DNA of 64,000 bases, taken from the IMG/VR virus record IMGVR_UViG_3300045988_124082. One strand, written 5' to 3'. How positions within the stretch are numbered: position 1 is the first letter of the stretch; each line of letters starts with the position of its first letter. Shown here piece after piece: positions 1-64,000 of the stretch. The translations under genes and the position numbers were made by a program. This stretch comes from a virus. The notes beneath the pieces were generated by a model. It searched no databases and was not told where the DNA came from. It saw only the letters and a list, made by a program, of their open reading frames with translations.

Positions 1-807
1 CTTGGCAATTGCATTTCCTTCAGCATCGTATCCTGAAATAAGAGAAGGAGTAGTATCTAAAATTTCCTTACGGATATTTAAGAATCTTTCATAAGAAGAA
101 GTATCTAAGCTGATGTTATTACCATATTCATCCACACCTTTAGATAAGGATTCAAACTCAGTTTTGTTTCCTTTAAGAGTAGAGATATTAGTTTTTGTAT
201 CAGATAATTTGTCCTGATAGTTTGTACGTGTTTTGTCAGCAGCTTCTATTTTATCTTTATCATAGGTAGCAGCTTTTTGAATCTTAGTACCAACCCAAGA
301 AAGTGCCATAGCACCTAATTGCATAAGAGCACTAGCAGCTAAACCAATACCAACATTAGCAGCAAAAGCACCGGCCTTAGCAGCAATACCTGAAGCTTTG
401 ATCTTTTCAAAAGCACCTGCAACTCCACCTGCAGCAGATTGAGCAATGCTACCAGATTTTTCTACAGCTTCATTAAACTTCTCAAGGCCTTTTCCATAAG
501 TATTTTTCTTATCGGTAAGATCATAGTTGTTTTGTTTGGCTTGACCGTAAAGAGTACTAGCTGTATCACGACCTTTTTCAGTCTTCATTTCATTCTGAAG
601 TCGCTTAAACATATCCTCTTTTTCTTTAGCAGACTTGCTACCAAAAATTTCAGGAACCATACTGTTACTAAAGAAGTCCTGCAATCTACTTTGATCGGAC
701 TTCATATTCTCATAATTAGCCTTACGTCTTGTAGGACTAAGTATGTTCAGAAGAGCACTACCAATTGGAAATTCATTTTTACCAGTTTCTTTATTGTACT
801 GTACAAG
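1..807 (-). CDS. tail tape measure protein, 3' exon (partial, runs past window start)
   Basis: Own minus-strand translation is open from ~807 to 1: ..LVQYNKETGKNEFPIGSALLNILSP..GAFAANVGIGLAASALMQLGAMALSW.. It is absent from the ORF track because it has no in-window start or stop. Gly/Ala-rich hydrophobic segment typical of tape measure proteins. Confidence 0.6.
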
Positions 808-1169
808 CAAACTGTTTACTCAAGGGCAGGAAAATACCCTATTTTCACACTGGTAAAATATATATTTGACAATCACTAATGCAATATTCTATACTAATTA
901 TGTAACAAGAAATATGTATTATATCTCAAAGTAATAATACACATGGGGCTCACAATTCAGTGAGCCTTTTGTGTATCTGGATTTAACAGGAGAAGAGAGG
1001 TTCATAAAGATACCTCTTTTTTACAATTAACCTTGCAATATTTGGAAACATAAGTTATAATTAGAAACATCATGGAATAATTGGTTGCCCAATTAATTAT
1101 TTTCATACAAAGGCATTCCTAGGAGGTAGGGATGCCTTTTCTCCATTTATGGAGTAACGATTCGTTACC

Positions 1170-1580
1170 TTATGCATTTTCGTTGCTTTGAGTAGCAATT
1201 TTATTCATTAGATTAGTAATCTGCCCAATTGCTTTAGAGTAGTCATCAACGTATTGGTATGTAAGACAAAGGGCAGACTTCCCTGTGAATTTACTCATCA
1301 AAAGAGTGAACCCTTTTTGATTCATTTTATACATTGGTCTATACTGTCCATTTTTATCTTGATACGAATCTAAGATATAATATGTCCCGCCCAATTGAGG
1401 CAAGTCTTTAATAAAATTGTGAATTTTCTTTAACACATTGCTATGTTTTTTTTCATAGAAGTGTGCAACGTCAATAGAAGTTATATATAAACTTTCTCTT
1501 TTTGAATTAACTCCACAATCTTTTGTAATATCATATCCACTAACAACTTTAGTATCTAATCTATAATTTTTTCTTCCCAT
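1170..1580 (-). CDS. Rha-family phage regulatory protein (inside the intervening sequence)
   Basis: ORF track 1170..1637, start moved to the ATG behind AAGGAG. DVAHFYEKKHSNVLKKIHNFI and YKMNQKGFTLLMSKFTGKSA resemble the Phage_pRha pattern. Confidence 0.55.
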   Translation of the reverse strand: MGRKNYRLDTKVVSGYDITKDCGVNSKRESLYITSIDVAHFYEKKHSNVLKKIHNFIKDLPQLGGTYYILDSYQDKNGQYRPMYKMNQKGFTLLMSKFTGKSALCLTYQYVDDYSKAIGQITNLMNKIATQSNENA

Positions 1581-1669
1581 ATCTCCATAAACTCCTTTTA
1601 ATATAAATTTAATTTTAAAAAGGAGGCGATATTTCACCGCCCCCTTATCAACAACAATCTCACCAAACT

Positions 1670-2428
1670 TTAATCTTCAAGATCCCCAACAACTCTGTAA
1701 ACAAGTTTCTGACCTTTACCAGTTACATAAGTCTGTGGAACAATCACATTGCAAATCACATGTTCGCCAACTTCAAAACATCCGTTCTCAACATATCTCT
1801 GATATGGCATGTTGTCCCGCATCAGGATTCCATTGCTTCTCAAAATTTCGAAAAGGCGATTCCTTCCAATGTCATATCCATCATTCTGCAACAATTTGGC
1901 CATTGTATTCATGTCGATCGTATCAGAAGAAGCAGTAACACATCTTGCAAAATCTATATCTTCTTTGGAAGCTTCAAGTTCCCCTCTAAGCTCTGCGATT
2001 GTAGCTTGCTGAATTTCCAGTGCCTTAAGTACAAACTCTGCTTCAGACAGATTTTTATATGGAATATATCCACCAGTGCGTCTAATCTGTGGAAGAACTT
2101 CAGATGTTACCCATCTACGGAATCTTTTAGCTGAATCTAATTTACTATTGAAAATTAGATCATAAACACCAGATTCATTGATGACAGTCACATTTCGCAT
2201 TTGACCTGCGTACTCGATTTGGGTACGCAGCTTATCCTCAACATCTACGTGCTTTGAGACAGCGTTTCGATAGTTAGAATATCCAAGTGCGATTGCAATA
2301 TCATTTCCAACGAAGTATGGTGTTCCTTCTATCTCAATACATCTGATTGATCCAAATTCATCGTTTACGAAGTTCATAATCTGATTGTTGTTTTCTACTC
2401 CATTTTCTGCTTTTGTTAAAATTGCCAT
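1670..2428 (-). CDS. Bro-N / KilAC (ANT) antirepressor-like protein (inside the intervening sequence)
   Basis: N-terminal FGSIRCIEIEGTPYFVGNDIAIALGYSNYRNAVSKHV is Bro-N-like. C-terminal TIDMNTMAKLLQNDGYDIGRNRLFEILRSNGIL is KilAC/ANT-like. Confidence 0.65.
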   Translation of the reverse strand: MAILTKAENGVENNNQIMNFVNDEFGSIRCIEIEGTPYFVGNDIAIALGYSNYRNAVSKHVDVEDKLRTQIEYAGQMRNVTVINESGVYDLIFNSKLDSAKRFRRWVTSEVLPQIRRTGGYIPYKNLSEAEFVLKALEIQQATIAELRGELEASKEDIDFARCVTASSDTIDMNTMAKLLQNDGYDIGRNRLFEILRSNGILMRDNMPYQRYVENGCFEVGEHVICNVIVPQTYVTGKGQKLVYRVVGDLED

Positions 2429-2496
2429 ATTAAATTCTCCTTTTCTTCAGGAAGGTGCACCAAATGGCATAGAACAGATGGTGCTGATGATTTGCT

Positions 2497-2588
2497 TATC
2501 CTTCTATGCATATATGGCTAATTTACTACCCCTTTAAAACACCAGATTCTACCTAGTGTTTTAAGACTCAATTAATGTGGTAAGTCTG
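2497..2588 (-). promoter_or_regulatory. conserved ~95-nt hairpin element, copy A
   Basis: Aligns with 29364-29466 and 29559-29655. Minus strand reads TTACCACATTAA, then a long hairpin, then GGGGT(A/G)GTAAA(T/A)TAG..TATATG..GAAGGAT. Lies about 70 nt upstream of the Bro-N ORF. Confidence 0.4.
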
Positions 2589-3061
2589 CTAGAGCAATAT
2601 AAAAAGAGTATTAAATTATGTTAATAAGTATTTATAATATATCGTATAAAATTCATTTCCCTATGTGCAAGCATGTTTCCATGCTGATAATTTTCTAGCG
2701 GCACATTCGCATACAGTTCTGATCATCCCTTTCTGATGTCACTCGTAAGGTGAGTTAACCAGATTCCCATTATGATCGATGGACGTTCCTCTAATATAGA
2801 GGCTTCGCTGCGGATTCTGTATAAATATTGATCTTATTACTATATCTTAGGAATTACCCCTTGCCCTTAATACATCACTGTACTAAGTTAGTAATCAATA
2901 TCGTTTAACAGTTCCCGTACATAAATTATCAAAAAGTATTTCAGTTTCGGTTGTTTTCTAAGCAATCTCTTATTCGTATCACCATTTCAATACAAATTCG
3001 TTCTGTGTTACCACTAGATTGCTCTGGGCATTGTACATGAGGACAACTGATAATTTGCCCT

Positions 3062-3685
3062 ACCCAGCTTTCCTTTTGCTCCTGCGACTCCTAAAGCACC
3101 TATAAAGGCTGTTCTAAGAAGTCCTGCTTTAGTTACTAAATTTGTTATTTGAGTTCCAGCATCTACAAGTCCTTTGATAAAATCAGAAGAAATAGAAGTG
3201 TTCCACATTTCTTGGAAACTTGCTGTCAGCTGATCAACTTTACCTTGGATGGAATCAAGTTGAGTTTCGTTTTCACGAAGTGCTGATCCTTCTGAGTTTT
3301 GTGTTTCGTTGTAGACTTTTTCTAACTGCTCAGGATGCATAAGAATTGAACTTACTATGTTAGATCTCTGCTTTCCTGCAATTTTTTCGAGAATAGAAGC
3401 TTGTTTTAAATCACCACCATCAGAACTACCAATCTCATTCCAAATCTTACCTAATCCCAACATAAGCTCATATGGATTCTTGTAAGAACCATCGTCCTTT
3501 AACATATCGAATCCCTTATAGTCATTAGATGCTACTTTTGTCTGGTTTTTAATAAGATCTCGTAACTGTGATTTATTTTGGATATAACCCGTAACGTCCT
3601 CACCAGCTTCTTGGAGGACATTCATGTCGGTACCCCTAATCCTCATTGATACTGTTTTTAGACCGGCCAAACGCTGTGTTACTTT
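3062..3685 (-). CDS. tail tape measure protein, middle exon
   Basis: ORF 3014..3691 trimmed. It begins KVTQRLAGLKTVSMRIRGT (TP901-type TMP core). The last 16 codons of the ORF (RANYQLSSCTMPRAI) look intronic. Confidence 0.6.
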
Positions 3686-4516
3686 CCCCAACAGTAAGAG
3701 GTACGTACCATGTAGAACATGGCGTCTAAGAATTTCTTCTTAGCTCTGCAATTTTATTTTTAGGCTATAGTTGCAGATCGGACTGGATCTTCACCCTCTT
3801 TCTACAAAGTAGAGTAGGGGAGGAGCTGAACCTCTTATGTCACCATAAGAGGTATTACAGTCTCTACGGCTCCCTTATATTTAAGTATTAAAAAAACAGA
3901 GTCTCCTCTGCTATATTATTAAATATTCGGTTGCCTCGGTCTTGTCACGCCTTTATGATTTTAACCGATACGGCTCCTTGCTAAACTGCATATTACTACG
4001 CAGCTTGGGCGCTTGGTCTATTTCCACCCACTGATTCTGGATTCTGAACTACAGAATTCAATTTATTAGTATAGTTCACTACACTATACAATATATAAAT
4101 AGATATAATTATACTAAATCATTTATACATTCTCCACATCTCTGTGAAGTTTAGATCATGTTTTAATCCCTCGACTATACGTTAGGGATCACACCTTTTC
4201 GTTTACTGGTATTTAACCGACACCAATCGTTTGTGTCCTACTCCTATTGACTCAGATATTCAGGATTTCCACCTTTATTCACTGGCCTGAGTCCCGACAT
4301 GGGGATGATCGTTGAAGGTTTACCCTCGACTAACACCATATGATCTATGGAATACGTTAGGGTACTTCCCTGCAAATTAGCCATTGTAACATCTCTAACT
4401 TGTTAATCCTTCATACAGTGATTTCTCCTGTATTGTGGCTTAGAGTTTTAGGCAACCAATGCAATTAAATGTGTTCTTTGGTTGTGCATTTCTGCACATC
4501 CTAGGCAACTGTATTT
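3686..4516 (-). mobile_element. ORF-less group I intron in tape measure gene
   Basis: Splicing GGT|..G|AAAGTA restores ..ALTTVG-KVTQRLAGLKTVSMRIRG. The upstream exon ends in U and the intron ends in G. R-like GTAGAGACTGTAA (rc 3855-3867) pairs with S-like AAGATCCAGTCC (rc 3780-3791). No ORF in the track. Confidence 0.6.
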
Positions 4517-7500
4517 ACCTACCGTAGTAAGAGCGACTGACTGTTCATAATTAGCACCTGCCGCTTTTAAAGCACTAGCAGATCTTTGTAATGAACTAGC
4601 AATTTCATCTGATGAAATAGGTTCCAAGTTACCAATGTTATTCAAAACATCAACAACATTCTCTACATCATCAGCACCCTTATCGAATCCCTGCATGATA
4701 GAAATCAATGCATTAGTAGCATCATCTACCTGCTCAAATTCTGATACATTCATGAGAATACCTGTCCACTTAGACATCTTCTCAGAATCTTGTGTGTTAT
4801 AGCCTAATCTAGCCCAGTCAGCAGTAGATTTGGTTAATTCCACAGCATCTCTACCGATATCTTTACCAGTAGCATACATATCTTTTTCGACAGTAGCATA
4901 AACATCACTCGTATCACTTGTGACTTTCTTTAACTCTGTCATTGCAGCATCCATTTCTTTGATGCTTTCAATTCCTTGTTGGAATCCTTGCCATACGACA
5001 TCAATTCCACCCATTGAGATCAAGTACTTACTTAACTTAGTAACTTCTTGACCCATATCTCCAACGATTTGTCCAAACAAACTCTTATATTCAGAACGAC
5101 TCTTAAGCTGTGATCTAGCAATACCAGTATCCTGATTAAAATTAATAGCATACTTTTCAAGCTTTCCATCATCTCTTGATCTCGCCTTGATATAAGCAGC
5201 CATTCCATTTCTACCCATACTGGTTTCAAGAATATTACTATTCACACCAGAAGCTCTGAACAATTCTTCAGCTTTAGCTTCATTGAAATCATTTAAGGAT
5301 AATCCTTCTCCGATAACAGTTCCCTGATTGTTCTGGAGCTTAAATTGGTTTCTAAGTCTACCATGTTCAGTAAGCTCAGCGTTCAGTCTATTAAGCTCTC
5401 TAATATCTTCCTCAATTTCTTTATTATCAAAGAAAACATCTCCACTATGTTTTTCTTTTAAATCTCTAATTCGGTTAACTGTAGCTTCAACCTTAGTCGC
5501 AAATTCTGTTGTATATTGTTCAAGATCTTGACTAACAATGGTCTTTGATAAAGCTCTGTCAGCAGCATTTTTAACACGATCAGATTTAGGATTAGTATTC
5601 CCTAATGCTGTACCATCGTTTGCTCCACCAACATTTCCACCGGCTAAAACCTTGTTCATGTTCTTCAAGCCAGTAGCAATCTCACCAGTAAGATTAAATT
5701 TCTTATTTAAATTATCAACCAGTCTTGTAACTTCACGAATTGAACTACCAATACCAGCAAAAGCACCTGCGATCTTAGCAGAATAAGCAGTAGACTTGTC
5801 AGCCAGATTAGCAATCTTATTTGTCATGGTCTCAATATCAGAAGCTTTCTTGTCTGTAAAAGACTGTCCTGTATTGAACTTAACTTTTAAATCAAGATTC
5901 TTTTTTAGGTCATTGATAATCTTCTCAACAGTAACCAAATCATCTAATACAGCATCAGTATTAATACCAACTTTAATGGGTTCAGAAGCTTTCTCTCTTA
6001 AAGAAGTAAGCTTGCTTTCGGCTTGTGTTAACTCTTCATCATTAACATTGATGTCAATTTTTGTGTCTCCGCTGTTAGAATCCTCTTTAAATTTTTGAGT
6101 TGAAGTAATAGCTTTCTCGAGATCTTCAACATTGCCTTTAAAATTAACCGCAACGTCAATAGCATCCTTAGAGCGAAGTTCATTTACTTGTTGAAGAATG
6201 TTATCAATATTCTCTGTATTAGCTTTAAAATTAATAGTAATATCTATATTTTCTTTTGATCTTAGTTCATTAATTTCTTGTAAAATTGTATTGAACTCGG
6301 AATCGTTTGCTTTAAGATTAACAATGATATCTTTGCCTTCGTAAGAAGCAATCTTTTCATCAACCTTAGCTAACGCAGATTCTAACTGAGAAGTGTCAGC
6401 AGTAACTTTTACAGAAGATTCTTTGAGATGTTCACCTTCTGTAACACTGTTTGTCTTAGTTTCAGTAACATTTCTGCTTGGAAGTTCACGAATTGCATCT
6501 TTGTTTTTGCTTAACCATTCACGGCTTTCTTGAGACCAAGGAGTTTCAATAGTAGCTCCTTTTTCAGCTTTAATAGATGTGTATGTATCAACAGTTTTAA
6601 CAGCTTCTTGAAGACCTTTAGCTTCCTCGGCATAGATATTTTCTTCATTCTTAATCTTTTCATTGAATTTCTGGATATATTCTCTAGCGCTTTGGAAAGT
6701 ACTGATCAGGTCTTTGTTACTCATGTCTTTCATGTCAGCAGGCATTTCAAAATCTTTATCAACTTCCCTTTGACGGAGTTCTAATTTTTTAACTGCTTCA
6801 GATAAGAATTGTGTAATATTTTTATCAACAGCATGAGTAGTAGAACCTTCTTCTGGCTGATAATTGCTTAGTATTTTACTGTAATACTCGGCTTTTTGTA
6901 GTTCCTCATCGGTAAGAGTTTCACCTTTGGATTGTTTTTCCATCAGGTTCTTACTACCGGCTTTTGCACCGTTGTATTGTTGAGGACTAATTGCTTGTCC
7001 TTCTTGAAATTTATATGGTTTACTAGAGTCGAACCCAGAAATCAAAATACCTTCTTGGGCTAAAATATCACTCCATTGTTTATTGAATTGGTTTTTAAGT
7101 TTATTAGTTACTCCTGTAGTCTTTTTGATATTTCTATCAGTGCTAGTCATAGCCTGAGTAAGAGCCTTATTAACCTGTTTAACAACATCCTCTTCGATCG
7201 GAGATAAAATATTTTTTAAGTCGATTCCCTGGGCTTGGAACAGGCTTTTATAACCTTCTGTACCTGCAAAATCAGTTTGTCCTGTTAGCAATTCTTTTAT
7301 AAACTTTTGTCTAGAAGTAATAGTATTTCTTAACTCACCAGCTCGTTTGAGCATTTCATCGTTCTTACTCCAATCAGAATTTGACATTAAACCATGCAGT
7401 TCTTCAAAAGCTTTTCCAATGTCTTCTTGAGCTAGCATTCCGGCCATTGCATATTCTTTAAAATCATTTAAAGAGATACCATTTTTAGAATTACCATGTA

Positions 7501-7951
7501 ATTTGTTATATTGTGTTTTAGATTCGTTGTAAAAATCTTTATATTTATCTTGCTTATAAGTCTTTTTTTGTACTTCGTTTACCTTAGAAGCAGCTCTTGT
7601 GGCAAGATCACTGTCCTCGTAGCTACGTTTAGAAACCTTGCTTAAATTGTCGTTCTTAATTTTTTCAAGATCATTGTAAGTAGTTTTAAGATTCTTTAAC
7701 TTCTTTTCTGCATCGGCCAGATCTTTAGATTCATATACAAATTGAAAATTTGTTAATCCAGTTTTATCAATATAACTTCTGATGCTTTTAGCAACTTTAT
7801 CCATAGAGGATTTATTGATATTAGCACCAATAGGTACTTGAACTTGTTTAAAACCATTTACTACTTCGCTTTTAGCTTTTTCTAAAGAGGCCTGATCAAC
7901 GTCAACCCCCATAGAGGCAGTAAAAGAAATTACTTGTGTACTTTCTGCCAT
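4517..7951 (-). CDS. tail tape measure protein, 5' exon
   Basis: 1167-aa ORF, long coiled-coil Lys/Glu-rich body, then ..SLQRSASALKAAGANYEQSVALTTVG core. The final 22 codons of the track ORF (KYSCLGCAEMHNQ..) are read-through into the intron. Confidence 0.8.
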
Positions 7952-7954
7952 TTA

Positions 7955-8452
7955 TTATTTCACCCCCTGTGATTTAAAGTCAGCTATCATTGCAGCTTTT
8001 AATTCGTTCATATATTGCCCTTGTACGATCGCCATAGCTTCTTGGGCACAACTAGCTTCCAACTCAGCTCTTCGGCTGTTAACATCGTTCTCTATAGTTT
8101 GCATAGGACTAGGAGAAGAAGTAGGAGTTCCAACATTGTATCCACCATGTTCTCCACCAATAAAGTCCCATTCAAATACTGTTTCAGGACTCTGATTATA
8201 GTGCCCACCTATAGAAGCAGAAGAGATAGTAATTCCACCTTTCGCTGTTCCAGGCCCACTGATAGTTTTAACCAGAGGTTGACTAGCTTCATATAGTCCA
8301 TAGCTTCGTCCATATTGTTTAGGGTCGTAATCACCATAAAAGCTGGCTGCAGCTAATTCACCAATTTCTTTCAATTTTTCTGATGCCAATTGAGCAGCCA
8401 AATTAGCTGCAGCAACATTCATTTTCGTCAACACTTCCTGTGCTTTGCTCAT
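7955..8452 (-). CDS. hypothetical tail-module protein directly upstream of tape measure gene
   Basis: 165-aa ORF ending 3 nt before the TMP start. Function is suggested by position only. Confidence 0.5.
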   Translation of the reverse strand: MSKAQEVLTKMNVAAANLAAQLASEKLKEIGELAAASFYGDYDPKQYGRSYGLYEASQPLVKTISGPGTAKGGITISSASIGGHYNQSPETVFEWDFIGGEHGGYNVGTPTSSPSPMQTIENDVNSRRAELEASCAQEAMAIVQGQYMNELKAAMIADFKSQGVK

Positions 8453-8469
8453 GTAATTCTCCTTCCATT

Positions 8470-8497
8470 AAAAAGAGCCTCACATGAGACTCTTTTT
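8470..8497 (-). terminator. hairpin flanked by A and T runs (bidirectional-type)
   Basis: aaaAGAGCCTCAcaTGAGACTCTtttt between two tail-module ORFs. Confidence 0.45.
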
Positions 8498-8500
8498 AAA

Positions 8501-9037
8501 TTATTCTACTTTTAATTTTTCAATCATTGTTTTCATAACTTCAGTACTATCAATTCCTTTGGCACCTTCTACAATAGCTTCCTGAACGCTTAGATTAATA
8601 AATCTTAATTCCCTTGAAACAATGGCTTCTAAAGAATTATGATTCCTCATATGGTCTTCCCAAGCTAATTTATATAGCTTTTTAAATTCTTCAAAATCCT
8701 TTCCAATTTCCTCTAAGATTCTGTCAATCAATCCAGCTTCAGCAAGAGAATCTAATACCTCGTAAGTACTTTCTCCTTCAAACTCAATATTTGTATAAAG
8801 CTGTAGAGCAGTAGTGATCAATACATGATAAGCACTGATTGAATTTACAGTAACAGTATAGCTTTCGCTTTCTTTTCCTAATGCCTTAATGATTTCTTCA
8901 ATTGCAGTAATTTTTATTGCAATTGGAACATAATGACCAATTTTTAAGCTTGGGATAGCATGTTCTAATGTAGCTCCCTCTACAGAGCTATTGAATTCCT
9001 CAATAATAGTGTCTAAATTTACTGTATTTTCTCCCAT
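8501..9037 (-). CDS. acidic protein, tail assembly chaperone candidate
   Basis: 178-aa, strongly acidic, located shortly upstream of the TMP gene. Positional inference only. Confidence 0.4.
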   Translation of the reverse strand: MGENTVNLDTIIEEFNSSVEGATLEHAIPSLKIGHYVPIAIKITAIEEIIKALGKESESYTVTVNSISAYHVLITTALQLYTNIEFEGESTYEVLDSLAEAGLIDRILEEIGKDFEEFKKLYKLAWEDHMRNHNSLEAIVSRELRFINLSVQEAIVEGAKGIDSTEVMKTMIEKLKVE

Positions 9038-9039
9038 AG

Positions 9040-9504
9040 TTATTTCTCCTTTTCTTTTTTCTGTTTCTCTTTGCGTCTCTTTCTTCTTTGAGACTGAATA
9101 TATTCATAAGTTTTCCATCCACCATCAATCTTTGAGTATGCTACCCAATAAAAGTTGATATGAGGATATTTATATAGAAGTAATTTTCTTTTCATAGGTG
9201 CCACATGATCTGGCATACCTTTTACATCAATGACATCTTCATGTCCGTCTTTATATGTAAGTACAAAATCTGCCACATATTTAATAGGAAGATATTTTTT
9301 ATCTTGATGTTCAAATCCTTCCTGTAATAAATATTCTTTCTGTCGTTCACAATAGGTGATTTCCCCTGAAAGGATGCCCGGAAGAACAGCATCTCTGTAA
9401 AATCTCATCTCAAGAGCAGAGTCGAATACGATCCCATCACACATACGATTATCAGTTCGCTTACTAACATTGTACTTACTGTCTCTTTGTTTCTTTTCGC
9501 TCAT
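9040..9504 (-). CDS. DUF1064-like PD-(D/E)xK nuclease-fold protein
   Basis: ..LPIKYVADFVLTYKDGHEDVIDVKG.. carries a D..(D/E)xK-type motif, followed by a basic KRRKEKQKKEKEK tail. Confidence 0.5.
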   Translation of the reverse strand: MSEKKQRDSKYNVSKRTDNRMCDGIVFDSALEMRFYRDAVLPGILSGEITYCERQKEYLLQEGFEHQDKKYLPIKYVADFVLTYKDGHEDVIDVKGMPDHVAPMKRKLLLYKYPHINFYWVAYSKIDGGWKTYEYIQSQRRKRRKEKQKKEKEK

Positions 9505-9564
9505 AGTCCTCCTTATAAAATCCGTATACTAAAAAACAGCAGAAGTACCTGCTGCTATAATGTT

Positions 9565-9783
9565 CTAAATTAATTCATGCTTACACCAAGCATCATACAG
9601 GTGCTTAGTGTCTTCTCTGTTCCAAACAAATAAAATTTTGTTCTGATCGAATCTATTGTCTGGAATGATATCCAAAAGTTCAGCTCCATAGCTTAAGTAT
9701 TTAAAATTCTGAAGCATATTTGGAATAAATACACATTCATCCGGTTCATAAGTCTTCCCGGTAATTCCACTTGTAGTTTTCAT
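9565..9783 (-). CDS. hypothetical protein
   Basis: 72-aa ORF with an upstream AGGAGG and a downstream terminator hairpin CAGCAGgtacttCTGCTGtttttt. Confidence 0.5.
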   Translation of the reverse strand: MKTTSGITGKTYEPDECVFIPNMLQNFKYLSYGAELLDIIPDNRFDQNKILFVWNREDTKHLYDAWCKHELI

Positions 9784-9803
9784 AGTTCCTCCTGCTTATA
9801 ATT

Positions 9804-9846
9804 AAAAAAAGAGAGACACATAAAACCTAATGGCTATGTGTCTCTC
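9804..9846 (-). terminator. rho-independent terminator
   Basis: Minus strand: GAGAGACACATAgccattaggttTTATGTGTCTCTC followed by TTTTTTT. Confidence 0.6.
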
Positions 9847-9881
9847 AGTGATCATTTCTTTTCACTAAGAGATCCGCAAAC

Positions 9882-10220
9882 CTATCTCCATTTCTTCTTA
9901 CCACGAGAGTAAGAAGAAGGAGAAGAGGAAGGGGATTGAGCCGTTTTGTTGGTCTCAGCGAAAACTTTCTCAATAACGCCTAAAACGTCAGGGAGAAAGT
10001 CAGATTTGTTAGTTAAATCACACTTGTCCAGTTTTTGTCTTGTTTGTTCAGCATTGCATTCGCCTGTAGAATATCTCTGACAAGCATCAAATACTTTTCT
10101 ACAATTGTCTGAATCAAAGATAAAATACCAAGATGGTTTATCTCTATCGACATCACAATGAGGACAGTAGTGATATGCCTTCCCACAACAAAAACAGGTT
10201 CTCTGTTTCGTTTCTCCCAT
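9882..10220 (-). CDS. Cys-rich (zinc-ribbon-like) hypothetical protein
   Basis: CFCCGKAYHYCPHCD motif and a Ser/Pro-rich C-terminus. Confidence 0.5.
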   Translation of the reverse strand: MGETKQRTCFCCGKAYHYCPHCDVDRDKPSWYFIFDSDNCRKVFDACQRYSTGECNAEQTRQKLDKCDLTNKSDFLPDVLGVIEKVFAETNKTAQSPSSSPSSYSRGKKKWR

Positions 10221-10295
10221 GATATTCCTCCATTTCTAAATCGTTTCCAATCAAATAGCTGCCTTATCATCTGACAAGACAGCTTTTAAATTTGA

Positions 10296-11099
10296 TTATT
10301 CTGTAGGCATTTTTGGTACGATGATATCGAAAAGTTTCTTTTCTTTATCACAGTACTGTTGCATACACTGGATTTCAAATGGATGTTTACCATCAGTAGA
10401 GAATGTTAAGTCTACATTAGAGCTTAACTTAGCCTGTGGGAATACAAGATAAGCATTGTACAGTGTACTTACGTTACATACGTCAGCACCTAAAATCTGT
10501 ACAATCAGTTTTCCAGCTTTAGGGAATTTTGTAGCACTGTTAGTTACTTTAACAGCTTCAGCTGTCTCATATTCGTATTCAACGAATAACTGAGAACCTT
10601 TAGATAAGCCAGTTGGTAATGTTACACTATCTGTTCCTTTAGCATGAACAAATTTATCATCACTTGCAGCTGCACCATTAGTATATTTCTTCCCTAATGT
10701 GCTATCACCTTTTAATTCATAGATGTATTTAATCTGCTCTGTAGGTGTGTGTTTTAATGTAACAGCAGTACCAGCTGCAATATCAATTGTTTCGAAAGCT
10801 GTAGCAATTACTTTAGACTCAGCATCAGCAACCTGTTTCTTTGTACCAAACTGAGCAGCAGCTAATCCTAAATCGAATAAAGAGTTAGTTGCAGAGAAAG
10901 TAGCTTTCTTAGCTCTATCGAATTCCATAATAGGAACTTCAAGAGCATCAGTAGCCTGAGTTGTGTCAGACTCGCATTTAATAGATGGCTCTGTAATCTG
11001 ATTAATAGACCATAAGATTTCTCCTGTGTCTGTATCTACCATGATTGCACGTAAGCATCTATCGATGACAAAGTTATTAATGTCGAATGTACTTGCCAT
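10296..11099 (-). CDS. major tail protein candidate
   Basis: 267-aa Thr/Ser/Ala-rich ORF with a strong RBS AAGGAGG, followed by a hairpin. Position lies between the connector genes and the TMP gene. Confidence 0.4.
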   Translation of the reverse strand: MASTFDINNFVIDRCLRAIMVDTDTGEILWSINQITEPSIKCESDTTQATDALEVPIMEFDRAKKATFSATNSLFDLGLAAAQFGTKKQVADAESKVIATAFETIDIAAGTAVTLKHTPTEQIKYIYELKGDSTLGKKYTNGAAASDDKFVHAKGTDSVTLPTGLSKGSQLFVEYEYETAEAVKVTNSATKFPKAGKLIVQILGADVCNVSTLYNAYLVFPQAKLSSNVDLTFSTDGKHPFEIQCMQQYCDKEKKLFDIIVPKMPTE

Positions 11100-11156
11100 G
11101 TTTAATCCTCCTTGAAATATTTAAAAATTTGTATAAAAAAAGCAGCTCCATAAGAG

Positions 11157-11873
11157 CTACTTAATCCAATTAAGGTCTTCGGTTTTAATTTTTGAGGTAT
11201 CTATCATACCTGAATAGCATCCTTGTAAAAGTGCAACAGCTTGTTTCTTTTTCTGAATCTGTTCAACGCTAGACATAAAAGCTGAGATATTTAAATCTTG
11301 AACAGATTGATAATCATACTTGAACTCTTCAGTATTTACCATTGAGATAACAAGAGGAAGAAGTATTGGTTCAAACTCTTTGTTTTGATTCATTTCATAT
11401 TTCATCTTGTCTTCTTCAATAAGGATTTTTTTAGTTTCTTCATTACCAGCGATTTCTACTTTAGGTTTGAGGCCGTGCAAAGATCTAAAATAATCACATA
11501 TTTTGATATAGGCTAGCTTGTCAATCATGATGTCGTCTTCCATATCAACAAGAACAAGGTCTCCATTTACTTGATTTTGAGCCATCTCAAATTTACTGAG
11601 ATCAACTCCCATGAACAATCGTTGAGATATGTCAGTTTCAAGAGTTGGAGCCATAAGCATAAATAAATCAAAGTCTTCAACTTCTTCATAGTCTAATCCC
11701 AATTTAAAAAGCCTGTATTTCATATCACTAGGAATACAGGTTAATGTAAATACAGCTTGAAAGTATTTGTCTTCACCCATCTCTTTTATGTCTCTAAGAG
11801 TAGGCTGATGAATACTTATTGCATCATTGATATAATAATCATCTCCGAAAATGATAGACAGGTCTTTATCCAT
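11157..11873 (-). CDS. hypothetical structural-module protein
   Basis: 238-aa ORF overlapping the upstream gene by 8 nt. Terminator AGCTCttatgGAGCTgcttttttt follows. Confidence 0.5.
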   Translation of the reverse strand: MDKDLSIIFGDDYYINDAISIHQPTLRDIKEMGEDKYFQAVFTLTCIPSDMKYRLFKLGLDYEEVEDFDLFMLMAPTLETDISQRLFMGVDLSKFEMAQNQVNGDLVLVDMEDDIMIDKLAYIKICDYFRSLHGLKPKVEIAGNEETKKILIEEDKMKYEMNQNKEFEPILLPLVISMVNTEEFKYDYQSVQDLNISAFMSSVEQIQKKKQAVALLQGCYSGMIDTSKIKTEDLNWIK

Positions 11874-12429
11874 GATCTACCGTATTGTCAGGAATTTCCT
11901 CATGTGAGACATTGTTATGGGCATTATTTCTGTTGTCCATTCGTCCCTGATAAGGATTACTTGGAGTGATCACTCGGAATTTCAATGTCCTGCAAACATA
12001 TCTGGTATCAGTAGTTCCTGACACATCGTATGTAAGTTTCATTTGAAATCCTAAATTGTTACTCCACTGAAAATTATCTCTGATGCAATATCCTAAAAGA
12101 TCATGTCTTTCAGCCCCATAAGGAGTAGCGAGATTATCTTCGTGGCAAAATACTCTAAAAGTACATACCTGTTCTTTCATCATCCCATTCCGATCATTGA
12201 TATCTACATCATCAATGTCGAAACAAATGAAATTCTGAACTTCAGATTGTACTGGTTCAATATGAATTGCAGGAAAAATATTTATTCCCAGATATTCATC
12301 TGGAGAGTTTGGATCAAGTTTTGGGTTATCCAAAAGTTCGATAATATCAGAATCATTGTAAAGAATTTCTTTAATAATCCTTTTCTTGTAGATAATATCA
12401 TCATCTATGTTCTGAAAATCTCTTATCAT
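11866..12429 (-). CDS. hypothetical structural-module protein
   Basis: 187-aa ORF, translationally coupled on both sides. Confidence 0.5.
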   Translation of the reverse strand: MIRDFQNIDDDIIYKKRIIKEILYNDSDIIELLDNPKLDPNSPDEYLGINIFPAIHIEPVQSEVQNFICFDIDDVDINDRNGMMKEQVCTFRVFCHEDNLATPYGAERHDLLGYCIRDNFQWSNNLGFQMKLTYDVSGTTDTRYVCRTLKFRVITPSNPYQGRMDNRNNAHNNVSHEEIPDNTVDHG

Positions 12430-13049
12430 AATCCAATCACCTCCGTCTGAAATTCAGCTGTTAAATCATCTACAAATGCTTGGATGGTGATCGTCTCACC
12501 AATTAGAGAGTACACTTTATGACATTTGATATTCACTGTTGTGTCATCACAAACAATATCAAAGTCATCTAAGTGACCCTGTGGCACTATAACATTCCAC
12601 TCCACTTTTTCAGGAGAAGAAGTAGTACCATCTCCACGTTTAATAACAGTAGAGAATTTTTTAGCACTACCGCCACATTTAATCTGTGGTTTAGCACCAG
12701 CAAAGTTGATCACCAATTTATCATCTGGAAGATCAGGCAACGTAGGCTTGTCTTCATCAGTTTCAAGAGTTGGTGGAACTTCGGTTTTATAATAGTCGGC
12801 AATCAATTCGTCCACATTGTCTGTGTGACCATTGAAAGCATCTTGTTTTAATGTAATTTTTGTAATCCCAAGAGGAACTGCATCCTCTCGTTTTGTAACC
12901 TTCCATGCCACTGGATGTAATGGGTTACGTGTAATTAAGAATCGTGTATCGTAGTCTATGGTGTTTGTAACATCATTTGTTGGAACCCAGAATGAAATCT
13001 GGTTTTCTATACTCGTGATCAAATAATCTGTCCACACACCAGAATTGTT
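12426..13049 (-). CDS. tail-module protein, 3' exon (Ig-like C-terminal region)
   Basis: The frame is open upstream of the track start (..NNSGVWTDYLITS..). The C-terminal VINFAGAKPQIKCGGSAKKFSTVIK..VNIKCHKVYSLIGETITIQAF looks like a Big_2-type Ig domain. Confidence 0.5.
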   Translation of the reverse strand, partial: NNSGVWTDYLITSIENQISFWVPTNDVTNTIDYDTRFLITRNPLHPVAWKVTKREDAVPLGITKITLKQDAFNGHTDNVDELIADYYKTEVPPTLETDEDKPTLPDLPDDKLVINFAGAKPQIKCGGSAKKFSTVIKRGDGTTSSPEKVEWNVIVPQGHLDDFDIVCDDTTVNIKCHKVYSLIGETITIQAFVDDLTAEFQTEVIGL

Positions 13050-14425
13050 CTTAGTTTTATATTTAAGTCGTTAGCTTAAATAGTTTTAATTTACATATAA
13101 AGAAAGATATTTATCATATTTTCGTTGTAGATATATATTAGCGTCTTTATACATCCAATCAGCGACTATTTTTCCGTTTTCACCATAAAAATCAATTACT
13201 CCAGTAAAGTCGTTTCCCTTTTTTGCTGGTCTTAAATTAGCTTTTATGTCTGGAAAAAATTTAGATATCACTTCATAAAATTTAGAGCAAAACTTTTTAG
13301 TAGATGTGATAGAAATAATGTTTTTTCTTACACAGCCATTTCCATCAAAATATCCCCTAATAAAATGAGAATGTAAATCTTCTCTAAGCCATGTTGGGTA
13401 TTCTAAACAATAGCTTTTTCTTGGAACCATTCCAAGTGACTGTAATTGACGACACATATATGCACTAAAGATTAATAAAGTATATTGATCTTGATATGTA
13501 TATCCAAAATCATGCTTATTAGAATTATCTACAAATCTTAAAGGATGTTCATTGCCAATTTCCTTATTAATTCTTTCAAGGATAGGACGATCACCTTTCT
13601 GTAAAGACATAGATATAGTCTGTTTAGGCATATAATTAGAACCATCTGCATCTAAAAATCCTAAAATATAAGCTTTTTCTGGAGTATCTATTTCATCAAA
13701 ATAATGTTCATTTACTTTATAAGTTCTTTGGCCATTACCAATTCTTTTGATTCCATAAGTGTCCAGAATCCTTCCAACAAATTTATGATTGACACCATAT
13801 TTTTTACCAATTGCTACAGAAGAGACTCCATCTCTATACATTTGAGCCATATCGTCTTTATGCTTTTGTGAAACGTCATTATGAGTAAAACGTCCACCCT
13901 TTAAATCTTTTATAATTTTATGAATTTCAGGATATCCATCTCCTGTAATGTCTACAATTTCTGATAAAGTTTTTCCTTTTTTAAATAAATTTCTATAATA
14001 ATCTGTTTCGTATTTCATTGAATTTCCTCCTAAAAATTTCAATATAAAAAAGACAGTAATTGTTGTGTTAGGAGCACAACAAAAGAGGAGCTACCTCCTG
14101 TCCTGTCTTAATTAACTATTTATGTAAACTAAAATCCTTATGCTTTCACACAAGAGAAGAGCACATCAACACCATATTGTAAGTACAACTTAGGTGGCTC
14201 CCATTTTCAGGCACTTGCCCTACTTTGCTCGTTGAAGGTTTCTCTGTTCGAGACTTCCCGGCTGATTGTCCAATTTATTTTTTTTCAAACATTCACGCTC
14301 GCCCATATTTCATGACCACGTTGTAGTAAAATAACTTTAAGGAGTTTCCAGCAAAAAGAGAGCTTTTTCACTAACAAGTTTCCCTGATAGTGCGCACGAA
14401 TTTACGAATTTCGGCTGCGGATCGC
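13050..14425 (-). mobile_element. group I intron with LAGLIDADG homing endonuclease ORF
   Basis: A 359-nt ORF-free structured 5' part carries P-like GCCGGGAAGTC (rc 14252-14262) and TTCAACGAG (rc 14228-14236). The endonuclease ORF fills the 3' part. Proposed splice is ..YSCLG|..G|NNSGVW.. Boundaries approximate. Confidence 0.6.
13086..14042 (-). CDS. LAGLIDADG homing endonuclease (double-motif) with N-terminal helix-turn-helix-like repeats
   Basis: Two LAGLIDADG motifs: YILGFLDADGS and FIRGYFDGNGC. Confidence 0.8.
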   Translation of the reverse strand: MKFLGGNSMKYETDYYRNLFKKGKTLSEIVDITGDGYPEIHKIIKDLKGGRFTHNDVSQKHKDDMAQMYRDGVSSVAIGKKYGVNHKFVGRILDTYGIKRIGNGQRTYKVNEHYFDEIDTPEKAYILGFLDADGSNYMPKQTISMSLQKGDRPILERINKEIGNEHPLRFVDNSNKHDFGYTYQDQYTLLIFSAYMCRQLQSLGMVPRKSYCLEYPTWLREDLHSHFIRGYFDGNGCVRKNIISITSTKKFCSKFYEVISKFFPDIKANLRPAKKGNDFTGVIDFYGENGKIVADWMYKDANIYLQRKYDKYLSLYVN

Positions 14426-14830
14426 ACCAAGACATGAATACACTTTCCCATTTGCAACCCACTTAAAAGTCCAATTGCAAAGAAGAATATTGTACCGATA
14501 GAAAAGAGGATGATTATCATGATCAACAATTAACCAAGTACTAAATTCCTCATCATCATTGACAGGAATATCTACGTAAGTTCCCAAAGGATACTTAACA
14601 CCCGGTCTAAACTGTAGATGATAATCAATTGCATCTTTACTGATACTGTTTTTTGTATATGCTAAAAACTTTGCGTCAACATCTTCACCTAATATCCTAC
14701 ATTCCCGAAAGGCGGGGTCCTTTGTGAATGTGACATCCATAGCTTTCAGCGAATGGGCTCTGTACTTTTTAGAAGCAGCAGTACTATGAGCACCATTATT
14801 TAACCTATTTCTATAACTCTCTAGACTCAT
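14426..14830 (-). CDS. tail-module protein, 5' exon
   Basis: ORF 14402..14830. The last codons (AIRSRNS*) are probably intronic. Confidence 0.5.
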
Positions 14831-15146
14831 CTACATCATCCTCCTTGATATGGTCAACAAGTGATGTAGCATCGAGAATAGCTTTTCTATAAGCTGCATG
14901 ATCGTAATCTTCTTTTAATGCTTCATCTCTAGCCTGAGCTAAGATAGCAAGAAGATCTAATACGACTGTCTGATTAGAAAAGATTTTATTGTATCCAGAT
15001 AATTTCCATAATAATCCTGCAAAGTATCTATCCAAATTAGGATCTTTTTCTTCACGCATATATAACAGCTTGAAGATGGAATTCTGAATAGTCTTTTTAT
15101 GAGCATGGATCTGCTCCTTTGGAAAATTTCCATATTTGCTATTCAT
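14811..15146 (-). CDS. hypothetical head-tail joining module protein
   Basis: 111-aa ORF overlapping the downstream gene start. Confidence 0.45.
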   Translation of the reverse strand: MNSKYGNFPKEQIHAHKKTIQNSIFKLLYMREEKDPNLDRYFAGLLWKLSGYNKIFSNQTVVLDLLAILAQARDEALKEDYDHAAYRKAILDATSLVDHIKEDDVDESREL

Positions 15147-15155
15147 ACATTTCTC

Positions 15156-15578
15156 CTAACTATTGTTCTGTCTAAATTTTTCTGTTTGATAATCTCTGTA
15201 AGCTTTTTGTTTTTCTACTCTGATCTGATCTCTCAAGGCCATTACCTTATCTAATTGATTTGATTGAGCATAAAATTTTTCTTCAGCTCCACCAAAAATC
15301 TGTTTAGTAAGAAGAGTAGAGTTCACCTGAGGGCGAATCCATTCTTCTACCATAGACAAGGCTAAGATTTCAATTTCAATATCTGAAAGATCATCTTCAA
15401 AGACCCCTTCAGTATCATCTCTCTTGGAAAGATCAGAAGTACATTTGCTAAACTTAGAAATACTTGCAGTTAAATAACCTAACAGCATTTCATTGGCATC
15501 TTTATCAGATAGATCAGCAAAATCATAATCTTCGATCTTTAATAAGAAAACAGAGTAGATGCGTTCATAAGAGGTCAT
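15156..15578 (-). CDS. head-tail connector (gp6-like) candidate
   Basis: 140-aa acidic ORF shortly downstream of the capsid gene. Positional and size inference. Confidence 0.4.
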   Translation of the reverse strand: MTSYERIYSVFLLKIEDYDFADLSDKDANEMLLGYLTASISKFSKCTSDLSKRDDTEGVFEDDLSDIEIEILALSMVEEWIRPQVNSTLLTKQIFGGAEEKFYAQSNQLDKVMALRDQIRVEKQKAYRDYQTEKFRQNNS

Positions 15579-15588
15579 AATACACCTC

Positions 15589-16164
15589 CTAGAGCACTAA
15601 CTTAGCAAACTCAGTTCCCAGTGATTTGTCGATTGTTTTCACAATACGAATACTATCCAGCTGTCCATCTTTAATAAGTTTTGCAGCAGCTGTTCTAGCA
15701 GCATCTTTTACTCCTTCAGGAGCACTATTTAAGAATGACTCTAAAGCATCTGGTGTCTTATCAAAGAAGCTTCTAGGATCATCTAATCCATAGAACTGAT
15801 TTGTAATTTCCTGTAACTGAGGGTTTTCCTTTAAGAAATCTTCATCCATAACAATAAAATAAGGATAAAACAGGTAATCGGATTTTCTGGCTAACATTGC
15901 TTTTAAGTCCTGATACTCAACATCAGTAATTTCTCCATACTGAAGCCACTCATATCGAGTACGAGATTTTGCGAATGTTTCGTGATAAATTAATTCTCCT
16001 GTTGTTACTGACATACAAGGAATTAATTCCTCCTTGTCAAACACACGAGCTTTTGGCTCTGGTTTAGGAGTAGCTTTTTTTGTTCTAGTTCTTTTCGCTG
16101 TGGACTTAGCAGCAGCTTTTTCCTCGACTGCATTTTCTGTGTTAGTTTTATTAGTTTCTGGCAT
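15589..16164 (-). CDS. hypothetical protein with basic Ala/Lys-rich N-terminus
   Basis: 191-aa ORF beginning ..AAAKSTAKRTRTKKATPKPEPK.. Located directly after the capsid gene terminator. Confidence 0.45.
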   Translation of the reverse strand: MPETNKTNTENAVEEKAAAKSTAKRTRTKKATPKPEPKARVFDKEELIPCMSVTTGELIYHETFAKSRTRYEWLQYGEITDVEYQDLKAMLARKSDYLFYPYFIVMDEDFLKENPQLQEITNQFYGLDDPRSFFDKTPDALESFLNSAPEGVKDAARTAAAKLIKDGQLDSIRIVKTIDKSLGTEFAKLVL

Positions 16165-16186
16165 TTTAATATCTCCTTTTTAATAT

Positions 16187-16212
16187 CAAAAGAGCCAGCA
16201 TTTAACTGGCTC
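16187..16212 (-). terminator. rho-independent terminator after capsid gene
   Basis: Minus strand: GAGCCAGttaaatgCTGGCTC followed by TTTTG. Confidence 0.6.
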
Positions 16213-16217
16213 AGATT

Positions 16218-17327
16218 TTATCCTACTGTAAATTTGTAAGTTCCAAATAACTGGTTGATAACAACATTGATACCAAGTTTCTGCATTAACTCGTACTCAT
16301 ATGTCATATCCTGGTTTGTTGCGCCATCATTGACCTGTTTAACAATAGCTTCACCTTCATTAACAAGCTTGATAGGTTTGTTATCAGCATCAATAGGCAT
16401 TAACAGTAATTTCTTATTGTCAAGCTTTTTGTTTCTTGTTCCCTGTTCATTAACCTGAGGGATAGCCATTAATCTGATTCCTTCAAACTGTCCTAGTGTA
16501 CCAGTTGTATGTCTTTCATTTCTCATATCGTCTGAAATCCAAGCAGATGGAGAAAGAGCGATAACCTGAGAAATAGCAGATCTTGTACCACAGATAACAA
16601 CTTCTTTACCTGTATCTGTTTCAAGATTCTGAACAGCTTCAATTAATTTATCAGCTTCTAATTTACCTGTGATCTTTAAGTCTGTAGGTAATTTTTCATC
16701 AGCTCCCATGAAAGATTCATAGATCATGTCATTGATCTTTCTGTCAAAAGCTTCATATACTTTTGTGATCATAGCAGCAAAGTCACGTCTACCTGCCATG
16801 AATAACTCAAACTCTTCATAGATCTTAATTCCATACCAGTCTGTAGTAACAGAGAAGCTTTCTCCGATTCCTAATTTCTGGCGGATTAAGTCGTGATGAT
16901 TACCAGCGAATCTACTAACTGTTAATACAGCTTGCTCTTCAACATAGAATACATTCTGATCTCCGTCAGCTAAGTTTCTCTGATCAACCCATTCCATGAA
17001 GAAAGGATTGTCTCCCCATCCACTTACAAGTAAGTTCTCTAATGTTTCCTCTAACAGTTCGAAAACTTCTGTCTGATGTCTACGGATAGCTTTTCTAAGA
17101 ACTTTACGATTCTTTTCATCTTCAGCAACTCCAAGAACCTGAGCAAATTTCTTTCTGATAACAGTATTAGCAGCACTTTTAGCATCTGCAACACCGTCAA
17201 TTTTCTTCATTTTGTCGTTAGCTGCGTCTAACATTAAAGCAGAGAAGTCCATATATTCCTGCTCGCCTTGTTCAAAAACAGCCTGAACTGTTTCTCCCAG
17301 TTCGCTAAATTTCATAAGTCTTAACAT
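16218..17327 (-). CDS. major capsid protein candidate
   Basis: 369-aa ORF with a strong RBS, followed by a terminator. Order is portal, scaffold-like gene, small protein, then this gene. Confidence 0.6.
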   Translation of the reverse strand: MLRLMKFSELGETVQAVFEQGEQEYMDFSALMLDAANDKMKKIDGVADAKSAANTVIRKKFAQVLGVAEDEKNRKVLRKAIRRHQTEVFELLEETLENLLVSGWGDNPFFMEWVDQRNLADGDQNVFYVEEQAVLTVSRFAGNHHDLIRQKLGIGESFSVTTDWYGIKIYEEFELFMAGRRDFAAMITKVYEAFDRKINDMIYESFMGADEKLPTDLKITGKLEADKLIEAVQNLETDTGKEVVICGTRSAISQVIALSPSAWISDDMRNERHTTGTLGQFEGIRLMAIPQVNEQGTRNKKLDNKKLLLMPIDADNKPIKLVNEGEAIVKQVNDGATNQDMTYEYELMQKLGINVVINQLFGTYKFTVG

Positions 17328-17345
17328 ATATTTCTCCCCTCCTTA

Positions 17346-17882
17346 TTACGCTGTAGCCACTTCTGTGTTTTTCATTACTTCAAGCATGACCATAGTTACA
17401 CCAGATTTGATGTATGTATAACGAATTTTCGCTACAAATCCATAATCTGTAACAGCTGTTGCTTTAGCAATTTCCTGATACTTACGATCTTTTGCAACAA
17501 CTAAGTTACCAACTGTAACTTTTTCTCCAGCAGCTTTTGTGATCAGATAATCAGAAATTCCATACATATCTCTTGGAACAAGAGTATAAGCACGAGCACT
17601 TTTACCTGCTTCGATCACATAGTTGTATTCAGCCTGTCCAACTGTTGTAGACTGATCATAAATTAATGCTGGATTAGCAATTAAAACAACCTGACTACCT
17701 TTTGTAGGTGTAGCTGCTTTATATTCTTCATTTCCACTTGTTTCTACTGGATCACCCAGAGCAACAATCATTCCATTTTCCATAGCAGCAGCATCGTCAA
17801 CTACAGAAAAAATGTGTCCACCACCGAGATAAGTAGCATTGATCTTACTTGTCTCGACAACACCGTATTTTGTATTTGCCAT
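17346..17882 (-). CDS. head decoration or scaffold-associated protein candidate
   Basis: Start moved to MANTKYG behind AAGGAGGAAAATTTA. 178 aa, Ala/Val/Thr-rich. Confidence 0.35.
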   Translation of the reverse strand: MANTKYGVVETSKINATYLGGGHIFSVVDDAAAMENGMIVALGDPVETSGNEEYKAATPTKGSQVVLIANPALIYDQSTTVGQAEYNYVIEAGKSARAYTLVPRDMYGISDYLITKAAGEKVTVGNLVVAKDRKYQEIAKATAVTDYGFVAKIRYTYIKSGVTMVMLEVMKNTEVATA

Positions 17883-17950
17883 TAAATTTTCCTCCTTGTT
17901 TTTAGACATTAAAAAAAGACACCACACAGGTATCCTTCAAAATTCATGTA

Positions 17951-19486
17951 TTATTTTTCAAAATCATCAAATAATGAACCATATGGTTTATTTGCTGTAG
18001 ATTCAGGTGATTTTCCACCAACACTCATACCAAATTTATGTTTAGCAGGATTTTTATAAGCAAATTCACCACTGATAGCAGCTTTTCCAATGATTTTTAA
18101 ACATTCATTTTCTAACTCTCCAACAGAGAATTTTTCGATCTGTTCATATAGAGCAGAATATTCTTCAGAACCTTTTAATTTTTCTTGGAAAGAATCTAAC
18201 ATGGCTGTCTTTTCTTTCTTGTCAGCCTCTTTCTTAAACTCTCTAAGAGTTTCTAATTCAGGTTCCATTGCTTCATAATCAGCAACCTTGGATGTTAATT
18301 CACCAATTTTTGCTGTATATTTTTCTTCAACTGTCTTTTCAGTTGCTTTTTCAGCTTCATATTTAGCTTTATCAATCTCAGGTTGTACAATATCAGCAAG
18401 AGAGAAGTCTTCAGCTGGTTCCTCAGAACCTTCGAAATCTACAATTGTATATTTCTTTCTTTTCTTAGAGTCAAAATCAACTTTAACTTCATCGCCTGCA
18501 ACATCAAAGCTGAATCCAAATAATTTGTATCCATCTTCTCTGTCATAAGCATAAACTTCTCTGCTGTCTACATCATAGTCCACTACAAAATATTTAGAAT
18601 AGCTTCCCCAGTCAGTTTCAACTTTCTGATCAGCAAAAGCTTCACTCATAGCTTCTCCGAGATTACTAGACAGTAAGAATTCTTTTGTCTCTTTCATCTG
18701 TGTTAATTTTTCAGTCAGGGCTTTTTCGTCCATGTCTGCATATTCAAAATCAAGAGACTCTGGATCAAATCCAAAAGATTTGATAAGTTCTTTCTTATTC
18801 AAGTCATGTTCCTCCTTTTTCTTTGTGATTTCTGTGTTTTTTATTTCAAAACAGTACTGTTTAAAGTCTTCAAACATTTCCTCCATTGATTCTTTGAAAG
18901 TATCTGCACTATATGTTTCTAAACATGCTGATTCAAAACATGGTGGAGCACTCTCTAACAATGTGAACGCCTGAAATTCAAAATCAGTAACATGACACAC
19001 ACCATCAACCATTTCATATGAATTAACACCAATCTCCATGGATTGATCTGTAATACCATTTTCTTTGATGTGGTCATAAACTGCCTGACGTTTCCACAGA
19101 AGGACCTCACAACAAAAATAAGTTTTCACACGGCCATCATCTTCAGTAACATTTTCCCAATACCACTGTGGAGATTCAGGAATTACACCTAATGGATCAG
19201 TCAGATTGTATTCTTTTAAAACCCCGTTCTTATCTTTTCTAAATGTCGAGTCGTGAGAACCAATCTTGTCTTCATCGATTGAATAATTTGCTACAAGAGG
19301 TACGTAAGCAAGAGAAGAAGTAGCTTTTTCAAATGATTTTGTACTAATATAGCTACCATTTCGGTTTTTGCCCTCGTAAGCAATGTGTAACATTCCTTTA
19401 TCAAAAGTGCTATTTGCAGACACAATATCCTCAATATAGGCACTGTATTTTAAACTCATTTTTGTTTTTTGTTTGTTTTTAGCCAA
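17951..19486 (-). CDS. scaffold / prohead-maturation protein candidate
   Basis: 511 aa. The C-terminal half is highly acidic and coiled-coil-like (EAEKATEKTVEEKYTAKIGELTSKVADYEAMEPELETLREFKKEADKKEK). Lies between portal and capsid genes. Confidence 0.4.
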   Translation of the reverse strand: MAKNKQKTKMSLKYSAYIEDIVSANSTFDKGMLHIAYEGKNRNGSYISTKSFEKATSSLAYVPLVANYSIDEDKIGSHDSTFRKDKNGVLKEYNLTDPLGVIPESPQWYWENVTEDDGRVKTYFCCEVLLWKRQAVYDHIKENGITDQSMEIGVNSYEMVDGVCHVTDFEFQAFTLLESAPPCFESACLETYSADTFKESMEEMFEDFKQYCFEIKNTEITKKKEEHDLNKKELIKSFGFDPESLDFEYADMDEKALTEKLTQMKETKEFLLSSNLGEAMSEAFADQKVETDWGSYSKYFVVDYDVDSREVYAYDREDGYKLFGFSFDVAGDEVKVDFDSKKRKKYTIVDFEGSEEPAEDFSLADIVQPEIDKAKYEAEKATEKTVEEKYTAKIGELTSKVADYEAMEPELETLREFKKEADKKEKTAMLDSFQEKLKGSEEYSALYEQIEKFSVGELENECLKIIGKAAISGEFAYKNPAKHKFGMSVGGKSPESTANKPYGSLFDDFEK

Positions 19487-19544
19487 ATTTCATCTTCACC
19501 GCCTTTCTTTTTGTTTTTTACAACTAAAAAAAGACCTCAGCGGT

Positions 19545-19742
19545 CTAGAATGTCATTTTATTTGTGAAAACCATCTTCATACGGTCATCTAATGAAAATT
19601 CCATATCTACGGCTTCCAATTTATTTTCAAAAATATAAACCGTATGATCTTTACATTTTTCAACTTTTAACAGCTTACATTTTTGTTCTAATTTTTCTTT
19701 TAGTTGCTCATCTATACAAAAGATGAATGGTTTATTCTCCAT
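19545..19742 (-). CDS. hypothetical small protein
   Basis: 65-aa ORF overlapping the portal gene stop. A small terminator AGACCgctgaGGTCTttttttt follows. Confidence 0.4.
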   Translation of the reverse strand: MENKPFIFCIDEQLKEKLEQKCKLLKVEKCKDHTVYIFENKLEAVDMEFSLDDRMKMVFTNKMTF

Positions 19743-21279
19743 TTTTATTCTCCTCTCTGGTTGCTATACCTTCCTCAGTCATATTATCAAGGTTCTTTTT
19801 TTCAGCACCACCTTTAGAGTCAGTTGTACCTGTATTAGATGTATAAGAAGAATTAAGAGGCTTCCATAATTCATCTAATCCCAGTGCATTTTCCAAACCA
19901 GTATTCTGCATAACTTCATAAGGCGTATAACCCAAAGAAGTAGCAAGTTCCATTTTTACTGGAACACCTAAGGCAGCAGCATCTTTTCTCACGTTGATAT
20001 AATCTTCTTGTGTGAAATATGTATATCTGTGGAACTTAATAATATAATTTTCATCAATATTGTTTTTGATGTACATCTGAGCCCATCTCTCAATCTTAAC
20101 TAAGAAATCTATGGCTACAGTTTCATCAACTTCTATAGAATGTTTCAATCCAACAGATCCACCTTTGTCAGAATTGAATAACATTTCAGATACACCAACT
20201 TTGCTCATTAAATTAGATAAAGAATTAGCAAAAATGTCAGTGTCAGACGTGTCATTTGTTTTAAAAGAAACGACTTCAAGATCACATGGGCTGTAAGCAG
20301 TTGCAGCCAAAGAAGGAGCAGCTTCACTTAAAAGTCCATCCATAGCTTGTACAAGATCTAAATCAACAGCAAAATCATTGATTTCTTTTGTACCAGATAA
20401 TAATGGGATTTTTTGAAGTAATAAGACACTTGCTTCCAACTCTGTCTTAGCTTTGATTAAATTTTCATAGTCTAAAAGATCAATCAAAGACACAAAGAGA
20501 GGAAGTAGATATGGAAGCGGAAGAAGTGGATCGTTTCCAGAAATGATACAAATAGAGGTTTCCATAGGAATTTGAAACCATTTGTAATCCTGACCATTAC
20601 TTTTGTAAGCATTGTAGCCAGTGCTAAATACAGAATCCCACTCTTCAAGATAAATACTATTATTTCCCTGATCAAAGAAGCTTGCATCAAAGTCAAATCC
20701 ATAAACACCATTGTCTACTTGAGTAACTTTGCAATATTTAGCTTCTAACTGGTATAAAAAGCATTCATCATCGCCATTGTCATAAATAAATCCAAAATAA
20801 GCACCATCTCTAAGTGCTGTTGCAATAACACCGGGCATATCGGCTTTAAAATTAATTCGCTGAACACCTTTTACAGCTTCTGTGTAAGAAGTAATGAAAT
20901 CAGCCTGTCCACCATTCGATAAATCTTCTTTGGGGACTAGCTGATAGTTATATAACAACATGGAAGAGTAATATTCGATCAGTTTCCGATATGGCATACT
21001 TACTCTGTATAACCATTCAGAAACAGCTCTGATATTGTTAATGTTTGATTGTGGATTCTGAATATACTGTTGTAGTTTAGCTTTTGTGTAACGAGTATAA
21101 CTACGACTTGTTTCTTTGTTAGCTTTTTGTAAAATTAAACTATTGACCTGACTTTGACTGAAAGTAGAAGCAAAAGGTCTTGAATAATTTCCTGATTGCA
21201 TTTGTGTAACTTTACGTTTTATGGGTTGATTCTTACGCACGGGTTTCCCAGCATTTTGTTTTTTCGCCACATTATCCAA
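19732..21279 (-). CDS. portal protein candidate
   Basis: 515-aa ORF immediately downstream of terL exon 3, with typical size and position. Confidence 0.6.
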   Translation of the reverse strand: MDNVAKKQNAGKPVRKNQPIKRKVTQMQSGNYSRPFASTFSQSQVNSLILQKANKETSRSYTRYTKAKLQQYIQNPQSNINNIRAVSEWLYRVSMPYRKLIEYYSSMLLYNYQLVPKEDLSNGGQADFITSYTEAVKGVQRINFKADMPGVIATALRDGAYFGFIYDNGDDECFLYQLEAKYCKVTQVDNGVYGFDFDASFFDQGNNSIYLEEWDSVFSTGYNAYKSNGQDYKWFQIPMETSICIISGNDPLLPLPYLLPLFVSLIDLLDYENLIKAKTELEASVLLLQKIPLLSGTKEINDFAVDLDLVQAMDGLLSEAAPSLAATAYSPCDLEVVSFKTNDTSDTDIFANSLSNLMSKVGVSEMLFNSDKGGSVGLKHSIEVDETVAIDFLVKIERWAQMYIKNNIDENYIIKFHRYTYFTQEDYINVRKDAAALGVPVKMELATSLGYTPYEVMQNTGLENALGLDELWKPLNSSYTSNTGTTDSKGGAEKKNLDNMTEEGIATREENKNGE

Positions 21280-21292
21280 GTTCTTTCACCTC

Positions 21293-21441
21293 CTAGTATT
21301 GCTTCCAGTTAAATTTGGCCGGACGAATATTAATAAATTGTTGTGTATAATCAGTTTTCTTTGGTTTACGCTTAGTAATATGCTCACGTCTTCTCTGAGC
21401 TAACTCCCAAGCGAGCATGGCGATTACATCGTTCTGTTACT
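21293..21441 (-). CDS. terL: terminase large subunit, exon 3
   Basis: Own translation: NDVIAMLAWELAQRRREHITKRKPKKTDYTQQFINIRPAKFNWKQY*. It completes the nuclease motif HDD..D(V/A)(I/L)AM that exon 2 leaves open. Confidence 0.6.
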
Positions 21442-21686
21442 TTTTGACCTGCTTACAGGCGAATGAGACGTTAATCTCATTTCTCATATTTCTTTTGTTA
21501 TAGTATGAGTCCAGACTATCGCATCTCCATATAATACCGATGGAGTTCTTTCACTTAGTCGTTGCAGCTGCACGGTTTCCCTGCTTGCTGTGGGTTATCC
21601 TCTTCAGGACTTTCCCAAATTGATCAGAAAGAATTAAAAATGCAGTTTATGGATTATGCTGCATTTGCCCTATGCCTTAAGGCTCT
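21442..21686 (-). mobile_element. ORF-less group I intron (terL intron 2)
   Basis: Minus strand, in order: P-like GCAGGGAAAC, Q-like CCGTGCAGC, R CAACGACTAAG (rc 21554-21564), S GCGATAGTCTGG (rc 21511-21522). GACTA/TAGTC gives the P7 pairing. The intron ends in G. Confidence 0.65.
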
Positions 21687-22961
21687 ATCGTCATGCATTT
21701 TATTAGCTTTCTGGGGATCAAGATCAAATCTGTCCTTGCCAGAAGCCTGTTTGAATCGATAAATATTAACCAATTCAGTTTTTGCGTGATCAATTTGTTT
21801 CAAAGCAATCTCTTCATAAGTGGTTAACTTGTGAATTTGAGTATCAACAGTGATTTCTTTCTTGCTTAATATTTTTTCCTCATCCTCAGATGGGAAATAA
21901 TCACGCAGAGTACGATTACCATTTTTATCAATCTCATAAATTAAGTTGATGAATCCCTTTCCGTCATACTCATTCGGAAATTCAATCAGACCTAAATCCA
22001 TCATTTGAATCAAAGATTCAAACATTTCAGACTTATATTTCAATGGGGACATCAATTTTACGATGTCTGGAATAGCATTAGGGAAGTTTCTAGCTTCCTC
22101 AGCTGAATATTCTTTATCAATCAATCCACGATGCATTAATCCGTCTGAATCTTCCCAATCCTCTAAGAAGAAGTCAGTAATAGGCACGCCAGCTCCTCCA
22201 GAACCTGCATCAACTAAAAATCTCTTGATATTTTGGTAATCAGCAACGCCATCACCGTTATAATCTAATAGTAATTGTTTGATTGCTTTAATCTGATTTG
22301 GGGTATTCATAGGAGTTTTATTAGCTTTGAAATAATCTTGAAGACATACAAGATTGACAATTTTCATTTTTAATCCCTGTGTAGGATCTTCATAAAGTTC
22401 TCCTATGGCAAGAGCAGAATTATCATGTGATCTAGCAGGGTCATATGCAAAAACATACTCTCTGCGACCATCTGGATTTTTAAGAACTGGAATTCTGTTG
22501 TAAGAGTTCTTAATGATCCTTGCTCTTTTAATGATCTGACCATCTCCACCTTCATTTGTGAAGATGTTATAATATTCACGCAATGCGGCTTCCTTATCTG
22601 TTCGCATAGCACTGTCTACCGTACTTTGACTTAACAGAGGTTTAGGTAGTCCAATGCCTCTTTTTGTTGCTTTAATAATGACATCACAGTTAATATCAGC
22701 ACAAAAATAGTTTTTATCTCCTGCATCCATTCGTAGGCTACATTCTCTGTACTTTTTATAAAAATACTGGTCAGTACGACCTGCAGAAGAGCAGTAGAGT
22801 AACTGATTTTCGAACATAGGTGGTTTCATAAGCATTTCAGAACCATCTCCATTTGTTCCTAATGCAAAATCAGCGTTCTGAGTTGTAAATGGTTCAGAAG
22901 TATCAAATAATTCATCTGGACTGTTCATTGCTTCATCATATACATTGCAATTGCTACGCTT
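21687..22961 (-). CDS. terL: terminase large subunit, exon 2 (Walker B and nuclease domain)
   Basis: The frame is open upstream of the track start: KRSNCNVYDEAMNSPDELF (Walker B-like VYDEA). It ends ..KMHDD; the LRHRANAA* tail of the ORF is intronic. Confidence 0.7.
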
Positions 22962-23274
22962 CGTTTTTGTTATCCTACAGGCTTTTTATCCCATAGTTCT
23001 TATACTTGTACTTTCGCATAAGATCGGCGTACCTCTTTACCTGCAACTTTACTTGTTAAGGCAGTGAGAACTCTTGCAGGGATTATATTCTACGAAAGTA
23101 GGTTCACCCTGTACGCTCTGCATGTGACCTTACTTTTAAATAAGGCCTTCCATTCGGATTAGCATCTCAGCCTTCCCGTTTTCTTTCTCACTTAAATTAC
23201 ATCCTCTTAGGAAAACCAATCATTTCTGATTGGGGAAGCAAACATAGTAATAGTATATAAACTATATCTAAAAT
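22962..23274 (-). mobile_element. ORF-less group I intron (terL intron 1)
   Basis: P-like ACGGGAAGG (rc 23171-23179), Q-like AATCCG (rc 23155-23160), R-like CAGAGCGTACAGGG (rc 23107-23120), S-like GTACGC (rc 23027-23032). The exon ends AGT| and the intron ends G|AAG. Confidence 0.6.
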
Positions 23275-23844
23275 ACTTCTGTTGTTGTTATATGCACCGT
23301 TCAAAGTAAAAATCTGTGCATCGTTATACAATTGATGATGATATGAAGCAGGATTGTGAACAAATCCATCTTTATTTGCATGAGATTTAATAATTTCACT
23401 TGCATAAACACTTGTAAGTGTTGTAAATGAAGGAACTTCATTCTTTGTGATCTTTTCAAGCTTTGAATACATTTCAATAGACTGTGATCCAACACCGCAT
23501 AGAATATAAGCGGTGAAGTTTGGTACCAACAGAGATTTAGTCATCAAATAGATAGATGCCAATGCACTTTTACCACCATTTCGACTCATAGCCCATACTG
23601 CAACCTTAGAAGTCCAAGTATTCATGAATATATAGGTCTGATAGTCCATTAATTCAACACCAAATATCTCTGATGCGAATCTGGTAGGATTCCTTCGACC
23701 CCACTGAATGAACTCAGCAGTCTCTTTGTATTGCTCATACTGACGATTTGTAATGTCATATAAACTAGGTTTTTTGAAGATTTGATAATTCTTTGGGAGA
23801 TATACACCAGATTCGTGTAATTCGTATTTCTTACTTTCTCTCAA
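23275..23844 (-). CDS. terL: terminase large subunit, exon 1 (ATPase Walker A)
   Basis: TTG start. Walker A-like MSRNGGKSALAS. The conserved sequence stops at ..GAYNNNRS and the remaining track ORF (ILDIVYILLLCLL..) is intron read-through. Confidence 0.7.
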
Positions 23845-24053
23845 TATTCGATCACCTCACCATCTTCAGTCATGAGGCGTTTCTCAATCAGAAAATCTTT
23901 AAGATCTCTGTTTTCTACGAGAAGGATTCTTGCCCTTTCAAGAGCTTCATCACGTTCTCTACTATATTGTTCAACTAACTCAACTTTAATATCTTTGATT
24001 TCTGATGCAATGTTCTCGTCATAGCCACCATTATGTTTAATTAGGACGCTACT
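23841..24053 (-). CDS. small-terminase-like packaging protein, 3' exon
   Basis: Own translation: ..HNGGYDENIASEIKDIKVELVEQYSRERDEALERARILLVENRDLKDFLIEKRLMTEDGEVIEY*. The stop overlaps the terL start. Not in the ORF track. Confidence 0.5.
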   Translation of the reverse strand, partial: SSVLIKHNGGYDENIASEIKDIKVELVEQYSRERDEALERARILLVENRDLKDFLIEKRLMTEDGEVIEY

Positions 24054-24384
24054 CCTAACTGAGTTCGACTCCTCAAGGTTTCCCTATGAGTGCAGACTAT
24101 ATCTTCACCCTTAATAAAAGGGGCTTATTTTTTGGAACCACCAATCGCTTGTGGCCTACTTCCTTACGGAATAGTCGTTGGACTCCATCTTTCGATAAAA
24201 GCTGCTGATTATCCATTAAAAAAGAGCAGGGGATTTAACCTCGCTCTTATACAACCAATTTTTTCAGTTTTCACAACATTCACGCCTATACCATTGCAGG
24301 TATTACGTTGTAGTTTGGTAGTCTTTAGGACTTCCCAGCAATTAAATAAGTATTTTTTCATACAGCTTACACTATACGCAGACT
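24054..24384 (-). mobile_element. ORF-less group I intron in small-terminase-like gene
   Basis: P TTGCTGGGAAGTCC (rc 24328-24341), R TCCAACGACTAT (rc 24171-24182), S GAAGATATAGTCTGC (rc 24092-24106). These closely match the classical R (GUUCAACGACUAGA) and S (AAGAUAUAGUCC) boxes. The 5' boundary is good to about 20 nt. Confidence 0.65.
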
Positions 24385-25386
24385 AATAAGGTTAATCTGT
24401 TTATGACGAGCTTCTTCTGAAATCTCTGCAACCTGGCGCATTCCTTCACAAGTACCAATATCAAAGGTGTTAATTTCTGCCTCTCGGAACCCAATATCTC
24501 GTAAATGCTTTTCTTTCCCGGACAGAGTGAATGCACCTTTGGATTTATTATTGTTATTTGTGATAGAAATACCATTTTCTTTAGCTAATGAGTTAATATT
24601 ATTGACCAGTTTTGAAACTGTTTCAGATAAGTTTTTGACAACAGCATTGTTCTGTACAGCAGTTGTAACATCAATCGTGTACGCATCAATAGCTGCGTTA
24701 AGATTTGTGATCTGAGCTTGTGACTTAACAATTTGGATTGCAGCAATCATCTTCATTGCATCATTCTTAGTTTCTTCATCCAAAAAGTTAACAAGCTGAG
24801 AGTAGAGTAGAGGCATGTCTTTTTCACTTGGGTATTCATCAAATGGATCATACCCAATGATTTTAATGACATCCTTCCTATTTTGTTCATATGCTTCTTT
24901 AAGAGCTTCAGCATCGGTATAAATGGATTCTGTTTTCACCTTCGATACATGAGTCATATCTTTAAAAATATCACTATCACGCCAACGCTTACCATGATAC
25001 TGATTCAAACCAAGACTTGTTAGATAAACACCCCATATAGTTTTATTTTCTTTCTTTTTACCTCTTTCTGGAGGCTTGTTTGCACTGAATACAGCAGTTT
25101 CCCATAAATCTTCATAGAATGGCTTATCTAAATACTCTAAAGCATCTTGAACGCTTTCTCTTGTCTCTCCAAGAAATTCTCCAGCATCAGTTTTTCTACG
25201 AGCAACAGCAGTAGAACAATCTTTACAGATTCTTGTAATACCTGTTAAAACTCTAGGATCTGAACTACTATAGAATTTTGTCTTTGGAAGATCTTTGTTG
25301 CAAAAAGGACAGCGAAATGTTTCTTCTTTTTGCGCTTGTACCTTTTTAGCAGAGGATTGTGTACGGCGCATTGCAGTTTTCGCCAT
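24385..25386 (-). CDS. small-terminase-like packaging protein, 5' exon (zinc-ribbon N-terminus)
   Basis: ORF 24367..25386. CPFCNK..CKDC zinc ribbon. Located directly upstream of terL. Function is positional. Confidence 0.45.
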
Positions 25387-25395
25387 ATCTTACTC

Positions 25396-26598
25396 CTAAC
25401 TTAAATATATTTTTTCAGAAGCGGTTCTACCCTTACCTTCTTCAAAGATCGTAAAGTAGGCAGCAGAATCGCTTGATTGTAAAATTTTCTCAGCGAATGG
25501 ATCAACACCCATTACACTTGGAACATTAATAACTTCAGCATGACGACCAACATCAGAGCTTTCTAGATGATGTATGTGACCTGCAACCAAGTAGTCTAAC
25601 TTTACACCATAGAAGTTCTGAAATTTACCATACGCATCTTTAATGTTCTTTTTATCACCATGAAAAGCCAGAACATTGAAACCACAGATGTTTTCATAGA
25701 TCAATCCAGTGGGATTCTCAATTACCTCAATGTTCGGGTTATTCTCTAATAATATTTTTAACATTGCTCTTACTACGATACCAAGATTTTCATGAGTGAA
25801 AGTACCCTTAGGCTGTCCAAGCATTCTCAATTCACTATGGTTACCATCAGTCATGTGGAATTTGATTCGTGCGTATTGAGACAATTCATTTAACCAATTT
25901 GCAAGAAAATATCCATATCTTACAGAGCTATCAATAACTCCATATCGCAATATGAATAATTGTCCAACTCTCAGAAGACCATCAATAAAGTCTCCAAGAG
26001 AGAAGATGTGTAGCTCTGATAGATTATGTTCATCAATCAGGCCAATTGTGTAGCTTAAAAGTTTATACATTCGATCTTCAAAGATTTCTGGGTTATATGA
26101 ATTGATAATCTCACCTGAAAGGCCTTTAATTTCAAATTCAACACCATAGTGTTCATCTCCGAAGAACAAACAACCAGCTTCTCGATTATGAGTTACCGGC
26201 AATAAATCTGGAATTATAAGAGGCTCAAGATCTTTCATTGCCAATCCAATCTTTTCAAAGATCAGATCATCTCGACCAATCTCACGTTTCCATCTATTTA
26301 ATTCAAGTTTTTCTGTTTGAACCTGTGTCTTCAAAAGCTCTAACTCTCTAGTTTTAGCTTTCACGGCAATAAGTTCACTGCTCTGAGTCATATCAGAAAA
26401 TACATTTTCATAATATTTCTGAGCGTTTTGATATTCTTTACGATACTTAGACTCCCCATAGTTGTAACCAAGTTCTTTATTAAGATGTTTGGCTAATTCT
26501 TCCCAACTATTGCCTATAATACCGTTACTCTTCATGTCACACAGTCTCCATATGTACTGTTTTTCGTTTTCGTTTTCCTGTCTGCTTAAATCTACCAA
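25396..26598 (-). CDS. calcineurin-like metallophosphoesterase
   Basis: Motifs in the canonical order: FFGDEHYG, SLGDFIDG, TDGNHSE, AFHGD, VAGHIHH. Confidence 0.75.
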   Translation of the reverse strand: MVDLSRQENENEKQYIWRLCDMKSNGIIGNSWEELAKHLNKELGYNYGESKYRKEYQNAQKYYENVFSDMTQSSELIAVKAKTRELELLKTQVQTEKLELNRWKREIGRDDLIFEKIGLAMKDLEPLIIPDLLPVTHNREAGCLFFGDEHYGVEFEIKGLSGEIINSYNPEIFEDRMYKLLSYTIGLIDEHNLSELHIFSLGDFIDGLLRVGQLFILRYGVIDSSVRYGYFLANWLNELSQYARIKFHMTDGNHSELRMLGQPKGTFTHENLGIVVRAMLKILLENNPNIEVIENPTGLIYENICGFNVLAFHGDKKNIKDAYGKFQNFYGVKLDYLVAGHIHHLESSDVGRHAEVINVPSVMGVDPFAEKILQSSDSAAYFTIFEEGKGRTASEKIYLS

Positions 26599-26604
26599 TG
26601 TGTC

Positions 26605-27015
26605 TTAACCCTCCCAATCTTCGTTTACCAGTTCCTTAAATCTATCAGTGAATTTACCATATGGTTGTAGTTTTGCAGGAACTGTAATAGGTTCTCTGTT
26701 CCTTGGATCAACCAATTCCTTTTCAGGAATATACCGAGATCCCAGTACAATACCAGAAGCGAGAGAAATCTCAGTGTCTTCAGCATCATTAGTTTCTTTC
26801 ATAATCTTCATAACACAATCAGGAATAGCATCTAACACGATTTTACAATCACCCTTAGTGAAACCTGTTGCATCAGAGACCATTGAAACAAGATCACGTT
26901 GTTTGTGTTTAAAATAATCTCTTTTTTTCTTTTTCAATTTTCCAGCACCATCCTTTTTATCATTTCTCCGAGTTACAGTCCGTGCTTGCTGCTCATAAAG
27001 AGTCAGCGTACACAT
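26605..27015 (-). CDS. HU/IHF-like DNA-binding protein with basic N-terminal extension
   Basis: ..LVSMVSDATGFTKGDCKIVLDAIPDCVMKIM..ISLASGIVLGSRYIPEKELVDPRNREPITVPAKLQPYGKF follows the HU fold pattern (beta arm RNP-like..P). Confidence 0.55.
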   Translation of the reverse strand: MCTLTLYEQQARTVTRRNDKKDGAGKLKKKKRDYFKHKQRDLVSMVSDATGFTKGDCKIVLDAIPDCVMKIMKETNDAEDTEISLASGIVLGSRYIPEKELVDPRNREPITVPAKLQPYGKFTDRFKELVNEDWEG

Positions 27016-27025
27016 TTGGACATAG

Positions 27026-27098
<73 letters not shown>

Positions 27099-27282
27099 AC
27101 AAAAAGAGTACATTGTAACTACCAACAATGTACTCAAATTTAGAAAAGAGGTATAAATTATGATTCCTACAAGAAATCTTAATAGCTTTGTAAATCTTTC
27201 TGAGGTATGAAACAACAATAGAAAAGCGCAATAATCAAAACTTCACAAGAAAGGAGATAATATGATTCCTCAGAAAGATTAA

Positions 27283-27354
27283 CAGGGATAACTGGATTTG
27301 AACCAGTGAATACAGCAGTCAAAGTGCTGTGCCTTACCGCTTGGCGATATCCCT
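27283..27354 (-). tRNA. tRNA-Gln (anticodon TTG)
   Basis: AGGGATA acceptor, CAGCA-CTTTGAC-TGCTG anticodon arm, ACTGG-TTCAAAT-CCAGT T arm. Confidence 0.8.
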
Positions 27355-27967
27355 ATATGTATTTTAATTTTAAAGCAGGTCTTCACCTTACAGTCATTTG
27401 TGGAATAGTTTGTTCTGCAACATAGTAGATAAGTCTGAGCTTTGAGGAGCGACCTCTAACTTCTTACCTAAGTCTAAAAGACCAGTTCTATGACATGATC
27501 AATACATGCAATGTCAACCCGCCATTCAGAATTAAGTTTTATTGTTATATACTCTATTAGCATATATATTCATTTTGAATTTGAACTTACCCTTAACTGA
27601 CTTGAGCGACATACCAGCGACTTTTCTTATACACTGTCTTTTGAACAGCTTCACATCAAACTACATTATTTGGCTTTTCCACCTTTTACGTACCTGCCAG
27701 AGTACGCATTGAAGTGGATTATTCTCCACAGGAGCGTCTATTGTTGTAGCGAAAAGTTCTGTGCGTTAACCAGACCAAAATGCTGCACAATATCCATTTG
27801 CTTGAGAGTTTCTCTCTTGTCCATATCAGATCACTCCGACATAAAAAGAGACACAAAGAACGTATCCGTACAATGTATCTCTCCAATTCGACATATGTGC
27901 CTAGAATATTTCTCGGACTCATGGCATTGAGTTTTATAACCGAGTTGCTTATGTTTTAAAATACAAA

Positions 27968-28039
27968 CACCCTAAGCTGGATTTGAACCAGCACGAACGG
28001 TTTTGGAGACCGTCATTCTACCAACTAAATTATTAGGGC
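27968..28039 (-). tRNA. tRNA-Trp (anticodon CCA)
   Basis: GCCCTAA acceptor (G1-U72 wobble), ACGGT-CTCCAAA-ACCGT anticodon arm, GCTGG-TTCAAAT-CCAGC T arm. Confidence 0.75.
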
Positions 28040-28046
28040 GATATTA

Positions 28047-28120
28047 CTGACATGACAGGACTCGAACCTGCAACACCAACGTCCGTAGCGTTGTGCTCTG
28101 TCCAGTTGAGCTACATGTCA
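28047..28120 (-). tRNA. tRNA-Arg (anticodon ACG)
   Basis: TGACATG acceptor, GCTC/GAGC D stem, CAACG-CTACGGA-CGTTG anticodon arm, TTCGAGT T loop. Confidence 0.75.
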
Positions 28121-28163
28121 TTAAAATTCGACCTCAATCCACATAGGATTTTGAGGTACTTTC

Positions 28164-28249
28164 GTCCCTGTTGAGGGTATCGAACCCACTCGTGACCGAA
28201 GCCATCTGATTTACAGTCAGATCCGCCTCCTTAGCGGGATAAACAGGGA
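28164..28249 (-). tRNA. tRNA-Tyr (anticodon GTA), long variable arm
   Basis: TCTGA-CTGTAAA-TCAGA anticodon arm, GGCTTCGGTC variable arm, TTCGATA T loop. The D arm and T stem are slightly irregular. Confidence 0.6.
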
Positions 28250-28291
28250 TATAAGCCCGTGAGCTCGAAAGACATCACAGGACAACCTAAA

Positions 28292-28377
28292 CGCTGCGAC
28301 AAGGATTCGAACCTTGAGGTCACTAGGACACAATAGTTTTCAAGACTACGCCGTTATAACCATTTCGGTACCGCAGC
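28292..28377 (-). tRNA. tRNA-Ser (anticodon TGA), long variable arm
   Basis: GCTGCGG acceptor, GTAGT-CTTGAAA-ACTAT anticodon arm, CAAGG-TTCGAAT-CCTTG T arm. Confidence 0.75.
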
Positions 28378-28382
28378 AAAAG

Positions 28383-28474
28383 CGTACAGAGTGGGCTACG
28401 ACCCCACGTTACATGTATTCGCATGTAAACCCAATTAGCAGTCGGGCGCCTTAAACCAACTCAGCCATCTGTAC
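28383..28474 (-). tRNA. tRNA-Ser (anticodon GCT), long variable arm
   Basis: GTACAGA/TCTGTAC acceptor, CCCGA-CTGCTAA-TTGGG anticodon arm, 7-bp variable arm TTACATG..CATGTAA. The T loop GTCGTAG is atypical. Confidence 0.65.
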
Positions 28475-28658
28475 ATAATTTTTGTAGACCACTTGAAGTA
28501 AAGATTCACAAATCACATTGAACCAAGTTATCGAAAGCTTCTACATGTCTTCGTCCGTGCGCATCAGACTAATCATTTTACGATGTGTGATTTATTTATA
28601 CTGCCTTAGCAGTTGGTTCACCAAAATCTGTTCGCAAACAGTCTGGATCTCTCGTCAA

Positions 28659-29042
28659 TTACTTGACTAAGTATACTTTTCGGTATTTCTTCCCAAATTT
28701 TCTGACTTGGGAGTGAGAAGAGAAGTACATGTCGATGTGTTTTCCTTTTACGCCGCCTCCGACATCTTCGGCCACCAGTGTCTTACCACCAATTCTCACT
28801 TTGCTACCGAGTTTAATTTTTCTTCGATCGACTGATATGGTTCTACCTTGTTTTGCTCTGCGTCCAGAAGCAGTACGGTTTCCCCATCCACCAGAACAAC
28901 TACGACAACCACAGTAAGCTGTGATTTTATATGTTCCTAAACATTTGACTTTTTTACTCTTTGCTGGAACAGAAGAAGTAAGTCCTCCAACTGTGATCAA
29001 CAAGGCCATTAACAGTGCGATCATTGAAATTTTCTTTTTCAT
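28659..29042 (-). CDS. secreted 3D-domain protein (cell-wall lytic / RlpA-MltA-like domain)
   Basis: Signal peptide MKKKISMIALLMALLITVGGLTSS, then ITAYCGCRSCSGGWGNRTASGRRAKQGRTISVD..VAEDVGGGVKGKHIDMYF, matching the 3D-domain pattern. Confidence 0.65.
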   Translation of the reverse strand: MKKKISMIALLMALLITVGGLTSSVPAKSKKVKCLGTYKITAYCGCRSCSGGWGNRTASGRRAKQGRTISVDRRKIKLGSKVRIGGKTLVAEDVGGGVKGKHIDMYFSSHSQVRKFGKKYRKVYLVK

Positions 29043-29246
29043 GTTTGTCTCCTTTGGTTGCTTTTACAAGTTTCCTCTGGAGGTCTATATATGTTATGGA
29101 CAGTTGCAAGTCTCGGATGTCATCTCTGATTTTTGTTTTTAGCATAGACCTCGGAACCTACGAAGCGAATATTCTTTGTTGAAACAGCGTAGGCGTGAAT
29201 CTTTGATCCACTGGCATTTTGAGATTTTATCTGTCCGAATAACCAA

Positions 29247-29369
29247 TTATTTATTCTTGGAATCTTTTTTGATCTGCTGGCGTTTCTTGAATGGAACTGG
29301 TTTCAATCCCCATGCAGTTCTTAAATCTTCCAGTGAGTTGTAATGTTCAGTTACTGTATTCCTTTTCAT
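29247..29369 (-). CDS. small basic ORF (40 aa) behind hairpin element copy B
   Basis: Own translation MKRNTVTEHYNSLEDLRTAWGLKPVPFKKRQQIKKDSKNK* with RBS AAAGGAAGGA. Below the ORF-track length cutoff. Confidence 0.35.
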   Translation of the reverse strand: MKRNTVTEHYNSLEDLRTAWGLKPVPFKKRQQIKKDSKNK

Positions 29370-29466
29370 TGCTTATATCCTTCCTTTCATATATCACTAT
29401 TTTACCACCCCTTCAAAACACTAGGTTTTACCTGGGTTTCTGAGGGGTATTTAATGTGGTAATTCT
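29364..29466 (-). promoter_or_regulatory. conserved ~95-nt hairpin element, copy B
   Basis: Minus strand: TTACCACATTAAATA-CCCCTCAGAAACCCAGGTaaaACCTAGTGTTTTGAAGGGG-TGGTAAAATAGTGATATATGAAAGGAAGG. TGGTAAAAT resembles an extended -10. Confidence 0.4.
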
Positions 29467-29558
29467 GCTCACCACTCAAAAATTTGCCTTAAAATACACT
29501 TTTTAGTATATATAATTAACTTTTATTTTCTTTTCGAAAATCTGATCTTTTTAGCATT

Positions 29559-29655
29559 TCCTTATCCTTCCTTCCATATATCACTATTTTACCACCCCCT
29601 GAAGAACGTAGGCAGAACCTAGCGTTTTCAGGGTCAATTAATGTGGTAATTCTTT
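29559..29655 (-). promoter_or_regulatory. conserved ~95-nt hairpin element, copy C
   Basis: Same architecture as copies A and B. It is followed by a 13-codon mini-ORF (MLKRSDFRKENKS). Confidence 0.4.
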
Positions 29656-29664
29656 TTGCTAGGC

Positions 29665-30519
29665 TTATTTTTTGTCAGAATTATAGTATTTGGTATATCT
29701 ATTTAACTGCATTTCATTCTTGCAAGAAGTACAATACTGTCTAAGCCGCCCTTTACGATGCTTTTTCTTTTTTGAGATGTCTCTAAAAGGTTCTCCACAA
29801 CAGGAGCATACAGAAATCTCAGGATATCCAATAAAGTGAAGATATCTGTTCCCAAGATTCTTGAAGTCTGTAATCTCAAGAGCAACATCTCCTGAATCGA
29901 CAAGAATATCTACAGAGAAGTTTAAGCTATTAACTTTCTTGCTCATTGTTATACAATCGCTTCTGAACAGCCTGCCGATTATTTGGCATCTACGTTCTCT
30001 TGTACCTACTGTATTACCCAATGAGAATAAATCTTTGTAGTCTGTATTCACCCAATTATTGTTTTGAGGATTCAGAGCATTATAATACTTGGCCAAGCAA
30101 AGAGCAGTGAAGAGAATCTTTTGATCTCTAAGATTCTCTAACCCATTTATGGTTTCCATTTCAGACTCATAGATCGGCAGTGAATCAATTTCCACGAGAG
30201 GATACTTTTTAGCTTTGTGAATGATCTCATCAATGCATGAATACCATTTAGCTTCTCTGTAGCTCTCACAGGACTCTTTTAAGAACTCATTGATAATTTT
30301 ATATACCTGTGCAGGTTCTAAGTCTTTCTCATGGATGTAATACTTTGCAAGCAGGGTAGCAGTATATGGTATACTGCCTTCCAGCTCTTTTGTTTCTAAA
30401 ATTTTTTCTACCAGTGTTTTTTCATTCAGTACGATATTAATAACAATCAGCCTCCTCAAACATAGATGATTCAATTTGTTTAATAGTTTCAATGACGAAA
30501 GAATCTCCGTCATATTCAA
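29665..30519 (-). CDS. hypothetical protein with C-terminal Cys4 zinc finger
   Basis: 284-aa ORF with CSCCGEPF..CTSCKNE. The start overlaps the upstream RNAP-like gene by about 80 nt, and there is no alternative in-frame start nearby. Confidence 0.5.
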   Translation of the reverse strand: MNMTEILSSLKLLNKLNHLCLRRLIVINIVLNEKTLVEKILETKELEGSIPYTATLLAKYYIHEKDLEPAQVYKIINEFLKESCESYREAKWYSCIDEIIHKAKKYPLVEIDSLPIYESEMETINGLENLRDQKILFTALCLAKYYNALNPQNNNWVNTDYKDLFSLGNTVGTRERRCQIIGRLFRSDCITMSKKVNSLNFSVDILVDSGDVALEITDFKNLGNRYLHFIGYPEISVCSCCGEPFRDISKKKKHRKGRLRQYCTSCKNEMQLNRYTKYYNSDKK

Positions 30520-33229
30520 AATCTCCTGATTCAGCTCTTACAGGATAAGAGATCTGGTGATAGTTTCTCTCTAAGAGTCTTTGGACAAGGATGTCTCCAA
30601 ACATGTCCCATACAAACTGCTTACTCTTGCCATTGGTATAGCAGAGGTCAAGAAGAATGTCACAAGCTTTCTCAGGATCAGGAACAGCAGTGGCAACAGC
30701 TTCTCTAAACAACATGACTCGGTTATTGATGATGTCTGTTACATTTAGTCCAAAGCCACTCCGGCCATTGATTAGAGCATTCAGGGTTTTCATTTTCTTT
30801 GAATATTCGCTGTATAACTTCTTAAGAGCATAATAATCATTCTTGTTGTACTCATGATCTCTTTTGAGAATGGAGTAATCAAAATCTGTTTGTGTATTCA
30901 ACTTTTTTAAGTAACCATCAAACTCGTCCTCAAACAGCTTACAGATTCGATTCATTACACAAGGCCCTGTACCTACAGGCAAAAACTTATAGTAGTGATC
31001 TAAGAATTCCGCTTCGTCCTCTGTGATAGGTTCTGTATCAGCTTTCTTGAGTAATTCATCAATTGTGCACCCAAACCAGATAATACATTTGTCATTTGAA
31101 GCTTTCACATAATTTGTATAATCCTTTCTCAGATGAGAGTAGATGTAGATCATGAAGTATGGCTTCTTGTCAGCTACGATTCTCTGATTAAATTTTTTTC
31201 GCTTACGATCCTTTGGTGAGTCTTCAGGATGGATGTTATTTTCCTTGCGATTGTACCAGTAAGATGGCATTGGTTTAGAAACTATCCCTTTAAGTTTATC
31301 AATCGAATTTTGTTGGTATAGCTGGCCACAAATGATTCTGTAATCTAGTTCTTTAAATTCATTGCTATCAGGTGAGTAATGAGATTGAACTTCGAACTGA
31401 GAGGTAATGATGTTAGTAGTAAACCCAATCTCATCTCCAAAAGCATCTTTGTAAGATTTTAACATGTCCTTTCTTTTTGGGATTATCTTATTAGCTTTAC
31501 GCTGTACACAAACAATGGCAGGCAGTGGACGGTTGTTCTCAACAAGGATTTTATTGCTAGTGGTGAAGAAAAGGTCGCCATCGTGATCGGCGCCATTCAA
31601 TGATTCACATGTATTATCCCAATTGTTGATCACACAAATGGATGGGAGATACTGGAACCAGTATGAAAGCTGCTCATTGTTCTTCACTTTAAGATTGACG
31701 ATATTGTAATGGCTTGTCATTGGAGCTCTGAAGCAAGCTACTTCATCAACCTGTCTATCGATCCAATGCTTGTGATACATTTCTCCTGCTTTAAGCAATC
31801 CTGTAACTTCAAGTCCAAACATGGATTGCATGAGAGCATATGGATCACCAGCAACGATTGAATAATTACCTTTCACTTTAATGCGTCCGATCTTAGCATC
31901 TTGGATTCGTTTCTTGATGAGAGAATGAATCTTAGATCGAATGAAAGGATCTTTGATCATCTCAGGTTCCGCTATGAGTGCCTGAATGTATGTAAAAGCA
32001 TCTGACTGTAAGATGTTCTTCTCAGTCATATTCTTACCTCGTAGGAAGAGCAGAGTCTTTCTGTAATCCATTCCAAGAATGTCTTTGATCTCTTTTATGG
32101 TTGGCTCACAAAGCTCTCTTATTTGGTCGTCTGTAAGATAATAGCTTTGTAAGAACTGATAGTTAAGATTCCTTTCAGTATCACATTCTTGTTCGGCTGT
32201 CTTGGCAAGAGCAAAGTGATAATCATACTTCTCAATGTTCTCTAAGTAGTCTTCCATAGACTCATATGCATCCCATAGCTTAAACATAGATGTTGTAAGT
32301 ATCACCTGAGCGTCTCTAACGTCCCTAGGATGGCCCCAAGCATCAATAATGGTATAAGTCTTAGCTACGTCCTCTGCAAAGGCTCTAAAGTCCATACAGT
32401 GAAGCATACCTTTACAGAATGGCCATCCTCTCATGTTGCCAGATGGAAGAGGAGTATCATAATCTCCATTCAGTTCACCGTTCCATTGTCTTGCAAGTTC
32501 TGGAAGAACTAATCCTTCTCCATCAGATCCGTTGTGTACAAACTCTTGATCATCAAGAAGAGTTACTTCTGGCTCATCTGAGTTTGTATCATCCACATAA
32601 AGAGCTTGTCCCTTAAAGATCGTCTCACAGTCTTGTACAACAATCACTCCTGATGGTGTAGTAACAACTGTAGAAGAAGAGCAGAAGAGTGCTTTGTACG
32701 CTCCGAGCTTGTTTGGTATGATCGGAACTTCTTTATTTCTTCCGGCATCTACTTTCTCACAGAGAGCATCGTATACATTGTCACTGACAAAGATCACGAC
32801 ACTATTCTTTAAACCTCCTGTGGTTCCTAAGAAGAGATTGTAGTGAAGATCGTTTACAATGAATCCATGCTTGCTGCAGTAGTCATAATCTTTCTTTGTG
32901 TCGAAGACCACTGTGAGGTAGTCTGTTTGGAATCGACATTTGTACAGATCATTGTAGAGTAGTGAGATAAGTTCTTTGCTTCCTCTGTTGGCTGAAAGCT
33001 CTTTGATCTTCTTTCGGATTCTTTTTGCTCTTATGTCTGAATCATAGTCATGGATCAATGAGTCAATTGTTCTTAATGCTTCAGAACTTGAAAGAGTAAT
33101 AATGTCGTCTCCATTCTCCCTCGCTTCATTGAGTGGTAGAGAAAGTTTCCACTTCGCCTTTCTTAATCGGCTGCTGTGTAGTTTGTAAATATATTTCTGA
33201 CTCGTTTTTTGCTTAGAAATAATGATCAC
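30437..33229 (-). CDS. single-subunit two-barrel RNA polymerase candidate (YonO / RdRP-like, DxDGD motif)
   Basis: 930 aa. NGADHDGDLFFTTSN matches the G(S/A)DxDGDx(Y/F) catalytic signature of YonO and QDE-1-type polymerases. No other polymerase motif was recognised by eye. Confidence 0.5.
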   Translation of the reverse strand: MIIISKQKTSQKYIYKLHSSRLRKAKWKLSLPLNEARENGDDIITLSSSEALRTIDSLIHDYDSDIRAKRIRKKIKELSANRGSKELISLLYNDLYKCRFQTDYLTVVFDTKKDYDYCSKHGFIVNDLHYNLFLGTTGGLKNSVVIFVSDNVYDALCEKVDAGRNKEVPIIPNKLGAYKALFCSSSTVVTTPSGVIVVQDCETIFKGQALYVDDTNSDEPEVTLLDDQEFVHNGSDGEGLVLPELARQWNGELNGDYDTPLPSGNMRGWPFCKGMLHCMDFRAFAEDVAKTYTIIDAWGHPRDVRDAQVILTTSMFKLWDAYESMEDYLENIEKYDYHFALAKTAEQECDTERNLNYQFLQSYYLTDDQIRELCEPTIKEIKDILGMDYRKTLLFLRGKNMTEKNILQSDAFTYIQALIAEPEMIKDPFIRSKIHSLIKKRIQDAKIGRIKVKGNYSIVAGDPYALMQSMFGLEVTGLLKAGEMYHKHWIDRQVDEVACFRAPMTSHYNIVNLKVKNNEQLSYWFQYLPSICVINNWDNTCESLNGADHDGDLFFTTSNKILVENNRPLPAIVCVQRKANKIIPKRKDMLKSYKDAFGDEIGFTTNIITSQFEVQSHYSPDSNEFKELDYRIICGQLYQQNSIDKLKGIVSKPMPSYWYNRKENNIHPEDSPKDRKRKKFNQRIVADKKPYFMIYIYSHLRKDYTNYVKASNDKCIIWFGCTIDELLKKADTEPITEDEAEFLDHYYKFLPVGTGPCVMNRICKLFEDEFDGYLKKLNTQTDFDYSILKRDHEYNKNDYYALKKLYSEYSKKMKTLNALINGRSGFGLNVTDIINNRVMLFREAVATAVPDPEKACDILLDLCYTNGKSKQFVWDMFGDILVQRLLERNYHQISYPVRAESGDFEYDGDSFVIETIKQIESSMFEEADCY

Positions 33230-33335
33230 TCCTTTTTTGATTTTTTATGTGTTGAGTGGAGAGAAGTTTTTGTAATTTTTAGCCTCTCCAAAACTTAATC
33301 TCTTAGTATAAAAATTTCGGCGTCCATAATTTAAG

Positions 33336-33374
33336 TAATATTCTTAATGTTACTACGTAACATTAAAAATATTA
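33336..33374. promoter_or_regulatory. 39-bp imperfect palindrome upstream of RNAP-like gene
   Basis: TAATATTcttAATGTTACtacGTAACATTaaaAATATTA, about 110 nt upstream of the 33229 start. Confidence 0.35.
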
Positions 33375-33472
33375 TTAAATCATTTATTTATTTTATAAAA
33401 CACTATTATTAAATAATATTTAATATTACTGTACCGCCCGATTTCGAAGACGGCATCGTAAGAATAGCGTAT

Positions 33473-34615
33473 TTATGCTGTTTGATACATAACAGAGGGT
33501 CTAAAACCTCTCCCAAAAAGAGGACTGATTTTACCATGTTTTTGAAGAAAAATGATAACTTTTCGAACATCTGTTTTGTACCGAACATGTTTCTTCTCAT
33601 AATACTCATGAATAAAATTCATTGATACATCACTTAACTCTTCTTCAGTCATATTAAGTCCATCGAGAAGTGGTTTACGAACCTTGTTCATATACTTTAT
33701 GGTGTAATTATTTATCAAATCATCTTTTCTACGCTGCGCAACTTTAATATACTTGTCAGTTAAATTATTCTGAACTCTTTTTTGATACATATAAAATTCA
33801 TACTCTCTTAGGTAGCTATGCTCTTGTGGGTAGAGATACTCTAAGTCGTATACAAACTTAAAGTATAAGTCTTGAAATTCAGGATATTTTTTTATCTCGT
33901 GCTTGAACTTAGAGAATACATTTGTATACATATGAGTTGAATATATGTCAACGTCAACATTCGTATGATATACAACACCTAAACAGTGTTTGTAGATTTC
34001 TTCTTCTCGAGGTGTGAATGGTCGCCATTCAGCTCCAGGATGATTTCTACAAATGATTTTCACATGTTTCTTAACTACACCTCTTTCTTGAAGAGATACA
34101 ATTGCATTCCTAAATCTTCCTTGAGCGCAATCTTTAATTGCTTCATATGCCGTATGGAAATATTCGACAGGGTATTTAAAATCGCTTAGGTCATAATCTT
34201 TTTTGTTTCCACAGATAAGTCCAAGTTTATTACACCAGTCATATTGGCTCCAGTTGTCATTAATATGATTGTCCAGAATATAGATGATCATCATTTCTAA
34301 CATGTATCCAGTACTCATGAAAGGACTTTTTAATTCCCATGAGAAGGGATTCTCAACATATTCTCCTCTTGCTTTTGTCACTTTAACTTGTCCATCTTTT
34401 TGTTTTTTTACATTTACGAAATGACTTAAATTAGCTTTATGGACTGCATAGTGACTCTTTCTGCCTTCCTTGTCGATTCCAACTAATTGAAGAATGTCAG
34501 AGTATTTGCTGTACTTGTGTCCTTCTTTCAGATTGGATAAATCGAAAAGATGTTGTCTCTCTTTCATGAACCAGAACTGTTCGTTTAGATATTCGTTTCT
34601 TTCTTGTAATGTCAT
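33473..34615 (-). CDS. hypothetical protein, first gene of the minus-strand arm
   Basis: Start moved to MTLQERNEY behind AAGGAGGTCAAAAAA. 380 aa, with no recognisable motif. Confidence 0.6.
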   Translation of the reverse strand: MTLQERNEYLNEQFWFMKERQHLFDLSNLKEGHKYSKYSDILQLVGIDKEGRKSHYAVHKANLSHFVNVKKQKDGQVKVTKARGEYVENPFSWELKSPFMSTGYMLEMMIIYILDNHINDNWSQYDWCNKLGLICGNKKDYDLSDFKYPVEYFHTAYEAIKDCAQGRFRNAIVSLQERGVVKKHVKIICRNHPGAEWRPFTPREEEIYKHCLGVVYHTNVDVDIYSTHMYTNVFSKFKHEIKKYPEFQDLYFKFVYDLEYLYPQEHSYLREYEFYMYQKRVQNNLTDKYIKVAQRRKDDLINNYTIKYMNKVRKPLLDGLNMTEEELSDVSMNFIHEYYEKKHVRYKTDVRKVIIFLQKHGKISPLFGRGFRPSVMYQTA

Positions 34616-35163
34616 TTTTTTGACCTCCTTTTCGTTGTTTGTTGTTGTTAATTTAATGAAAAAATGCATTTGTCTGAGTAATGACACTTTTCTTTCGATG
34701 AATTCACATTACCACAGATGTATGACAAAATCAATAGTTTTTTGAAGAAAAAAATAAAATTGTGAGAGTAATGACACTTTTTATTTCATTTAAGTACGTT
34801 TAAGGAGGCTTAGACTGGGATTTTTATGTCAAGTGTTTTTTGAAAATTTCTTAAAATGGTGCTTTCTTTGGCTGTTTTACTGGGGTTGTTCTGGATTTTT
34901 CTTTGATTTGTTGTACTTAGATGGGTAGGAATATGGCCGTTTTATGCGATTGTACAAAAATAAAATAAATTAATTTTTTATATGCTAAAGTATTGACTTT
35001 TGAAAAATCAAGTGTTTTTTGAAAGAAATTTAAAAAAATTTTTACCATGTGGAATTCTCAGAGAAGGGGTTTGCATTTATATAAGAAGAGCTTGGTTTTT
35101 GAAAAAATTTCAGAGAGATGGGTTTGCGGCAGAACAGGTGTTCTATATTTTAGAGTGTGCTGA

Positions 35164-35282
35164 GGGGTGTGTTTCTGGGGAAAGTTTTTATGAGGGGGGA
35201 GGAGTGTATGTGGGGTGTTTGGAAAGAAATATGGGGGATGTTTTTAGGGGGTTTTGAGGGGTTAAATGGCGTAGATGTGGGG
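35164..35282 (+). repeat. G-tract island: eight runs of 4-6 G in 119 nt, almost C-free
   Basis: G runs at 35164, 35177, 35194, 35212, 35233, 35247, 35258 and 35279. The surrounding genome is AT-rich. Confidence 0.7.
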
Positions 35283-35759
35283 TGGAGAAACGTCTGGCTG
35301 AACTTGTGGTATAGAATTACCAGCTATACAAATATCAGCAAAACTGCGATTTAAAAATAGTTTTAAGTAGCCCCATAAACACTTGTAAAAGTCCGTAAAT
35401 AACTATTTACTTGCGTTTTTGATCAGAAATAGATAGTCAAAAAAGCACGTATTTATGCGGGTTTGAGACCGTTTGAAAAGATTTTTAAAAATAATTTTTT
35501 TAGGGTATTGCAATATTTTCGTGGGCGTGGTCTTATACAGTTGTTCAAACGAACAGGGAACTTGATAAAGCAACAACCGGCAAGGGTTGTAAAACGTGCT
35601 TGCCAATGATTCAACATAAAAAGGGGGTAGCCCTACCCCTGTATAAAAATCGGGCGTGTACCTTGATAATTTCATAGCCTAAGGACTCTCGTTTTTCGGG
35701 AAGTCCGTTACTGTTCGACAAGTCTCCGAACAGGTTCAAAAAATCAGTTTCTTTGGAAA

Positions 35760-36390
35760 CTGAACGACAGGCTAAAACTCTGCCCTGTTACTCATTCGTG
35801 ACAGGCAGACAAGTAAACCTTTGACTTATTGCCTGTACCCAACGTCACACGAACGTGGTACAGGATTTATAAGAAGTCGTTGCAAGTCCAAAGAAGTGTA
35901 GCAGATTTTTTGAATCGGTTCGCAAAAATACAGGTAGTGACAGCCTGTAGACAAACTACCGAACGGTTGAAAGGTTTCCTAAGCGATATATTTTATATTG
36001 CTTAGTATAGTCGATATGACAGGGTGTCAAACATTGACGGTTGACCCGAAACACGTCCATATACTATAAGTCCCTGTGGGGGTGGGGTCCTGTCTTTCAA
36101 GTGTTTGAAAAGCGTTGTTGTTGACACTATAACAGAGTACCGCCCACGGTAGAAAGTTCTAACAGGCACGACAACGGCTCTCATTCGAGCTGGGTATATT
36201 GTGCATTGAATACTACTACTTATCTAGTTCAACGGTAGGAGACTAGACTCTGTGAAATAATAGGCTATGACAGGTGCAACCCCTGTATAGTATCGAGTGA
36301 GTGCATGAACACTTGCGAGCGGTCAAAAGTCCCTTTAGGGATAATATTAGAACTCTGTGAGTTCATTAGAATACATCTAACAGGTGTGGT
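35760..36390. repeat. cluster of at least six hairpins closed by ACAGG/CCTGT
   Basis: ACAGG 35767 / CCTGT 35784; ACAGGCA 35801 / TGCCTGT 35830; CCTGTACC 35832 / GGTACAGG 35867; 35930/35944; ACAGGG 36019 / CCCTGT 36072; 36270/36282. Loop lengths differ. Confidence 0.6.
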
Positions 36391-36467
36391 CTAATGAGTT
36401 CATAGGAACTCAATGCAACAAATACATATTTTTTAGGGTACGACTGTATCCGGAATAGGAGTTTATC

Positions 36468-37445
36468 ATGAGTAGAAAATCAACAAAAACAACAACAGTA
36501 GCAAACATTACACTACCAGTCCGTAAAATGGACTTCACAGAAGCAACTAAAGAATTCCGTACTCTTTGTCGCAATTTCTATACAGATTTTGAGAAAGTCG
36601 CAGAGAACAGGGAAGCTCTACGAGCAGAGAAAACAGAGTGTGAAGAACACTTTGACACTCGAGTAAACAATGCTTTTGACGTATCCGAACCTGTGGATAC
36701 AGACAAAGAATTACCAACGGAGTATGCAGACCTTAGGAATATTCTAGAAAAATATTCCGTAATACAGGCTACAGGTCTGCTTTCTAAGGAAGATAATGAC
36801 TATCTTTCTGCACTTTGCGATAAGTGGAAAAAAGCTGACGCAAAGATTAGAAACTTAAAAAATCCAGTGCCTGAGAAGTCTCTAGTTGTAGATGCAATCT
36901 ATGACCTATACAAGGGATGCTCTACAGATATGAGTGAAAACCGTGACGGCTACGCTCGTAAAGTCAAGGGGTTCTTTGAATCTAAAGGCATGACACTAAC
37001 TTCTTATGGTTGGGATGTGTTCAATGCTTCCATTGGGTTCAATGTGAATAATGACAAAAACTTCTTAGAGACAGGTAAGTTCTTCAACCCTATTAAAAAG
37101 AGCAAGTTTGTAGAAAGATTCTATATGTTCTTCTGTGAGGGGTTTGTAAGTGCAGATTGCTTCCCTAAGACTAAGAAAGCACGTCATGTAGATGCAGAAG
37201 AACAGGCACCAGTGGCACCTCAGAAAGTTGAAACACCTGAGGAAGTACATGAAAAGTGTGCAGACGCTCGTGCTGAAATCTCAGCTCAGAAACTGGGTAC
37301 AACTGAGTCCAAACCAATGGACAAAATGACAGTGGCAGAGTTACGTACTTTCATTAAGAAACATGATACAACTGCCAAAGTATCTAAGTTGAAAAAAGCT
37401 GACTTAGTAGCTATGGCTACAAAGTTCACAAATGTAGCAGCTTAA
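36468..37445 (+). CDS. hypothetical protein with C-terminal HeH/SAP (Rho-N-like) motif
   Basis: 325 aa. C-terminal MTVAELRTFIKKHDTTAKVSKLKKADLVAMA. First gene of the plus-strand arm. Confidence 0.5.
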   Translation: MSRKSTKTTTVANITLPVRKMDFTEATKEFRTLCRNFYTDFEKVAENREALRAEKTECEEHFDTRVNNAFDVSEPVDTDKELPTEYADLRNILEKYSVIQATGLLSKEDNDYLSALCDKWKKADAKIRNLKNPVPEKSLVVDAIYDLYKGCSTDMSENRDGYARKVKGFFESKGMTLTSYGWDVFNASIGFNVNNDKNFLETGKFFNPIKKSKFVERFYMFFCEGFVSADCFPKTKKARHVDAEEQAPVAPQKVETPEEVHEKCADARAEISAQKLGTTESKPMDKMTVAELRTFIKKHDTTAKVSKLKKADLVAMATKFTNVAA

Positions 37446-37484
37446 TCTTACACAAATAAATACCCATAGTGGGTATTTGTATAA

Positions 37485-37555
37485 GCCTGAGTGGGTACTC
37501 ACTTCCAACACCTCCAGAGTGAGTACGTCACAGGGTTCAACTCCCTGTACAGGCT
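37485..37555 (+). ncRNA. tRNA-like three-arm element (acceptor, canonical T arm, one 8-bp arm; no D arm)
   Basis: GCCTGAG/TACAGGC acceptor (one mismatch), CAGGG-TTCAACT-CCCTG T arm with a canonical T loop, GTACTCAC..GTGAGTAC stem with a 16-nt loop. Not a standard cloverleaf. Confidence 0.3.
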
Positions 37556-37607
37556 ATAACTATCAATTTTTGAATTCCTAGTGACTGCTAGGAGAAAGGG
37601 GTATACC

Positions 37608-37904
37608 ATGATGTATACAAACAATTCAACAAATGACACGATGCACGAAAACTACGTCAACAGCTTACAGGCAGACATTGACAAGCTCAAAGTAACTCTG
37701 TCAACAACAACAGACCCAGATAAGAAATCTTGGTGTGAAGATTATATCAAAGCACTAGAAGAAGAGAAACAGGAATGTAAATACGAAACCTGTGCACTCT
37801 GTGGTGGAATCTGTGACCGTTGTTACTACACAGAAGCCTGTGAACGCTACAACGGAACAGGAACGGAAACACCTGTAGTCCGTAATGGGTTAGTAATTGG
37901 ATAA
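37608..37904 (+). CDS. Cys-rich hypothetical protein
   Basis: Start at ATG behind AGGAGAAAGGGG. Contains CALCGGICDRCYYTEAC. Confidence 0.5.
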   Translation: MMYTNNSTNDTMHENYVNSLQADIDKLKVTLSTTTDPDKKSWCEDYIKALEEEKQECKYETCALCGGICDRCYYTEACERYNGTGTETPVVRNGLVIG

Positions 37905-37916
37905 GGGGGTATAACC

Positions 37917-38234
37917 ATGAGGGATATAACCATGAGTAAGAAAATTAAAGTAGCTGTCTGCAAAGGCAGACACGAAATCCCACAGGCTACAGATGGGGCA
38001 ATCTTTGGAAACACAATAAAGGAAATGGATCCATTTAGCCTGTTATTAGAAGCATCAAAGAGATTGTTCTCTGACTTTGCTTTACGTAGTGGAGATAGAG
38101 TAGACCTGTATGTAACAGGTCTAACAATGGCGACTCTAGCCATAGTAAATGCTTGTCTTTCGACAGGCATAAGGATTGTATGCTATCACTATGATAGAGA
38201 AACAGGGAAATATATCCCACAGCCTATGCTGTAA
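37917..38234 (+). CDS. hypothetical protein
   Basis: 105-aa ORF with RBS GGGGG. Confidence 0.5.
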   Translation: MRDITMSKKIKVAVCKGRHEIPQATDGAIFGNTIKEMDPFSLLLEASKRLFSDFALRSGDRVDLYVTGLTMATLAIVNACLSTGIRIVCYHYDRETGKYIPQPML

Positions 38235-38318
38235 GACAAACTAAAACAGAAACCAAAAAAGCACGGAGAATAAAATAATTCCGTGCTTTTTTCTATGTCT
38301 AAAGAAAGGAAATGAAAC

Positions 38319-38600
38319 ATGAATTTAAAAAGTACAATTTTATTAATTATTGGGGTCGTTATGATGATATGGGGGACGTTGGCAACAATGCAGAATATTA
38401 CTGACGCTCTCAGCACACGCACCACAATAGGCACATACAACAACGGAACCATCACGACCAAAGATGGAAACGTATGGAAAGTGTCTAATCACAACGGAAT
38501 CAGCACAAACAAATCTGTCAAAGTATCTGTCAAGTTTGATACAAAAGGAACTGACAGCGTACTTGATGACGAAATTGTAGAAATCACAGAAGCCAACTAA
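38319..38600 (+). CDS. small membrane-anchored protein
   Basis: N-terminal transmembrane helix STILLIIGVVMMIWGTLATM. Confidence 0.5.
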   Translation: MNLKSTILLIIGVVMMIWGTLATMQNITDALSTRTTIGTYNNGTITTKDGNVWKVSNHNGISTNKSVKVSVKFDTKGTDSVLDDEIVEITEAN

Positions 38601-38617
38601 GAAAGGAAATAGGAATC

Positions 38618-39115
38618 ATGATAAAAATAACTGAAAATCTAGACAAGGCAAAGTTTGAAATGTTAAAAGCACACGTTGTAAATGTACTTTCAGCCCCAGA
38701 AAAATGGGTAGCAACAAAAGACCGGTCTAGAATGGTTACACACTGGGGTCGCAAGTGGGAGTTTGAATGTGAGTCAGATACAGAATGTTTTACAACGGAA
38801 AGTATCTTTGATGCTGTAGATTGGCTGTACGCAGAGCAAGACCCATACAAGGAAGAAAGCAAACCAGAACTAGAAGTGAAATTCTCAGCAGAAGTGAGTG
38901 TACAGGTTACAGATGAGTACATTGAGAAAGCGAAAAGAGGAGCCAAAAGAGAAATCTTGGAACATTTACAGGCTCATTTAGATGTAATGGCACAGCAGTC
39001 TTGGGAGCTTTACATAGACGAAGGTGTAGAACAAGGGAATGATATGCACTTAGGAGAGCAGAGAGCCTTTGCAATGACGCTCGCACAGGTAAACACAATT
39101 CTTAAAAACTTATAG
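38618..39115 (+). CDS. hypothetical protein
   Basis: 165-aa ORF with RBS AAAGGAAATAGGA. Confidence 0.5.
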   Translation: MIKITENLDKAKFEMLKAHVVNVLSAPEKWVATKDRSRMVTHWGRKWEFECESDTECFTTESIFDAVDWLYAEQDPYKEESKPELEVKFSAEVSVQVTDEYIEKAKRGAKREILEHLQAHLDVMAQQSWELYIDEGVEQGNDMHLGEQRAFAMTLAQVNTILKNL

Positions 39116-39132
39116 GAAAGGAAACTAAAACC

Positions 39133-39564
39133 ATGAGAACAAAAAGAGAATTAATGACAGAAATCTTAGAAACAGCTGTAATCGAATCTGTAAAATCAGA
39201 TTGTGAAGTTGTCCATTACGATGTAGAAGTACACGGGGAGATGCACAGATTACAAGTAATTACAGGTCAATTTTTTGTTGAGTTTCATCATCTGGAAGAT
39301 GGAGAATATAACTACAATTGTCCACACTTAGTCTATACTTTCGATCCATGGGAAATCGAAGAAGCGTTGGATACTTTCTTTATGATGGATGGAGAAACAG
39401 GAGAACTTCATGTTGACGAAAGCAAAATCGAACTTGGTATTGACTCTGATTTTACACCAGAAGCGAAACCAGAAATCACACGAGAAAATATTGAGGAAGC
39501 CTATAGTCATGCAACACAGTTAGCTTTCTTGCTTAAGGAAATTTACTTCGGAAACACTAATTAA
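39133..39564 (+). CDS. hypothetical acidic protein
   Basis: 143-aa ORF with RBS AGGAAAGGAAA. Confidence 0.5.
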   Translation: MRTKRELMTEILETAVIESVKSDCEVVHYDVEVHGEMHRLQVITGQFFVEFHHLEDGEYNYNCPHLVYTFDPWEIEEALDTFFMMDGETGELHVDESKIELGIDSDFTPEAKPEITRENIEEAYSHATQLAFLLKEIYFGNTN

Positions 39565-39634
39565 TCAATACATAGAGGGGTAGTGATTTGATATATATCT
39601 AGTACAAATTATATATATTTGTAGCTAGAAAATC

Positions 39635-39675
39635 AGCCTTAGATAGCCAGTAAAGGAAATCTAAGGCTTTTTTTG
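39635..39675 (+). terminator. rho-independent terminator
   Basis: AGCCTTAGATagccagtaaaggaaATCTAAGGCT followed by TTTTTTT. Confidence 0.65.
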
Positions 39676-39726
39676 TATCTATAAATATATTAATTCTTGT
39701 GGATGCACAAGAGAAAGGAAGAGCCT

Positions 39727-39999
39727 ATGGGATTAACAAAAAAAGAAATCTGTGAACGCTCAGAAACCATTGCATATTACAGTGGTTTATGTGGCGTAGA
39801 AGTGAAACAAATTACTTATGGAATTGAAGACTACATGTACTGTGAGTCTGGAGCTTGGGGTGGTGGTAAGAGCTATCACAAACTGAAAATCCAGACAGAC
39901 ATCAAAGGAAATATGTTCGTTAAATTACACGGGTATAGACTATTCTTAGATGAATTCATTCGTACAGGAAAGGAACAGACAAAGCTATGGGAACAATAA
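39727..39999 (+). CDS. hypothetical protein
   Basis: Start moved to MGLTKKEI behind AAGGAAG. Confidence 0.5.
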   Translation: MGLTKKEICERSETIAYYSGLCGVEVKQITYGIEDYMYCESGAWGGGKSYHKLKIQTDIKGNMFVKLHGYRLFLDEFIRTGKEQTKLWEQ

Positions 40000-40274
40000 C
40001 ATCTTTAACATTGTTTGAACAACAATGTATGGAACAAAAGATATTCAAACTGAAAACACTAAAAGATTTTGGTCATGCAACTTACAAAGGATTTACACTT
40101 CGCAATGGTTATAGATACGGAATCACAGAGGAAGACGGAATCCATGTTGCGACTTCAAACTGGCAGCAAGGGAATTTCATTTACATGTACTTCTACAATG
40201 AATTAACAAACCAGTGGGAAGGATTGTGGATTGACTTAGAAGACGTAGAAATTGTGGAAGAGAAAGGAAATTAA
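39987..40274 (+). CDS. hypothetical protein
   Basis: 95-aa ORF overlapping the upstream stop. Confidence 0.5.
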   Translation: MGTITSLTLFEQQCMEQKIFKLKTLKDFGHATYKGFTLRNGYRYGITEEDGIHVATSNWQQGNFIYMYFYNELTNQWEGLWIDLEDVEIVEEKGN

Positions 40275-40275
40275 G

Positions 40276-40728
40276 ATGGAAATTATAATTATTGCAAGTG
40301 CACTTTTTGGGATTATGACCGGATGGGTGTTAGGATACTCAATTAAAGAAGCTGAGGTAAAAGATACAAAGAACTTAGTCGATAATCTGAACAAGTTAAC
40401 CAGCAAAATAACCGAAGTCGAAAAGGAACTGGCAGAAACCAAAAAGGAAAGAGATTACGAAAAAAGCATGAACATTCATTGGTTCAATGAATATGAAAGA
40501 ATACGAGAAAAACATTATAGAGAAATGTCAAAACTCCGCCAGCAAACGGACTTTTTCGCAGCTGATGGAATAGACAAGTTTGTGGAAATGCGAAAACTAA
40601 AAAGCAAATGTTCAGAAGCTGTCAAGTATGCTATGAAAATGTCTCATCCAGACAACAATGGAAACGCCGAAGACTTTATGAAGTTCAGAAAGCTTTATAA
40701 AGAAATAACAGAGCAGAAAGGAAATTAA
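40276..40728 (+). CDS. membrane-anchored coiled-coil protein with J-domain-like HPD segment
   Basis: Transmembrane helix MEIIIIASALFGIMTGWVLGY. C-terminal AVKYAMKMSHPDNNGNAEDFMKFRKLYKEI resembles J-domain helices II-III with an HPD loop. Confidence 0.4.
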   Translation: MEIIIIASALFGIMTGWVLGYSIKEAEVKDTKNLVDNLNKLTSKITEVEKELAETKKERDYEKSMNIHWFNEYERIREKHYREMSKLRQQTDFFAADGIDKFVEMRKLKSKCSEAVKYAMKMSHPDNNGNAEDFMKFRKLYKEITEQKGN

Positions 40729-40729
40729 G

Positions 40730-41026
40730 ATGTGGGAAATTGGAGATAGAGTGGTTGTTACTAAAGCCCCAGGTAGAACAATTGTAGCTAAGCTAGGCTA
40801 CAAGGGAACAGTTATTGATGTAGTAGATACAAGCGTACTTGTTGAATTTGATAAATACATTGGTGGACATAGTGGAAGTTGGAGTTCTCGTAACGGAAAG
40901 TTCGGACATTGTTATTGGCTACATCAGCTTGACGATGCAGACACAATTGGGGCTTATGTAGACTTTGCTTTAAGAGAAGAAGACTGTGTGTGTAAGAAAC
41001 TTAAAAAGAAAAACAACTTCTACTAA
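40730..41026 (+). CDS. C-tail-tagged small protein 1 (family A, GDRV..GTV..VEFD..GGH..GHCYW)
   Basis: Ends ..KKKNNFY*. MWEIGDRVVV N-terminus. Confidence 0.7.
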   Translation: MWEIGDRVVVTKAPGRTIVAKLGYKGTVIDVVDTSVLVEFDKYIGGHSGSWSSRNGKFGHCYWLHQLDDADTIGAYVDFALREEDCVCKKLKKKNNFY

Positions 41027-41044
41027 AAGAAAGGCAGGGCAAAC

Positions 41045-41344
41045 ATGAGAGAACTTAAACTTGAAGATTGTAAAGTTGGGATGACTCTTAAGCTAAAGGA
41101 AGATTGTCCTTTTAGAAAGTATTGGGAAATAGATCCTAAGGAACCGGTAAAGTGCATTGTCCTAGAGGTGACCGAGAGTCAAATAGATAGCATTTTTGTA
41201 GATATCTACTATAAAAATGGGCGAAAATGTGTCCCGAGGAATTGGTATTTCTATACAGAAGATTCAATAATAGAGGCTAACGGTTATGAACTAATCTCAA
41301 AGAACTTAGAGTATCCGAACAAGCGAAAGAACAATTATTACTAA
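41045..41344 (+). CDS. C-tail-tagged small protein 2 (family B, ..EDC.VG..)
   Basis: Ends ..KRKNNYY*. The next SD starts right after the stop. Confidence 0.7.
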   Translation: MRELKLEDCKVGMTLKLKEDCPFRKYWEIDPKEPVKCIVLEVTESQIDSIFVDIYYKNGRKCVPRNWYFYTEDSIIEANGYELISKNLEYPNKRKNNYY

Positions 41345-41354
41345 GAGGTGTAAT

Positions 41355-41681
41355 ATGCAGAAAGAAAGAGAAATTCAATTTGAAGATTGTCATATTGGCG
41401 ATGTTTTTAAGTTAGATAGACGCTCGCCATGGGTTGTGGAATGGATAATGGAATCAAATGGATACATCCCTAGAGAAGAAATCACAGCAGAGATTGTACA
41501 TATGATAAATAATGGTGACGTCAAAGAAGTTGGAATAAATGTTTATATAGGTAAAGCTTCATATGATCATTATGATACTTCTTATCTCCGAGAGGGAAGT
41601 AGGTATAAGGAAGACAATCTTGAAATGAATCTTAAAATGAAAAATCGTATCAAAGCAGGAAGAAAGAACAATTATTATTAG
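41355..41681 (+). CDS. C-tail-tagged small protein 3 (family B)
   Basis: REIQFEDCHIGDVF. Ends ..GRKNNYY*. Confidence 0.7.
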   Translation: MQKEREIQFEDCHIGDVFKLDRRSPWVVEWIMESNGYIPREEITAEIVHMINNGDVKEVGINVYIGKASYDHYDTSYLREGSRYKEDNLEMNLKMKNRIKAGRKNNYY

Positions 41682-41691
41682 GAGTGGTTAT

Positions 41692-42000
41692 ATGAAGACA
41701 AAAGAAAGGGAAATTCGATTCGAAGATTGCCATGTTGGAGATGTACTTAGGTTAAAAACAAGATGTCCTTTTGTGGAATTTTACCTTACATCTGAAGAAA
41801 TTCCTGTAGCAAAAGAAGATAAGGTCACCGCAACAGTAGTTCACAAAGAAAAAGATATTCTTGATGTAATAGTACATATAAATGGAAAAAGATGTGAACT
41901 ATATTGGGATTGTTGGCTTACAAGTTCTACGGCTTATCGTGAACATAGTTTTCACATTAATGTCGATTCAAAGATTAATCGAAAGAACAACTATTATTAG
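41692..42000 (+). CDS. C-tail-tagged small protein 4 (family B)
   Basis: REIRFEDCHVGDVL. Ends ..NRKNNYY*. Confidence 0.7.
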   Translation: MKTKEREIRFEDCHVGDVLRLKTRCPFVEFYLTSEEIPVAKEDKVTATVVHKEKDILDVIVHINGKRCELYWDCWLTSSTAYREHSFHINVDSKINRKNNYY

Positions 42001-42025
42001 ATATAAGAGAAAGGAAAATAAGACT

Positions 42026-42319
42026 ATGGGATATTTTAAAGTAGGAGATAGAGTAGAAGTTATTAAAAGCCATACCGAGGATTCATGTATTGATCACTAT
42101 GCTCCTGTAGGGCTTAAAGGAACTGTAGTTTATACAGAACCGAGACGTTTGACAAGGCAAATAGCTGTTGAGTTTGATAAGTCTTTTAAAGAAGGACACG
42201 GTTGTGATGGAAAAGTAAGAGGTAAGCGAGGGCAGTGGTATGAATATGATCCACATTCCAATATATATTGGAAAAATTGCTTAAAAATCTTATCCAAAAA
42301 GAAAAACAACTATTACTAA
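42026..42319 (+). CDS. C-tail-tagged small protein 5 (family A)
   Basis: Start moved to MGYFKVGDRVEV behind AAAGGAAAA; the track start 41882 overlaps gene 4. Ends ..KKKNNYY*. Confidence 0.7.
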   Translation: MGYFKVGDRVEVIKSHTEDSCIDHYAPVGLKGTVVYTEPRRLTRQIAVEFDKSFKEGHGCDGKVRGKRGQWYEYDPHSNIYWKNCLKILSKKKNNYY

Positions 42320-42366
42320 AGGTATTTCAAAATCAGTGGAGTGATTTTTGTTAATACATGAAGAAA

Positions 42367-42391
42367 GGCGGGATTTATTCCCGTCTTTTTT
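42367..42391 (+). terminator. rho-independent terminator
   Basis: GGCGGGAtttatTCCCGTC followed by TTTTTT. Confidence 0.65.
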
Positions 42392-42412
42392 CAAAATAGA
42401 AAGGAAATTAAG

Positions 42413-42808
42413 ATGAGCAAATTTAGATATTTAAATGAAGAAGAAACAAAAGTGTTATTACAGGTAACAGAATGGTTAGATAATCATTTCTTTAGTCCAG
42501 AAAATAAATTCGATGAAGAATATTTTGAGAAATACATGAGAGCAATCATTGACAACACAAGAGAAATGTACGAAGCGGTATACATTTGTGTGAACACAAA
42601 ACCTGTAACTGTAATGATTTATGACTATGTGCTTGACATTATTATTACCGATGCACAAGTTGACAAAGAAGATAGAGAGATTGTAGAGATTGCCTTTACA
42701 ACTTGGTTAATAAACATGACAGATAAACCATTTGAAAAGATTTTTGAATGGATGATTGAAGAAAGTTACAGGGGAAGAAAAGGAAGAGAGGATGAAGATA
42801 ATGAATAG
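42413..42808 (+). CDS. hypothetical protein (untagged)
   Basis: 131-aa ORF with RBS GAAAGGAAA. Ends ..REDEDNE. Confidence 0.5.
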   Translation: MSKFRYLNEEETKVLLQVTEWLDNHFFSPENKFDEEYFEKYMRAIIDNTREMYEAVYICVNTKPVTVMIYDYVLDIIITDAQVDKEDREIVEIAFTTWLINMTDKPFEKIFEWMIEESYRGRKGREDEDNE

Positions 42809-42944
42809 ATTTGAAACAGTAATGAAGTTAATTTGTTGGATTGCAGCAGTGACATTGGCATGGATGCACGTTTCAATTGTTGCAGTGATTGCACTTGCAT
42901 TGGTTGGAACTTTTGGAAGCGAGGTTGATTTGAGTGCAAAGTAG
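42801..42944 (+). CDS. small membrane protein (47 aa)
   Basis: MNRFETVMKLICWIAAVTLAWMHVSIVAVIALALVGTF, with two hydrophobic segments. Confidence 0.4.
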   Translation: MNRFETVMKLICWIAAVTLAWMHVSIVAVIALALVGTFGSEVDLSAK

Positions 42945-43266
42945 AGAAACGAGAAGAAAAGTACACTTTGGAGATTGTCATGTAGGCGATGTTTTTGGAA
43001 TAGATAAAGATAGTCCTTATGTACGTAGAAAAAACAGCTTATATGATCTTGAACCATCAGATGTATTAAAGGCAAAAGTTATATATGTAGACAAAGAAGA
43101 TTCCTCCATTCGCATAAAGGCTTATGTAAATAATGAAGAGACTCCAAGATTTTCAGGTTGGCTTTACTCTTTGGTAAACAATTCAGGAATATTACTACAT
43201 AGGTCAGATTTGTTTATTGAGGACAATCTCAGATTCTTGTCAAAGAGAAAGAATAACTACTGGTAA
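42934..43266 (+). CDS. C-tail-tagged small protein 6 (family B)
   Basis: GTG start. KVHFGDCHVGDVF. Ends ..KRKNNYW*. Confidence 0.65.
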   Translation: MQSRETRRKVHFGDCHVGDVFGIDKDSPYVRRKNSLYDLEPSDVLKAKVIYVDKEDSSIRIKAYVNNEETPRFSGWLYSLVNNSGILLHRSDLFIEDNLRFLSKRKNNYW

Positions 43267-43280
43267 AGAGAGGTGTAAGG

Positions 43281-43598
43281 ATGGAAGAGAAAAGAAAAGT
43301 ATGCTTCGATGATTGCGAAGTTGGCATGTTTTTTAGGATCGATAAAGACTGTCCATGGATGTATGACAATGAGTGGATGGATGGTTTTGATACATTGACA
43401 AACGCAGATGAGTTAAAAGTTAAAATTATCGATAAAGATGCTGATGATAGCAGTGTTGAGATAGAACTTTGGGCAGATGGTCAAAAGACACATATAACAG
43501 ATTGGCTCTATCAGTTTGAAGACGATCCAGAAGACAGAATTGGAAATAACCTTGAGTTTATATTAAAGAGGAAAAATAGAAAAAATAACTATTGGTGA
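43281..43598 (+). CDS. C-tail-tagged small protein 7 (family B)
   Basis: KVCFDDCEVGMFF. Ends ..NRKNNYW*. Confidence 0.7.
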   Translation: MEEKRKVCFDDCEVGMFFRIDKDCPWMYDNEWMDGFDTLTNADELKVKIIDKDADDSSVEIELWADGQKTHITDWLYQFEDDPEDRIGNNLEFILKRKNRKNNYW

Positions 43599-43608
43599 GG
43601 TGGTGTAA

Positions 43609-43869
43609 ATGGATAATGAATTAAAAATTGGAATGAAGTTCTTAGAAGTAAAAACCGGAATTGTCTGGAAGCTTACAGATATGAATTTTATACAAGAAGG
43701 GTTTTATATAATAGACAAATCATTGTGTTTTCAAGCTGTACGTATAAATACAGACGAGGATGATGTATGGAGAAGTACATCGTCAATGATACCTAAGACA
43801 ATGCTCGAAAGAAGATTGAAAAAAGGCGAATGGAAACAAATAAACAATAGAAAAAACAATTACTATTGA
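43609..43869 (+). CDS. C-tail-tagged small protein 8 (family D)
   Basis: LKIGMKFLEVKTGIVWKLT. Ends ..NRKNNYY*. Confidence 0.7.
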   Translation: MDNELKIGMKFLEVKTGIVWKLTDMNFIQEGFYIIDKSLCFQAVRINTDEDDVWRSTSSMIPKTMLERRLKKGEWKQINNRKNNYY

Positions 43870-43891
43870 TTGATAGTAGAAAGGACATATT

Positions 43892-45025
43892 ATGGAGGAT
43901 TTAAGATTAGTAACAACAGAAGAATTTAATGGGGTTGATTGCAACTTTTACAAGGCAGATAGTAACATGTGGATGACAAGAGGACAGATTGGTAAAGCTT
44001 TAGGGTATCACAATCCAAGGATTGCAATCGGGAAAATACATACTGCACATAGAGATAGACTTGATCCACTTTCAGTTGATACCAATTTAGTGTCTACTGA
44101 TGGAAAAGAATATTCTACTTATATATATAATGAAAGAGGCATCTTTGAAATCTGTAGATGGTCAAGACAACCAAAAGCAAATGAATTTATGGATTGGGTA
44201 TGGGACATTATAGAAGCATATAGACGTGGAGAATTCCAGAGAAAGCCTAGGGAAACAGCCATTACACCTGTTGAGAAATTCTTAGATGGAATGCAGAATA
44301 TGTTCTTAGAAATGAGAGAAGAGAACAAAATATTCAAAGATACTGTGTTGAAGATTTTAGAATCTCAGCAAGGACAGGAAGTACAAAAACCTGTTGAAAA
44401 ACTTGAAGCTCAAGAGAAAACTGTTAATCAAGTAAAAACAAAACCAGCTGTTAAGTCAGTTGTTAAGATTGAAAACCCTAGATTAGACACTTGGAAGTTC
44501 GAAATTGGTGCTAAAGCAGCCTATATTGTTTTTAATGGAAATGAATATAAAACAAAAGGAAAAGTATTCTCAGCATGTTATTCAAAAATGAAGAATGTGT
44601 ATGGAATTTGTTGGTCACAGGAAAATAAAGAATACAGGAGAGCTTTCGGATTAGAATCTCAGAGAGGTAGATTAAGTACTTTAGATGTTGTATTCAATGA
44701 TGAAAATTTGAAAGACCTGTTTGACAGTATTCTTGATGGAATATATGAAAACACAAAAAGAAAAGCTATAAAGAGAAATACGGGAACCAATCCAGAAAAA
44801 GATTGGCAATATTATAAAGAAAAGATTCAAAAACTTTGTGAGCAAACAGGCAACAAAAGTTTAGGCGGAAGCTCTATTTACTCAGGAATCATTAGAAAGA
44901 TGGATGTAGATTGGAGCAAGTATGAAACAAACAAAAAGAAAACTGAATTAGTTAAAAAATATCCAGAGTTGTTTGCAGAGTTCTCTAAGACAGCGGATAA
45001 ATATTTAGAGGAGAAGTTAAAATGA
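43892..45025 (+). CDS. Bro-N domain protein
   Basis: N-terminal EEFNGVDCNFYKADSNMWMTRGQIGKALGYHNPRIAIGKIHTAHRDRL follows the Bro-N pattern. The C-terminal 250 aa are unassigned. Confidence 0.6.
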   Translation: MEDLRLVTTEEFNGVDCNFYKADSNMWMTRGQIGKALGYHNPRIAIGKIHTAHRDRLDPLSVDTNLVSTDGKEYSTYIYNERGIFEICRWSRQPKANEFMDWVWDIIEAYRRGEFQRKPRETAITPVEKFLDGMQNMFLEMREENKIFKDTVLKILESQQGQEVQKPVEKLEAQEKTVNQVKTKPAVKSVVKIENPRLDTWKFEIGAKAAYIVFNGNEYKTKGKVFSACYSKMKNVYGICWSQENKEYRRAFGLESQRGRLSTLDVVFNDENLKDLFDSILDGIYENTKRKAIKRNTGTNPEKDWQYYKEKIQKLCEQTGNKSLGGSSIYSGIIRKMDVDWSKYETNKKKTELVKKYPELFAEFSKTADKYLEEKLK

Positions 45026-45141
45026 GTATTAAAATTTTAGGACTTCGTCAAGATTGCTACAAAGTAATCATTGATGGAGTCCTTTTTAAATTCCCAACAG
45101 AACAAGAGTTTTTGGAATTCTTAGAGGAGATTGAGATATGA
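45022..45141 (+). CDS. small ORF (39 aa), translationally coupled on both sides
   Basis: Own translation MSIKILGLRQDCYKVIIDGVLFKFPTEQEFLEFLEEIEI*. ATGA overlaps at both ends. Confidence 0.4.
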   Translation: MSIKILGLRQDCYKVIIDGVLFKFPTEQEFLEFLEEIEI

Positions 45142-45416
45142 GTTTTAGATTTGAAGTAGGTCAAGAGCTGGAATTACACAATAACTTGACGGATATGAAA
45201 GTTTACATGAGATCGGGAACGGTTGTTCGTATCTTAAGTAGAAAAACAAGAATGGATCATACACAAGGGGTTGAGAGAAATCGTTACAAGATTGCATATG
45301 AATTTCATACAAGCTTTTTGGAGATTGGAGATGGTTGTTACCACTGTGGAAAAGACTTTATCTGGGAAGAAGATTTAATTAGAGCTGTCGGTCAACGGAA
45401 GAATAATTATTATTAA
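45138..45416 (+). CDS. C-tail-tagged small protein 9 (singleton family E)
   Basis: Ends ..QRKNNYY*. The body is unlike families A-D. Confidence 0.65.
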   Translation: MSFRFEVGQELELHNNLTDMKVYMRSGTVVRILSRKTRMDHTQGVERNRYKIAYEFHTSFLEIGDGCYHCGKDFIWEEDLIRAVGQRKNNYY

Positions 45417-45428
45417 GAGGTGATTAAA

Positions 45429-45698
45429 ATGTGGAAAGTCGGAGATAGAGTCGTAATTATTCAAGATGCTAGAAGAAATTTAGAATCCTTTGTAGGTTTC
45501 AAGGGAACGGTTAACTTTGCAAGTAGAGATGAGATAAGTGTAGTTTTTGACAAATATGTAAACGGTCATGACTTACTAGGGGATTGTAAAAAAGGTTATG
45601 GATGGTTTTTGTCCTCAGACGGAGAGAACGAAAACGAAGCCGAAGCAAATGGAATGAGAGTCAAGAAAATTAACAACAGAAAAAATAATTATTGGTAG
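45429..45698 (+). CDS. C-tail-tagged small protein 10 (family A)
   Basis: MWKVGDRVVI behind GAGGTG. Ends ..NRKNNYW*. Confidence 0.7.
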   Translation: MWKVGDRVVIIQDARRNLESFVGFKGTVNFASRDEISVVFDKYVNGHDLLGDCKKGYGWFLSSDGENENEAEANGMRVKKINNRKNNYW

Positions 45699-45707
45699 GT
45701 GATAGGA

Positions 45708-45980
45708 ATGTGGGAAAAAGGTACAAGAGTTAGAATTATAAAATCAAACAGACTTATGACGCAAGTTGGTATCATGGGCACTGTGGTTTACATACATAAG
45801 GATGGAAATGATCGTTTTATAGTAGAGTTTGACGAACCTATGGATGGGAATTATATGACTACTTTTTGTGATTGCAAACCGAAGTGTTGGTGGTGGTTTG
45901 ATAATGTTCCGGGGAGAGTTGTTGAAACAGATGGTATAACAATTGAAAAAATAGGAAAAAGAAAAAACAATTATTACTAA
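45708..45980 (+). CDS. C-tail-tagged small protein 11 (family A)
   Basis: MWEKGTRVRII. Ends ..KRKNNYY*. Confidence 0.7.
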   Translation: MWEKGTRVRIIKSNRLMTQVGIMGTVVYIHKDGNDRFIVEFDEPMDGNYMTTFCDCKPKCWWWFDNVPGRVVETDGITIEKIGKRKNNYY

Positions 45981-45992
45981 GGCGGTGAGAAC

Positions 45993-46340
45993 ATGTGGGA
46001 AATTGGAGATAGAGTGGCTGTTACAGACTTAGGCAAAGTCTCTCAAGAGAATTATGGAATTGAAATAAAGATTGGATACAAGGGAACTATTATCAACTTT
46101 TTAAAGATTGATGTCCCATGGAATTCTGATGAGATAATTAAATTCTTAGTAGAGTTTGACGAACCCATGGATGGACATGATGGAAATGATTTCGGTAAAA
46201 TAAGTGGGAAATCGGGACACTGTTGGTGGATGCGTGGAAACCAAGATAGTAATTTAATCAAATGGCGAGATAGCCGGGATTGTGAAGCACCATTAATATG
46301 TAAGAAAATCATGAAGAAAAGGAAAAACAATTTTTACTAA
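45993..46340 (+). CDS. C-tail-tagged small protein 12 (family A)
   Basis: MWEIGDRVAV..VEFDEPMDGHDG..GHCWW. Ends ..KRKNNFY*. Confidence 0.7.
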   Translation: MWEIGDRVAVTDLGKVSQENYGIEIKIGYKGTIINFLKIDVPWNSDEIIKFLVEFDEPMDGHDGNDFGKISGKSGHCWWMRGNQDSNLIKWRDSRDCEAPLICKKIMKKRKNNFY

Positions 46341-46355
46341 AAGGAGAATAAAGAA

Positions 46356-46946
46356 ATGTTTAAAGTTGGAGATAGTATTAAGATAACAAAAACAAAGATG
46401 GTTAATGATGGAATATTGGTAATAAATGATCGTTATATTCGGTTATGGTCTGTTTATGGAAAAGTAAAAAATCAACAGGAAGACGAAAAAGGTACTAAAA
46501 GCTTTATTGTAACTTTTGATAGTTGGAAAGAATTATTGGATAATGGGGATGGGGTATATAAAGAAGCGACAAATGAATGTGGATTAAATATAGTTATGTC
46601 AGAGAAAGGTGAAATATTTGATTCGGATGGAAAAGTTGTTGTTTGGTGTGAAAAACACTTACCATGGAAAGAGATAGAGGAAGGGGAAACCTATAAAATA
46701 AAACCAAATTCACGCTTATGTAAAGAAGTATTAGAATGGGTTGAATATAAATCAAAAGCTGAATTAAAAATAGACCCGAATGAACTGACTGCTATGGTTA
46801 AACACACAAATATTGCCCAGGGGCTTCTCTTAGCAGTTGTTGTTCCTCTTGTCAATGGTAAGAGAGTTACTGAACGTGGTTGGGAATTGTTTGAAAACAA
46901 TTATTCAGATCAACTTAACATAGATGACAGCATTGAAGAGTTATAA
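46356..46946 (+). CDS. hypothetical protein with family-A-like N-terminus, untagged
   Basis: MFKVGDSIKITK.., 196 aa, ends ..DDSIEEL. Confidence 0.5.
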   Translation: MFKVGDSIKITKTKMVNDGILVINDRYIRLWSVYGKVKNQQEDEKGTKSFIVTFDSWKELLDNGDGVYKEATNECGLNIVMSEKGEIFDSDGKVVVWCEKHLPWKEIEEGETYKIKPNSRLCKEVLEWVEYKSKAELKIDPNELTAMVKHTNIAQGLLLAVVVPLVNGKRVTERGWELFENNYSDQLNIDDSIEEL

Positions 46947-46958
46947 ATGATTTTTATT

Positions 46959-46986
46959 AAAAGCACAGGTTTTACTTGTGCTTTTT
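46959..46986 (+). terminator. rho-independent terminator
   Basis: AAAAGCACAggttttactTGTGCTTTTT. Confidence 0.65.
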
Positions 46987-47147
46987 ACATTGTATAGGAT
47001 GACCAAACATTGGTTGTCTTATAGAGTGTAAAAGCTCTAAATTACATATCTAAAATACATAACACTGCAAATTAATGGCTAGGGCAGGATCGTGTGTAAG
47101 AGATACATAGCTACAATAATATTTTATAAAAGAAAAGGAGAAACAAA

Positions 47148-47513
47148 ATGAAAGTAGTAATCGCAGAAAACAGATTAGAGGTAGTAACAGGAATCAAAAA
47201 GGCAGACTTCGACAAACAGGTAACAGACATGACTGTTAAAGATGACAAAGGAAATGTGACATTTAAGTTAAAAGTTGGAGAACAGCCTAACATTTCAGTA
47301 CTTGGTTTAACTTGCAACACAACTGTTGACAAAGAGTTAGCGGTAACAATGATTCTTCCAATGGAAACAGATGTTGAAGAAATCAAAATCAAGTATGGTA
47401 AGGCTTTAGTAGCAGCTGAAAAGAATCTGAAAGTAATTGCTGACAGAATCGTAGCAGATACAGAAGCAGTTGATGGAATCTTTGCAGACACAGAAGAAGC
47501 AACAGAAGCCTAG
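47148..47513 (+). CDS. hypothetical protein, paralogue 1 of 48018..48362
   Basis: 121 aa with strong RBS AAAAGGAGAAAC. About 55% identical by eye to the 114-aa paralogue. Confidence 0.6.
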   Translation: MKVVIAENRLEVVTGIKKADFDKQVTDMTVKDDKGNVTFKLKVGEQPNISVLGLTCNTTVDKELAVTMILPMETDVEEIKIKYGKALVAAEKNLKVIADRIVADTEAVDGIFADTEEATEA

Positions 47514-47569
47514 GAACAGCCTTGAGTAAAGGTAAAACAATATAATCTAATATTAATTCATTCACTTAT

Positions 47570-47596
47570 AGGACGTCTCCCAAGGGCGTCCTTTTT
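47570..47596 (+). terminator. rho-independent terminator
   Basis: AGGACGtctcccaagggCGTCCT followed by TTTT. Confidence 0.65.
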
Positions 47597-47641
47597 AGTT
47601 ACACATTTACATATTCAGGAGATTAAAAGGAGAACAAAATT

Positions 47642-47881
47642 ATGATGATCAATGTAACATTAGCAACAACAGCAGGTAAAAGTCTTGTAACAGTAGAAGG
47701 AAACCAGACTCCATCACAAGTACTTGAAGAGAACAGCGTAGCAACAACAGGAGCTACTGTATCACTCAATATGAGACCACTTGCAGATAATGAAAAAGGT
47801 AAAACTTTTGAAGAATTAGGATGCACAGATGGTGATTCCGTAATGTTATCAGCAGTTGTAAAAGCAGACTCAGCAATGTAG
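47642..47881 (+). CDS. 79-aa ThiS/MoaD/ubiquitin-like (beta-grasp) candidate, copy 1
   Basis: The size and the C-terminal pattern ..LGCTDGDSVMLSAVVKADSAM parallel ThiS ..VQDGDQILLFQVIAGG. No terminal GG. Confidence 0.4.
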   Translation: MMINVTLATTAGKSLVTVEGNQTPSQVLEENSVATTGATVSLNMRPLADNEKGKTFEELGCTDGDSVMLSAVVKADSAM

Positions 47882-48017
47882 TAGTAAATCAAATTAGATA
47901 GTAAATATTGAAAATCATAACGCCATGGGAAGTAATAAATTAGATGGGACAGGATGATTTGAGATTTTACATATAAAGAAACTTAAAAAAATCAATGAAT
48001 TAAAAAGGAGAACAAAC

Positions 48018-48362
48018 ATGAAAGTATCATTAAAAGAAAACGCATTAGAAATCAACACAGAAATCAAAAAAGCTGACTTTGACAAGAAAGTAAGCAACAT
48101 GACAGTAACAAACAAAGATGGTGTACCAACATTTGTTTTACGCTGTGGAAGAGAGGGAGAAATTTCTCAGTTAGGACTTACATGTAACTCTACAATTGAC
48201 AAGAACTTAGCTGTAACAATTGTGTTGCCTCCAGAAACAAAAATGGAAGACATCAAAGTTGAATATGGTAAAGCCCTTGTAAATGCAGAAAAGGGATTAA
48301 AAGTCCTTGCTGGGAGAATTGAAGCCGATACGAAAGCTATTGATGCGATTTTTGCGGAATAG
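48018..48362 (+). CDS. hypothetical protein, paralogue 2 of 47148..47513
   Basis: 114 aa with RBS AAAAGGAGAAC. Confidence 0.6.
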   Translation: MKVSLKENALEINTEIKKADFDKKVSNMTVTNKDGVPTFVLRCGREGEISQLGLTCNSTIDKNLAVTIVLPPETKMEDIKVEYGKALVNAEKGLKVLAGRIEADTKAIDAIFAE

Positions 48363-48466
48363 AAAGTAAAATAATATCTAATGTAATTTCACAACAAACA
48401 GGGACAGTCAACCCAATAAGTCCTACGAGTAACTGTTAACCAAGCAAAATATTTTCTCTTTCGACT

Positions 48467-48510
48467 CAAAAGCTTTGCAGGTAGGGGTTGGACAGCAAAG
48501 CTTTTGTTTT
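48467..48510 (+). terminator. rho-independent terminator
   Basis: CAAAAGCTTTGCaggtaggggttggacaGCAAAGCTTTTG followed by TTTT. Confidence 0.7.
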
Positions 48511-48559
48511 AGTAACTATAGAACACAAGTATTAAAAGGATATAAAGGAGAACAAAATT

Positions 48560-48799
48560 ATGATGATCAATGTAACATTAGCAACAACAGCAGGTAAAAG
48601 TCTTGTAACAGTAGAAGGAAACCAGACTCCAAGTGAAGTGTTAGCTGAAAATAATGTAGCAACAACAGGAGCTACAATCTCTATGAATATGAGACCATTA
48701 AGTGTAGCTGAATTAACTGATACATTTGAAGAGCTTGGATGTAATGATGGTGATTCTATCATGTTATCAGCTGTAGTTAAAGCCGATTCTGCTTTCTAG
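48560..48799 (+). CDS. 79-aa ThiS/MoaD/ubiquitin-like (beta-grasp) candidate, copy 2
   Basis: The first 24 codons and the RBS are identical to copy 1, and the rest has diverged. Ends ..GDSIMLSAVVKADSAF. Confidence 0.4.
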   Translation: MMINVTLATTAGKSLVTVEGNQTPSEVLAENNVATTGATISMNMRPLSVAELTDTFEELGCNDGDSIMLSAVVKADSAF

Positions 48800-48901
48800 T
48801 TCTAGCAGGTAAAGAGAGAAGAACATGAAGAGCGTAGGTGTCATAGCCTACGTTCTTATTTTTTACTTATTAATTATATTCATAAGAAAGGAAAATACAT
48901 T

Positions 48902-50626
48902 ATGGAAGAAAGAAAATTTAAAACAAATGACTACGTGGTAGTAAAGAATTGGGATGAATTGGTTGAAGAATATGGATTGGTTGATCCCGAATCTGTTAGA
49001 GAACAGATGAGGAATGATGAGGATTGTTATTGGTCAGAAGAAGAGATTAATGAATACAATCCAGAAATCATTAATGTTCCATGGGGAGCAAGAAAAGCAA
49101 TGATTGATGAACTTGTAACTATGGGATTGATGAAGGTCAAAGAATATGGAGAAGATGGAAGTGTCCAGCTGGAAAGCGATACTTACATTGACAGTATTAT
49201 CCCAGAAGAGATTTTACAGCCTGTAAGCGAAGATGAGGTTAAGAATTATATCTTTTGGCTTAATAAAAAAGATGATGATTTTGTAATGCAGGACTACGAT
49301 TTTGCTCAAGCAAATGGATTATTAACTTATGTAGGATTGGTCAATGGAAGTATTGATTTTATCGGAGGAAACAAAGGTAATGAATTAATTGCTTATTTCT
49401 ATGCAGCATCAATTTTAAGATCAATTGATTTTAATGAGGGAGTTACAGAATATCTAAGCCATTGTCATGAAGTTAGTGTTCATACATTTGACCATTTTTA
49501 CACTGACAGAAAATCACATTTGCAGATTGTAGCGATAAAAGATGTTTCTGAGGATGGAGAAGAAGAACTTGTTAATATGTGGACAGAAAGAGGCTGGGAA
49601 GAAGTTGAATTCCACAACGATAAAGTTTTTAAGGTGTTTACTCATCCTGAGCAGAAAGGAACCACAATTTTCTTAAATGGAGAAAAAGAAGATTATAAAA
49701 AAGACTTTGAAGCTTATGAACTGATCATGCAGATTGTTAGCCATGTTTATGGAGATACAATGCAGGATGTTTTAGAAGTTGTTAGCAATAGAGATAGATC
49801 AGAAGCTATGAATATGATCCGTGATATTTTCTCAGAAGCGGATAAGCAGTATGTGAAAATCAAAAACAAAATTAATATTGAAAACTTCCTAAAGGTTGCA
49901 TCTAAAGGTCAGCAGAAACATTTAGAACGAGAAGTTCAGAATAATCAGGACAGAGTTAATAGCTATAAAGATAATCTCAGACACTCTCTTAAAACATTAA
50001 GAGAGTCACAAGAAAGACTCTTCGGATATTTACATATGAAAGATGATTCCCAGTTCAATGAAGTAAGAGAAATGTTAAACATGATGGGTGATGATTTAAG
50101 TGATTTTAGGTGTAATCCTAGCGGTGATTGGTTTAGCTTTGCAATCGTTCAGCCATTGTTATATTGGGATGATGATATTTACGAAAGAAACTTTGATGAT
50201 GAATACTTTGAAGAAGAGGCTGAATATGAAAAGACGAAAAAAGTATTCGACAAAATCTTTAAGACAAGAGAATACACTTTGTATCTACAGCAAGCAATAA
50301 TGATTGACTTGGTCAATAATAAACCAGTTGCAATGAGAGATTATAATTATACAAATGATATGTATATTCCTAATCCACATTTCCATGAGTTTAACTGTTG
50401 GGGAGCAAATGAAGCAAATTTAATTGAAGCGATTTCAAACAGAGATTATATGTCAATTTTCAATCTTGTTAGATCAGCTGTCGCTGGAATTTCTTTATAT
50501 GATACTTCTGTAGTAGGAGCTTTCTTTAATTATTGTGAAGACAGATTTACAAATAAAAAATGTCTTAAAGTTCCAGGAAGAGAAGAATTTATTTCATTCA
50601 AAGAAGCAAGAGCATTGGAGGATTAA
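48902..50626 (+). CDS. 574-aa hypothetical protein, first gene of the JAB/E1-like operon
   Basis: The stop lies 3 nt before the JAB gene. Near the C-terminus, IPNPHFHEFNCWGANE loosely resembles an E2 HPN..C active-site region (weak). Confidence 0.5.
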   Translation: MEERKFKTNDYVVVKNWDELVEEYGLVDPESVREQMRNDEDCYWSEEEINEYNPEIINVPWGARKAMIDELVTMGLMKVKEYGEDGSVQLESDTYIDSIIPEEILQPVSEDEVKNYIFWLNKKDDDFVMQDYDFAQANGLLTYVGLVNGSIDFIGGNKGNELIAYFYAASILRSIDFNEGVTEYLSHCHEVSVHTFDHFYTDRKSHLQIVAIKDVSEDGEEELVNMWTERGWEEVEFHNDKVFKVFTHPEQKGTTIFLNGEKEDYKKDFEAYELIMQIVSHVYGDTMQDVLEVVSNRDRSEAMNMIRDIFSEADKQYVKIKNKINIENFLKVASKGQQKHLEREVQNNQDRVNSYKDNLRHSLKTLRESQERLFGYLHMKDDSQFNEVREMLNMMGDDLSDFRCNPSGDWFSFAIVQPLLYWDDDIYERNFDDEYFEEEAEYEKTKKVFDKIFKTREYTLYLQQAIMIDLVNNKPVAMRDYNYTNDMYIPNPHFHEFNCWGANEANLIEAISNRDYMSIFNLVRSAVAGISLYDTSVVGAFFNYCEDRFTNKKCLKVPGREEFISFKEARALED

Positions 50627-50629
50627 AAA

Positions 50630-51595
50630 ATGAGAAAAATTAGAATTGAAGAATTAGATGCACAGAGATTAGTACAAGAAGTGATAGCGAAAGCTATCAC
50701 TTCTATTGGTTTAACCCCAGAAAAATTACAGATGGAAATTAATCCTAATGTAAAACTTAAAGAAGAAGAGAAAATTGAGATTGCTTTTTCAGAAATGGCA
50801 GAAAAGAAAATGTATTATCTCATTCACGAATGTGAAAAAGAAATTGGTTGGCATGGACTTGTCAGTCGAAGCGAAAATGGATTCTATGTAGAAGACATTA
50901 TTGTATTCCCACAGGAAGTTACAGGAGCTACTGTAACATCAGATGATGAGCTATATCCAACTTGGATGCTTAGTCAGCCAGATGAGATTTACAATAAGAT
51001 TAGATTTCATGGACATTCACATGTAAATATGGCAACAAGTCCAAGTGGTGTAGATGATACGTATCAGGAGCAGATTATTCAACAGTTTATGTCTAGTCCA
51101 CTTGATGAAAATAATTTTTACATATTCGGCATTTTCAACAAAAAGGGAAGCTATTGGTTAAATATTTATGACATTTATAACAATAAATTTTATGAGACAG
51201 ATGATATTAGTTATGTTTTTTATCAGTCAGATGAACAGGCATGGGCTAAAGAACAGATTAAAGAGAATGTAAAAGAAGAAGTAGCTGTAAAAACAAGTGG
51301 ATATTATTCTAATGGATATGGTTATAGAGGCGGTGGATACGGAACAGAAGAGCTGTATGATACTTGGAAAAAGAACTATGATAAAAACAAAGGCAAAGAG
51401 AAGCCAAAAAAAGATGAAGCAGAGTTGCGAAAAGAATTAAGTGGAGCAATTATTGCAGATTTAACACCTCCAAAATGGCATAGTAAATGGAGTAAATGTT
51501 TACAGAGGATGATTAGCTGTGATGAAAGTCTTGATGATTTAATTGAAGAGTATTGTATTACTTATCCAGATTATAGTGGAACAAAAAAGAAATAG
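50630..51595 (+). CDS. JAB/MPN+ (JAMM) metallopeptidase with long C-terminal extension
   Basis: Complete JAMM signature: upstream Glu (IHECEKEIGWHG), then HSH-VNMATSP-S-GV-D, which is HxHx7Sx2D. Confidence 0.7.
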   Translation: MRKIRIEELDAQRLVQEVIAKAITSIGLTPEKLQMEINPNVKLKEEEKIEIAFSEMAEKKMYYLIHECEKEIGWHGLVSRSENGFYVEDIIVFPQEVTGATVTSDDELYPTWMLSQPDEIYNKIRFHGHSHVNMATSPSGVDDTYQEQIIQQFMSSPLDENNFYIFGIFNKKGSYWLNIYDIYNNKFYETDDISYVFYQSDEQAWAKEQIKENVKEEVAVKTSGYYSNGYGYRGGGYGTEELYDTWKKNYDKNKGKEKPKKDEAELRKELSGAIIADLTPPKWHSKWSKCLQRMISCDESLDDLIEEYCITYPDYSGTKKK

Positions 51596-51607
51596 AGGAG
51601 GATGATT

Positions 51608-52285
51608 ATGAATACAAGTAAAGTTTTAGAATTTTTTGATGCACAGACATTAGTTAAAAAACCAGTTCATGTAATTGGATGTGGAGCAATTGGCTCAAAT
51701 GTCGCAGAACAGCTTACAAGATTAGGAGTCTCAGTGATTCATCTCTGGGATTACGATCATGTTGAGCCTAAAAATGTAACTAATCAGATGTTCTTTGATG
51801 GGGATATCGGAAAAGCTAAGGTAGATGCAATTGAAAATTTGTGTAAGTCAATTAATCCACAGATTAAAATAATCAAACATGAAAGAGGGATTGATGATCC
51901 ATATATTCTTACAGGATATGTATTCTTATGTGTAGATAATATTGAGCTTAGAAAGAAAATCGTAGAGGCCAATAAGTTAAATCCAAACTGTATTGCGTTC
52001 TTTGATTTTAGAATGAGACTTACAGATGCACAGCATTATTTTGCTGATTGTTCAGTTAAAGAACAGGTTGAAAACTTAATTGGAACCATGAATTTTACCC
52101 ATGAAGAAGCGGCTGCAGCAACTCCTACAAGTGCTTGTGGAGTGGAATTAAGTGTATGCTATACAGTTAAGAATATTGTTTGTTATGGAATTGCAAATTT
52201 TGTTAACTTTTGCCTAGGGAATGAACCAAAACAGATGATTATTACAGATATGAAGACAATGGATGTGACAGTATTCCCTATGTAA
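51608..52285 (+). CDS. ThiF/MoeB/E1-like adenylyltransferase (minimal, about 225 aa)
   Basis: VHVIGCGAIGSNVAEQLTRLGV (GxGxxG Rossmann) followed by LWDYDHVEPKNVTNQMF (DxDxVxxxNxxRQ-like). Confidence 0.7.
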   Translation: MNTSKVLEFFDAQTLVKKPVHVIGCGAIGSNVAEQLTRLGVSVIHLWDYDHVEPKNVTNQMFFDGDIGKAKVDAIENLCKSINPQIKIIKHERGIDDPYILTGYVFLCVDNIELRKKIVEANKLNPNCIAFFDFRMRLTDAQHYFADCSVKEQVENLIGTMNFTHEEAAAATPTSACGVELSVCYTVKNIVCYGIANFVNFCLGNEPKQMIITDMKTMDVTVFPM

Positions 52286-52288
52286 GAG

Positions 52289-52567
52289 GTGATGATCTTG
52301 ATAGAAGAAAAATATAAAGCGGTACCTAAAAATTATAAGGGGATTGTAAGACTTAAGCCAACAATAGCACGTTTCCGCCCTTATTACCATGCGTATGTTA
52401 AGTTGGAGGAGGGCTATCACTATACGGGTAATCCAGATCACACAGTATACGTTGAGTTGTACAAGACTTATCAAGATTTAACAAACAATGGTAGGTGTAT
52501 AAGGGAAGGCCTTATAGAAGAAAGAAGCTTATATGTTCCAAGAGAACGTAAGAATAATTATTGGTAG
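52289..52567 (+). CDS. C-tail-tagged small protein 13 (family C, VPKGYKG..GNPDH)
   Basis: Starts 3 nt after the E1-like stop (GTG; TTG 52298 is also possible). Ends ..ERKNNYW*. Confidence 0.65.
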   Translation: MMILIEEKYKAVPKNYKGIVRLKPTIARFRPYYHAYVKLEEGYHYTGNPDHTVYVELYKTYQDLTNNGRCIREGLIEERSLYVPRERKNNYW

Positions 52568-52575
52568 GTGAGAAT

Positions 52576-52848
52576 ATGTGGGAAAAAGGTACAAGAGTTA
52601 AGATAATAGGGGGAGCAAAAATCGGCTTAATGGGGACAGTGGTTGTTAAGTGCACAGAAACCCCTGTCAATGACATTAGAGATCGCTTCTTAGTAGAGTT
52701 TGACGAATCCATGGGTGGACATAGTGGAAATGGAGCTTATGAAGGAAAGCGGGGACATTGTTGGTGGTTTGATTATTGTTTAGAAAAGGTTACTATCACA
52801 GATGGCATAAGCATTGAGCAAGTCAAAAGGAAAAATAATTTTTACTAG
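52576..52848 (+). CDS. C-tail-tagged small protein 14 (family A)
   Basis: MWEKGTRVKII..VEFDESMGGHSG..GHCWW. Ends ..KRKNNFY*. Confidence 0.7.
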   Translation: MWEKGTRVKIIGGAKIGLMGTVVVKCTETPVNDIRDRFLVEFDESMGGHSGNGAYEGKRGHCWWFDYCLEKVTITDGISIEQVKRKNNFY

Positions 52849-52861
52849 GGGGGGTGATTAG

Positions 52862-53077
52862 ATGTGGGAAGTTGGTGACAGAGTAGTAGTTAGTAGTGCA
52901 TTTAGGCCTAAAGTGAAAGGGACAGTCATTGCTATAGATGCGGAATCTACAATGCCTGTATTGGTTAAAATAGGTGGAATAGGAACAGGTATGTGGTTCT
53001 ATGAAAATGGTGATGATTTAGTTTGGAGTGACATTACTTGCACACGAGTGAAAAAGAGGAAAAACAATTATTATTGA
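52862..53077 (+). CDS. C-tail-tagged small protein 15 (family A, short)
   Basis: MWEVGDRVVV, 71 aa. Ends ..KRKNNYY*. Confidence 0.7.
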   Translation: MWEVGDRVVVSSAFRPKVKGTVIAIDAESTMPVLVKIGGIGTGMWFYENGDDLVWSDITCTRVKKRKNNYY

Positions 53078-53093
53078 GAAAGGATGATGACAG

Positions 53094-53381
53094 GTGTTTA
53101 AGGTTGGAGATAGGATCGTACTAACAGAAGAAAGCCGTCAAAGCTGCAATATATTTCATGAACATCCGGGAGATACTGCAACGGTTATTGGAGTTTCGAA
53201 AGTATCAAGTAGGTCTGATTATGAATGTGTTTTAGAATTTGATAGACATATTGGTGGACATGATGGGTTAACCGATGCCACAGGCAAGAACGGTCATTGT
53301 GTTATCTATTATTTTGATTCAACACAGTGGGATAAGTATTTTAGGAAAATCCAAAGTAAACGTAAGAATAATTATTATTAA
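53094..53381 (+). CDS. C-tail-tagged small protein 16 (family A)
   Basis: GTG start. MFKVGDRIVL..EFDRHIGGHDG..GHCVIY. Ends ..KRKNNYY*. Confidence 0.65.
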   Translation: MFKVGDRIVLTEESRQSCNIFHEHPGDTATVIGVSKVSSRSDYECVLEFDRHIGGHDGLTDATGKNGHCVIYYFDSTQWDKYFRKIQSKRKNNYY

Positions 53382-53396
53382 GAAAGAGGTGATCGT

Positions 53397-53713
53397 ATGC
53401 CAGAGGATGTAAAGTACCGTCCAGTTCCTAAAGGGTATACAGGTGTTTTTAGGCTAAGAGAAGATACGACGTCCTTAGCCAATGAGTTTTATGGAGCATG
53501 GGGCATTATAGACGACAAATTTTTAATCGATGAAGATTATTATAATGAAGAAAATGAATTTAAGGGAGATCCCGATCATGTAATTCGAGTAAGTTTTTAT
53601 CCTAGCCTTTTAGATCTGCAAAGAGGTGAAATCTTATTAGAGAAGTAGGAAGAGTGTCTGGGACAGAAAAGTATTGTTATATTCCTTTCAAAAGAAAAAA
53701 TAATTACTATTAA
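53397..53713 (+). pseudogene. C-tail-tagged family C member 17, frame-disrupted (or frameshift-dependent)
   Basis: Frame 0 stops at 53648 (..RGEILLEK*). The family-like continuation ..LIREVGRVSGTEKYCYIPFKRKNNYY* is open in the -1 frame from about 53630 to 53713. Confidence 0.55.
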
Positions 53714-53728
53714 GAAAGAGGTAATCAA

Positions 53729-54043
53729 ATGGAAAATAATGGTATATATCCTCCAGTACCTAAGGGATACAAGGGTGTTTTTAGAGTTAGACCTGATATG
53801 ATAGGATCAGATAATATGTTCTATGAAGCATATGGTATTACAGGAAAAGGTATTATAGAAGACATTGATTATTTAGAAGGCCAAGGAGAATTTACAGGAA
53901 ATCCACATCATATAATTAAAGCCATTTTTTATCAAACCTATGAAGACTTAAAGAACAGAGAATGTATGATACAAGGAAGGCCTGTTAAAATAAAAGAACA
54001 CTTACTTTACCCCGTGTCAAACAAGAAGAACAATTACTGGTAG
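53729..54043 (+). CDS. C-tail-tagged small protein 18 (family C)
   Basis: YPPVPKGYKGVFRV..GNPHH. Ends ..NKKNNYW*. Confidence 0.7.
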   Translation: MENNGIYPPVPKGYKGVFRVRPDMIGSDNMFYEAYGITGKGIIEDIDYLEGQGEFTGNPHHIIKAIFYQTYEDLKNRECMIQGRPVKIKEHLLYPVSNKKNNYW

Positions 54044-54053
54044 GTGATTTAAG

Positions 54054-54323
54054 ATGATAGACGCAAAAGATATTAAAGAGGGTATGAAAATTAAGTATAA
54101 TGGTTGGGAATGGACTATAACAAAAGTGTTTGCAAAATATAATAATGTCTTGGATCTTCGGAATGATTGTATTAAAAAAATCATTGATCAAGATAGTTCA
54201 TTGATTTGGATTGAAGCATCGAAGAGACGCTTTGTGCCTGAATCTATGACTATGGAGTGGTTCTTTAAAGAACTGAAATATGGAACAATAAAGATTTTAA
54301 ATCGTAAAAATAATTATTATTGA
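54054..54323 (+). CDS. C-tail-tagged small protein 19 (family D)
   Basis: DIKEGMKIKYNGWEWTITK. Ends ..NRKNNYY*. Confidence 0.7.
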   Translation: MIDAKDIKEGMKIKYNGWEWTITKVFAKYNNVLDLRNDCIKKIIDQDSSLIWIEASKRRFVPESMTMEWFFKELKYGTIKILNRKNNYY

Positions 54324-54329
54324 GGTGAT

Positions 54330-54623
54330 GTGATGTATTTAGAAGACATTAAAGTTGGTCAGAAAGTGAACTATCGAGGTCATTCCTACATAATAACTAA
54401 AAATGTTGTAAAGTATCGGGGAATAATTAGACCTTATTATTCTACATATTCGTATATCAAGGAAAGTACAAATTGTCATAGATCACGAATGTATTTTCGA
54501 AGAGTAGAAAATAAAAATGAACCGATTGATGGATTTTGGTTATTATATGACGAGATTGAAGAAAAAATGGATCGAGGGCTTATTAAATTTTTGAACATGT
54601 CAAAGAAAAATAATTATTATTAA
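54330..54623 (+). CDS. C-tail-tagged small protein 20 (family D)
   Basis: DIKVGQKVNYRGHSYIITK. Ends ..SKKNNYY*. Its stop is 15 nt before the RT start. Confidence 0.7.
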   Translation: MMYLEDIKVGQKVNYRGHSYIITKNVVKYRGIIRPYYSTYSYIKESTNCHRSRMYFRRVENKNEPIDGFWLLYDEIEEKMDRGLIKFLNMSKKNNYY

Positions 54624-54638
54624 AGGGGGTGCCACAAA

Positions 54639-55940
54639 GTGAATGGAATCAATAAAAGGAAATTAGAACTGTTTATGGATGATCAGCTATGGAGACAAAA
54701 TATTACACATCAGCAAAGCAAAGGTGTACATAGAGATGTATTAAGAATTGTGTGTGATCCAGAATACAAAGCACGGCTTTTAGGAATGATCTGGGATGGT
54801 AATTACAAAATTGCACCTCCGTATGTAGTAGAAATTCCTAAAGACAATGGAAAAGTAAGAGAAGTGTATGTTAATCAGCCAATTGACAGATTTGTTATGA
54901 CACAAATCAATTATGTTTATATGCAATTATATGGTCATATGATTCATCCAAGATGTGTGTCTTATCAGAAAGGAATTGGAGTTAAAAATATCGTAGATGA
55001 TATTTGTATGGAGCTTAAGAAACATCAAGGAGCTGTCGGGTATAAGGTAGACATTAGTAAGTATTTTGACAGTGTAAGCCGTGAGGTCCTTAATGAAATG
55101 ATTGATAAAATTGATACAGGAAGTCCTATTGATCAGATCGTAAGAGATTATTATATGGATGATTGTATCATTGATCAGAAAGGAAATGTTATTGAGAAAT
55201 ACAAAAGTATGACTCAGGGTTGTGCAGTGTCTACATTCTTTGCCAATTGTGTTTTAAAAGATGTTGATGAAGAGTTAAGCAAGATGGATATTATTTATTA
55301 CAGATATTCAGATGATATCTTGATGGTTGGTAAGGATGCAGATAAGGCTTTGAAGATGTTGGGAGAAATGTTAGAAACGAAAGGACTTACATTAAATCCT
55401 AAAAAGGTAGAAACAGTCAGTACAGATCAATGGTTTACATTCTTAGGAGTGCGAATTAATGGACAGAAAAGAAGTTTTTCTGAGAAGAGCTTAAAGGAAT
55501 TTCAGAAACATATTAGAGAATATGTAAATAAGAAAGCAGGAATTGGTAGCGTAAAAGTTGCAATCAGACAAATTAATAAATATCTGTATTTGAATTTCTT
55601 AAGGAATCCTAATGAGTTTGGTTGGGCTGAGTATTTCTTTAGTATTGTGAATGTCGAAGATGATATTAAGACATTAGATATGTGGATTAAAGATACACTC
55701 AGAGGTTTGTATACTGGTAAGAGAGGAAAAGAACAGATAGGTGGACTAGGTGTAAATAAAGTAACTAATGAATGTGGAGTATTAAGAGGGAAGGGCAACA
55801 AAGTAAGTTCAAATTTACGTAAAACAAGAAGTGATAAAGACATTTTAGAAGAAGCAGGATATATCAGTATGAATGAAATGTATCATCAGTTTAGATATAG
55901 CAAAGAATTGTACAGGGCTTCATTGACGGCTTTATCTTAA
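54639..55940 (+). CDS. reverse transcriptase (stand-alone, no endonuclease or maturase domain recognised)
   Basis: RT motifs in order: IPKDNGKVREV, YKVDISKYFDSV, QGCAVSTFFANCVL, YYRYSDDILMVG (YxDD), LTLNPKKVE, FTFLGVRI. GTG start behind GGGGGTG. Confidence 0.85.
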   Translation: MNGINKRKLELFMDDQLWRQNITHQQSKGVHRDVLRIVCDPEYKARLLGMIWDGNYKIAPPYVVEIPKDNGKVREVYVNQPIDRFVMTQINYVYMQLYGHMIHPRCVSYQKGIGVKNIVDDICMELKKHQGAVGYKVDISKYFDSVSREVLNEMIDKIDTGSPIDQIVRDYYMDDCIIDQKGNVIEKYKSMTQGCAVSTFFANCVLKDVDEELSKMDIIYYRYSDDILMVGKDADKALKMLGEMLETKGLTLNPKKVETVSTDQWFTFLGVRINGQKRSFSEKSLKEFQKHIREYVNKKAGIGSVKVAIRQINKYLYLNFLRNPNEFGWAEYFFSIVNVEDDIKTLDMWIKDTLRGLYTGKRGKEQIGGLGVNKVTNECGVLRGKGNKVSSNLRKTRSDKDILEEAGYISMNEMYHQFRYSKELYRASLTALS

Positions 55941-56459
55941 GTGTAACCTAACACGAGGTACTTATGTGAAATGTTATAAGTCAAATCAGATCCCTAGGAT
56001 ACACGGGTGATTCCATGCATGGTTGATAACCAGCATTCCATCAACCCGTTCCTCCCTGGATCTTATCATCATAAAGGAAATTTAGAAACGTGTTATTAAC
56101 ATGAACATAAGAAAGTTACTATGGACGTTGTATGTGAGACAATGGAATTACATATAAGGCGCGTTGAAGCTGCAGGATGACTGGCAATACATTGACCAAG
56201 TCATCCCTGCAGCTCAACCGCTTTATAATCATAAAAGAATAAAGGAACATAGCATGATTGTGAGCATACAAACAAGCTAACATGGGCTAAACATACGAGA
56301 CGTTGAATCATACATAATAAGGGCACAGCTGCCTTATGCAGCGGGAAATTAGTCTCCTCGACAATAATTTCACCGCTGCCACAGGCGTGCGTGCCCTTAT
56401 TAATCATAAACCAATAGAGAAAACATGTCGCCAATGTAGAGTATGTAGAAAGGAAAATC
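55941..56459 (+). ncRNA. hairpin array 1: three long variable hairpins, each followed by conserved ATCATAAA
   Basis: Hairpins at 55988-56063, 56153-56227 and 56317-56400 (75-84 nt, imperfect, unrelated sequences). ATCATAAA at 56068, 56228 and 56403. RNA status and strand are inferred, not shown. Confidence 0.45.
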
Positions 56460-56996
56460 ATGAAAAGTTTATTTAAAGTATTGTATGAGCTGTCACAAGG
56501 AAACACCTTAATGATTAATAGTTGCATGTCTTTTAGAATGACAACTGATCTATACAAAAGACAAGTGAGATTTAAGAAGTATAAGGTTGTTGATCAAGGA
56601 AGCGTAGTAAGTGATGTGACATTGTGTAGTGGAGAGGTTATTGAGTATGATGACTTAATAAAGGAAGGAGATTTAGATTTTATATTACCAATTGAATTAA
56701 ACGAAAAAGAAAATCCATATGAGGTTATTGAATACCTGTATGGATTATTTTATTGTTCAGTTCCTGATAGATCTGCTGTTCAAAAGAAACAGAATTTTAT
56801 AGCAAAAGGATTAAATGATTTTGGGGCAAATGATTTTACAGGAATGAGAAGAAGTGAAATTCAGCCATTGTTAGAACTCTATGTGTTACTCGCTGGAATG
56901 AAAGGATGGATCACTTGGAAAGATGATAAGTTGTTCTTTTGGAAAGGTGAGCATAAGAGTTTGTATATATATAGAAAATGGATTTTAGGTTATTAG
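56460..56996 (+). CDS. hypothetical protein
   Basis: 178-aa ORF with RBS AGAAAGGAAAA. No motif recognised. Confidence 0.55.
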   Translation: MKSLFKVLYELSQGNTLMINSCMSFRMTTDLYKRQVRFKKYKVVDQGSVVSDVTLCSGEVIEYDDLIKEGDLDFILPIELNEKENPYEVIEYLYGLFYCSVPDRSAVQKKQNFIAKGLNDFGANDFTGMRRSEIQPLLELYVLLAGMKGWITWKDDKLFFWKGEHKSLYIYRKWILGY

Positions 56997-57013
56997 GAAA
57001 GGAAGAACGTAAA

Positions 57014-57775
57014 ATGAATGTAGAAAAGAGTTTGGAAAAAGCAGGAGTAGACACAAAGAAATATCCTTCATTAGCTATGCAGAATATTTTAGGATATCAA
57101 GGGAAAGCGTTTGCAGAAAATTCATACCTGTATAGAAAGATCATGGGAGATGGGCATGTGTTTAATCCTTATATACACAGAAGATGGCTTCCATATCAGT
57201 TTATGAATGCTGTCCATTGGACAAGACAGTATTATGCAGAGACTATTGGTTATGTAAAGATGCTTGAAAAAGAATTGATGCGTGGCAATAATGTAGATAA
57301 TTGGAAATATATGTACGATAAATTTGGAAAAGAGCTTAATGCTTTATATACACTCTCAAAAAGAGATAAAAAAGCGTATAAAGAAAGATGGGCTGCTTTT
57401 GGAAGATTAGAAATTTTGAAATATTTCTCTCAAGGGTTTGATTGTGTAGGGATAAATCAAAATACATTTTTGGAAATGAAAAATTTATTAGCGGATGAAA
57501 GATTTGAAGCTGAACGATATTGGCGATATCCTAATTGTTTATTGTATAAACGGCCACAATTTAGAAAAGATTTGGTAACAACAACTTTCCATTCAGGAAT
57601 TTATTTTACATTAAAACATATTATGATGTTTGATTATGAAAAATTACATATGTCTTCATCCCAAAAAGAAAGCCTAAAACGGATTAGAGAAGATTTAATT
57701 AACGGAGATTTCAATTATGAGCAGGCTTTTACAATTATTGAAGATTACGTAGCAAGATATTACAATCCAAGATAG
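57014..57775 (+). CDS. hypothetical protein
   Basis: Start moved to MNVEKSLEK behind AGGAAAGGAAG. 253 aa, Trp/Tyr-rich. Confidence 0.55.
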   Translation: MNVEKSLEKAGVDTKKYPSLAMQNILGYQGKAFAENSYLYRKIMGDGHVFNPYIHRRWLPYQFMNAVHWTRQYYAETIGYVKMLEKELMRGNNVDNWKYMYDKFGKELNALYTLSKRDKKAYKERWAAFGRLEILKYFSQGFDCVGINQNTFLEMKNLLADERFEAERYWRYPNCLLYKRPQFRKDLVTTTFHSGIYFTLKHIMMFDYEKLHMSSSQKESLKRIREDLINGDFNYEQAFTIIEDYVARYYNPR

Positions 57776-57788
57776 AGAGGGGAATTAT

Positions 57789-58286
57789 ATGCCAGAAGAA
57801 GTAAAAGAATTAACTATTAAAGAAGCAGATGAGTTTATTAAAAAGAAAGTAATCGGAGTTCTCATAAAAGCAGATGTAACAATCATAGTAAATGAATTAG
57901 AAGCTATTTATGGAGATTCGTTAGCAAATGGAACGGTTGGAGATTCGTTTTATATTTATAACTGTCCAGAAAATTATGATGAATCAGATTATGAAGAGCT
58001 TGAGTATATTGATTATGATGATATGTATGAAGATGATATTCGTGAAGAGAGAGCTGAAGCAGGAGATTTTAATCTTAAAGTATATAAGTGGTTCATTGTT
58101 GATCCAAGATTTACAGAATTATTAAAAGATTTGGGCGAGATAGTTGCTCCAGATATTAACCTTTGGGGATGTTGTGAAGACATTGAAGACGCAAGCGAAG
58201 CAACTGTAATTGAAGAATTTTTTGAAAGAATGCAGATTCTGTATGGACAAAAGAATGCAATTATTACAGAAAAGCTGAGTGCTTAA
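57789..58286 (+). CDS. highly acidic protein (DNA-mimic / anti-restriction candidate)
   Basis: 165 aa with ..NYDESDYEELEYIDYDDMYEDDIREERAEAGDF.. Composition only. Confidence 0.35.
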   Translation: MPEEVKELTIKEADEFIKKKVIGVLIKADVTIIVNELEAIYGDSLANGTVGDSFYIYNCPENYDESDYEELEYIDYDDMYEDDIREERAEAGDFNLKVYKWFIVDPRFTELLKDLGEIVAPDINLWGCCEDIEDASEATVIEEFFERMQILYGQKNAIITEKLSA

Positions 58287-58742
58287 ACCAACAAAAGGGA
58301 GATGTACCCTTTGTAGAAATACTTATCATAAACCATCGAAGAAGGAGGATCTTCAGAACCCTCCGCATTGATTACGTTAAACATCACTTCGTAATGATTT
58401 AACAGCATCAACTGCGAGAGGAGTTCATGAAGATCCTCCTTCTTGAATCATAAATACATAGAGGAATACATCAAAGATAAGTTGTTCTACATTTTTTGCA
58501 AGAGATATACTTGCTGATTTAATGAATTGTGTTTGAATCACTCACATAATCGGGAGAAAGGAGGCATAATCTCATCTCCTCCACTGGCAAGCCAGGGAGG
58601 ACTTGATGAGATTACATTCCGCTGCGGCGTCATTGTGCCTCCATTCTCCTGATCATGTTTGATCATAAACCAATAGAGAAATATATCACCTCACAATGAG
58701 TTAAATCTGTAACTATTAATTTACATAGAAAAGGAGAAACAG
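58287..58742 (+). ncRNA. hairpin array 2: one short and two very long hairpins, each followed within ~12 nt by ATCATAAA
   Basis: Hairpins at 58294-58312, 58336-58446 (111 nt) and 58549-58653 (105 nt). ATCATAAA at 58325, 58447 and 58662. The last motif, GATCATAAACCAATAGAGAAA, nearly repeats 56402-56422. Confidence 0.45.
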
Positions 58743-59312
58743 ATGAAAGCGATTTTTAAAGGAGAAAAAGTTGTAAGAACTAAATTAACATTAGACACTG
58801 GACTTGAAAGACTGGAAGGATCGGATGTTAGCTATTTTGTGAGACGACCTAAGCTGACACATGAAGTAAGTGAAGAAAAGGGTGGAATCATTTTAGAAAA
58901 GGATCTTTCTTTTAATAAAATCTTACTCTTAAAAGATGCTAATGAAGTGACAGTTGATGAATTTACATTTGTATTATCAGGCATTATTGATTACAACTTA
59001 GATGAAGAATGTGTAGTTTTTTACACAGACGCTTGTTGTTCAATTGAAGATACAGATGGGCAGAACAAAATCGAAGCCTATCATAAACTTTTGGATGCAT
59101 ATGAAAAGCAGGTAGGAACGAAAGAAAGTCAAGAGGAAGAATGCGATTGTGCTTACTGTAATGGAGATTACGTTTGTGCTTTTTGTAGAGATGATGATGA
59201 ATCAGAATTAGATGATGAAGAGGACATCGGAAAGAAAGCAATGGATAATCTAGAAGATCTAAATAAAATTCTTGCAGAGTTCTTCGGGGATATTCCGGGA
59301 TTCAAGTGTTAG
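58743..59312 (+). CDS. hypothetical protein with Cys cluster and acidic tail
   Basis: 189 aa with CDCAYCNGDYVCAFCRDDDESELDDEED. Confidence 0.5.
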   Translation: MKAIFKGEKVVRTKLTLDTGLERLEGSDVSYFVRRPKLTHEVSEEKGGIILEKDLSFNKILLLKDANEVTVDEFTFVLSGIIDYNLDEECVVFYTDACCSIEDTDGQNKIEAYHKLLDAYEKQVGTKESQEEECDCAYCNGDYVCAFCRDDDESELDDEEDIGKKAMDNLEDLNKILAEFFGDIPGFKC

Positions 59313-59397
59313 TTAAAGATTGATATTGAGAGAGACACTTCGTATGAGGTGTCTCTTTTAGTATATAGATTTTTTAGAAAGGAGATGAAAAAGGAAA

Positions 59398-60192
59398 ATG
59401 GCAACAGAGTTTGACAAACGAATGAAAGCTTATGAATGTGTCTCAAGACAGTACTTAACAAGAAGAGTACCAGTTGCAATTAGGGTAGATGGAAAGGCAT
59501 TTCATACATTCACTAGAGGGTTTCAGAAACCATTTGATGAAGTGCTTAGCAACACAATGCAAGCCACAATGATGAAAATGTGTAGACAGATTCAGGGTTG
59601 TGTGTTTGCTTACACACAGAGTGATGAAATTACATTTATTCTTATCGATTATCAGAAGCTAAATTCTGATGGCTGGTTTAACTACCGTACTGATAAGATG
59701 TGTAGCATTGCAGCGAGTATGGCTACTATGGAGTTCAATAAGGCTTTTAGTGCTTTTGTTTATGGATTTAAGGTAAACAAGGGAGAAGACATATCAAGCG
59801 AAGATATGGAAGTGCTTAAGGCCTATGAGAAATCTAAGGAACGTGGAGCTATGTTTGATGCTAGAGCGTTCTCAATTCCAAAAGAAGAAGTCACAAACTT
59901 AATCTATTGGAGACAACAGGATGCTATGAGAAATGCAGTTCAGATGGTTGGACAAGCATTTTATTCTCACAAAGAACTTCAGGGTGTTAATTGTGAAATG
60001 CTTAAAGAAATGTTACTGGCTGATAAGGGAATTGAATGGGATAAGATTCCTGTGAAATACCAGAGAGGCAGTTGTTGTGTCAAGGTTGATGGTGAATGGA
60101 CTATTGACAATAACATTTCTATCTTCAGAGGTAGTGACAGAGAGCAAATTGATAAGCTTGTGTTTGTTGAGAGTGAAGAGGATCAGGAGTGA
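59398..60192 (+). CDS. Thg1-like protein (tRNA-His guanylyltransferase family, 3'-5' nucleotidyl polymerase)
   Basis: N-terminal VPVAIRVDGKAFHTFTRGFQKPFDEVLSNTM..CVFAYTQSDEITFIL matches the Thg1 family core (R.DG+.F..FT..F.KP.D...YxQSDEIS). Confidence 0.75.
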   Translation: MATEFDKRMKAYECVSRQYLTRRVPVAIRVDGKAFHTFTRGFQKPFDEVLSNTMQATMMKMCRQIQGCVFAYTQSDEITFILIDYQKLNSDGWFNYRTDKMCSIAASMATMEFNKAFSAFVYGFKVNKGEDISSEDMEVLKAYEKSKERGAMFDARAFSIPKEEVTNLIYWRQQDAMRNAVQMVGQAFYSHKELQGVNCEMLKEMLLADKGIEWDKIPVKYQRGSCCVKVDGEWTIDNNISIFRGSDREQIDKLVFVESEEDQE

Positions 60193-60214
60193 TCAGGAAG
60201 GAGAAATATGATTA

Positions 60215-60448
60215 GTGATTTATAAACATGAGAAAAGAACTGTAACGATAGAGGAAATTGAAATTAAATCATGCCCTTTTTGTGGTTCAGATGAAGTAAA
60301 ACCGATTTACTACAAAGAGCAATGGGGATGGTCAAATGCCGAAAACTTTGTTAAATGTTGCAGATGCGGAGCAAAAGGCCCTTTGATTTCAAGAGTTGAA
60401 GGTGACCATACCATTGAATCAATAAAAGCTTGGAATAGAAGAAACTAA
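60215..60448 (+). CDS. Lar-family restriction-alleviation-like zinc-ribbon protein
   Basis: CPFCGSDEV..VKCCRCGAKGP..IKAWNRRN matches the Lar family pattern. Confidence 0.6.
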   Translation: MIYKHEKRTVTIEEIEIKSCPFCGSDEVKPIYYKEQWGWSNAENFVKCCRCGAKGPLISRVEGDHTIESIKAWNRRN

Positions 60449-60464
60449 TCAGGAAGGAGGATAA

Positions 60465-61217
60465 ATGGGAGTAGAGACAAAAGAAATCCCATTCTATGAT
60501 GACACTTTGTTAGGTGTTAAAGATGAGGATGGTAAAGTTTGGTTGGCTGTTAGAAAAGCTTGTTTGGATATTGGGTTGTCAAATGAACAGGCTAAAAGAC
60601 AAATTAGAAATATTAGGAATTCCGAACTCTTTAAATCCAAGTGGGGCAAATTCGCCCCAGTTCAAAATGAGGGCGGAAGACAGGTGACTAGAGAAGTAAT
60701 TTGCATCCAAGAAAAATTTGTACCAATGTGGTTAGCTCAAATTACTCTTACGCCTAAGATGAAAAAAGAAAACCCAGAAGCGGTAAGCAAGTTACTCAGG
60801 TATCAGCTTGAAGCTGCTGATGTATTACATACGGCCTTCTATAAAACAGATAGACAGAAAGAGCTGTTACATGAGTCTTTAGGACTGGAAGGCAAAATTC
60901 TTAAAATGGAAGAGCAGATCGTAGCTTTTACAGAAACCATTAAAGAGCAAGCAGAAAGACTTGATAAAGTCATGGACAATATGACTATTGATACTAAAAA
61001 GCAGAGTCGTATTCAGAAAGCAGCAAAGGAAAGAGTAAGTGAATTACTTGGTGGAGCTCATTCAGGGCTTTATAAAGCTAAAGGTGCTTTGTATTTTGCA
61101 AATCTGTGGCATCAGTTTAGAGAACAGTTTGAATGTGGAACTTATAAAGATCTTAGTCCAAACGATTTTGAAGATGCAATTGATTTCATTGAGAGTTGGA
61201 CATATGTAGAAAGGTAG
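60465..61217 (+). CDS. phage antirepressor-like protein (P22 AR N-terminal type, ORF6C-like C-terminus)
   Basis: IPFYDDTLLGVKDEDGKVWLAVRKACLDIGLS..EKFVPMWLAQI, with a coiled-coil C-terminal half. Confidence 0.6.
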   Translation: MGVETKEIPFYDDTLLGVKDEDGKVWLAVRKACLDIGLSNEQAKRQIRNIRNSELFKSKWGKFAPVQNEGGRQVTREVICIQEKFVPMWLAQITLTPKMKKENPEAVSKLLRYQLEAADVLHTAFYKTDRQKELLHESLGLEGKILKMEEQIVAFTETIKEQAERLDKVMDNMTIDTKKQSRIQKAAKERVSELLGGAHSGLYKAKGALYFANLWHQFREQFECGTYKDLSPNDFEDAIDFIESWTYVER

Positions 61218-61229
61218 AGGAAGTTTAAA

Positions 61230-62108
61230 ATGTTAATGTTTTTATTTAGAGTATTGTTGATTATTGCAACTATAGTGTTAATTGTTGTTGGGTGTTTTGA
61301 TTTCGATATACAGGAACCAAAGAAATCCAAGAAAGGTGCTTTATGGGCATTAGTTCCTATTGTGATTTTTGTACTTACATTGTGTGTTGTATATGTACCA
61401 TCTAATAATGTAGGAATCCGTTGGTCAGCGTTCAGTGGAACTAGCAGCAAGACATTAAATGAAGGAATTACATTCAAGAGTCCAATTGATAAGGTATTCC
61501 TTATTCCAACTACTGTAGAAGAGAGAACAATCAAAAACGTAAATGTGCAAACGAAAGATGCACAGTTTGTCAGAGCTGAAGTGAATGTTAAGTTCCGTGT
61601 TAATCAGAAAGACGCCTTTAAGGTATACAAGAGATACACAACACTTGACAACTTAAAGCAGAATATCATTAGCAACTATGCTCAGAAGAGTATTGAAACA
61701 GTTGTTACTCAGTACAATGTGATTGATACTCTTGGTGCTAAGAAAAATGAGATTTATGCTTTAGCTACAAAAGATTTACAGAATATGCTTAAAGATGAGG
61801 GTGTTGAGCTTGTGCAGCTGACTATCAAAGACATGAACGCAGGTAGTGAGATTGAAAAAGCGATCGCTGATGAGGCAGTTGCCAAGAAACGTGTAGAAAC
61901 AGCAGAGCAGAATCGTCTTAAGGCTAAGAAAGATGCTGAGACTAAGGTAGTTAATGCTAAAGCAGAAGCAGATGCAAACAAAATCTTAGAGAAACAGTTG
62001 ACAAATAAAATCTTAATTCAGCAGTGGATTGAGAAATGGAACGGAGAGGTTCCTAAAGTATCTGGTGATAGTAAATCTATGATCAATATTCAGGATCTCT
62101 TGAATTAG
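61230..62108 (+). CDS. SPFH/band-7 (prohibitin-like) membrane protein
   Basis: N-terminal transmembrane helix, then VPSNNVGIRWSAFSGT..FKSPIDKVFLIPTTVEE..VQTKDAQFVRAEVNVKFRV, and an Ala/Lys/Glu-rich coiled coil. Confidence 0.7.
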   Translation: MLMFLFRVLLIIATIVLIVVGCFDFDIQEPKKSKKGALWALVPIVIFVLTLCVVYVPSNNVGIRWSAFSGTSSKTLNEGITFKSPIDKVFLIPTTVEERTIKNVNVQTKDAQFVRAEVNVKFRVNQKDAFKVYKRYTTLDNLKQNIISNYAQKSIETVVTQYNVIDTLGAKKNEIYALATKDLQNMLKDEGVELVQLTIKDMNAGSEIEKAIADEAVAKKRVETAEQNRLKAKKDAETKVVNAKAEADANKILEKQLTNKILIQQWIEKWNGEVPKVSGDSKSMINIQDLLN

Positions 62109-62112
62109 TATT

Positions 62113-62139
62113 GAGCCGGCTCGTAAGAGCTGGCATTTT
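62113..62139 (+). terminator. rho-independent terminator
   Basis: GCCGGCTCgtaaGAGCTGGC followed by ATTTT. Confidence 0.6.
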
Positions 62140-62289
62140 GGGGACATAGCTTAATAGGTAAAGCAAAACTACATTCTTCCATAAAGAACTTAAAACTAAA
62201 ATTTTCATATTAAATATAAACATTTTGTACCTCCCTATTGTAATAAAATAACACTTATATTTATGTGGGTTCGAATCCCACTGTCCCCA
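62140..62289 (+). ncRNA. interrupted tRNA-like gene (canonical acceptor, D and T arms; about 75-nt AT-rich insert in place of the anticodon region)
   Basis: GGGGACA..TGTCCCC-A acceptor, GCTT-AATAGGTA-AAGC D arm, GTGGG-TTCGAAT-CCCAC T arm. The only anticodon-like hairpin is TTCT-TCCATAA-AGAA (CAT, with C33) at 62174-62188. Confidence 0.4.
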
Positions 62290-62331
62290 TTGTAGTTTTT
62301 AAATAAGTAAGTAAAGAAAGGAAGTAGAAGT

Positions 62332-62571
62332 ATGTTAATTGTAAGTCAGGAGAAATCTGAAGTCTATAATATACAGATGATGAAATGCTTGTATGTATCT
62401 CATTCTGGAGATTGGTTTTTTATCTCTATGGATCTCTTAGGAGATGGAAATGTAACCTTAGGAGATTTTGAATCATATGAAAGAGCGAATGAGGTATTAC
62501 TTAAAATTATAGAAGAATATAAGAACCGTATTCCAGATCAGAATACGGTTTTTTACATGCCACAGGAATAG
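62332..62571 (+). CDS. hypothetical protein
   Basis: 79-aa ORF with RBS AAAGGAAG. Confidence 0.5.
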   Translation: MLIVSQEKSEVYNIQMMKCLYVSHSGDWFFISMDLLGDGNVTLGDFESYERANEVLLKIIEEYKNRIPDQNTVFYMPQE

Positions 62572-62581
62572 AGGTGAGATT

Positions 62582-63076
62582 ATGGGAATTCGATATAAGT
62601 GTTTTTATCATTCAATTTATAAAAAAGACAACGGAGAATTAGACATAAGAACAAGAGATATATGTATAGGAGCTTTAGCTAGAGGTTATAAAAATTTAGA
62701 AGACTGTAAAACGAAATGTAGATCAAAAGGTATCTGTATTCCTATTATTCTCATTGAGAATATACTAATGGAATTTAAAGAACAGAAATTTACTTGGAAA
62801 GACATGGTTGAAATAGATGGGAAACATTATGAAGAAGAATTTCCCATTTCTGGATTAATGGATGATGAAAACACTTATCAAATTGATGAGTTTATAAATG
62901 CAGTTGCACTGAAACATAATGTATATCCAGAAAATATTAAAACGTATATAATGGATGGATTTAAACTATGTGGAAAAGATTTTGGATTCATTGACAGTGA
63001 TGATATAGATTATGCTCCACATAGAGCAGAATATGGATGTTATATCAATGGAACTCCAGAAGAGTGTTATGACTAG
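62582..63076 (+). CDS. hypothetical protein
   Basis: 164-aa ORF with RBS GAGGTGAG. Confidence 0.5.
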   Translation: MGIRYKCFYHSIYKKDNGELDIRTRDICIGALARGYKNLEDCKTKCRSKGICIPIILIENILMEFKEQKFTWKDMVEIDGKHYEEEFPISGLMDDENTYQIDEFINAVALKHNVYPENIKTYIMDGFKLCGKDFGFIDSDDIDYAPHRAEYGCYINGTPEECYD

Positions 63077-63159
63077 AGAGGTGAGAGCAGTGGAAATGAT
63101 CGAAGTAGAAATTAGACCAGAAGTACGTGAACAGTGTAATAACTGAGAGAGGAGAATTT

Positions 63160-63459
63160 ATGAGAGTAAGAGAGCTTTTAGATAAAGTAATTGAGTTAAA
63201 TGGAGAATTTTTAGAGAAACAGATAAAAGGGGAAATTGATCATAGTTTTAGAGATCCTGATACTATTTTAGCAGATCTTATGGATGATCAGGATTTTGAA
63301 ACAAGTGCGACAGCAATTGAATTATTTTCAATTTACAGAGATCAAGAGAATGGGCATGAGACTTTTAATGACATGTTCAGATTCTTTACAGGAAAGGAAT
63401 TCGATGATTATCTGAAAGAATGTAAAGAAGTTTTAGAGCATGAGATCGATAGAAGTTAG
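63160..63459 (+). CDS. hypothetical acidic protein
   Basis: Start moved to MRVRELLDK behind GAGAGGAG. Confidence 0.5.
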   Translation: MRVRELLDKVIELNGEFLEKQIKGEIDHSFRDPDTILADLMDDQDFETSATAIELFSIYRDQENGHETFNDMFRFFTGKEFDDYLKECKEVLEHEIDRS

Positions 63460-63472
63460 GAGAGTGACCAAA

Positions 63473-63709
63473 GTGAGTAAGTTACATGAACGTGCCTATT
63501 GTCAAGAATGTGGAAAGCTTGTTGACTATAGTATTCGTGATGAAGTGGTGGAAGAGAATTTCCATGGAACTATAGTTCATTTCCCTTTTAAAGTTGGTCG
63601 TTACAAAGAATGTGGAACAGAGGTTGCAACAGATAATGGGTATAATTTTAGAAGAGGAGATGCAGTGTGGGAAGCTTATAAGAAACTGAAAGGAGAATTC
63701 ATAAGATGA
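63473..63709 (+). CDS. zinc-ribbon protein (YgiT/MqsA-N-like)
   Basis: GTG start behind AGGAG. CQECGK..(33 aa)..YKECGTEV. Confidence 0.4.
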   Translation: MSKLHERAYCQECGKLVDYSIRDEVVEENFHGTIVHFPFKVGRYKECGTEVATDNGYNFRRGDAVWEAYKKLKGEFIR

Positions 63710-63737
63710 GGTATCAGATGCGTACCTCATCTTTTTT
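63705..63737 (+). terminator. rho-independent terminator
   Basis: GATGAGGTAtcagatgcgTACCTCATC followed by TTTTTT. The stem includes the stop codon. Confidence 0.75.
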
Positions 63738-63786
63738 CTAACGTCGCAATTTGCGACTTTAGGCTATCAGAAAGGAAAATTTACAT

Positions 63787-64000
63787 ATGAGTAGAGTAAA
63801 AGAAATCAAAAAGCAGACAGATAACAAGTTTTTGAATCTGTATGACTATACTGTGGTCGATAAGAATGGAAATGAGCATCCATATTATGTAGCTAGCAGA
63901 CATAATGAAGAAGAGTTGGTAGCTAAAGTAGGAGAGCCTAAAGCAGACGCAGTGCTAATGTATGCTTATTATGGTGAGGAAAGAGATAAGCTGGTATTGA
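63787..64000 (+). CDS. NUDIX (ADP-ribose pyrophosphatase-like) hydrolase candidate, partial
   Basis: Own translation MSRVKEIKKQTDNKFLNLYDYTVVDKNGNEHPYYVASRHNEEELVAKVGEPKADAVLMYAYYGEERDKLVL.. resembles a NudF-type N-terminus. The NUDIX box would lie beyond the window. Confidence 0.35.
   Translation, partial: MSRVKEIKKQTDNKFLNLYDYTVVDKNGNEHPYYVASRHNEEELVAKVGEPKADAVLMYAYYGEERDKLVL

Follow-up and report, generated by a model that had tools for sequence, protein, structure and literature searches.

The type I Bub systems (6E.1/DUF6527) are encoded by operons for BubAB, BubCD and BubE; BubAB is a fusion of a ubiquitin-like protein (Ubl) with an E2, and the JAB-E1 protein BubCD cuts after the terminal Gly (Ye et al. 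2024, PMC11601596). Another group of systems, named after the UG27 reverse transcriptase (RT), was found in 1447 dereplicated gut-phage genomes by Mestre et al. (2022, PMC9226505), who defined UG27. These authors suggested an anti-defence or addiction role, reported associated gene clusters (337 and 346) without homology to known domains, and made no mention of ThiF, JAB or ubiquitin. In the searchable literature, we found no paper connecting UG27 with any of these three.

Here we analysed a stretch of 64,000 nucleotides of viral DNA (IMG/VR record IMGVR_UViG_3300045988_124082; hereafter, the window). An earlier note on this DNA, made from the sequence alone, had described a three-gene operon encoding a 574-residue protein, a JAB peptidase and a minimal E1-like enzyme, accompanied by two candidate Ubls. 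The three ORFs are all present in the window as described, and the E1-like, JAB and candidate-Ubl assignments held up in profile, structure and conservation tests. The extent attributed to the operon had to be revised, as shown below.

A six-gene phage module with a predicted structured RNA

The p574, JAB and ThiF genes are only the enzymatic core of a larger unit, a phage module of six genes plus a predicted structured RNA element that includes the UG27 RT. Across some 125 related loci, drawn from gut phages and gut MAGs, the genes run in the order p121, 79-aa Ubl, p574, JAB, ThiF and UG27 RT. The complete order was seen in 74 of the first 85 loci and, among the 46 GTDB loci, in the majority; the remaining loci showed the same order up to the edge of each contig. 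The p574 and JAB genes frequently overlap, as do those of JAB and ThiF. With conservation in hundreds of loci, chance can be ruled out for these ORFs. The module keeps its order strictly across very different phage families, whose hosts are diverse and include Clostridia and Bacteroidales. Its presence on the phage side, which had been regarded as unusual, turned out to be common, given that at least 308 IMG/VR contigs carry the module and the p574 family comprises 1207 clusters at 50% identity, in addition to the gut-phage genomes already reported for UG27.

In the window, the module belongs to an early or accessory block on the + strand, and the tail genes lie on the − strand at 1-35 kb; its neighbours are Bro-N, antirepressor-like and SPFH genes. 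This location, the role proposed for UG27 (PMC9226505) and the resemblance of the JAB fold to deconjugases would be compatible with counter-defence mimicry, in which the JAB strips host Ubl conjugates, such as the ISG15-like tags of Bil or the cGAS conjugates of type II CBASS, or, in a variant, the E1 and the Ubl are decoys that jam host conjugation and the RT is a mere neighbour. We consider this explanation quite improbable, since a lone deconjugase would suffice for it, whereas six genes including a cognate Ubl and E1 are kept in strict order; moreover, the Ala terminus of the Ubl is unlike the Gly termini of host Ubls, and the range of hosts from Clostridia to Bacteroidales makes a single shared host target unlikely.

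In the window, the RT gene lies at 54639..55940 (+ strand). Of the first 85 loci, 81 have an RT directly downstream of ThiF, and so do nearly all loci with sufficient contig. The RT of the window has an intact YSDD motif and matches the PADLOC RT_UG27 model over positions 2-419 of 420 (E = 1.3e-164), as well as Pfam RVT_1 (5.6e-21); by these matches it is classified in the UG27 group (UG/Abi class 2). A structured non-coding element is predicted immediately after it (55941..56459, + strand), with three long hairpins at about 55988-56062, 56153-56227 and 56315-56402, each followed by the sequence AUCAUAAA (at 56068, 56228 and 56403). The minimum free energy of the element was −164.6 kcal/mol (z = −7.7 versus shuffles), and an alignment of seven sequences revealed 24 base pairs with compensatory changes. 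A hairpin of unrelated sequence occupies the same position in locus L003. The three predicted hairpins next to the RT agree with the 'three long stem-loops' reported for UG27 (PMC9226505). Based on the strict synteny, we presume that clusters 337, 346 and 336 of Mestre et al. correspond to p121, Ubl, p574, JAB or ThiF. The products of the UG27 accessory genes can now be named: besides two orphan proteins, they are a JAMM peptidase, an E1-like enzyme and a candidate Ubl whose C-terminus is putatively processed. The ubiquitin-like half of the module seems to have been undescribed before.

Between ThiF and the RT, the window contains a clade-specific insertion (52289..54623, + strand) that lies outside the conserved module. 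It encodes eight small proteins with the C-terminal tail [RK]KNN[YF][YW], and a further ORF (53397-53648) is a paralogue that lacks the tail. In the majority of the other clades, a gap of 5-400 nt separates the ThiF and RT genes. The tail is kept at the protein level, with codons that vary synonymously. The earlier note had placed the operon within this tagged-gene array, which is not a general component of the module: the RKNNYY tail is limited to the clade of the window, comparable arrays in four further clades carry other tails, and many module-bearing clades lack such arrays.

The JAB, ThiF and p574 proteins

The ORF at 50630..51595 (+ strand, 321 aa) contains the residues E71...H129-S-H131-x7-S139-x2-D142. 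The complete JAMM site recognised in the earlier note was confirmed by the alignment of 36 homologues with identities down to 31%, in which E71, H129, H131, S139 and D142 are all invariant. Pfam JAB models gave no significant match, and Prok-JAB was marginal (0.053) in two of the 36 members. The AlphaFold model, with a pLDDT of 85-96 in the core, matched in Foldseek the structures of Rpn11 (E = 6.9e-9), CSN5, BubCD and the Rpn11 homologue of the archaeon Caldiarchaeum, BubCD being the match with the lowest rmsd (3.7 Å). Beyond the core, the protein has a C-terminal region specific to the clade. With both the motif and the MPN fold present, this protein is a JAB/MPN+ (JAMM) zinc metallopeptidase. 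We also considered the phage tail-assembly protein gpK (JAB plus NlpC/P60), the clade that had been named as the opposing assignment; the protein showed no NlpC/P60 match, its gene lies in the + strand block and not among the − strand tail genes, and its nearest structural relatives are instead Rpn11, CSN5 and BubCD.

A minimal ThiF/E1-like adenylation domain is encoded at 51602..52285 (+ strand), with a probable true start at 51608 ('MNTSK'), the position given in the earlier note, which fits the homologues better. It matched Pfam PF00899 well above the cut-off (E = 9.6e-22; 77.7 bits versus 28.1), and its family profile retrieved UBA5 (1.3e-18), MoeB (6e-15), TcdA (3.7e-14) and MccB (1.5e-12), together with Uba1, UBA6, ThiF, Cap2 and PaaA; BubCD was also among the sequence matches. 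The best NCBIfam matches were ThiS adenylyltransferases (NF006395, 1.1e-22, below its cut-off). These results assign the 227-aa protein to the ThiF/MoeB/E1 adenylation-domain superfamily and not to the dehydrogenases, which had been the alternative. Throughout the family, the length is 221-236 aa and the identity 41-79%, and the invariant residues are G26xGxxG31, D50xD52, K73, D112 and C179, which include the GxGxxG and the nucleotide-binding stretch noticed earlier.

In an hhalign alignment with MoeB (probability 98.4%), D112 aligns with the Mg-binding residue D130 of MoeB, and the arginine finger R73 of the MoeB motif DxDxVxxSNLxRQ is replaced by an invariant Asn61, followed by Gln62. Because of this replacement, competence as an E1 is putative, and it counts as a point against an activation function. 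Solved E1s align with the N-terminal ~120 residues only (the Uba1 and UBA6 matches span ~10-121), and the C-terminal half showed no significant alignment to solved E1s in either profile or hhalign comparisons. The protein is too short to be a canonical E1 of the Uba1 or BilD type, with IAD-AAD, inserted Cys domain and UFD. The view that it has no separate catalytic-Cys domain was correct, but Cys179, in the sequence P-x-S-A-C, had been overlooked; it is invariant in 17 diverse sequences. Since the E1 alignment stops after the first ~120 residues, we infer its position at the end of the crossover loop, the site at which minimal E1s of the UBA5 or ThiF type have a Cys able to accept the Ubl.

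The matches to TcdA, MccB and PaaA, the Asn in place of the Arg finger, the structured RNA within the module and the flanking arrays with common C-terminal tails found in five clades would also be expected if this enzyme did not act on the Ubl, and instead, like TcdA (tRNA ct6A dehydratase), MccB or PaaA, carried out an ATP-driven change of the UG27 RNA or of a peptide C-terminus, with the 79-aa protein and p121 as structural or RNA-binding accessories. We judge this very unlikely, because it leaves unexplained why the Ubl C-terminus is invariant and carries a variable extension, and why the JAB is universally present; furthermore, arrays are missing in many clades that bear the module, and the tails are wholly different between clades while ThiF retains the identity given above. 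The C-termini of the RTs are not conserved, which indicates that the RT is not the activated substrate.

The third protein, p574 (48902..50626, + strand), is an orphan of 574 aa. A coiled coil occupies its centre, its conserved C-terminal domain carries P492-H493-x5-C499-x-G501, and its N-terminal ~130 aa are specific to the window's clade. Among 106 diverse homologues, H493 and C499 are the sole invariant residues. The NPHFHEFNCWG motif, previously proposed to be E2-like, is real and contains these two residues, but no test supported an E2 fold: p574 had no match in Pfam, PDB profiles or PADLOC, its hhalign probability against four eukaryotic E2s was 0.07%, and its poor structural model (pLDDT 55.6) gave no Foldseek match, a weak test given the quality of the model. 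The search for a catalytic Cys or an E2 fold in this protein thus yielded an invariant C499 and no E2 match. We regard p574 as a candidate Cys/His transferase or peptidase, a role that the invariant H493 and C499 keep open.

The candidate Ubl, p121 and a proposed pathway

Upstream of p574, and also on the + strand, the window contains two copies of a p121-Ubl gene pair. The first consists of p121 copy 1 (47148..47513, 121 aa) and Ubl copy 1 (47642..47881, 79 aa), which ends in ...VVK74-A-D76-S-A78-M; the second comprises p121 copy 2 (48018..48362, 114 aa), 61% identical to copy 1, and Ubl copy 2 (48560..48799, 79 aa), which ends in ...VVKADSAF and is 82% identical to its counterpart. The two candidate Ubls indicated by the earlier note are therefore paralogues within a conserved family and share the C-terminal motif. 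The pair was duplicated in tandem as a unit in the window's clade, and it is single in locus L002. In almost every complete related locus, a p121 gene precedes that of the Ubl. Copy 1 of p121 shares 39% identity with the homologue in L004, and the family has no invariant residue, including Cys, Ser and Lys, and no Pfam or PDB match.

The PDB profile matches of the Ubl were all sub-threshold (best E = 0.05), and about 14 of 18 were beta-grasp Ubls or sulfur carriers, with SAMP2, ThiS, TtuB and ubiquilin Ubls at the top. One family member matched Pfam ThiS at 0.0027, and the hhalign probabilities were 57% for ThiS, 49% for SAMP2 and 19% for ubiquitin. These sub-threshold matches are what suggests that the 79-aa protein is probably a ThiS-like beta-grasp protein. 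The alignment of the family showed that K74, D76 and A78 are invariant, so the ending is K-x-D-[N/S/G]-A, and a C-terminal Gly or Gly-Gly is absent throughout the family, the invariant Ala being present instead. Of 82 distinct sequences, 27 end at this Ala and the others have one (35), two (12), three (4) or four (2) residues after it, variable in sequence, except for two that are fused to p121. These independent in-frame Ubl-p121 fusions, in loci L085 and L130, join the conserved Ala directly to residue 2 of p121. The family presents the pattern of beta-grasp modifiers and carriers, in which the last residue is conserved and what comes after it is either a variable, putatively removable extension or a fusion partner. 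Alternatively, the fusions could mean that the Ubl functions as a non-cleaved domain.

A beta-grasp protein with a stand-alone ThiF and a JAB is also the composition of a classical sulfur-carrier operon (PMC1779556). According to this explanation, ThiF would adenylate a Ubl of the ThiS/MoaD/TtuB type, whose thiocarboxylate would donate sulfur to a nucleic acid (the RNA or cDNA of the RT, phage tRNA or DNA) or to a small molecule, and the JAB would only mature or recycle the carrier, as QbsD and Mec+ do. The ThiS adenylyltransferases as best NCBIfam matches of ThiF, ThiS as the best hhalign partner of the Ubl, the lack of a detected E2 and an invariant p574 Cys that could hold a persulfide are in line with it. 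Nevertheless, it appears unlikely, given that no Ubl of the family ends in Gly-Gly, that a rhodanese, a cysteine desulfurase, a PP-loop ATPase and a ThiG/MoaE-like acceptor are all missing from the conserved module, and that the fusion and co-duplication of the Ubl with p121 indicate a protein partner without a conserved catalytic residue.

Our analysis shows to which families and folds the proteins belong, which catalytic residues they keep, how the genes are ordered, how the Ubl ends and where it is fused. On this basis we propose, with a probability of about 0.55, that the module is a phage-encoded system for Ubl maturation and activation, and probably conjugation, operating jointly with the UG27 RT. 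It would be the 'UG27 system' known from gut phages, and its accessory genes would form this pathway. The cleavage site, the adenylation step, a thioester if one forms, the target and a functional tie to the RT are what we infer from these data. The 79-aa beta-grasp protein would be made with zero to four residues past the Ala; in two phages it would be made as a Ubl-p121 polyprotein instead. The JAB would trim this precursor, exposing the Ala carboxylate, which the ThiF-like E1 would adenylate with ATP; the enzyme may then load the Ubl onto Cys179. The Ubl would be passed to its target, possibly via Cys499 and His493 of p574, and p121 is the best candidate for its partner or target. The JAB probably reverses the linkage as well, since phages with a Ubl that requires no trimming still keep it. 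During infection, the pathway would act in concert with the RT and its RNA, and one of the two, pathway or RT, would control the other, a tie suggested by synteny alone. Among the features that run against the proposed pathway are the Ubl terminus, which is Ala and not Gly-Gly, the sub-threshold nature of its beta-grasp matches, the failure to find an E2 or E3 fold among the module proteins, the lack of an invariant residue in p121, and the absence of detectable homology for p574.

Comparison with known systems

The module is not a member of Bil, type II CBASS, Bub or PRTRC. With PRTRC, found on plasmids and ICEs, it shares a ThiF-family protein carried on a mobile element with small uncharacterised proteins; nevertheless, the TIGR03736 score was 34.1 bits versus a cut-off of 144.75, and neither ParB nor PRTRC A-F proteins were found. 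CysO/MoeZ/Mec+, QbsE/QbsC/QbsD and ThiS-ThiF likewise combine a small beta-grasp protein with a stand-alone ThiF-type enzyme, and in those with a JAB it is the JAB that removes residues past the conserved C-terminus, as putatively occurs here. In contrast, the sulfur carriers end in Gly-Gly and belong to biosynthetic operons with sulfurtransferases and acceptor enzymes, which are absent from the module.

Bil (BilABCD) and type II CBASS (Cap2/Cap3) have in common with the module a Ubl, or a C-terminus like that of a Ubl, the adenylation chemistry of E1s and a deconjugating JAB (all candidate activities in the module), and the regulation of a nucleotidyltransferase by the CBASS machinery offers a possible analogy to the RT. 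However, both are bacterial antiphage systems and the module is phage-encoded; BilD is a large IAD-AAD-CYS E1, and BilB and Cap2 have clear E2 domains. Membership in type II CBASS was rejected, as the locus has no CD-NTase and the matches to the PADLOC E1-E2 models are confined to the Rossmann part of ThiF (residues ~14-100). The UG27 systems are similarly phage-encoded, occur in gut Bacillota and Bacteroidota viromes and have co-conserved accessory genes.

The closest architecture is that of type I Bub, although the module does not belong to it: there is no DUF6527 match, the JAB and the E1 are separate genes, and Ubl-partner fusions occur in two loci only. Bub systems are bacterial, are associated with regulators of defence and lack both an RT and an RNA; the conserved terminal residue of the Ubl is Gly in Bub and Ala in the module. 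An invariant Ser is present in BubB, a recognisable UBC fold, but p121 has no residue that is invariant; the Ser-His dyad of BubE, which belongs to DUF6527, differs from the His-x5-Cys of p574; and a Tyr in BubCD contrasts with the invariant Cys179 of the module E1. In both, nonetheless, a JAB lies directly upstream of a minimal homodimer-type E1 without a canonical Cys domain, fused in Bub and adjacent or often overlapping here; a Ubl is N-terminal to a partner of ~130 aa with release at the conserved last residue (putative in the module, in L085 and L130); and an extra protein carries a two-residue catalytic signature (candidate in p574).

Gene order around the UG27 reverse transcriptase

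The ORFs for the 574-aa protein (p574, 48902-50626), the JAB protein (50630-51595) and the ThiF protein (51602-52285) lie exactly where the earlier note had placed them, as an operon of three genes; the conserved unit is wider and runs p121-Ubl-p574-JAB-ThiF-RT, where Ubl is a putative ubiquitin-like protein of 79 aa, p121 its partner protein and RT a reverse transcriptase (54639-55940). The neighbourhoods of JAB homologues revealed that very different phages have in common an order of ~120-135-aa, ~78-aa and ~450-630-aa proteins, followed by JAB, ThiF and the reverse transcriptase; among these phages are genomes of 48-52 kb carrying an SNF2/AAA_24/DUF669/MCM replication block, and contigs of 110-305 kb. 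Using iterated HMM searches, we examined 80 loci from IMG/VR (at least 308 contigs matched) and 46 from GTDB genomes, nearly all of the latter being MAGs from the gut that belong to Clostridia and Bacteroidales, with the isolate Clostridiales Family XIII bacterium PM5-7 (L129) also among them. The complete order was present in 64 loci; in 10 more it was present with the p121-Ubl pair duplicated, which is the arrangement of the window; all the remaining loci followed the same order to the extent of each contig. The p574/JAB and JAB/ThiF gene pairs frequently overlap.

The RT of the window has an intact YSDD motif and matches PADLOC RT_UG27 over its full length (E 1.3e-164). The module belongs to the UG27 RT system, for which the accessory genes had carried no annotation until now. 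UG27 is a class 2 UG/Abi RT, for which Mestre et al. (2022) reported 1447 dereplicated gut-phage genomes, the 'associated clusters 337 and 346', homologous to no known domain, and three long stem-loops in a non-coding RNA; ThiF, JAB and ubiquitin are not mentioned there (PMC9226505). In the searchable literature, UG27 was not combined with ThiF, nor in a relevant sense with ubiquitin, and the 2026 'Minerva' preprint, in which UG27 is mentioned 74 times, was not among the papers pairing 'UG27' with 'ThiF' or 'ubiquitin'. By analogy with CBASS, the RT might itself be the E1 substrate; this idea was dropped because RT C-termini are not conserved. A second RT-family ORF was observed near the module at three related loci (L116 13838-14881, L117 15437-16465 and L120 5469-6512).

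The 519-nt region 3' of the window RT (55941-56459) contains three long hairpins (z = -7.7), each followed by the octamer AUCAUAAA (56068, 56228 and 56403). Among relatives, 24 base pairs are maintained through compensatory changes, and in locus L003 the position is occupied by a hairpin whose sequence is unrelated. The octamer was also found after the L003 hairpin and, in the L042 clade, at the end of the spacer between ThiF and the RT. The idea that it is universal to the module was rejected, as it is limited to the window clade (the window's own relatives) and the L042 clade; most other clades lack it.

The window is of phage origin, with tape-measure, portal and large terminase genes in a minus-strand block (1-35 kb), small early or accessory genes in a plus-strand block (36-64 kb), and seven tRNA genes. 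A megablast search of 47000-56000 against the INPHARED phages gave no match. Inside the phage tRNA cluster (27026-28474), a full-length ROOL RNA was detected on the minus strand (27357-27968; Rfam RF03087, 305 bits), and a group I intron (24072-24404, minus strand; RF00028, 62.5 bits) lies between or overlaps the minus-strand ORFs 23197-23844 and 24367-25386. The match of the terminase-like ORF (21654-22928) to the TerL profile is partial, so a split in the packaging genes is possible. On the plus strand, the Rfam tRNA model matched a segment of 150 nt (62140-62289, 43.7 bits) that ARAGORN did not call; this could be a tRNA interrupted by a long insertion or an intron. About 3.5 kb downstream of the RT, the plus strand encodes a Thg1-like 3'-5' nucleotidyltransferase (59398-60192; PF04446, 9.3e-32) that is kept in the window clade (L001), and downstream of it an antirepressor-like protein (P22_AR_N/ORF6C) and an SPFH protein.

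The JAB peptidase, the E1-like enzyme and the putative Ubl precursor

For JAB, p574, Ubl and p121, single-sequence searches of Pfam, NCBIfam, PHROG, PADLOC and the PDB were unproductive, and we turned to alignments and a structure; JAB itself was not recognised in any of these five databases. The complete JAMM site that had been read in the 321-aa protein (E71, H129-x-H131, S139 and D142) is present, and all five residues are invariant in an alignment of 36 sequences with identities down to 31%, drawn from a family with 199 detectable homologues. The core of the AlphaFold model (pLDDT 85-96) matched Rpn11 (E 6.9e-9), CSN5, Citrobacter BubCD (rmsd 3.7 A) and an archaeal Rpn11 homologue. Conserved residues and predicted structure identify this protein as a true JAB/MPN+ peptidase. 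The protein lacks an NlpC domain, and its context has no tail genes, which argues against the gpK/NlpC-type JAB that the earlier note had offered as the alternative. After the catalytic core, most homologues (for example, in loci L031, L027, L041 and L016) end in a disordered tail of acidic and aromatic character, with many D, E, Y, F, W and G residues, which in the window and L042 clades is replaced by a longer helical C-terminal region.

The assignment of the 227-aa protein to the ThiF/E1 adenylation domains held, with a PF00899 match above cut-off (9.6e-22) and family profile matches to UBA5 (1.3e-18), Uba1, MoeB, TcdA, ThiF, MccB and Cap2. The residues for binding nucleotide and Mg are invariant; among them, D112 corresponds in alignment to D130 of MoeB. 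Two further invariant residues are absent from the earlier note, Asn61 at the position of the Arg finger and Cys179 in a P-x-S-A-C motif; the latter appears to be placed where a crossover-loop cysteine would be expected. An enzyme acting on RNA or peptides, as TcdA or MccB do, would be compatible with the profile matches to these two proteins; it explains less of the module's conserved anatomy than does the modification of targets by Ubl. A literature look-up for PDB 9egb-d, a 264-aa ThiF-type protein, gave nothing.

The two 79-aa ORFs of the window are paralogues in one conserved family, whose only invariant residues, K74, D76 and A78, are all C-terminal (...K-x-D-[N/S/G]-A). Among 82 distinct sequences, the extension past the conserved Ala is variable in sequence and amounts to 0 residues in 27, 1 in 35, 2 in 12, 3 in 4 and 4 in 2. 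In two independent loci, L085 from IMG/VR (5941-6582) and L130 from an Acutalibacteraceae MAG (6787-7431), Ubl is fused in frame to p121 and a free Ubl gene is absent; in both, the junction (...NA|AK... or ...NA|AT...) consists of the conserved Ala followed by p121 residue 2. The conserved Ala, the variable extensions and the fusions to p121 are, as a sequence pattern, the signature of a Ubl precursor. For these fusions, BubAB offers the nearest precedent: it is a Ubl-E2 fusion that is cut by the JAB-E1 protein BubCD after the terminal Gly (PMC11601596). JAB is kept in phages whose Ubl requires no trimming, and it is therefore probably a deconjugase as well.

A beta-grasp fold for the 79-aa protein is supported at moderate strength by profile comparisons. 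About 14 of 18 sub-threshold PDB matches were to Ubls or sulfur carriers (SAMP2 0.05, ThiS 0.07, TtuB, DSK2 and ubiquilins), one family member matched Pfam ThiS at 0.0027, and hhalign against reference sequences gave 57% for ThiS, 49% for SAMP2 and 19% for ubiquitin. ThiS, the best hhalign partner, would suit a sulfur-carrier pathway; such a pathway nevertheless accounts for less of the conserved anatomy than Ubl modification does. Upstream of a normal module at another locus (L094:2905-3522), a 205-aa ORF encodes a Ubl-like domain that is divergent and in which the K-x-D-x-A terminus is missing.

Orphan partners and tagged arrays

p121 always adjoins Ubl, is duplicated together with it and was fused to it twice. 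It had no database match, and its family has no invariant residue. A role as a Cys-dependent E2 was discarded, as the Cys in the 'LTCN' motif of the window clade is not conserved, and we read p121 as a partner or target, not as an enzyme.

p574 is an orphan family of 1207 clusters at 50% identity, with a central coiled coil and a C-terminal domain carrying an invariant His-x5-Cys. The NPHFHEFNCWG motif to which an E2-like character had been attributed does contain the only invariant residues of the family, H493 and C499, in an order that recalls the HPN...Cys of E2s; the E2 relationship itself found no support, with hhalign against eukaryotic E2s giving 0.07%. The PDB profile search returned only coiled-coil noise, and the lack of Foldseek matches with E<0.1 is uninformative because only five close sequences went into the model, whose quality was poor (pLDDT 55.6). 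The order of elements in that model, beta-beta-[alpha-alpha]-beta-beta-PNPH-Cys-alpha-alpha-alpha, would be compatible with a UBC-like core, which is a lead, not evidence. Kinship with BubE/DUF6527 was also rejected, since there was no Pfam match and the residue order differs: His-x5-Cys in p574, and Ser...His in a beta-sandwich in BubE/DUF6527. p574, with its invariant His/Cys pair, and p121 are candidates for new types of transferase or adaptor.

Nineteen ORFs of the window, on at least six unrelated domains, end in [RK]KNN[YF][YW]; they form plus-strand arrays at 40730-46340 and 52289-54623. The KNN tail is conserved at the protein level, and a DNA-level repeat was dropped as an explanation of RKNNYY because its codons vary synonymously. 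Both this tail and the eight tagged small ORFs between ThiF and the RT are confined to the window clade; elsewhere the gap between the two genes is 5-400 nt. Four other module-bearing clades (five including the window, all unrelated) have small-ORF arrays beside the module with common tails of their own, namely EC.C[DE]SLL (10 ORFs), L.EIL (6), ..ALL (5) and L.EFI (5), at L042 (5727-6290 and 12878-18613), L038, L029 and L128. Many module-bearing clades have no such array, and therefore the link between array and module is recurrent, not obligatory. A phmmer search of the N-terminal domain of p574 against the array proteins found no match, leaving a shared origin unsupported. Within the tagged array, a plus-strand 83-aa ORF (53397-53648) ends early, without the KNNY[YW] tail; it looks paralogous to 52289-52567 and 53729-54043, with which it has in common the N-terminal motif Y/K-.-PVPKGY.GVFR.

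Proposed pathway and relation to known systems

Alongside the family assignments, residues, synteny and Ubl C-terminal pattern observed here, we consider a five-step mechanism the most likely, in which we infer all catalytic steps and the link to the RT. JAB would expose the Ala78 carboxylate of Ubl and ThiF would adenylate it; Ubl may then travel via Cys179 of ThiF and Cys499 of p574 and would end on a target, for which p121 is the best candidate, and JAB would reverse the linkage. The pathway would work with the UG27 RT and the RNA element. In a very improbable variant, the E1-activated C-terminus of Ubl would be attached to the nucleic acid product of the RT, and not (or not only) to protein; for example, a Ubl-adenylate or Ubl-linked nucleotide could prime synthesis, giving a covalent Ubl-cDNA conjugate that JAB would release. 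If true, this would be new chemistry, linking Ubl activation to reverse transcription.

With accessory genes read as Ubl, E1 and JAB, a locus described as 'RT plus unknown genes' becomes open to direct biochemical experiments, and the module suggests that Ubl modification and reverse transcription can be mechanistically coupled. The locus also yields two large orphan families, p574 and p121.

To our knowledge, the prokaryotic Ubl conjugation systems characterised to date are all host systems of antiphage defence (Bil, Bub and type II CBASS). Unlike those systems, the module is phage-encoded, and it is common in gut viromes. Counter-defence by mimicry of host Ubl conjugation would suit a phage-borne copy, although it explains less of what is conserved than does the Ubl pathway proposed here. 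What is new is a phage-encoded Ubl/E1/JAB pathway, a Ubl that ends in Ala and not in Gly, two orphan families and the obligatory syntenic coupling to an RT and a structured RNA. The module does not belong to PRTRC, and it lies outside type I Bub, Bil and type II CBASS in having no DUF6527, recognisable E2, CD-NTase or IAD-AAD-CYS E1. In function, it comes closest to type I Bub; its resemblance to Bil and type II CBASS is looser.

Follow-up and report, generated by a model that had tools for sequence, protein, structure and literature searches.

Small phage proteins sharing a C-terminal tail are nested around a ubiquitin-like and reverse transcriptase gene module and probably use the tail as a docking label specific to each lineage

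Why should a run of small phage genes encoding different protein bodies end in one and the same peptide, and why should it lie between an adenylating enzyme and a reverse transcriptase (RT)? We examined this question in a 64,000-nt stretch of viral DNA (hereafter the window), in which positions 52289-54623 hold eight small, closely packed plus-strand genes, each ending in [KR]KNN[YF][YW] directly before the stop codon. The original prediction had described eight such tail-tagged genes here, belonging to a family C and to further members of families A and D, and we recovered a reading frame for each, with three members of C, three of A and two of D. Family C (VPKNYKG..GNPDH) is represented by tagged gene 1 (52289-52567, starting at GTG 52289 or ATG 52292; tail ERKNNYW), gene 5 (53397-53713; FKRKNNYY) and gene 6 (53729-54043; NKKNNYW); family A by gene 2 (52576-52848; KRKNNFY), the short gene 3 (52862-53077; KRKNNYY) and gene 4 (53094-53381; KRKNNYY); and family D by gene 7 (54054-54323; NRKNNYY) and gene 8 (54330-54623; SKKNNYY). 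The tail of gene 5 is reached only past a frameshift, due to the loss of 1 nt from a run of A residues near 53629, and the gene is an intact 105-codon reading frame in eight close relatives.

The block is wedged tightly into its surroundings, starting 3 nt after the stop codon of the E1-like gene and ending 15 nt before the start of the RT gene (54639). Successive tagged genes are separated by 8, 13, 16, 15, 15, 10 and 6-9 nt, and a purine-rich SD-like stretch is present in every gap, in line with the short, SD-led spacers that had been claimed. No terminator-like site was detected on the plus strand between 50704 and 58000, which is consistent with a single transcript for the block. The eight tagged genes are real early genes, for proteins of ~70-105 aa, and they probably share a transcript.

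The tail extends beyond this block. The window holds 20 copies of the pattern [KR]NN[YFW][YFW]-stop, each of them at the end of a reading frame, as compared to 0.01-0.05 occurrences (about 0.03, maximum 1) in shuffled sequence. A first array (40730-43869, plus strand) contains eight tagged genes from families A and B plus a singleton, together with one untagged reading frame (42413-42808), and a second array of four genes (45138-46340, plus strand) lies between a Bro-N gene (43892-45025) and a ubiquitin-like (Ubl) module. The tagged genes sit in an early/middle plus-strand block with Bro-N, RT and antirepressor genes, apart from the structural genes, which form a minus-strand block at 1-34 kb. 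The carrier of these 20 genes is a gut phage.

Since the tail codons vary synonymously among the 20 genes, the tail is conserved at the protein level, and a conserved DNA element can be ruled out as its cause: the lysine is encoded by AAA in 12 genes and AAG in 8, the arginine by five different codons, and the two asparagines by AAC 10/AAT 10 and AAC 5/AAT 15. Purifying selection acts on the tagged genes, with dN/dS values of 0.22-0.43 in comparison with a 65%-diverged relative and of 0.31 for tagged gene 1 against L130. Together with a 574-aa protein of the Ubl module they are the fast-evolving part of the locus (dN/dS 0.19-0.43), with the E1-like enzyme and the RT at 0.05. Relatives retain the tail even where body identity has dropped to 30%, and among the matches listed from a 5.8-billion-protein database at least 116 full-length family A homologues all carry it, each with at least one Tyr.

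The bodies that carry the tail, in proteins of about 70-115 aa ending in Tyr or Trp, are diverse: with tails removed, no profile-profile similarity was found among families A-D (probability <1%). For family A, an AF2 model of tagged gene 2 predicts a small beta-barrel (pLDDT 80.4), whose last 4 residues fall below 50, suggesting that the tail is flexible. The top Foldseek matches of this model were the CAP-Gly domains of p150Glued, CLIP-170 and TBCB (probability 0.96-1.0, TM 0.56-0.66, with E-values of only 0.04-0.5), and hhalign aligned the family with the p150Glued CAP-Gly domain at 79% probability (E 1.6e-5, with an approximate p150Glued sequence). Family A shares with CAP-Gly the pattern GDRV..G.GTV..V.FD..G..G...G.F/W, and CLIP-170, too, pairs a CAP-Gly domain with an aromatic C-terminal tail. 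Unlike CAP-Gly domains, which are eukaryotic and cytoskeletal, family A lacks the GKNDG motif and has no Pfam match at threshold (CAP_GLY was matched by 2/58 members, at a below-threshold E of 0.04, and SH3_12 by 33/58). In place of GKNDG stands G-H-x-G or H-x-C..C..G-H-G-W, which in sequence looks like a metal site and is constant across tail variants. The literature searched contained no relevant report of CAP-Gly in phages.

Upstream of the eight-gene block lies the Ubl module, all on the plus strand. It begins with a 121-aa protein (47148-47513; paralogue at 48018-48362), which precedes the Ubl in most lineages with the cassette, and the Ubl-like 79-aa protein itself (47642-47881, ending ..VVKADSA-M; paralogue at 48560-48799, ending ..VVKADSA-F). 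Across 27 lineages the C-terminus of the Ubl-like protein is conserved as ..[V]K[AST][DE][SN]A or ..ANGG, followed by 0-3 variable residues. Its matches in Pfam were only weak (TUG-UBL1, DUF2604, YukD, SAMP2), and hhalign placed it in register with ubiquitin at E 0.002, with only 14% probability.

The next gene, encoding the 574-aa protein (48902-50626), holds the position that an E2 would occupy. An exhaustive search yielded 553 representatives. The C-terminal ~250 aa are conserved, with His493 and Cys499 invariant (PNPH...YNCWG). Sequence and profile searches of Pfam, NCBIfam, PHROGs, PADLOC and PDB gave no match; an AF2 model from five aligned sequences was of poor quality (pLDDT 55.6), with nothing usable from Foldseek. 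A likeness between the order of its C-terminal secondary-structure elements and that of E2 enzymes is an impression that we do not put forward as a claim. The N-terminus (..FKTNDYVVV..) was considered as a relative of family A, and hhalign shows no relation.

The two enzymes that complete the module are assigned as originally predicted. The JAB/JAMM metallopeptidase (50630-51595), which has a C-terminal extension, retains the catalytic residues E71, H129-S-H131, S139 and D142, with these E, H, S and D positions invariant in 37 sequences; its family profile matches RPN11 at E 1.7e-4, and Prok-JAB is matched by five members. The E1-like enzyme (51602-52285, 227 aa) reaches 77.7 bits against Pfam ThiF (cutoff 28.1), with an invariant nucleotide-binding GCGAIGS and an invariant Cys179. 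The canonical E1 ATP motif reads D-x-D-x-V-x-x-S-N-L-x-R-Q; here the canonical Arg is absent, and an Asn of the invariant ..KNITNQMF aligns with the UBA5 Arg. The enzyme is related to MccB and PaaA and also to UBA5, and only the Rossmann core aligns with MccB.

Downstream of the block, the RT (54639-55940, plus strand) matches PADLOC RT_UG27 over model positions 2-419 of 420 (546 bits, E 1.3e-164). It is followed by a 519-nt spacer (55941-56459, plus strand), which contains an inverted repeat and shows three long hairpins in its predicted fold (-164.6 kcal/mol, z -7.74); we take this spacer as the UG27-associated RNA. Next come two UG27-associated plus-strand genes, cluster 346 (56460-56996; RTas346, E 6.3e-14) and cluster 337 (56978-57775; RTas337, E 2.4e-10). 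UG27 RT systems of gut phages, with a hairpin RNA and partner genes, were described by Mestre et al. 2022 (PMC9226505), and the full-length RT match, the three-hairpin non-coding region, clusters 346 and 337 and the phage genome are all shared with that description. The paper makes no mention of ThiF, JAB or Ubl-like neighbours or of tagged arrays; here and in related lineages, UG27 lies directly downstream of the Ubl/JAB/E1 genes, and elsewhere a retron-like RT occupies the slot. The RT is not peculiar to the island: it is a UG27 RT with published partners, and UG27 RTs also occur without E1, JAB or tags, as in Bacteroides phage BS-TP1. Other readings of the RT were rejected: a diversity-generating retroelement (no long direct repeat at the RT flank, and an RT classed as UG27, not DGR), a group II intron (no Rfam match even at E<=1, 124 bits against the TIGR04416 cutoff of 300, and only 15 nt upstream of the RT start) and a retron.

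To place the locus in context we surveyed the cassette in other viruses, defining lineages by E1 sequences below 85% identity to one another. The order 121-aa protein/Ubl/574-aa protein/JAB/E1/RT was found again and again, in about 50 viral lineages; in 44/50 the cassette has an RT downstream, of the UG27 or retron-like class. The spacing between E1 and RT is 5-17 nt in several lineages, as compared to the 2.3 kb with 7-8 tagged genes here; the junction is usually tight, and the eight genes have been inserted into it as cargo specific to this clade. This slot holds 8, 7, 3 or 2 tagged genes and differs even among >95%-identical genomes, so that the predicted variation in tagged-gene number against fixed E1, JAB and RT genes was borne out. 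Array members recombine with one another, as in the chimeric genes of L001 and L056.

Arrays of genes with a shared tail were found in nine cassette lineages, this one and eight others. The latter have 6-20 reading frames per array, with 6 or fewer for internal-segment controls, and none of 70 unrelated viral locus-strands used as control loci reaches 5. In lineage L214, three tagged genes lie between JAB and E1. The tails of other lineages, for example ..IEELI, ..VDDLI or ..LLGG, form distinct dialects of basic-aromatic, acidic-aliphatic and GG types, some with 1-12 extra residues after the motif, so the motif is not always a free C-terminus. Most of the other dialects lack Lys, and a role of the invariant Lys at -5 as an acceptor lysine was therefore rejected as a general explanation. 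The dialects change completely between lineages whose E1 stays 45-68% identical, and differ sharply even between phages of the same gut metagenome with 50-60% identical E1 and RT. Family-A-like bodies carry KNNYY, DISSLL, NLEEIL, NISELI or DLDDLI, depending on the lineage. Within one phage genome, unrelated bodies end in the same tail, whereas across lineages homologous bodies end in different tails.

The association between tags and cassette is not absolute. In about 41 cassette lineages, tags are not enriched within 10 kb, and family A is present in 6/9 tag-bearing as compared to 2/41 tag-free cassette lineages, in a sample whose tag-bearing loci were all found via the E1 search and which is thus confined to cassette-carrying phages. 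A degenerate DNA pattern of the tail retrieved from IMG/VR mostly single chance matches, with arrays only in contigs of the same clade; among these surfaced contig 3300029610_000357, in which the whole Ubl/574/JAB/E1 block is lost and the RT and at least 18 intact tagged genes are kept. This deletion variant and the ~41 tag-free lineages show that neither the tags nor the cassette strictly need the other, and adjacency could simply stem from an early-gene region that related phages have in common. The original interpretation is upheld in part. Its idea of a single functional island rather than scattered paralogues is strongly supported by the gene order in ~50 lineages and by arrays around and inside the cassette in nine; the tag-free lineages speak against it, as does the occurrence of tags without E1 and JAB in the deletion variant, where the RT is still present, a case that agrees in part with what the original prediction had named as refuting it. 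No close relative was found among 50,697 deposited phage genomes (megablast and tblastn with the region, the 574-aa protein and family A), and the literature searched contained no relevant report of RT, ThiF and JAB together in phages.

We propose that the arrays are fast-turning-over accessory cargo that accumulates around and inside a conserved supermodule of the 121-aa protein, the Ubl, the 574-aa Cys/His protein, JAB, the short E1 and the RT with its RNA. The tail is probably a lineage-specific docking (address) label. Beyond this, we tentatively favour, without regarding it as established, a model in which the label docks all tagged proteins onto one common, co-evolving, phage-encoded reader, making them clients of the Ubl module. 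The reader would most likely be a fast-evolving part of that module, either the 574-aa protein or the JAB C-terminal region, and the small proteins would serve as substrates, or as adaptors recruiting substrates, for attachment or removal of the module's own Ubl, rather than as substrates of the E1.

The original prediction had instead pointed to the E1-like enzyme itself, which would adenylate the aromatic C-termini so that the tagged proteins are activated or conjugated, as in MccB/microcin C or as a Ubl is. Consistent with this are the 3 nt that separate the array from the E1 gene, the kinship of the enzyme with MccB and PaaA as well as UBA5, and the ..LLGG tail of one other lineage which, with or without a short extension, resembles a Ubl C-terminus. 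However, the module encodes a Ubl of its own, which ends in conserved small residues and is the expected substrate of E1 and JAB, making adenylation of the tails unlikely; the E1 is highly conserved while the dialects differ completely, tags persist in the variant without E1, and to our knowledge bulky Tyr/Trp termini are unlike any ThiF-family protein substrate. A microcin C-type system was rejected, as its precursor is a short peptide ending in Asn rather than a protein of 70-115 aa, and MccB-like E1s have an N-terminal peptide clamp, whereas the 227-aa enzyme here aligns with MccB over the Rossmann core only. The E1 probably does not act on ..RKNNYY tails, and we consider this explanation very unlikely. 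Family A provides a different candidate, since CAP-Gly domains bind C-terminal ..EEY/F tails: its beta-barrel may read the tail directly, forming head-to-tail or auto-inhibited assemblies independently of the Ubl module. The structural matches, the concentration of family A in tag-bearing lineages, a tail that always ends aromatic and the likeness of ..EELI, ..DDLI and ..EEIL to EEY/F fit such a reader, but the Foldseek and CAP_GLY E-values are poor, the hhalign figure depends on an approximate p150Glued sequence, and the motif replacing GKNDG stays constant while the dialects change, leaving this a rather doubtful option.

Bacterial degrons and docking tails usually consist of a short, flexible peptide at the C-terminus; ssrA, the basic tail of MuA and the acidic-hydrophobic tail of SSB are examples. 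The tail may accordingly dock on a host factor, as a Clp/Lon-type degron, an adaptor site or a host-peptide mimic, with no link to the cassette; dialects could then track hosts, and both the tags that persist without the cassette and the many tag-free cassette lineages would be accommodated. We nonetheless hold this to be unlikely, if worth keeping in mind, given the nesting of arrays around and inside the cassette in nine lineages against none of the control loci, and the sharp dialect differences within one gut metagenome. Encapsulins, HK97-fold shells with C-terminal cargo-loading peptides, suggest by analogy that one label on many small proteins might be a packaging or ejection signal that loads them into the virion for co-injection, but the tagged genes belong to the early/middle block rather than the structural one and show no link to capsid genes, and we regard such a role as highly improbable. 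Most improbable of all, the tail might have no common function and be a relic of gene conversion or tandem duplication among paralogues: the tandem arrays do recombine, but amino acids that stay invariant over freely varying synonymous sites, tails kept on bodies only 30% identical, and families A-D without detectable homology all argue against it.

Should the tail be an address label, phages would have a hitherto unrecognised means of organising their small early proteins, in which dozens of them, all fast-evolving, are linked by one short peptide to the same partner, and the 6-residue peptide would be a direct experimental handle for finding that partner. The cassette itself is widespread in uncultured, mostly gut, phages, almost always followed by an RT of one of two classes, which suggests that ubiquitin-like chemistry is used by phages as well as by their hosts; and for UG27 RTs, whose function was left open in 2022, there is now a concrete genetic context. 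It is conceivable, though on balance unlikely, that a Ubl tagging machine coupled to an RT is encoded by many gut phages, and that some lineages equip it with a library of interchangeable small binding proteins, which plug in by their lineage tail and steer it to different host proteins, for example those of defence.

Among known systems, the cassette most resembles Bil-type operons (and CBASS Cap2/Cap3 and Bub), with which it shares the order of small Ubl-like protein, larger protein, JAB and ThiF/E1, intact JAB catalytic residues, and a Ubl whose conserved C-terminus bears a short variable extension, like JAB-trimmed precursors. It differs in being phage-encoded rather than part of a host defence island, in its minimal E1 (about 225-227 aa) without the canonical Arg, in having, where no UBC-fold E2 is recognisable, a protein of 450-580 aa in which one His and one Cys are invariant, and in being almost always followed by an RT and flanked here by tail-tagged arrays; none of the PADLOC or NCBIfam models of Bil-type, CBASS and Bub systems reaches threshold on it. 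The tails themselves recall address peptides (those of encapsulin cargo, SSB tail clients and the ssrA/MuA degrons), likewise short, flexible C-terminal peptides on unrelated bodies, whose carriers are often encoded beside the reading machinery; here, however, the carriers are small early phage proteins encoded in tandem arrays whose copy number turns over rapidly, and related phage lineages have entirely different peptides. By analogy, the arrays may also be compared with the poxvirus ankyrin/PRANC-F-box proteins, fast-evolving paralogues whose conserved C-terminal element leads into a ubiquitin-type machine, with the differences that the element here spans just 5-7 residues, where theirs is a domain, and that the machine would be phage-encoded. 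Should the tagged proteins indeed steer the Ubl machine, they would be the phage counterpart of these F-box/PRANC adaptor arrays of eukaryotic viruses.

The region at 52289-54623 is filled by eight plus-strand ORFs wedged between the E1-like gene (51602-52285, +) and the reverse transcriptase (RT) gene (54639-55940, +), as the original prediction had it, with 3 nt separating the ThiF-like stop from the first tagged ORF and 15 nt separating the last one from the RT start. The short, SD-bearing spacers that had been described were also recovered, with intergenic gaps of 3-16 nt and a purine-rich SD-like stretch in each. Because a search of the + strand from 50704 to 58000 gave no terminator-like sites, a single transcript running from the 574-aa gene (48902-50626, +) to the RT is plausible; further upstream, 47570-47592 and 48828-48857 each form a good terminator-like hairpin. 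Gene 5 is split in the window by the loss of 1 nt from an A-run near 53629, and is intact in eight relatives.

Altogether, 20 genes in the window end in [KR]KNN[YF][YW] followed by a stop codon, and they form three blocks (40730-43869, 45138-46340 and 52289-54623). Within the window this motif was seen solely at ORF ends, the expectation from shuffles being 0.01-0.05 occurrences. Lys and both Asn residues of the tail are roughly evenly divided among their synonymous codons and Arg is encoded by five codons, so it is the peptide that is constrained and not the DNA. Among the 120 matches listed from a database of 5.8 billion proteins for one group of tagged proteins, family A, the tail was kept by all full-length homologues (116/116; the remaining four look truncated). 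Tails in these matches end in YY, FY or YW and never in FW or FF, so that at least one Tyr is always there.

Without the tails, the 20 proteins comprise eight members of family A, five of B, three of C and two of D, and the rest are singletons. Profile-profile comparison of the four families gave no relationship (probability <1%), and a domain search gave no recognisable domain in families B-D. Family A, which has a deep alignment, is predicted to form an all-beta barrel (mean pLDDT 80.4, last four residues <50). The best structural matches of this model are CAP-Gly domains (probability 0.96-1.0, TM 0.56-0.66, yet E values of just 0.04-0.5), and comparison by hhalign with the p150Glued CAP-Gly sequence gave a probability of 79%. 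Since G-H-x-G stands in place of the GKNDG ligand-binding motif, Pfam favours SH3_12 (33/58 members, as compared to 2/58 for CAP_GLY, at E 0.04) and the fold E-values are weak, we call family A a CAP-Gly-like beta-barrel rather than a CAP-Gly domain. Family A proteins of other lineages carry H-x-C..C..G-[HY]-G-W at this place, which may be a metal site.

Upstream of the eight genes, the 227-aa product is indeed the ThiF/E1 adenylating domain that had been called. Its family (1,681 database clusters, typical length 225 aa) has GCGxxGS and Cys179 invariant, and an equally invariant Asn at the position of Arg in UBA5, MoeB and ThiF. The JAB peptidase call likewise held for the 321-aa product of 50630-51595 (+), as a 37-sequence profile matched RPN11 at E 1.7e-4 and the catalytic E, HSH, S and D are invariant. 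Past this catalytic motif, residues ~158-237 weakly resemble Borrelia PUR-alpha-like proteins (PDB 3nm7/3n8b, E 0.04-0.08), a resemblance that may be due to chance. The cassette also encodes a 121-aa protein, a ubiquitin-like (Ubl) 79-aa protein and the 574-aa Cys/His protein. Members of the 79-aa family end in ..VVK[AST][DE][SN]A or ..ANGG and then 0-3 variable residues, which, judging by sequence, is the pattern of a Ubl precursor; comparison with beta-grasp families gave weak sequence hints only. The 574-aa family (at least 553 representative clusters) has in common a C-terminal region of ~250 residues with His493 and Cys499 invariant, and sequence and profile comparisons of the 574-aa protein with known proteins, and a structure comparison from a low-confidence model, gave no match.

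In comparison with a relative sharing 65% identity in the 574-aa protein, dN/dS is 0.22-0.43 and identity 33-65% for the tagged genes; E1 and RT are 92% identical, with a dN/dS of 0.05. Among genomes >95% identical elsewhere, the middle block holds 4, 5 or 8 tagged genes and the block between E1 and RT 7 or 8, and the most distant clade members have as few as 3 and 2. A tagged-gene number that varies beside a steady E1 and RT, proposed originally as a check, is thus what the genomes present.

Searching IMG/VR with the E1 alignment retrieved 80 loci, and after annotation JAB and E1 were present in 50 lineages (E1 <85% identical between lineages), accompanied by a 574-like gene in 46/50, Ubl/121-aa genes in 47/50 and an RT just downstream in 44/50. 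The RT following the eight genes is a full-length UG27 RT; this class occurs in the lineages nearest the window, and many others have a retron-like RT (best PADLOC model RT_II-A, 148-196 bits), thus one slot with two RT classes. Related loci with a retron-like rather than a UG27 RT after E1 include L163, L167, L184, L200, L204, L214 and L216. E1 and RT are 5-17 nt apart in several lineages and 300-600 nt apart in the retron-type ones, where the non-coding gap could encode an msr/msd-type RNA, and in a few lineages unrelated genes lie inside. Tagged genes (2-8 of them) occupy this junction in the window's clade only, so cassette and RT together resemble a single conserved unit, into whose tightest junction the eight genes appear to have been inserted in this clade. 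A UG27 RT also exists without the cassette, in Bacteroides phage BS-TP1 and one fecal contig, with no E1, JAB, 574 or tags in the 10 kb around it. A short E1 (30% identical), annotated as 'thiamine biosynthesis protein', is also present in cultured Xanthomonas and Erwinia phages of ~227 kb, such as Xanthomonas phage PhiXhv-12 (locus L231; PV764601.1, 143445-144128), with an 892-aa ORF directly 5' and no RT nearby.

The window is part of a tailed-phage genome of ~115-134 kb and about 35% G+C, with tape measure, portal and terminase genes in a minus-strand block (1-34 kb of the window) and early/middle genes in a block on the plus strand that begins at about 35 kb. One metagenome supplied nine near-identical contigs, and more relatives come from other places; none of the deposited phage genomes searched was close to the window. 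A full-length ROOL RNA (27357-27968, minus strand; Rfam RF03087, 305 bits) sits inside a seven-tRNA gene cluster (27025-28474), and a group I intron match (24072-24404, minus strand; RF00028, 62.5 bits) overlaps the beginning of ORF 24367-25386, suggesting a gene split by an intron. A 150-nt tRNA-model match (62140-62289, +; 43.7 bits), not called by ARAGORN, may represent a tRNA with an intron or some other interruption. A gene of the tRNA-His guanylyltransferase family (Thg1-like; 59398-60192, +; also in loci L130, L133 and L135) is kept across the clade a few kb 3' of the RT module, with Band_7 and P22 antirepressor-like genes close by.

Other lineages have tails of their own. Counting small ORFs per locus with a common 6-mer in their last 12 residues (BLOSUM62 score >=17), nine lineages scored 6-21 tail-sharing ORFs, as compared to at most 6 in internal-segment controls and 0/70 above 4 among 70 locus-strands of unrelated viral contigs. 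These dialects include K.FN[GS]LE and FE[DE]EL[ML].LLGG (both of them sometimes extended, as in ..FNGLE-KVEYED and ..LLGG-STE), ..L[ML][DE]FL[KE]., ..[SN]LE[ED][IV]L, ..[NG][IVL][ED]E[LI]I (20 ORFs), ..[ND][VLI][DS]DLI and ..D[IL]S[SA]LL. The array of L150, which is among the nine, appears to be made up of one family of paralogues and not of unrelated bodies with a common tail; at 17737-20678 (NCBI GCA_965347025.1), 3' of a UG27 module, it has at least 10 tandem ~87-aa paralogues ending ..F.EF...INN[FLYI]. Family-A-like bodies occur in 6/9 tag-bearing lineages, always with the local tail, and in 2/41 tag-free ones. Within one genome unrelated bodies carry the same tail, and between genomes homologous bodies carry different tails, so the tail behaves as expected of an address label with a co-evolving reader.

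The tail is thus a protein-level, modular and lineage-specific element, and from its shape and behaviour we infer that it is a docking peptide. Dialect arrays flank the cassette on both sides, and in L214 the stretch between JAB and E1 holds three members. All tag-bearing loci were reached through E1 and examined over +-10 kb. Because the arrays nest repeatedly in this manner and the 574-aa protein matches the tags in its rate of evolution, we tentatively favour a fast-evolving component of the adjacent Ubl module as the reader. Two serious alternatives, both less probable, are a host factor and, somewhat behind it, the family A barrel itself. The original prediction had the E1 adenylating the tails; this is unlikely, because the cassette has a dedicated Ubl-like protein with a conserved small-residue C-terminus and the tags are chemically unrelated between lineages while the E1 is nearly invariant.

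The repeated nesting around the cassette/RT unit supports the single functional island that had been proposed, but tags can survive without the cassette. In a natural deletion variant (L056/L138, IMGVR_UViG_3300029610_000357) a deletion reaches from the last block-2 gene to the second gene of block 3, and has taken away the 196-aa gene, both 121/79-aa pairs, 574-aa, JAB, E1 and the tagged gene with which block 3 begins. The junction is a chimeric family A gene, formed by recombination between two family A genes; the remaining tagged genes and the RT are retained, and 574-aa and E1 searches over the 130-kb contig found the lost genes nowhere else. Conversely, about 41 cassette lineages have no tags within +-10 kb. 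Tags and cassette are therefore not strictly interdependent. The untagged 196-aa ORF (46356-46946, +), which follows the second tagged array and precedes the Ubl module, has the N-terminus MFKVGDSIKITK.., as in family A.

The literature searched (one 2026 UG27 preprint lay outside it) yielded no account of small phage proteins arrayed with a common tail, nor of an RT-coupled Ubl/JAB/E1 cassette in phages. The tag system is without known counterpart in that literature; the enzymes, taken one by one, belong to known kinds in new versions. The RT belongs to the UG27 system, described from about 1,450 gut-phage genomes (Mestre et al. 2022, PMC9226505) in a report that makes no mention of ThiF, JAB or ubiquitin. 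Downstream of the RT, a structured 519-nt spacer (55941-56459, +; fold z -7.74) has three long hairpins, each followed by a AATCATAAA-like sequence, and fits the RNA that Mestre et al. 2022 predicted to accompany UG27 RTs; after it come the genes of clusters 346 and 337. RT class, three-hairpin RNA and clusters 346/337 are the same as in the UG27 system, but here a Ubl/JAB/E1 cassette lies upstream.

Follow-up and report, generated by a model that had tools for sequence, protein, structure and literature searches.

The reverse transcriptase (RT) gene analyzed here lies at positions 54639–55940 on the plus strand of a 64,000-nucleotide stretch of viral DNA (IMG/VR record IMGVR_UViG_3300045988_124082), which we call the window. 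It starts with a GTG codon and encodes a protein of 433 aa. Downstream of it, on the same strand, five tandem hairpin units are arranged in two arrays. Array 1 (55941–56459) contains three units and is followed by three genes, d1 (56460–56996), d2 (56978–57775), and d3 (57789–58286). Array 2 (58287–58742) contains the other two units. A terminator-like hairpin with a T-run is located at 59323–59364 on the plus strand, and it may mark the end of a transcription unit that extends from the RT across array 2 and d4. This hairpin came from a consensus scan only, and both the promoter and the terminator scans performed no better than on shuffled sequence.

The RT protein contains QGCAVSTFFANCVL and YRYSDD, and its catalytic RYSDD is intact. 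RVT_1 was the sole Pfam model matched above its threshold (5.6e-21). After alignment with 40 homologues, the RT was found to retain all invariant residues, including Q193, G194, and R222-Y-S-D-D226; Y408 is also invariant in this alignment. The original prediction that all RT motifs, including YSDD, are intact was therefore confirmed. PADLOC profiles were used for family assignment. The RT_UG27 model gave 546.2 bits (E = 1.3e-164), and residues 5–431 were aligned to model positions 2–419 of 420. The runner-up was UG26 (174 bits, 9e-52), followed by UG17/DRT10 (102 bits, 9e-30), Drt9 (1.4e-28), and Drt2 (1.9e-16); UG27 outscored every other PADLOC RT group. The RT is a stand-alone protein with no fused known domain, and its homologues are 402–445 aa long. 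Judged from these profile matches, it is almost certainly a member of the UG27 family of class 2 UG/Abi RTs.

UG27 was defined by Mestre et al. (NAR 2022, PMC9226505) as a class 2 UG/Abi RT without enrichment in defence islands; after dereplication, 1,447 gut phage genomes were reported to carry it. In the same study, UG27 was accompanied by two gene clusters of unknown function (337 and 346), and its predicted ncRNA consisted of "three long stem-loops" placed between the RT and the first accessory gene. The window has this arrangement. Three long stem-loop units with covariation occupy 55941–56459, from the RT to the first accessory gene, and two genes that are probably the accessory pair follow. 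The RT had been called an orphan with no recognisable context. It is not an orphan, because the full-length UG27 match, the two accessory genes, and the hairpin-rich ncRNA are all found here, and together they make up the published UG27 context. The suggested kinship to defence-associated UG/DRT RTs, on the phage side, was correct. Compared with published UG27 systems, the RT family by HMM, the class 2 architecture without a fused domain, the phage location, the two downstream accessory genes, the intergenic long-stem-loop ncRNA, and the lack of a defence-island context are all shared, and there is no essential difference. The locus is a typical member of an already described family and not a new kind of element. 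Two features go beyond the main text of Mestre et al. (PMC9226505). One is modularity: a single unit, repeated three times, makes up the "three long stem-loops", and arrays of 3 to 8 or more such units occur. The other is a second array of two units, which in the phage of the window follows a third, lineage-specific gene.

The same RT, at 95–99% identity and with the same neighbours, was found on IMG/VR viral contigs of 70–134 kb. RT homologues formed more than 1,100 protein clusters at E ≤ 1e-20. For comparison, 113 loci were collected from viral contigs, GenBank phage records, and species-representative bacterial and archaeal genomes. One cultured relative, Bacteroides phage BS-TP1, is among these loci, and its RT is annotated as "tail protein". 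Hosts of integrated or binned UG27 copies are gut Clostridia and Bacteroidales. The host copy nearest to the window RT is in a Christensenella MAG, with 46% identity. The viral contigs, the phage-like neighbourhood, BS-TP1, and the gut genomes together place the system in phages of gut Firmicutes or Bacteroidetes. We read the locus as a complete UG27 system carried by a large gut phage (about 115–134 kb).

The first accessory gene, d1, encodes 178 aa with no known domain. It had no Pfam, PHROG, or PDB match. Only four homologues were obtained for its alignment, and its AlphaFold 2 model reached a pLDDT of 40 and was unusable. Its tblastn homologues follow the RT or the array. The second gene, d2, encodes 265 aa, and its homologues are located beside d1. 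No Pfam or PHROG match was obtained for d2, and its PDB sequence search was empty. Its AlphaFold 2 model is all-alpha (pLDDT 76), and a Foldseek comparison of this model with the PDB returned nothing below E = 2. The invariant d2 segment DGxVFNPYxHRRWLPxQ is predicted to be disordered. Homologues of d1 and d2 follow the RT in most UG27 loci, across RT identities of 33–99%, and this synteny suggests that they probably correspond to clusters 337 and 346, which Mestre et al. found associated with UG27. The third gene, d3, encodes an acidic, lineage-specific protein of 165 aa between the two arrays; it had no family match and was found only in loci L001–L010.

Other neighbours were not retained as parts of the system. 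The upstream E1-like and JAB genes adjoin the RT only in a clade of 47–51% identity. The "tagged array" of the original prediction, made of ORFs ending in KNNYY/W, is confined to this phage lineage and was present in 0/10 other UG27 loci. The neighbourhood of the RT also contains a Lar restriction-alleviation gene, a Thg1-like enzyme, a P22 antirepressor-like gene, and an SPFH protein. Such neighbours suit an accessory or host-takeover region, but they prove nothing.

We considered whether the RT could be a degenerate or ORF-only group II maturase or a DGR RT. The hairpins would then be unrelated to it and serve, for example, as terminators, an origin, or small RNAs. By sequence, the solved structures nearest to the RT are those of group II intron RTs (7uim, 1.7e-30), which is a distant similarity; the NCBIfam model group_II_RT_mat (TIGR04416) gave 124 bits, and a faint GIIM match was also seen. 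The 124 bits are below the 300-bit cut-off of TIGR04416. An Rfam covariance search of 54000–59400, at the gathering threshold and at E ≤ 1, detected no intron domain and returned only two chance miRNA-hairpin matches. The preceding gene ends at 54623, which leaves a gap of 15 nt upstream of the RT. For a DGR, self-BLAST of the window revealed no TR/VR repeat of either intergenic region, and no near-repeat of 55941–56460 or 58287–58742 was found in the window. The mismatch spectra of the longest repeats, from self-BLAST of the whole window, contained no adenine-biased mismatches, and among the neighbouring genes, where a DGR would have an avd-like gene, no Pfam match was above threshold. The original prediction had held that the upstream genes are tightly packed, that intron domains are absent, and that the element is not a DGR; all three points stood, the last within the window. 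Moreover, in Firmicutes as well as Bacteroidetes loci with RT identities of 33–99%, the RT is accompanied by hairpin arrays that share its orientation, which argues against unrelated hairpins. This explanation is extremely improbable.

Folding analysis indicated that both intergenic regions are highly structured. The minimum free energy (MFE) of 55941–56460 was −164.6 kcal/mol versus −113 kcal/mol for shuffled sequences (z = −9.1), and that of 58287–58742 was −162.3 kcal/mol versus −95 kcal/mol (z = −10.6), as expected from the original description of these regions as structured hairpin units. All units share one plan: the 5′ and 3′ flanks of a unit pair with each other as its specific closing stem, a WTCA element lies on the 5′ side, and a near-perfect hairpin of 60–105 nt is followed by a conserved 3′ motif. 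The hairpins are conserved in structure and not in sequence. Flanking inverted repeats of the a1/a2 type had been reported as missing, and here the original prediction failed, as every unit is closed by its own inverted-repeat pair.

The five units are all on the plus strand. Unit 1 (55961–56111) has a closing stem formed by 55961–55967 and 56105–56111, a hairpin at about 55987–56063, and the motif ATCATAAAGGAAATTTAGAAAC from 56068. Unit 2 (56115–56273) has a hairpin at about 56162–56224 and the motif ATCATAAAAGAATAAAGGAAC from 56228. Unit 3 (56291–56446) is closed by ACATAC/GTATGT, with a hairpin at 56315–56402 and the motif ATCATAAACCAATAGAGAAAAC from 56403. In array 2, unit 4 (58313–58490) contains a perfect inverted repeat of 17 nt; its closing stem pairs 58313–58327 with 58476–58490, its hairpin lies at 58339–58444, and its motif ATCATAAATACATAGAGGAATAC starts at 58447. 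Unit 5 (58524–58706), which belongs to repeat family D1, has a hairpin at about 58545–58650 and the motif ATCATAAACCAATAGAGAAAT from 58662. The motifs of units 5 and 3 match at 22/23 positions.

The 3′ motif is single-stranded and lies directly 3′ of the hairpins. In the window it reads ATCATAAA-N3-(A/T)TAGAG/TAAAG-RAA, and the consensus for the UG27 family is ATC(N)TAAA-N4-7-WAG-N2-4-ATGYG. The motif drifts among clades, with the forms ATCGTAAA, ATCTAAA..TTTAG, ATATGAAAC..TATAG, and ATCAAA..TAAAG.AATGTGCC, and a common core is kept.

The same unit plan was observed at every UG27 locus inspected, with 3 to 8 or more units spaced 130–190 nt apart. The array usually follows the RT directly; in some loci, d1 and d2 come first. 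We counted hairpins of ≤ −40 kcal/mol in 92 loci of Firmicutes and Bacteroidetes. Their density was 1.76/kb after the RT versus 0.41/kb before it. Motif-bearing hairpins in these loci, counted with a motif regex that picks up units in 47/92 loci only, had a density of 0.27/kb downstream, 0.01/kb in the opposite orientation, and 0.04/kb upstream. A covariance model (R1), whose seed contained only orthologues of unit 3, found unit 2 (56133–56272) with E = 2e-6 and unit 5 with E = 0.3, as well as array units in six distantly related loci; all of the latter matches are on the RT strand. For the 3′ motif, an HMM based on sequence alone and made from other clades gave one weak match in the window, on the unit 5 motif (E = 1.9). 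The proposal that the hairpin units are the cognate ncRNA of the RT was right.

Nucleotide diversity (pi) was then compared among phages whose RTs are 95–99% identical. It was 0.124 at four-fold sites of the RT and 0.013 at RT codon positions 1 and 2. In the same phages, the non-hairpin parts of array 1 had a pi of 0.019, and the hairpins had a pi of 0.070 with compensatory changes. The scaffold that surrounds the hairpins is thus under constraint as strong as that on the non-synonymous sites of the RT. Compensatory changes were seen in individual units as well. Unit 1 has compensatory substitutions in its hairpin arms among near-identical phages, unit 3 has a compensatory change of G:C to A:U at the stem base, and unit 5 has one of C:G to U:A. 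In L004, both arms of the hairpin base of unit 2 are replaced with pairing retained.

The closing stems were analyzed by pairing flanks of the same unit or of different units. Across loci, own-unit flanks paired with −16.1 kcal/mol versus −11.7 kcal/mol for flanks of different units (p = 6e-11); within loci, the values were −16.6 and −13.5 kcal/mol (p = 2e-4). In the covariance-model alignment, 44/44 pairs changed on both sides and 89% of cells were paired, versus 54% after shuffling and 35–44% when partners were slid, figures that come from an alignment fitted to the model. When paralogous units were aligned with MAFFT, the structural register was not kept, and indels caused RNAalifold to mis-fold unit 1 when it was run on the whole intergenic region.

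RNA that is closed by flanking inverted repeats and carries a long hairpin of variable sequence, which would become a DNA stem-loop, recalls retrons. In a retron, a1/a2 repeats would close an msr-msd RNA, from which the RT produces branched msDNA, and the units do have a1/a2-like closing repeats and an msd-like long hairpin. The RT also matched retron models weakly, with 9e-17 for PADLOC RT_Ec107-like and 71.6 bits for NCBIfam retron_St85. The latter score is far below the 235-bit cut-off, whereas UG27 gave 546 bits, and the window RT is outside the retron clade. Retrons have a single msr-msd upstream of the RT. Here, by contrast, the RNA is an array of several tandem units downstream of the RT, and no conserved msr stem-loops or branching-G context were identified in them. 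No Rfam retron family matched within 54000–59400. A further difference is that the window element is encoded by a phage, whereas retrons are host defence systems. A retron is very improbable, in line with the original prediction that this is not a classical retron.

If hairpins are copied by the RT, their pairing should be visible on both strands. We compared 94 array hairpins with 715 control hairpins picked in the same way upstream of the RT. G·U pairs made up 4.6% of pairs in array hairpins versus 14% in controls. The reverse complement folded better for 73/94 array hairpins, whereas the sense strand folded better for 585/715 controls (Mann–Whitney p = 2e-28). The five hairpins of the window, folded as DNA in the cDNA sense, had energies of −18 to −35 kcal/mol (z from −4.7 to −11.2). 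Few G·U pairs and better folding of the complement suggest that pairing is selected on both strands, as a copied hairpin needs and an RNA boundary element does not. This pattern points to DNA hairpin products. Strand symmetry could instead reflect a need for perfect dsRNA or a DNA-level function. Overall, we consider it somewhat probable that the hairpin is the template and is copied into a DNA hairpin.

The characterised class 2 UG RTs share a common logic, in which an ncRNA template is framed by RT-anchored stem-loops and an A/A′ microhomology resets the product. DRT10, DRT9, and DRT3a use a short template, and DRT2 uses a long one. By the short-template logic, the hairpin and the closing stem of a UG27 unit would only anchor boundaries, and the RT would recopy a motif of about 8–10 nt (AUAAACCA/AUAGAGAA) into tandem-repeat DNA, possibly with protein priming. 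All units would then yield similar repeats. DRT10 (UG17) and DRT9 (UG28) are the UG groups closest to the window RT by PADLOC after the uncharacterised UG26, and as the best-scoring characterised relatives they are ahead of Drt2. According to a DRT10 preprint, a short A-B-A′ microhomology template lies between two anchored stem-loops, and the 5′ stem-loop matters by structure and not by sequence. The framing of a template by stem-loops whose structure is what matters is common to DRT10 and DRT9. A variable hairpin beside a conserved motif mirrors this arrangement, and a short single-stranded template with hairpins as mere boundaries also fits the anatomy of UG27 units. Within the motif, a quasi-repeat was found as ATAAAAGA/ATAAAGGA in unit 2 and as AAAGCAAT, present twice in a Bacteroidetes unit. 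Motif self-similarity at lags 8 and 10 was above a column-permuted control (z about 4), but this signal is weak and confounded by subfamily structure.

Several observations are left unexplained by copying of a short motif. These are the avoidance of G·U pairs, the better folding of the complement, the several different hairpins per array, and the stems of 30–45 bp, whereas DRT10 needs only a short boundary stem. In addition, DRT9 and DRT10 carry a priming Ser/Tyr at the extreme C-terminus, which is not conserved in UG27. DRT10 and DRT9 are bacterial, produce tandem-repeat or homopolymer DNA from a short template, and have SLATT effectors; UG27 differs from them in that its accessory genes are unrelated and its hairpins are template-like. 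A 'Minerva' preprint of September 2026 (10.64898/2026.09.22.753630) also bears on this point. As far as its abstract and term counts go, it mentions UG27 74 times, hairpin 33 times, array 27 times, cDNA 24 times, and concatemer twice; 'tandem-repeat' and 'protein-primed' have counts of 0, yet 'DNA hairpin' is in the abstract. From these parts, the preprint appears to report that hairpins are copied into DNA hairpins. We regard copying of the short motif as rather unlikely, and the hairpin as template is favoured over it.

With the hairpin as template, a mechanism can be proposed. The RT would dock on the conserved 3′ motif and the closing stem of each unit. Synthesis of cDNA would begin at the docking site and proceed through the hairpin, giving one DNA hairpin per unit. 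A WTCA element was present within 16 nt upstream of 43% of array hairpins versus 13% of controls (p = 7e-9). Because WTCA resembles the AUC(A) that opens the 3′ motif, short direct repeats lie on either side of the hairpin. By analogy with DRT2, the AUC(A) elements on both sides may allow template jumping and the formation of concatemers.

DRT2 (UG2) is likewise a class 2 UG RT with a cognate ncRNA. Its long template is bounded by short direct repeats (ACA microhomology), which leads to template jumping and concatemeric cDNA, and AUC(A)-type elements flank the hairpin of UG27 units on both sides in a similar way. The two RTs are distant by the PADLOC score given above. They differ further in that DRT2 has a single ncRNA upstream of the RT and acts in bacterial defence, whereas UG27 has tandem units downstream, in phages, with no evident coding potential. 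The DRT2 template encodes an ORF.

For the phage, counter-defence or host takeover is the most likely guess, because of the phage location, the lack of association with defence islands, and neighbours such as Lar. Taken as a whole, the explanation, which combines a complete UG27 system with RT docking, hairpin copying, possible template jumping, and this suggested role, is in our judgement fairly probable. A more specific version is speculative and, as it stands, unlikely: the array of RNA hairpins would be turned into abundant DNA hairpins, possibly concatemers, early in infection. These could act on host defences that sense nucleic acids, as decoys or as inhibitors; alternatively, they could supply phage DNA metabolism with primers or structures. 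Loading or processing them would fall to d1 and d2.

UG27 is the one large UG/Abi group that lives in phages and not in bacterial defence islands. The window offers a clean and complete case of this group, in which five units are split between two arrays, and it yields testable points: the ncRNA is modular and tandem, its scaffold is constrained, and its hairpins seem to be selected for pairing on both strands. As Bacteroides phage BS-TP1 is a cultured relative, experiments are possible. If the more specific, unlikely version above is true, UG27 would be a retron-like device turned to offence and not defence.

A UG27 RT was also found in a cultured phage. In Bacteroides phage BS-TP1 (locus L011, PQ571274.1 79351–80613), the gene is annotated as 'tail protein', and the 1.35-kb stretch 3' of it is unannotated and contains about seven hairpin units.

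In the window, array 2, the second set of tandem ncRNA hairpin units, is immediately followed by d4 (58743–59312, + strand), which encodes a 189-aa protein with an acidic, Cys-rich C-terminal part. In most phages whose flanking genes were 95–100% identical, the identity of d4 was just 52–59%. d4 is a local hot spot at which sequences diverge or the gene is replaced. Directly 3' of the UG27 locus (59398–61217, + strand) are genes for a Thg1-like 3'-5' nucleotidyltransferase (Pfam Thg1, 9e-32; PHROG tRNA-His guanylyltransferase, 6e-78), a Lar restriction-alleviation protein (3e-08), and a P22 antirepressor-like protein. Further downstream, an Rfam tRNA match (62140–62289, + strand, 43.7 bits) covered all 71 model positions but was spread across 150 nt, which implies roughly 80 nt of inserted sequence. 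ARAGORN made no tRNA call at this position. The match may represent a tRNA with an intron or with some other unusual feature.

Other structured RNAs are located on the minus strand of the window. A full-length ROOL RNA (27357–27968; Rfam RF03087, 305 bits) lies inside a cluster of seven to eight tRNA genes (27025–28474), with Thr, Gln, Trp, Arg, Tyr, and two Ser tRNA genes around it. A group I catalytic intron was detected at 24072–24404 (RF00028, 62.5 bits vs. a 50-bit cut-off); it presumably interrupts a phage gene. The signs of the GC and AT skews flip at about 34000–36000, which suggests that gene strand switches there from minus to plus, where two modules meet in divergent orientation. 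Near this position are long palindromes (33326–33383 and 39607–39695).

Upstream of the UG27 RT, 19 small ORFs (71–145 aa) form two blocks on the plus strand (40730–46340 and 52289–54623). Their sequences differ, and they share the C-terminal ending (R/K)KNN(Y/F)(Y/W)-stop; some of them are paralogous across the two blocks. Three plus-strand genes are located between the blocks (48902–52285), encoding a 574-aa protein, a 321-aa protein, and a ThiF/E1-like adenylyltransferase (51602–52285; Pfam ThiF, 1e-21), in this order. The 321-aa protein had no Pfam match. It contains an HGHSHx7Sx2D stretch, which at the sequence level looks like a JAMM/JAB metalloprotease motif. The trio is kept directly upstream of UG27 in the clade with 47–51% identity (loci L012, L013, L014, and L017). 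Ten other UG27 loci yielded no ORFs with the KNN(Y/F)(Y/W) tag. In the window, the ending of the tagged ORFs is also conserved at the DNA level, as the string AAAAATAATTATTAT, and for this reason it could be a nucleic-acid signal instead of a peptide tag.
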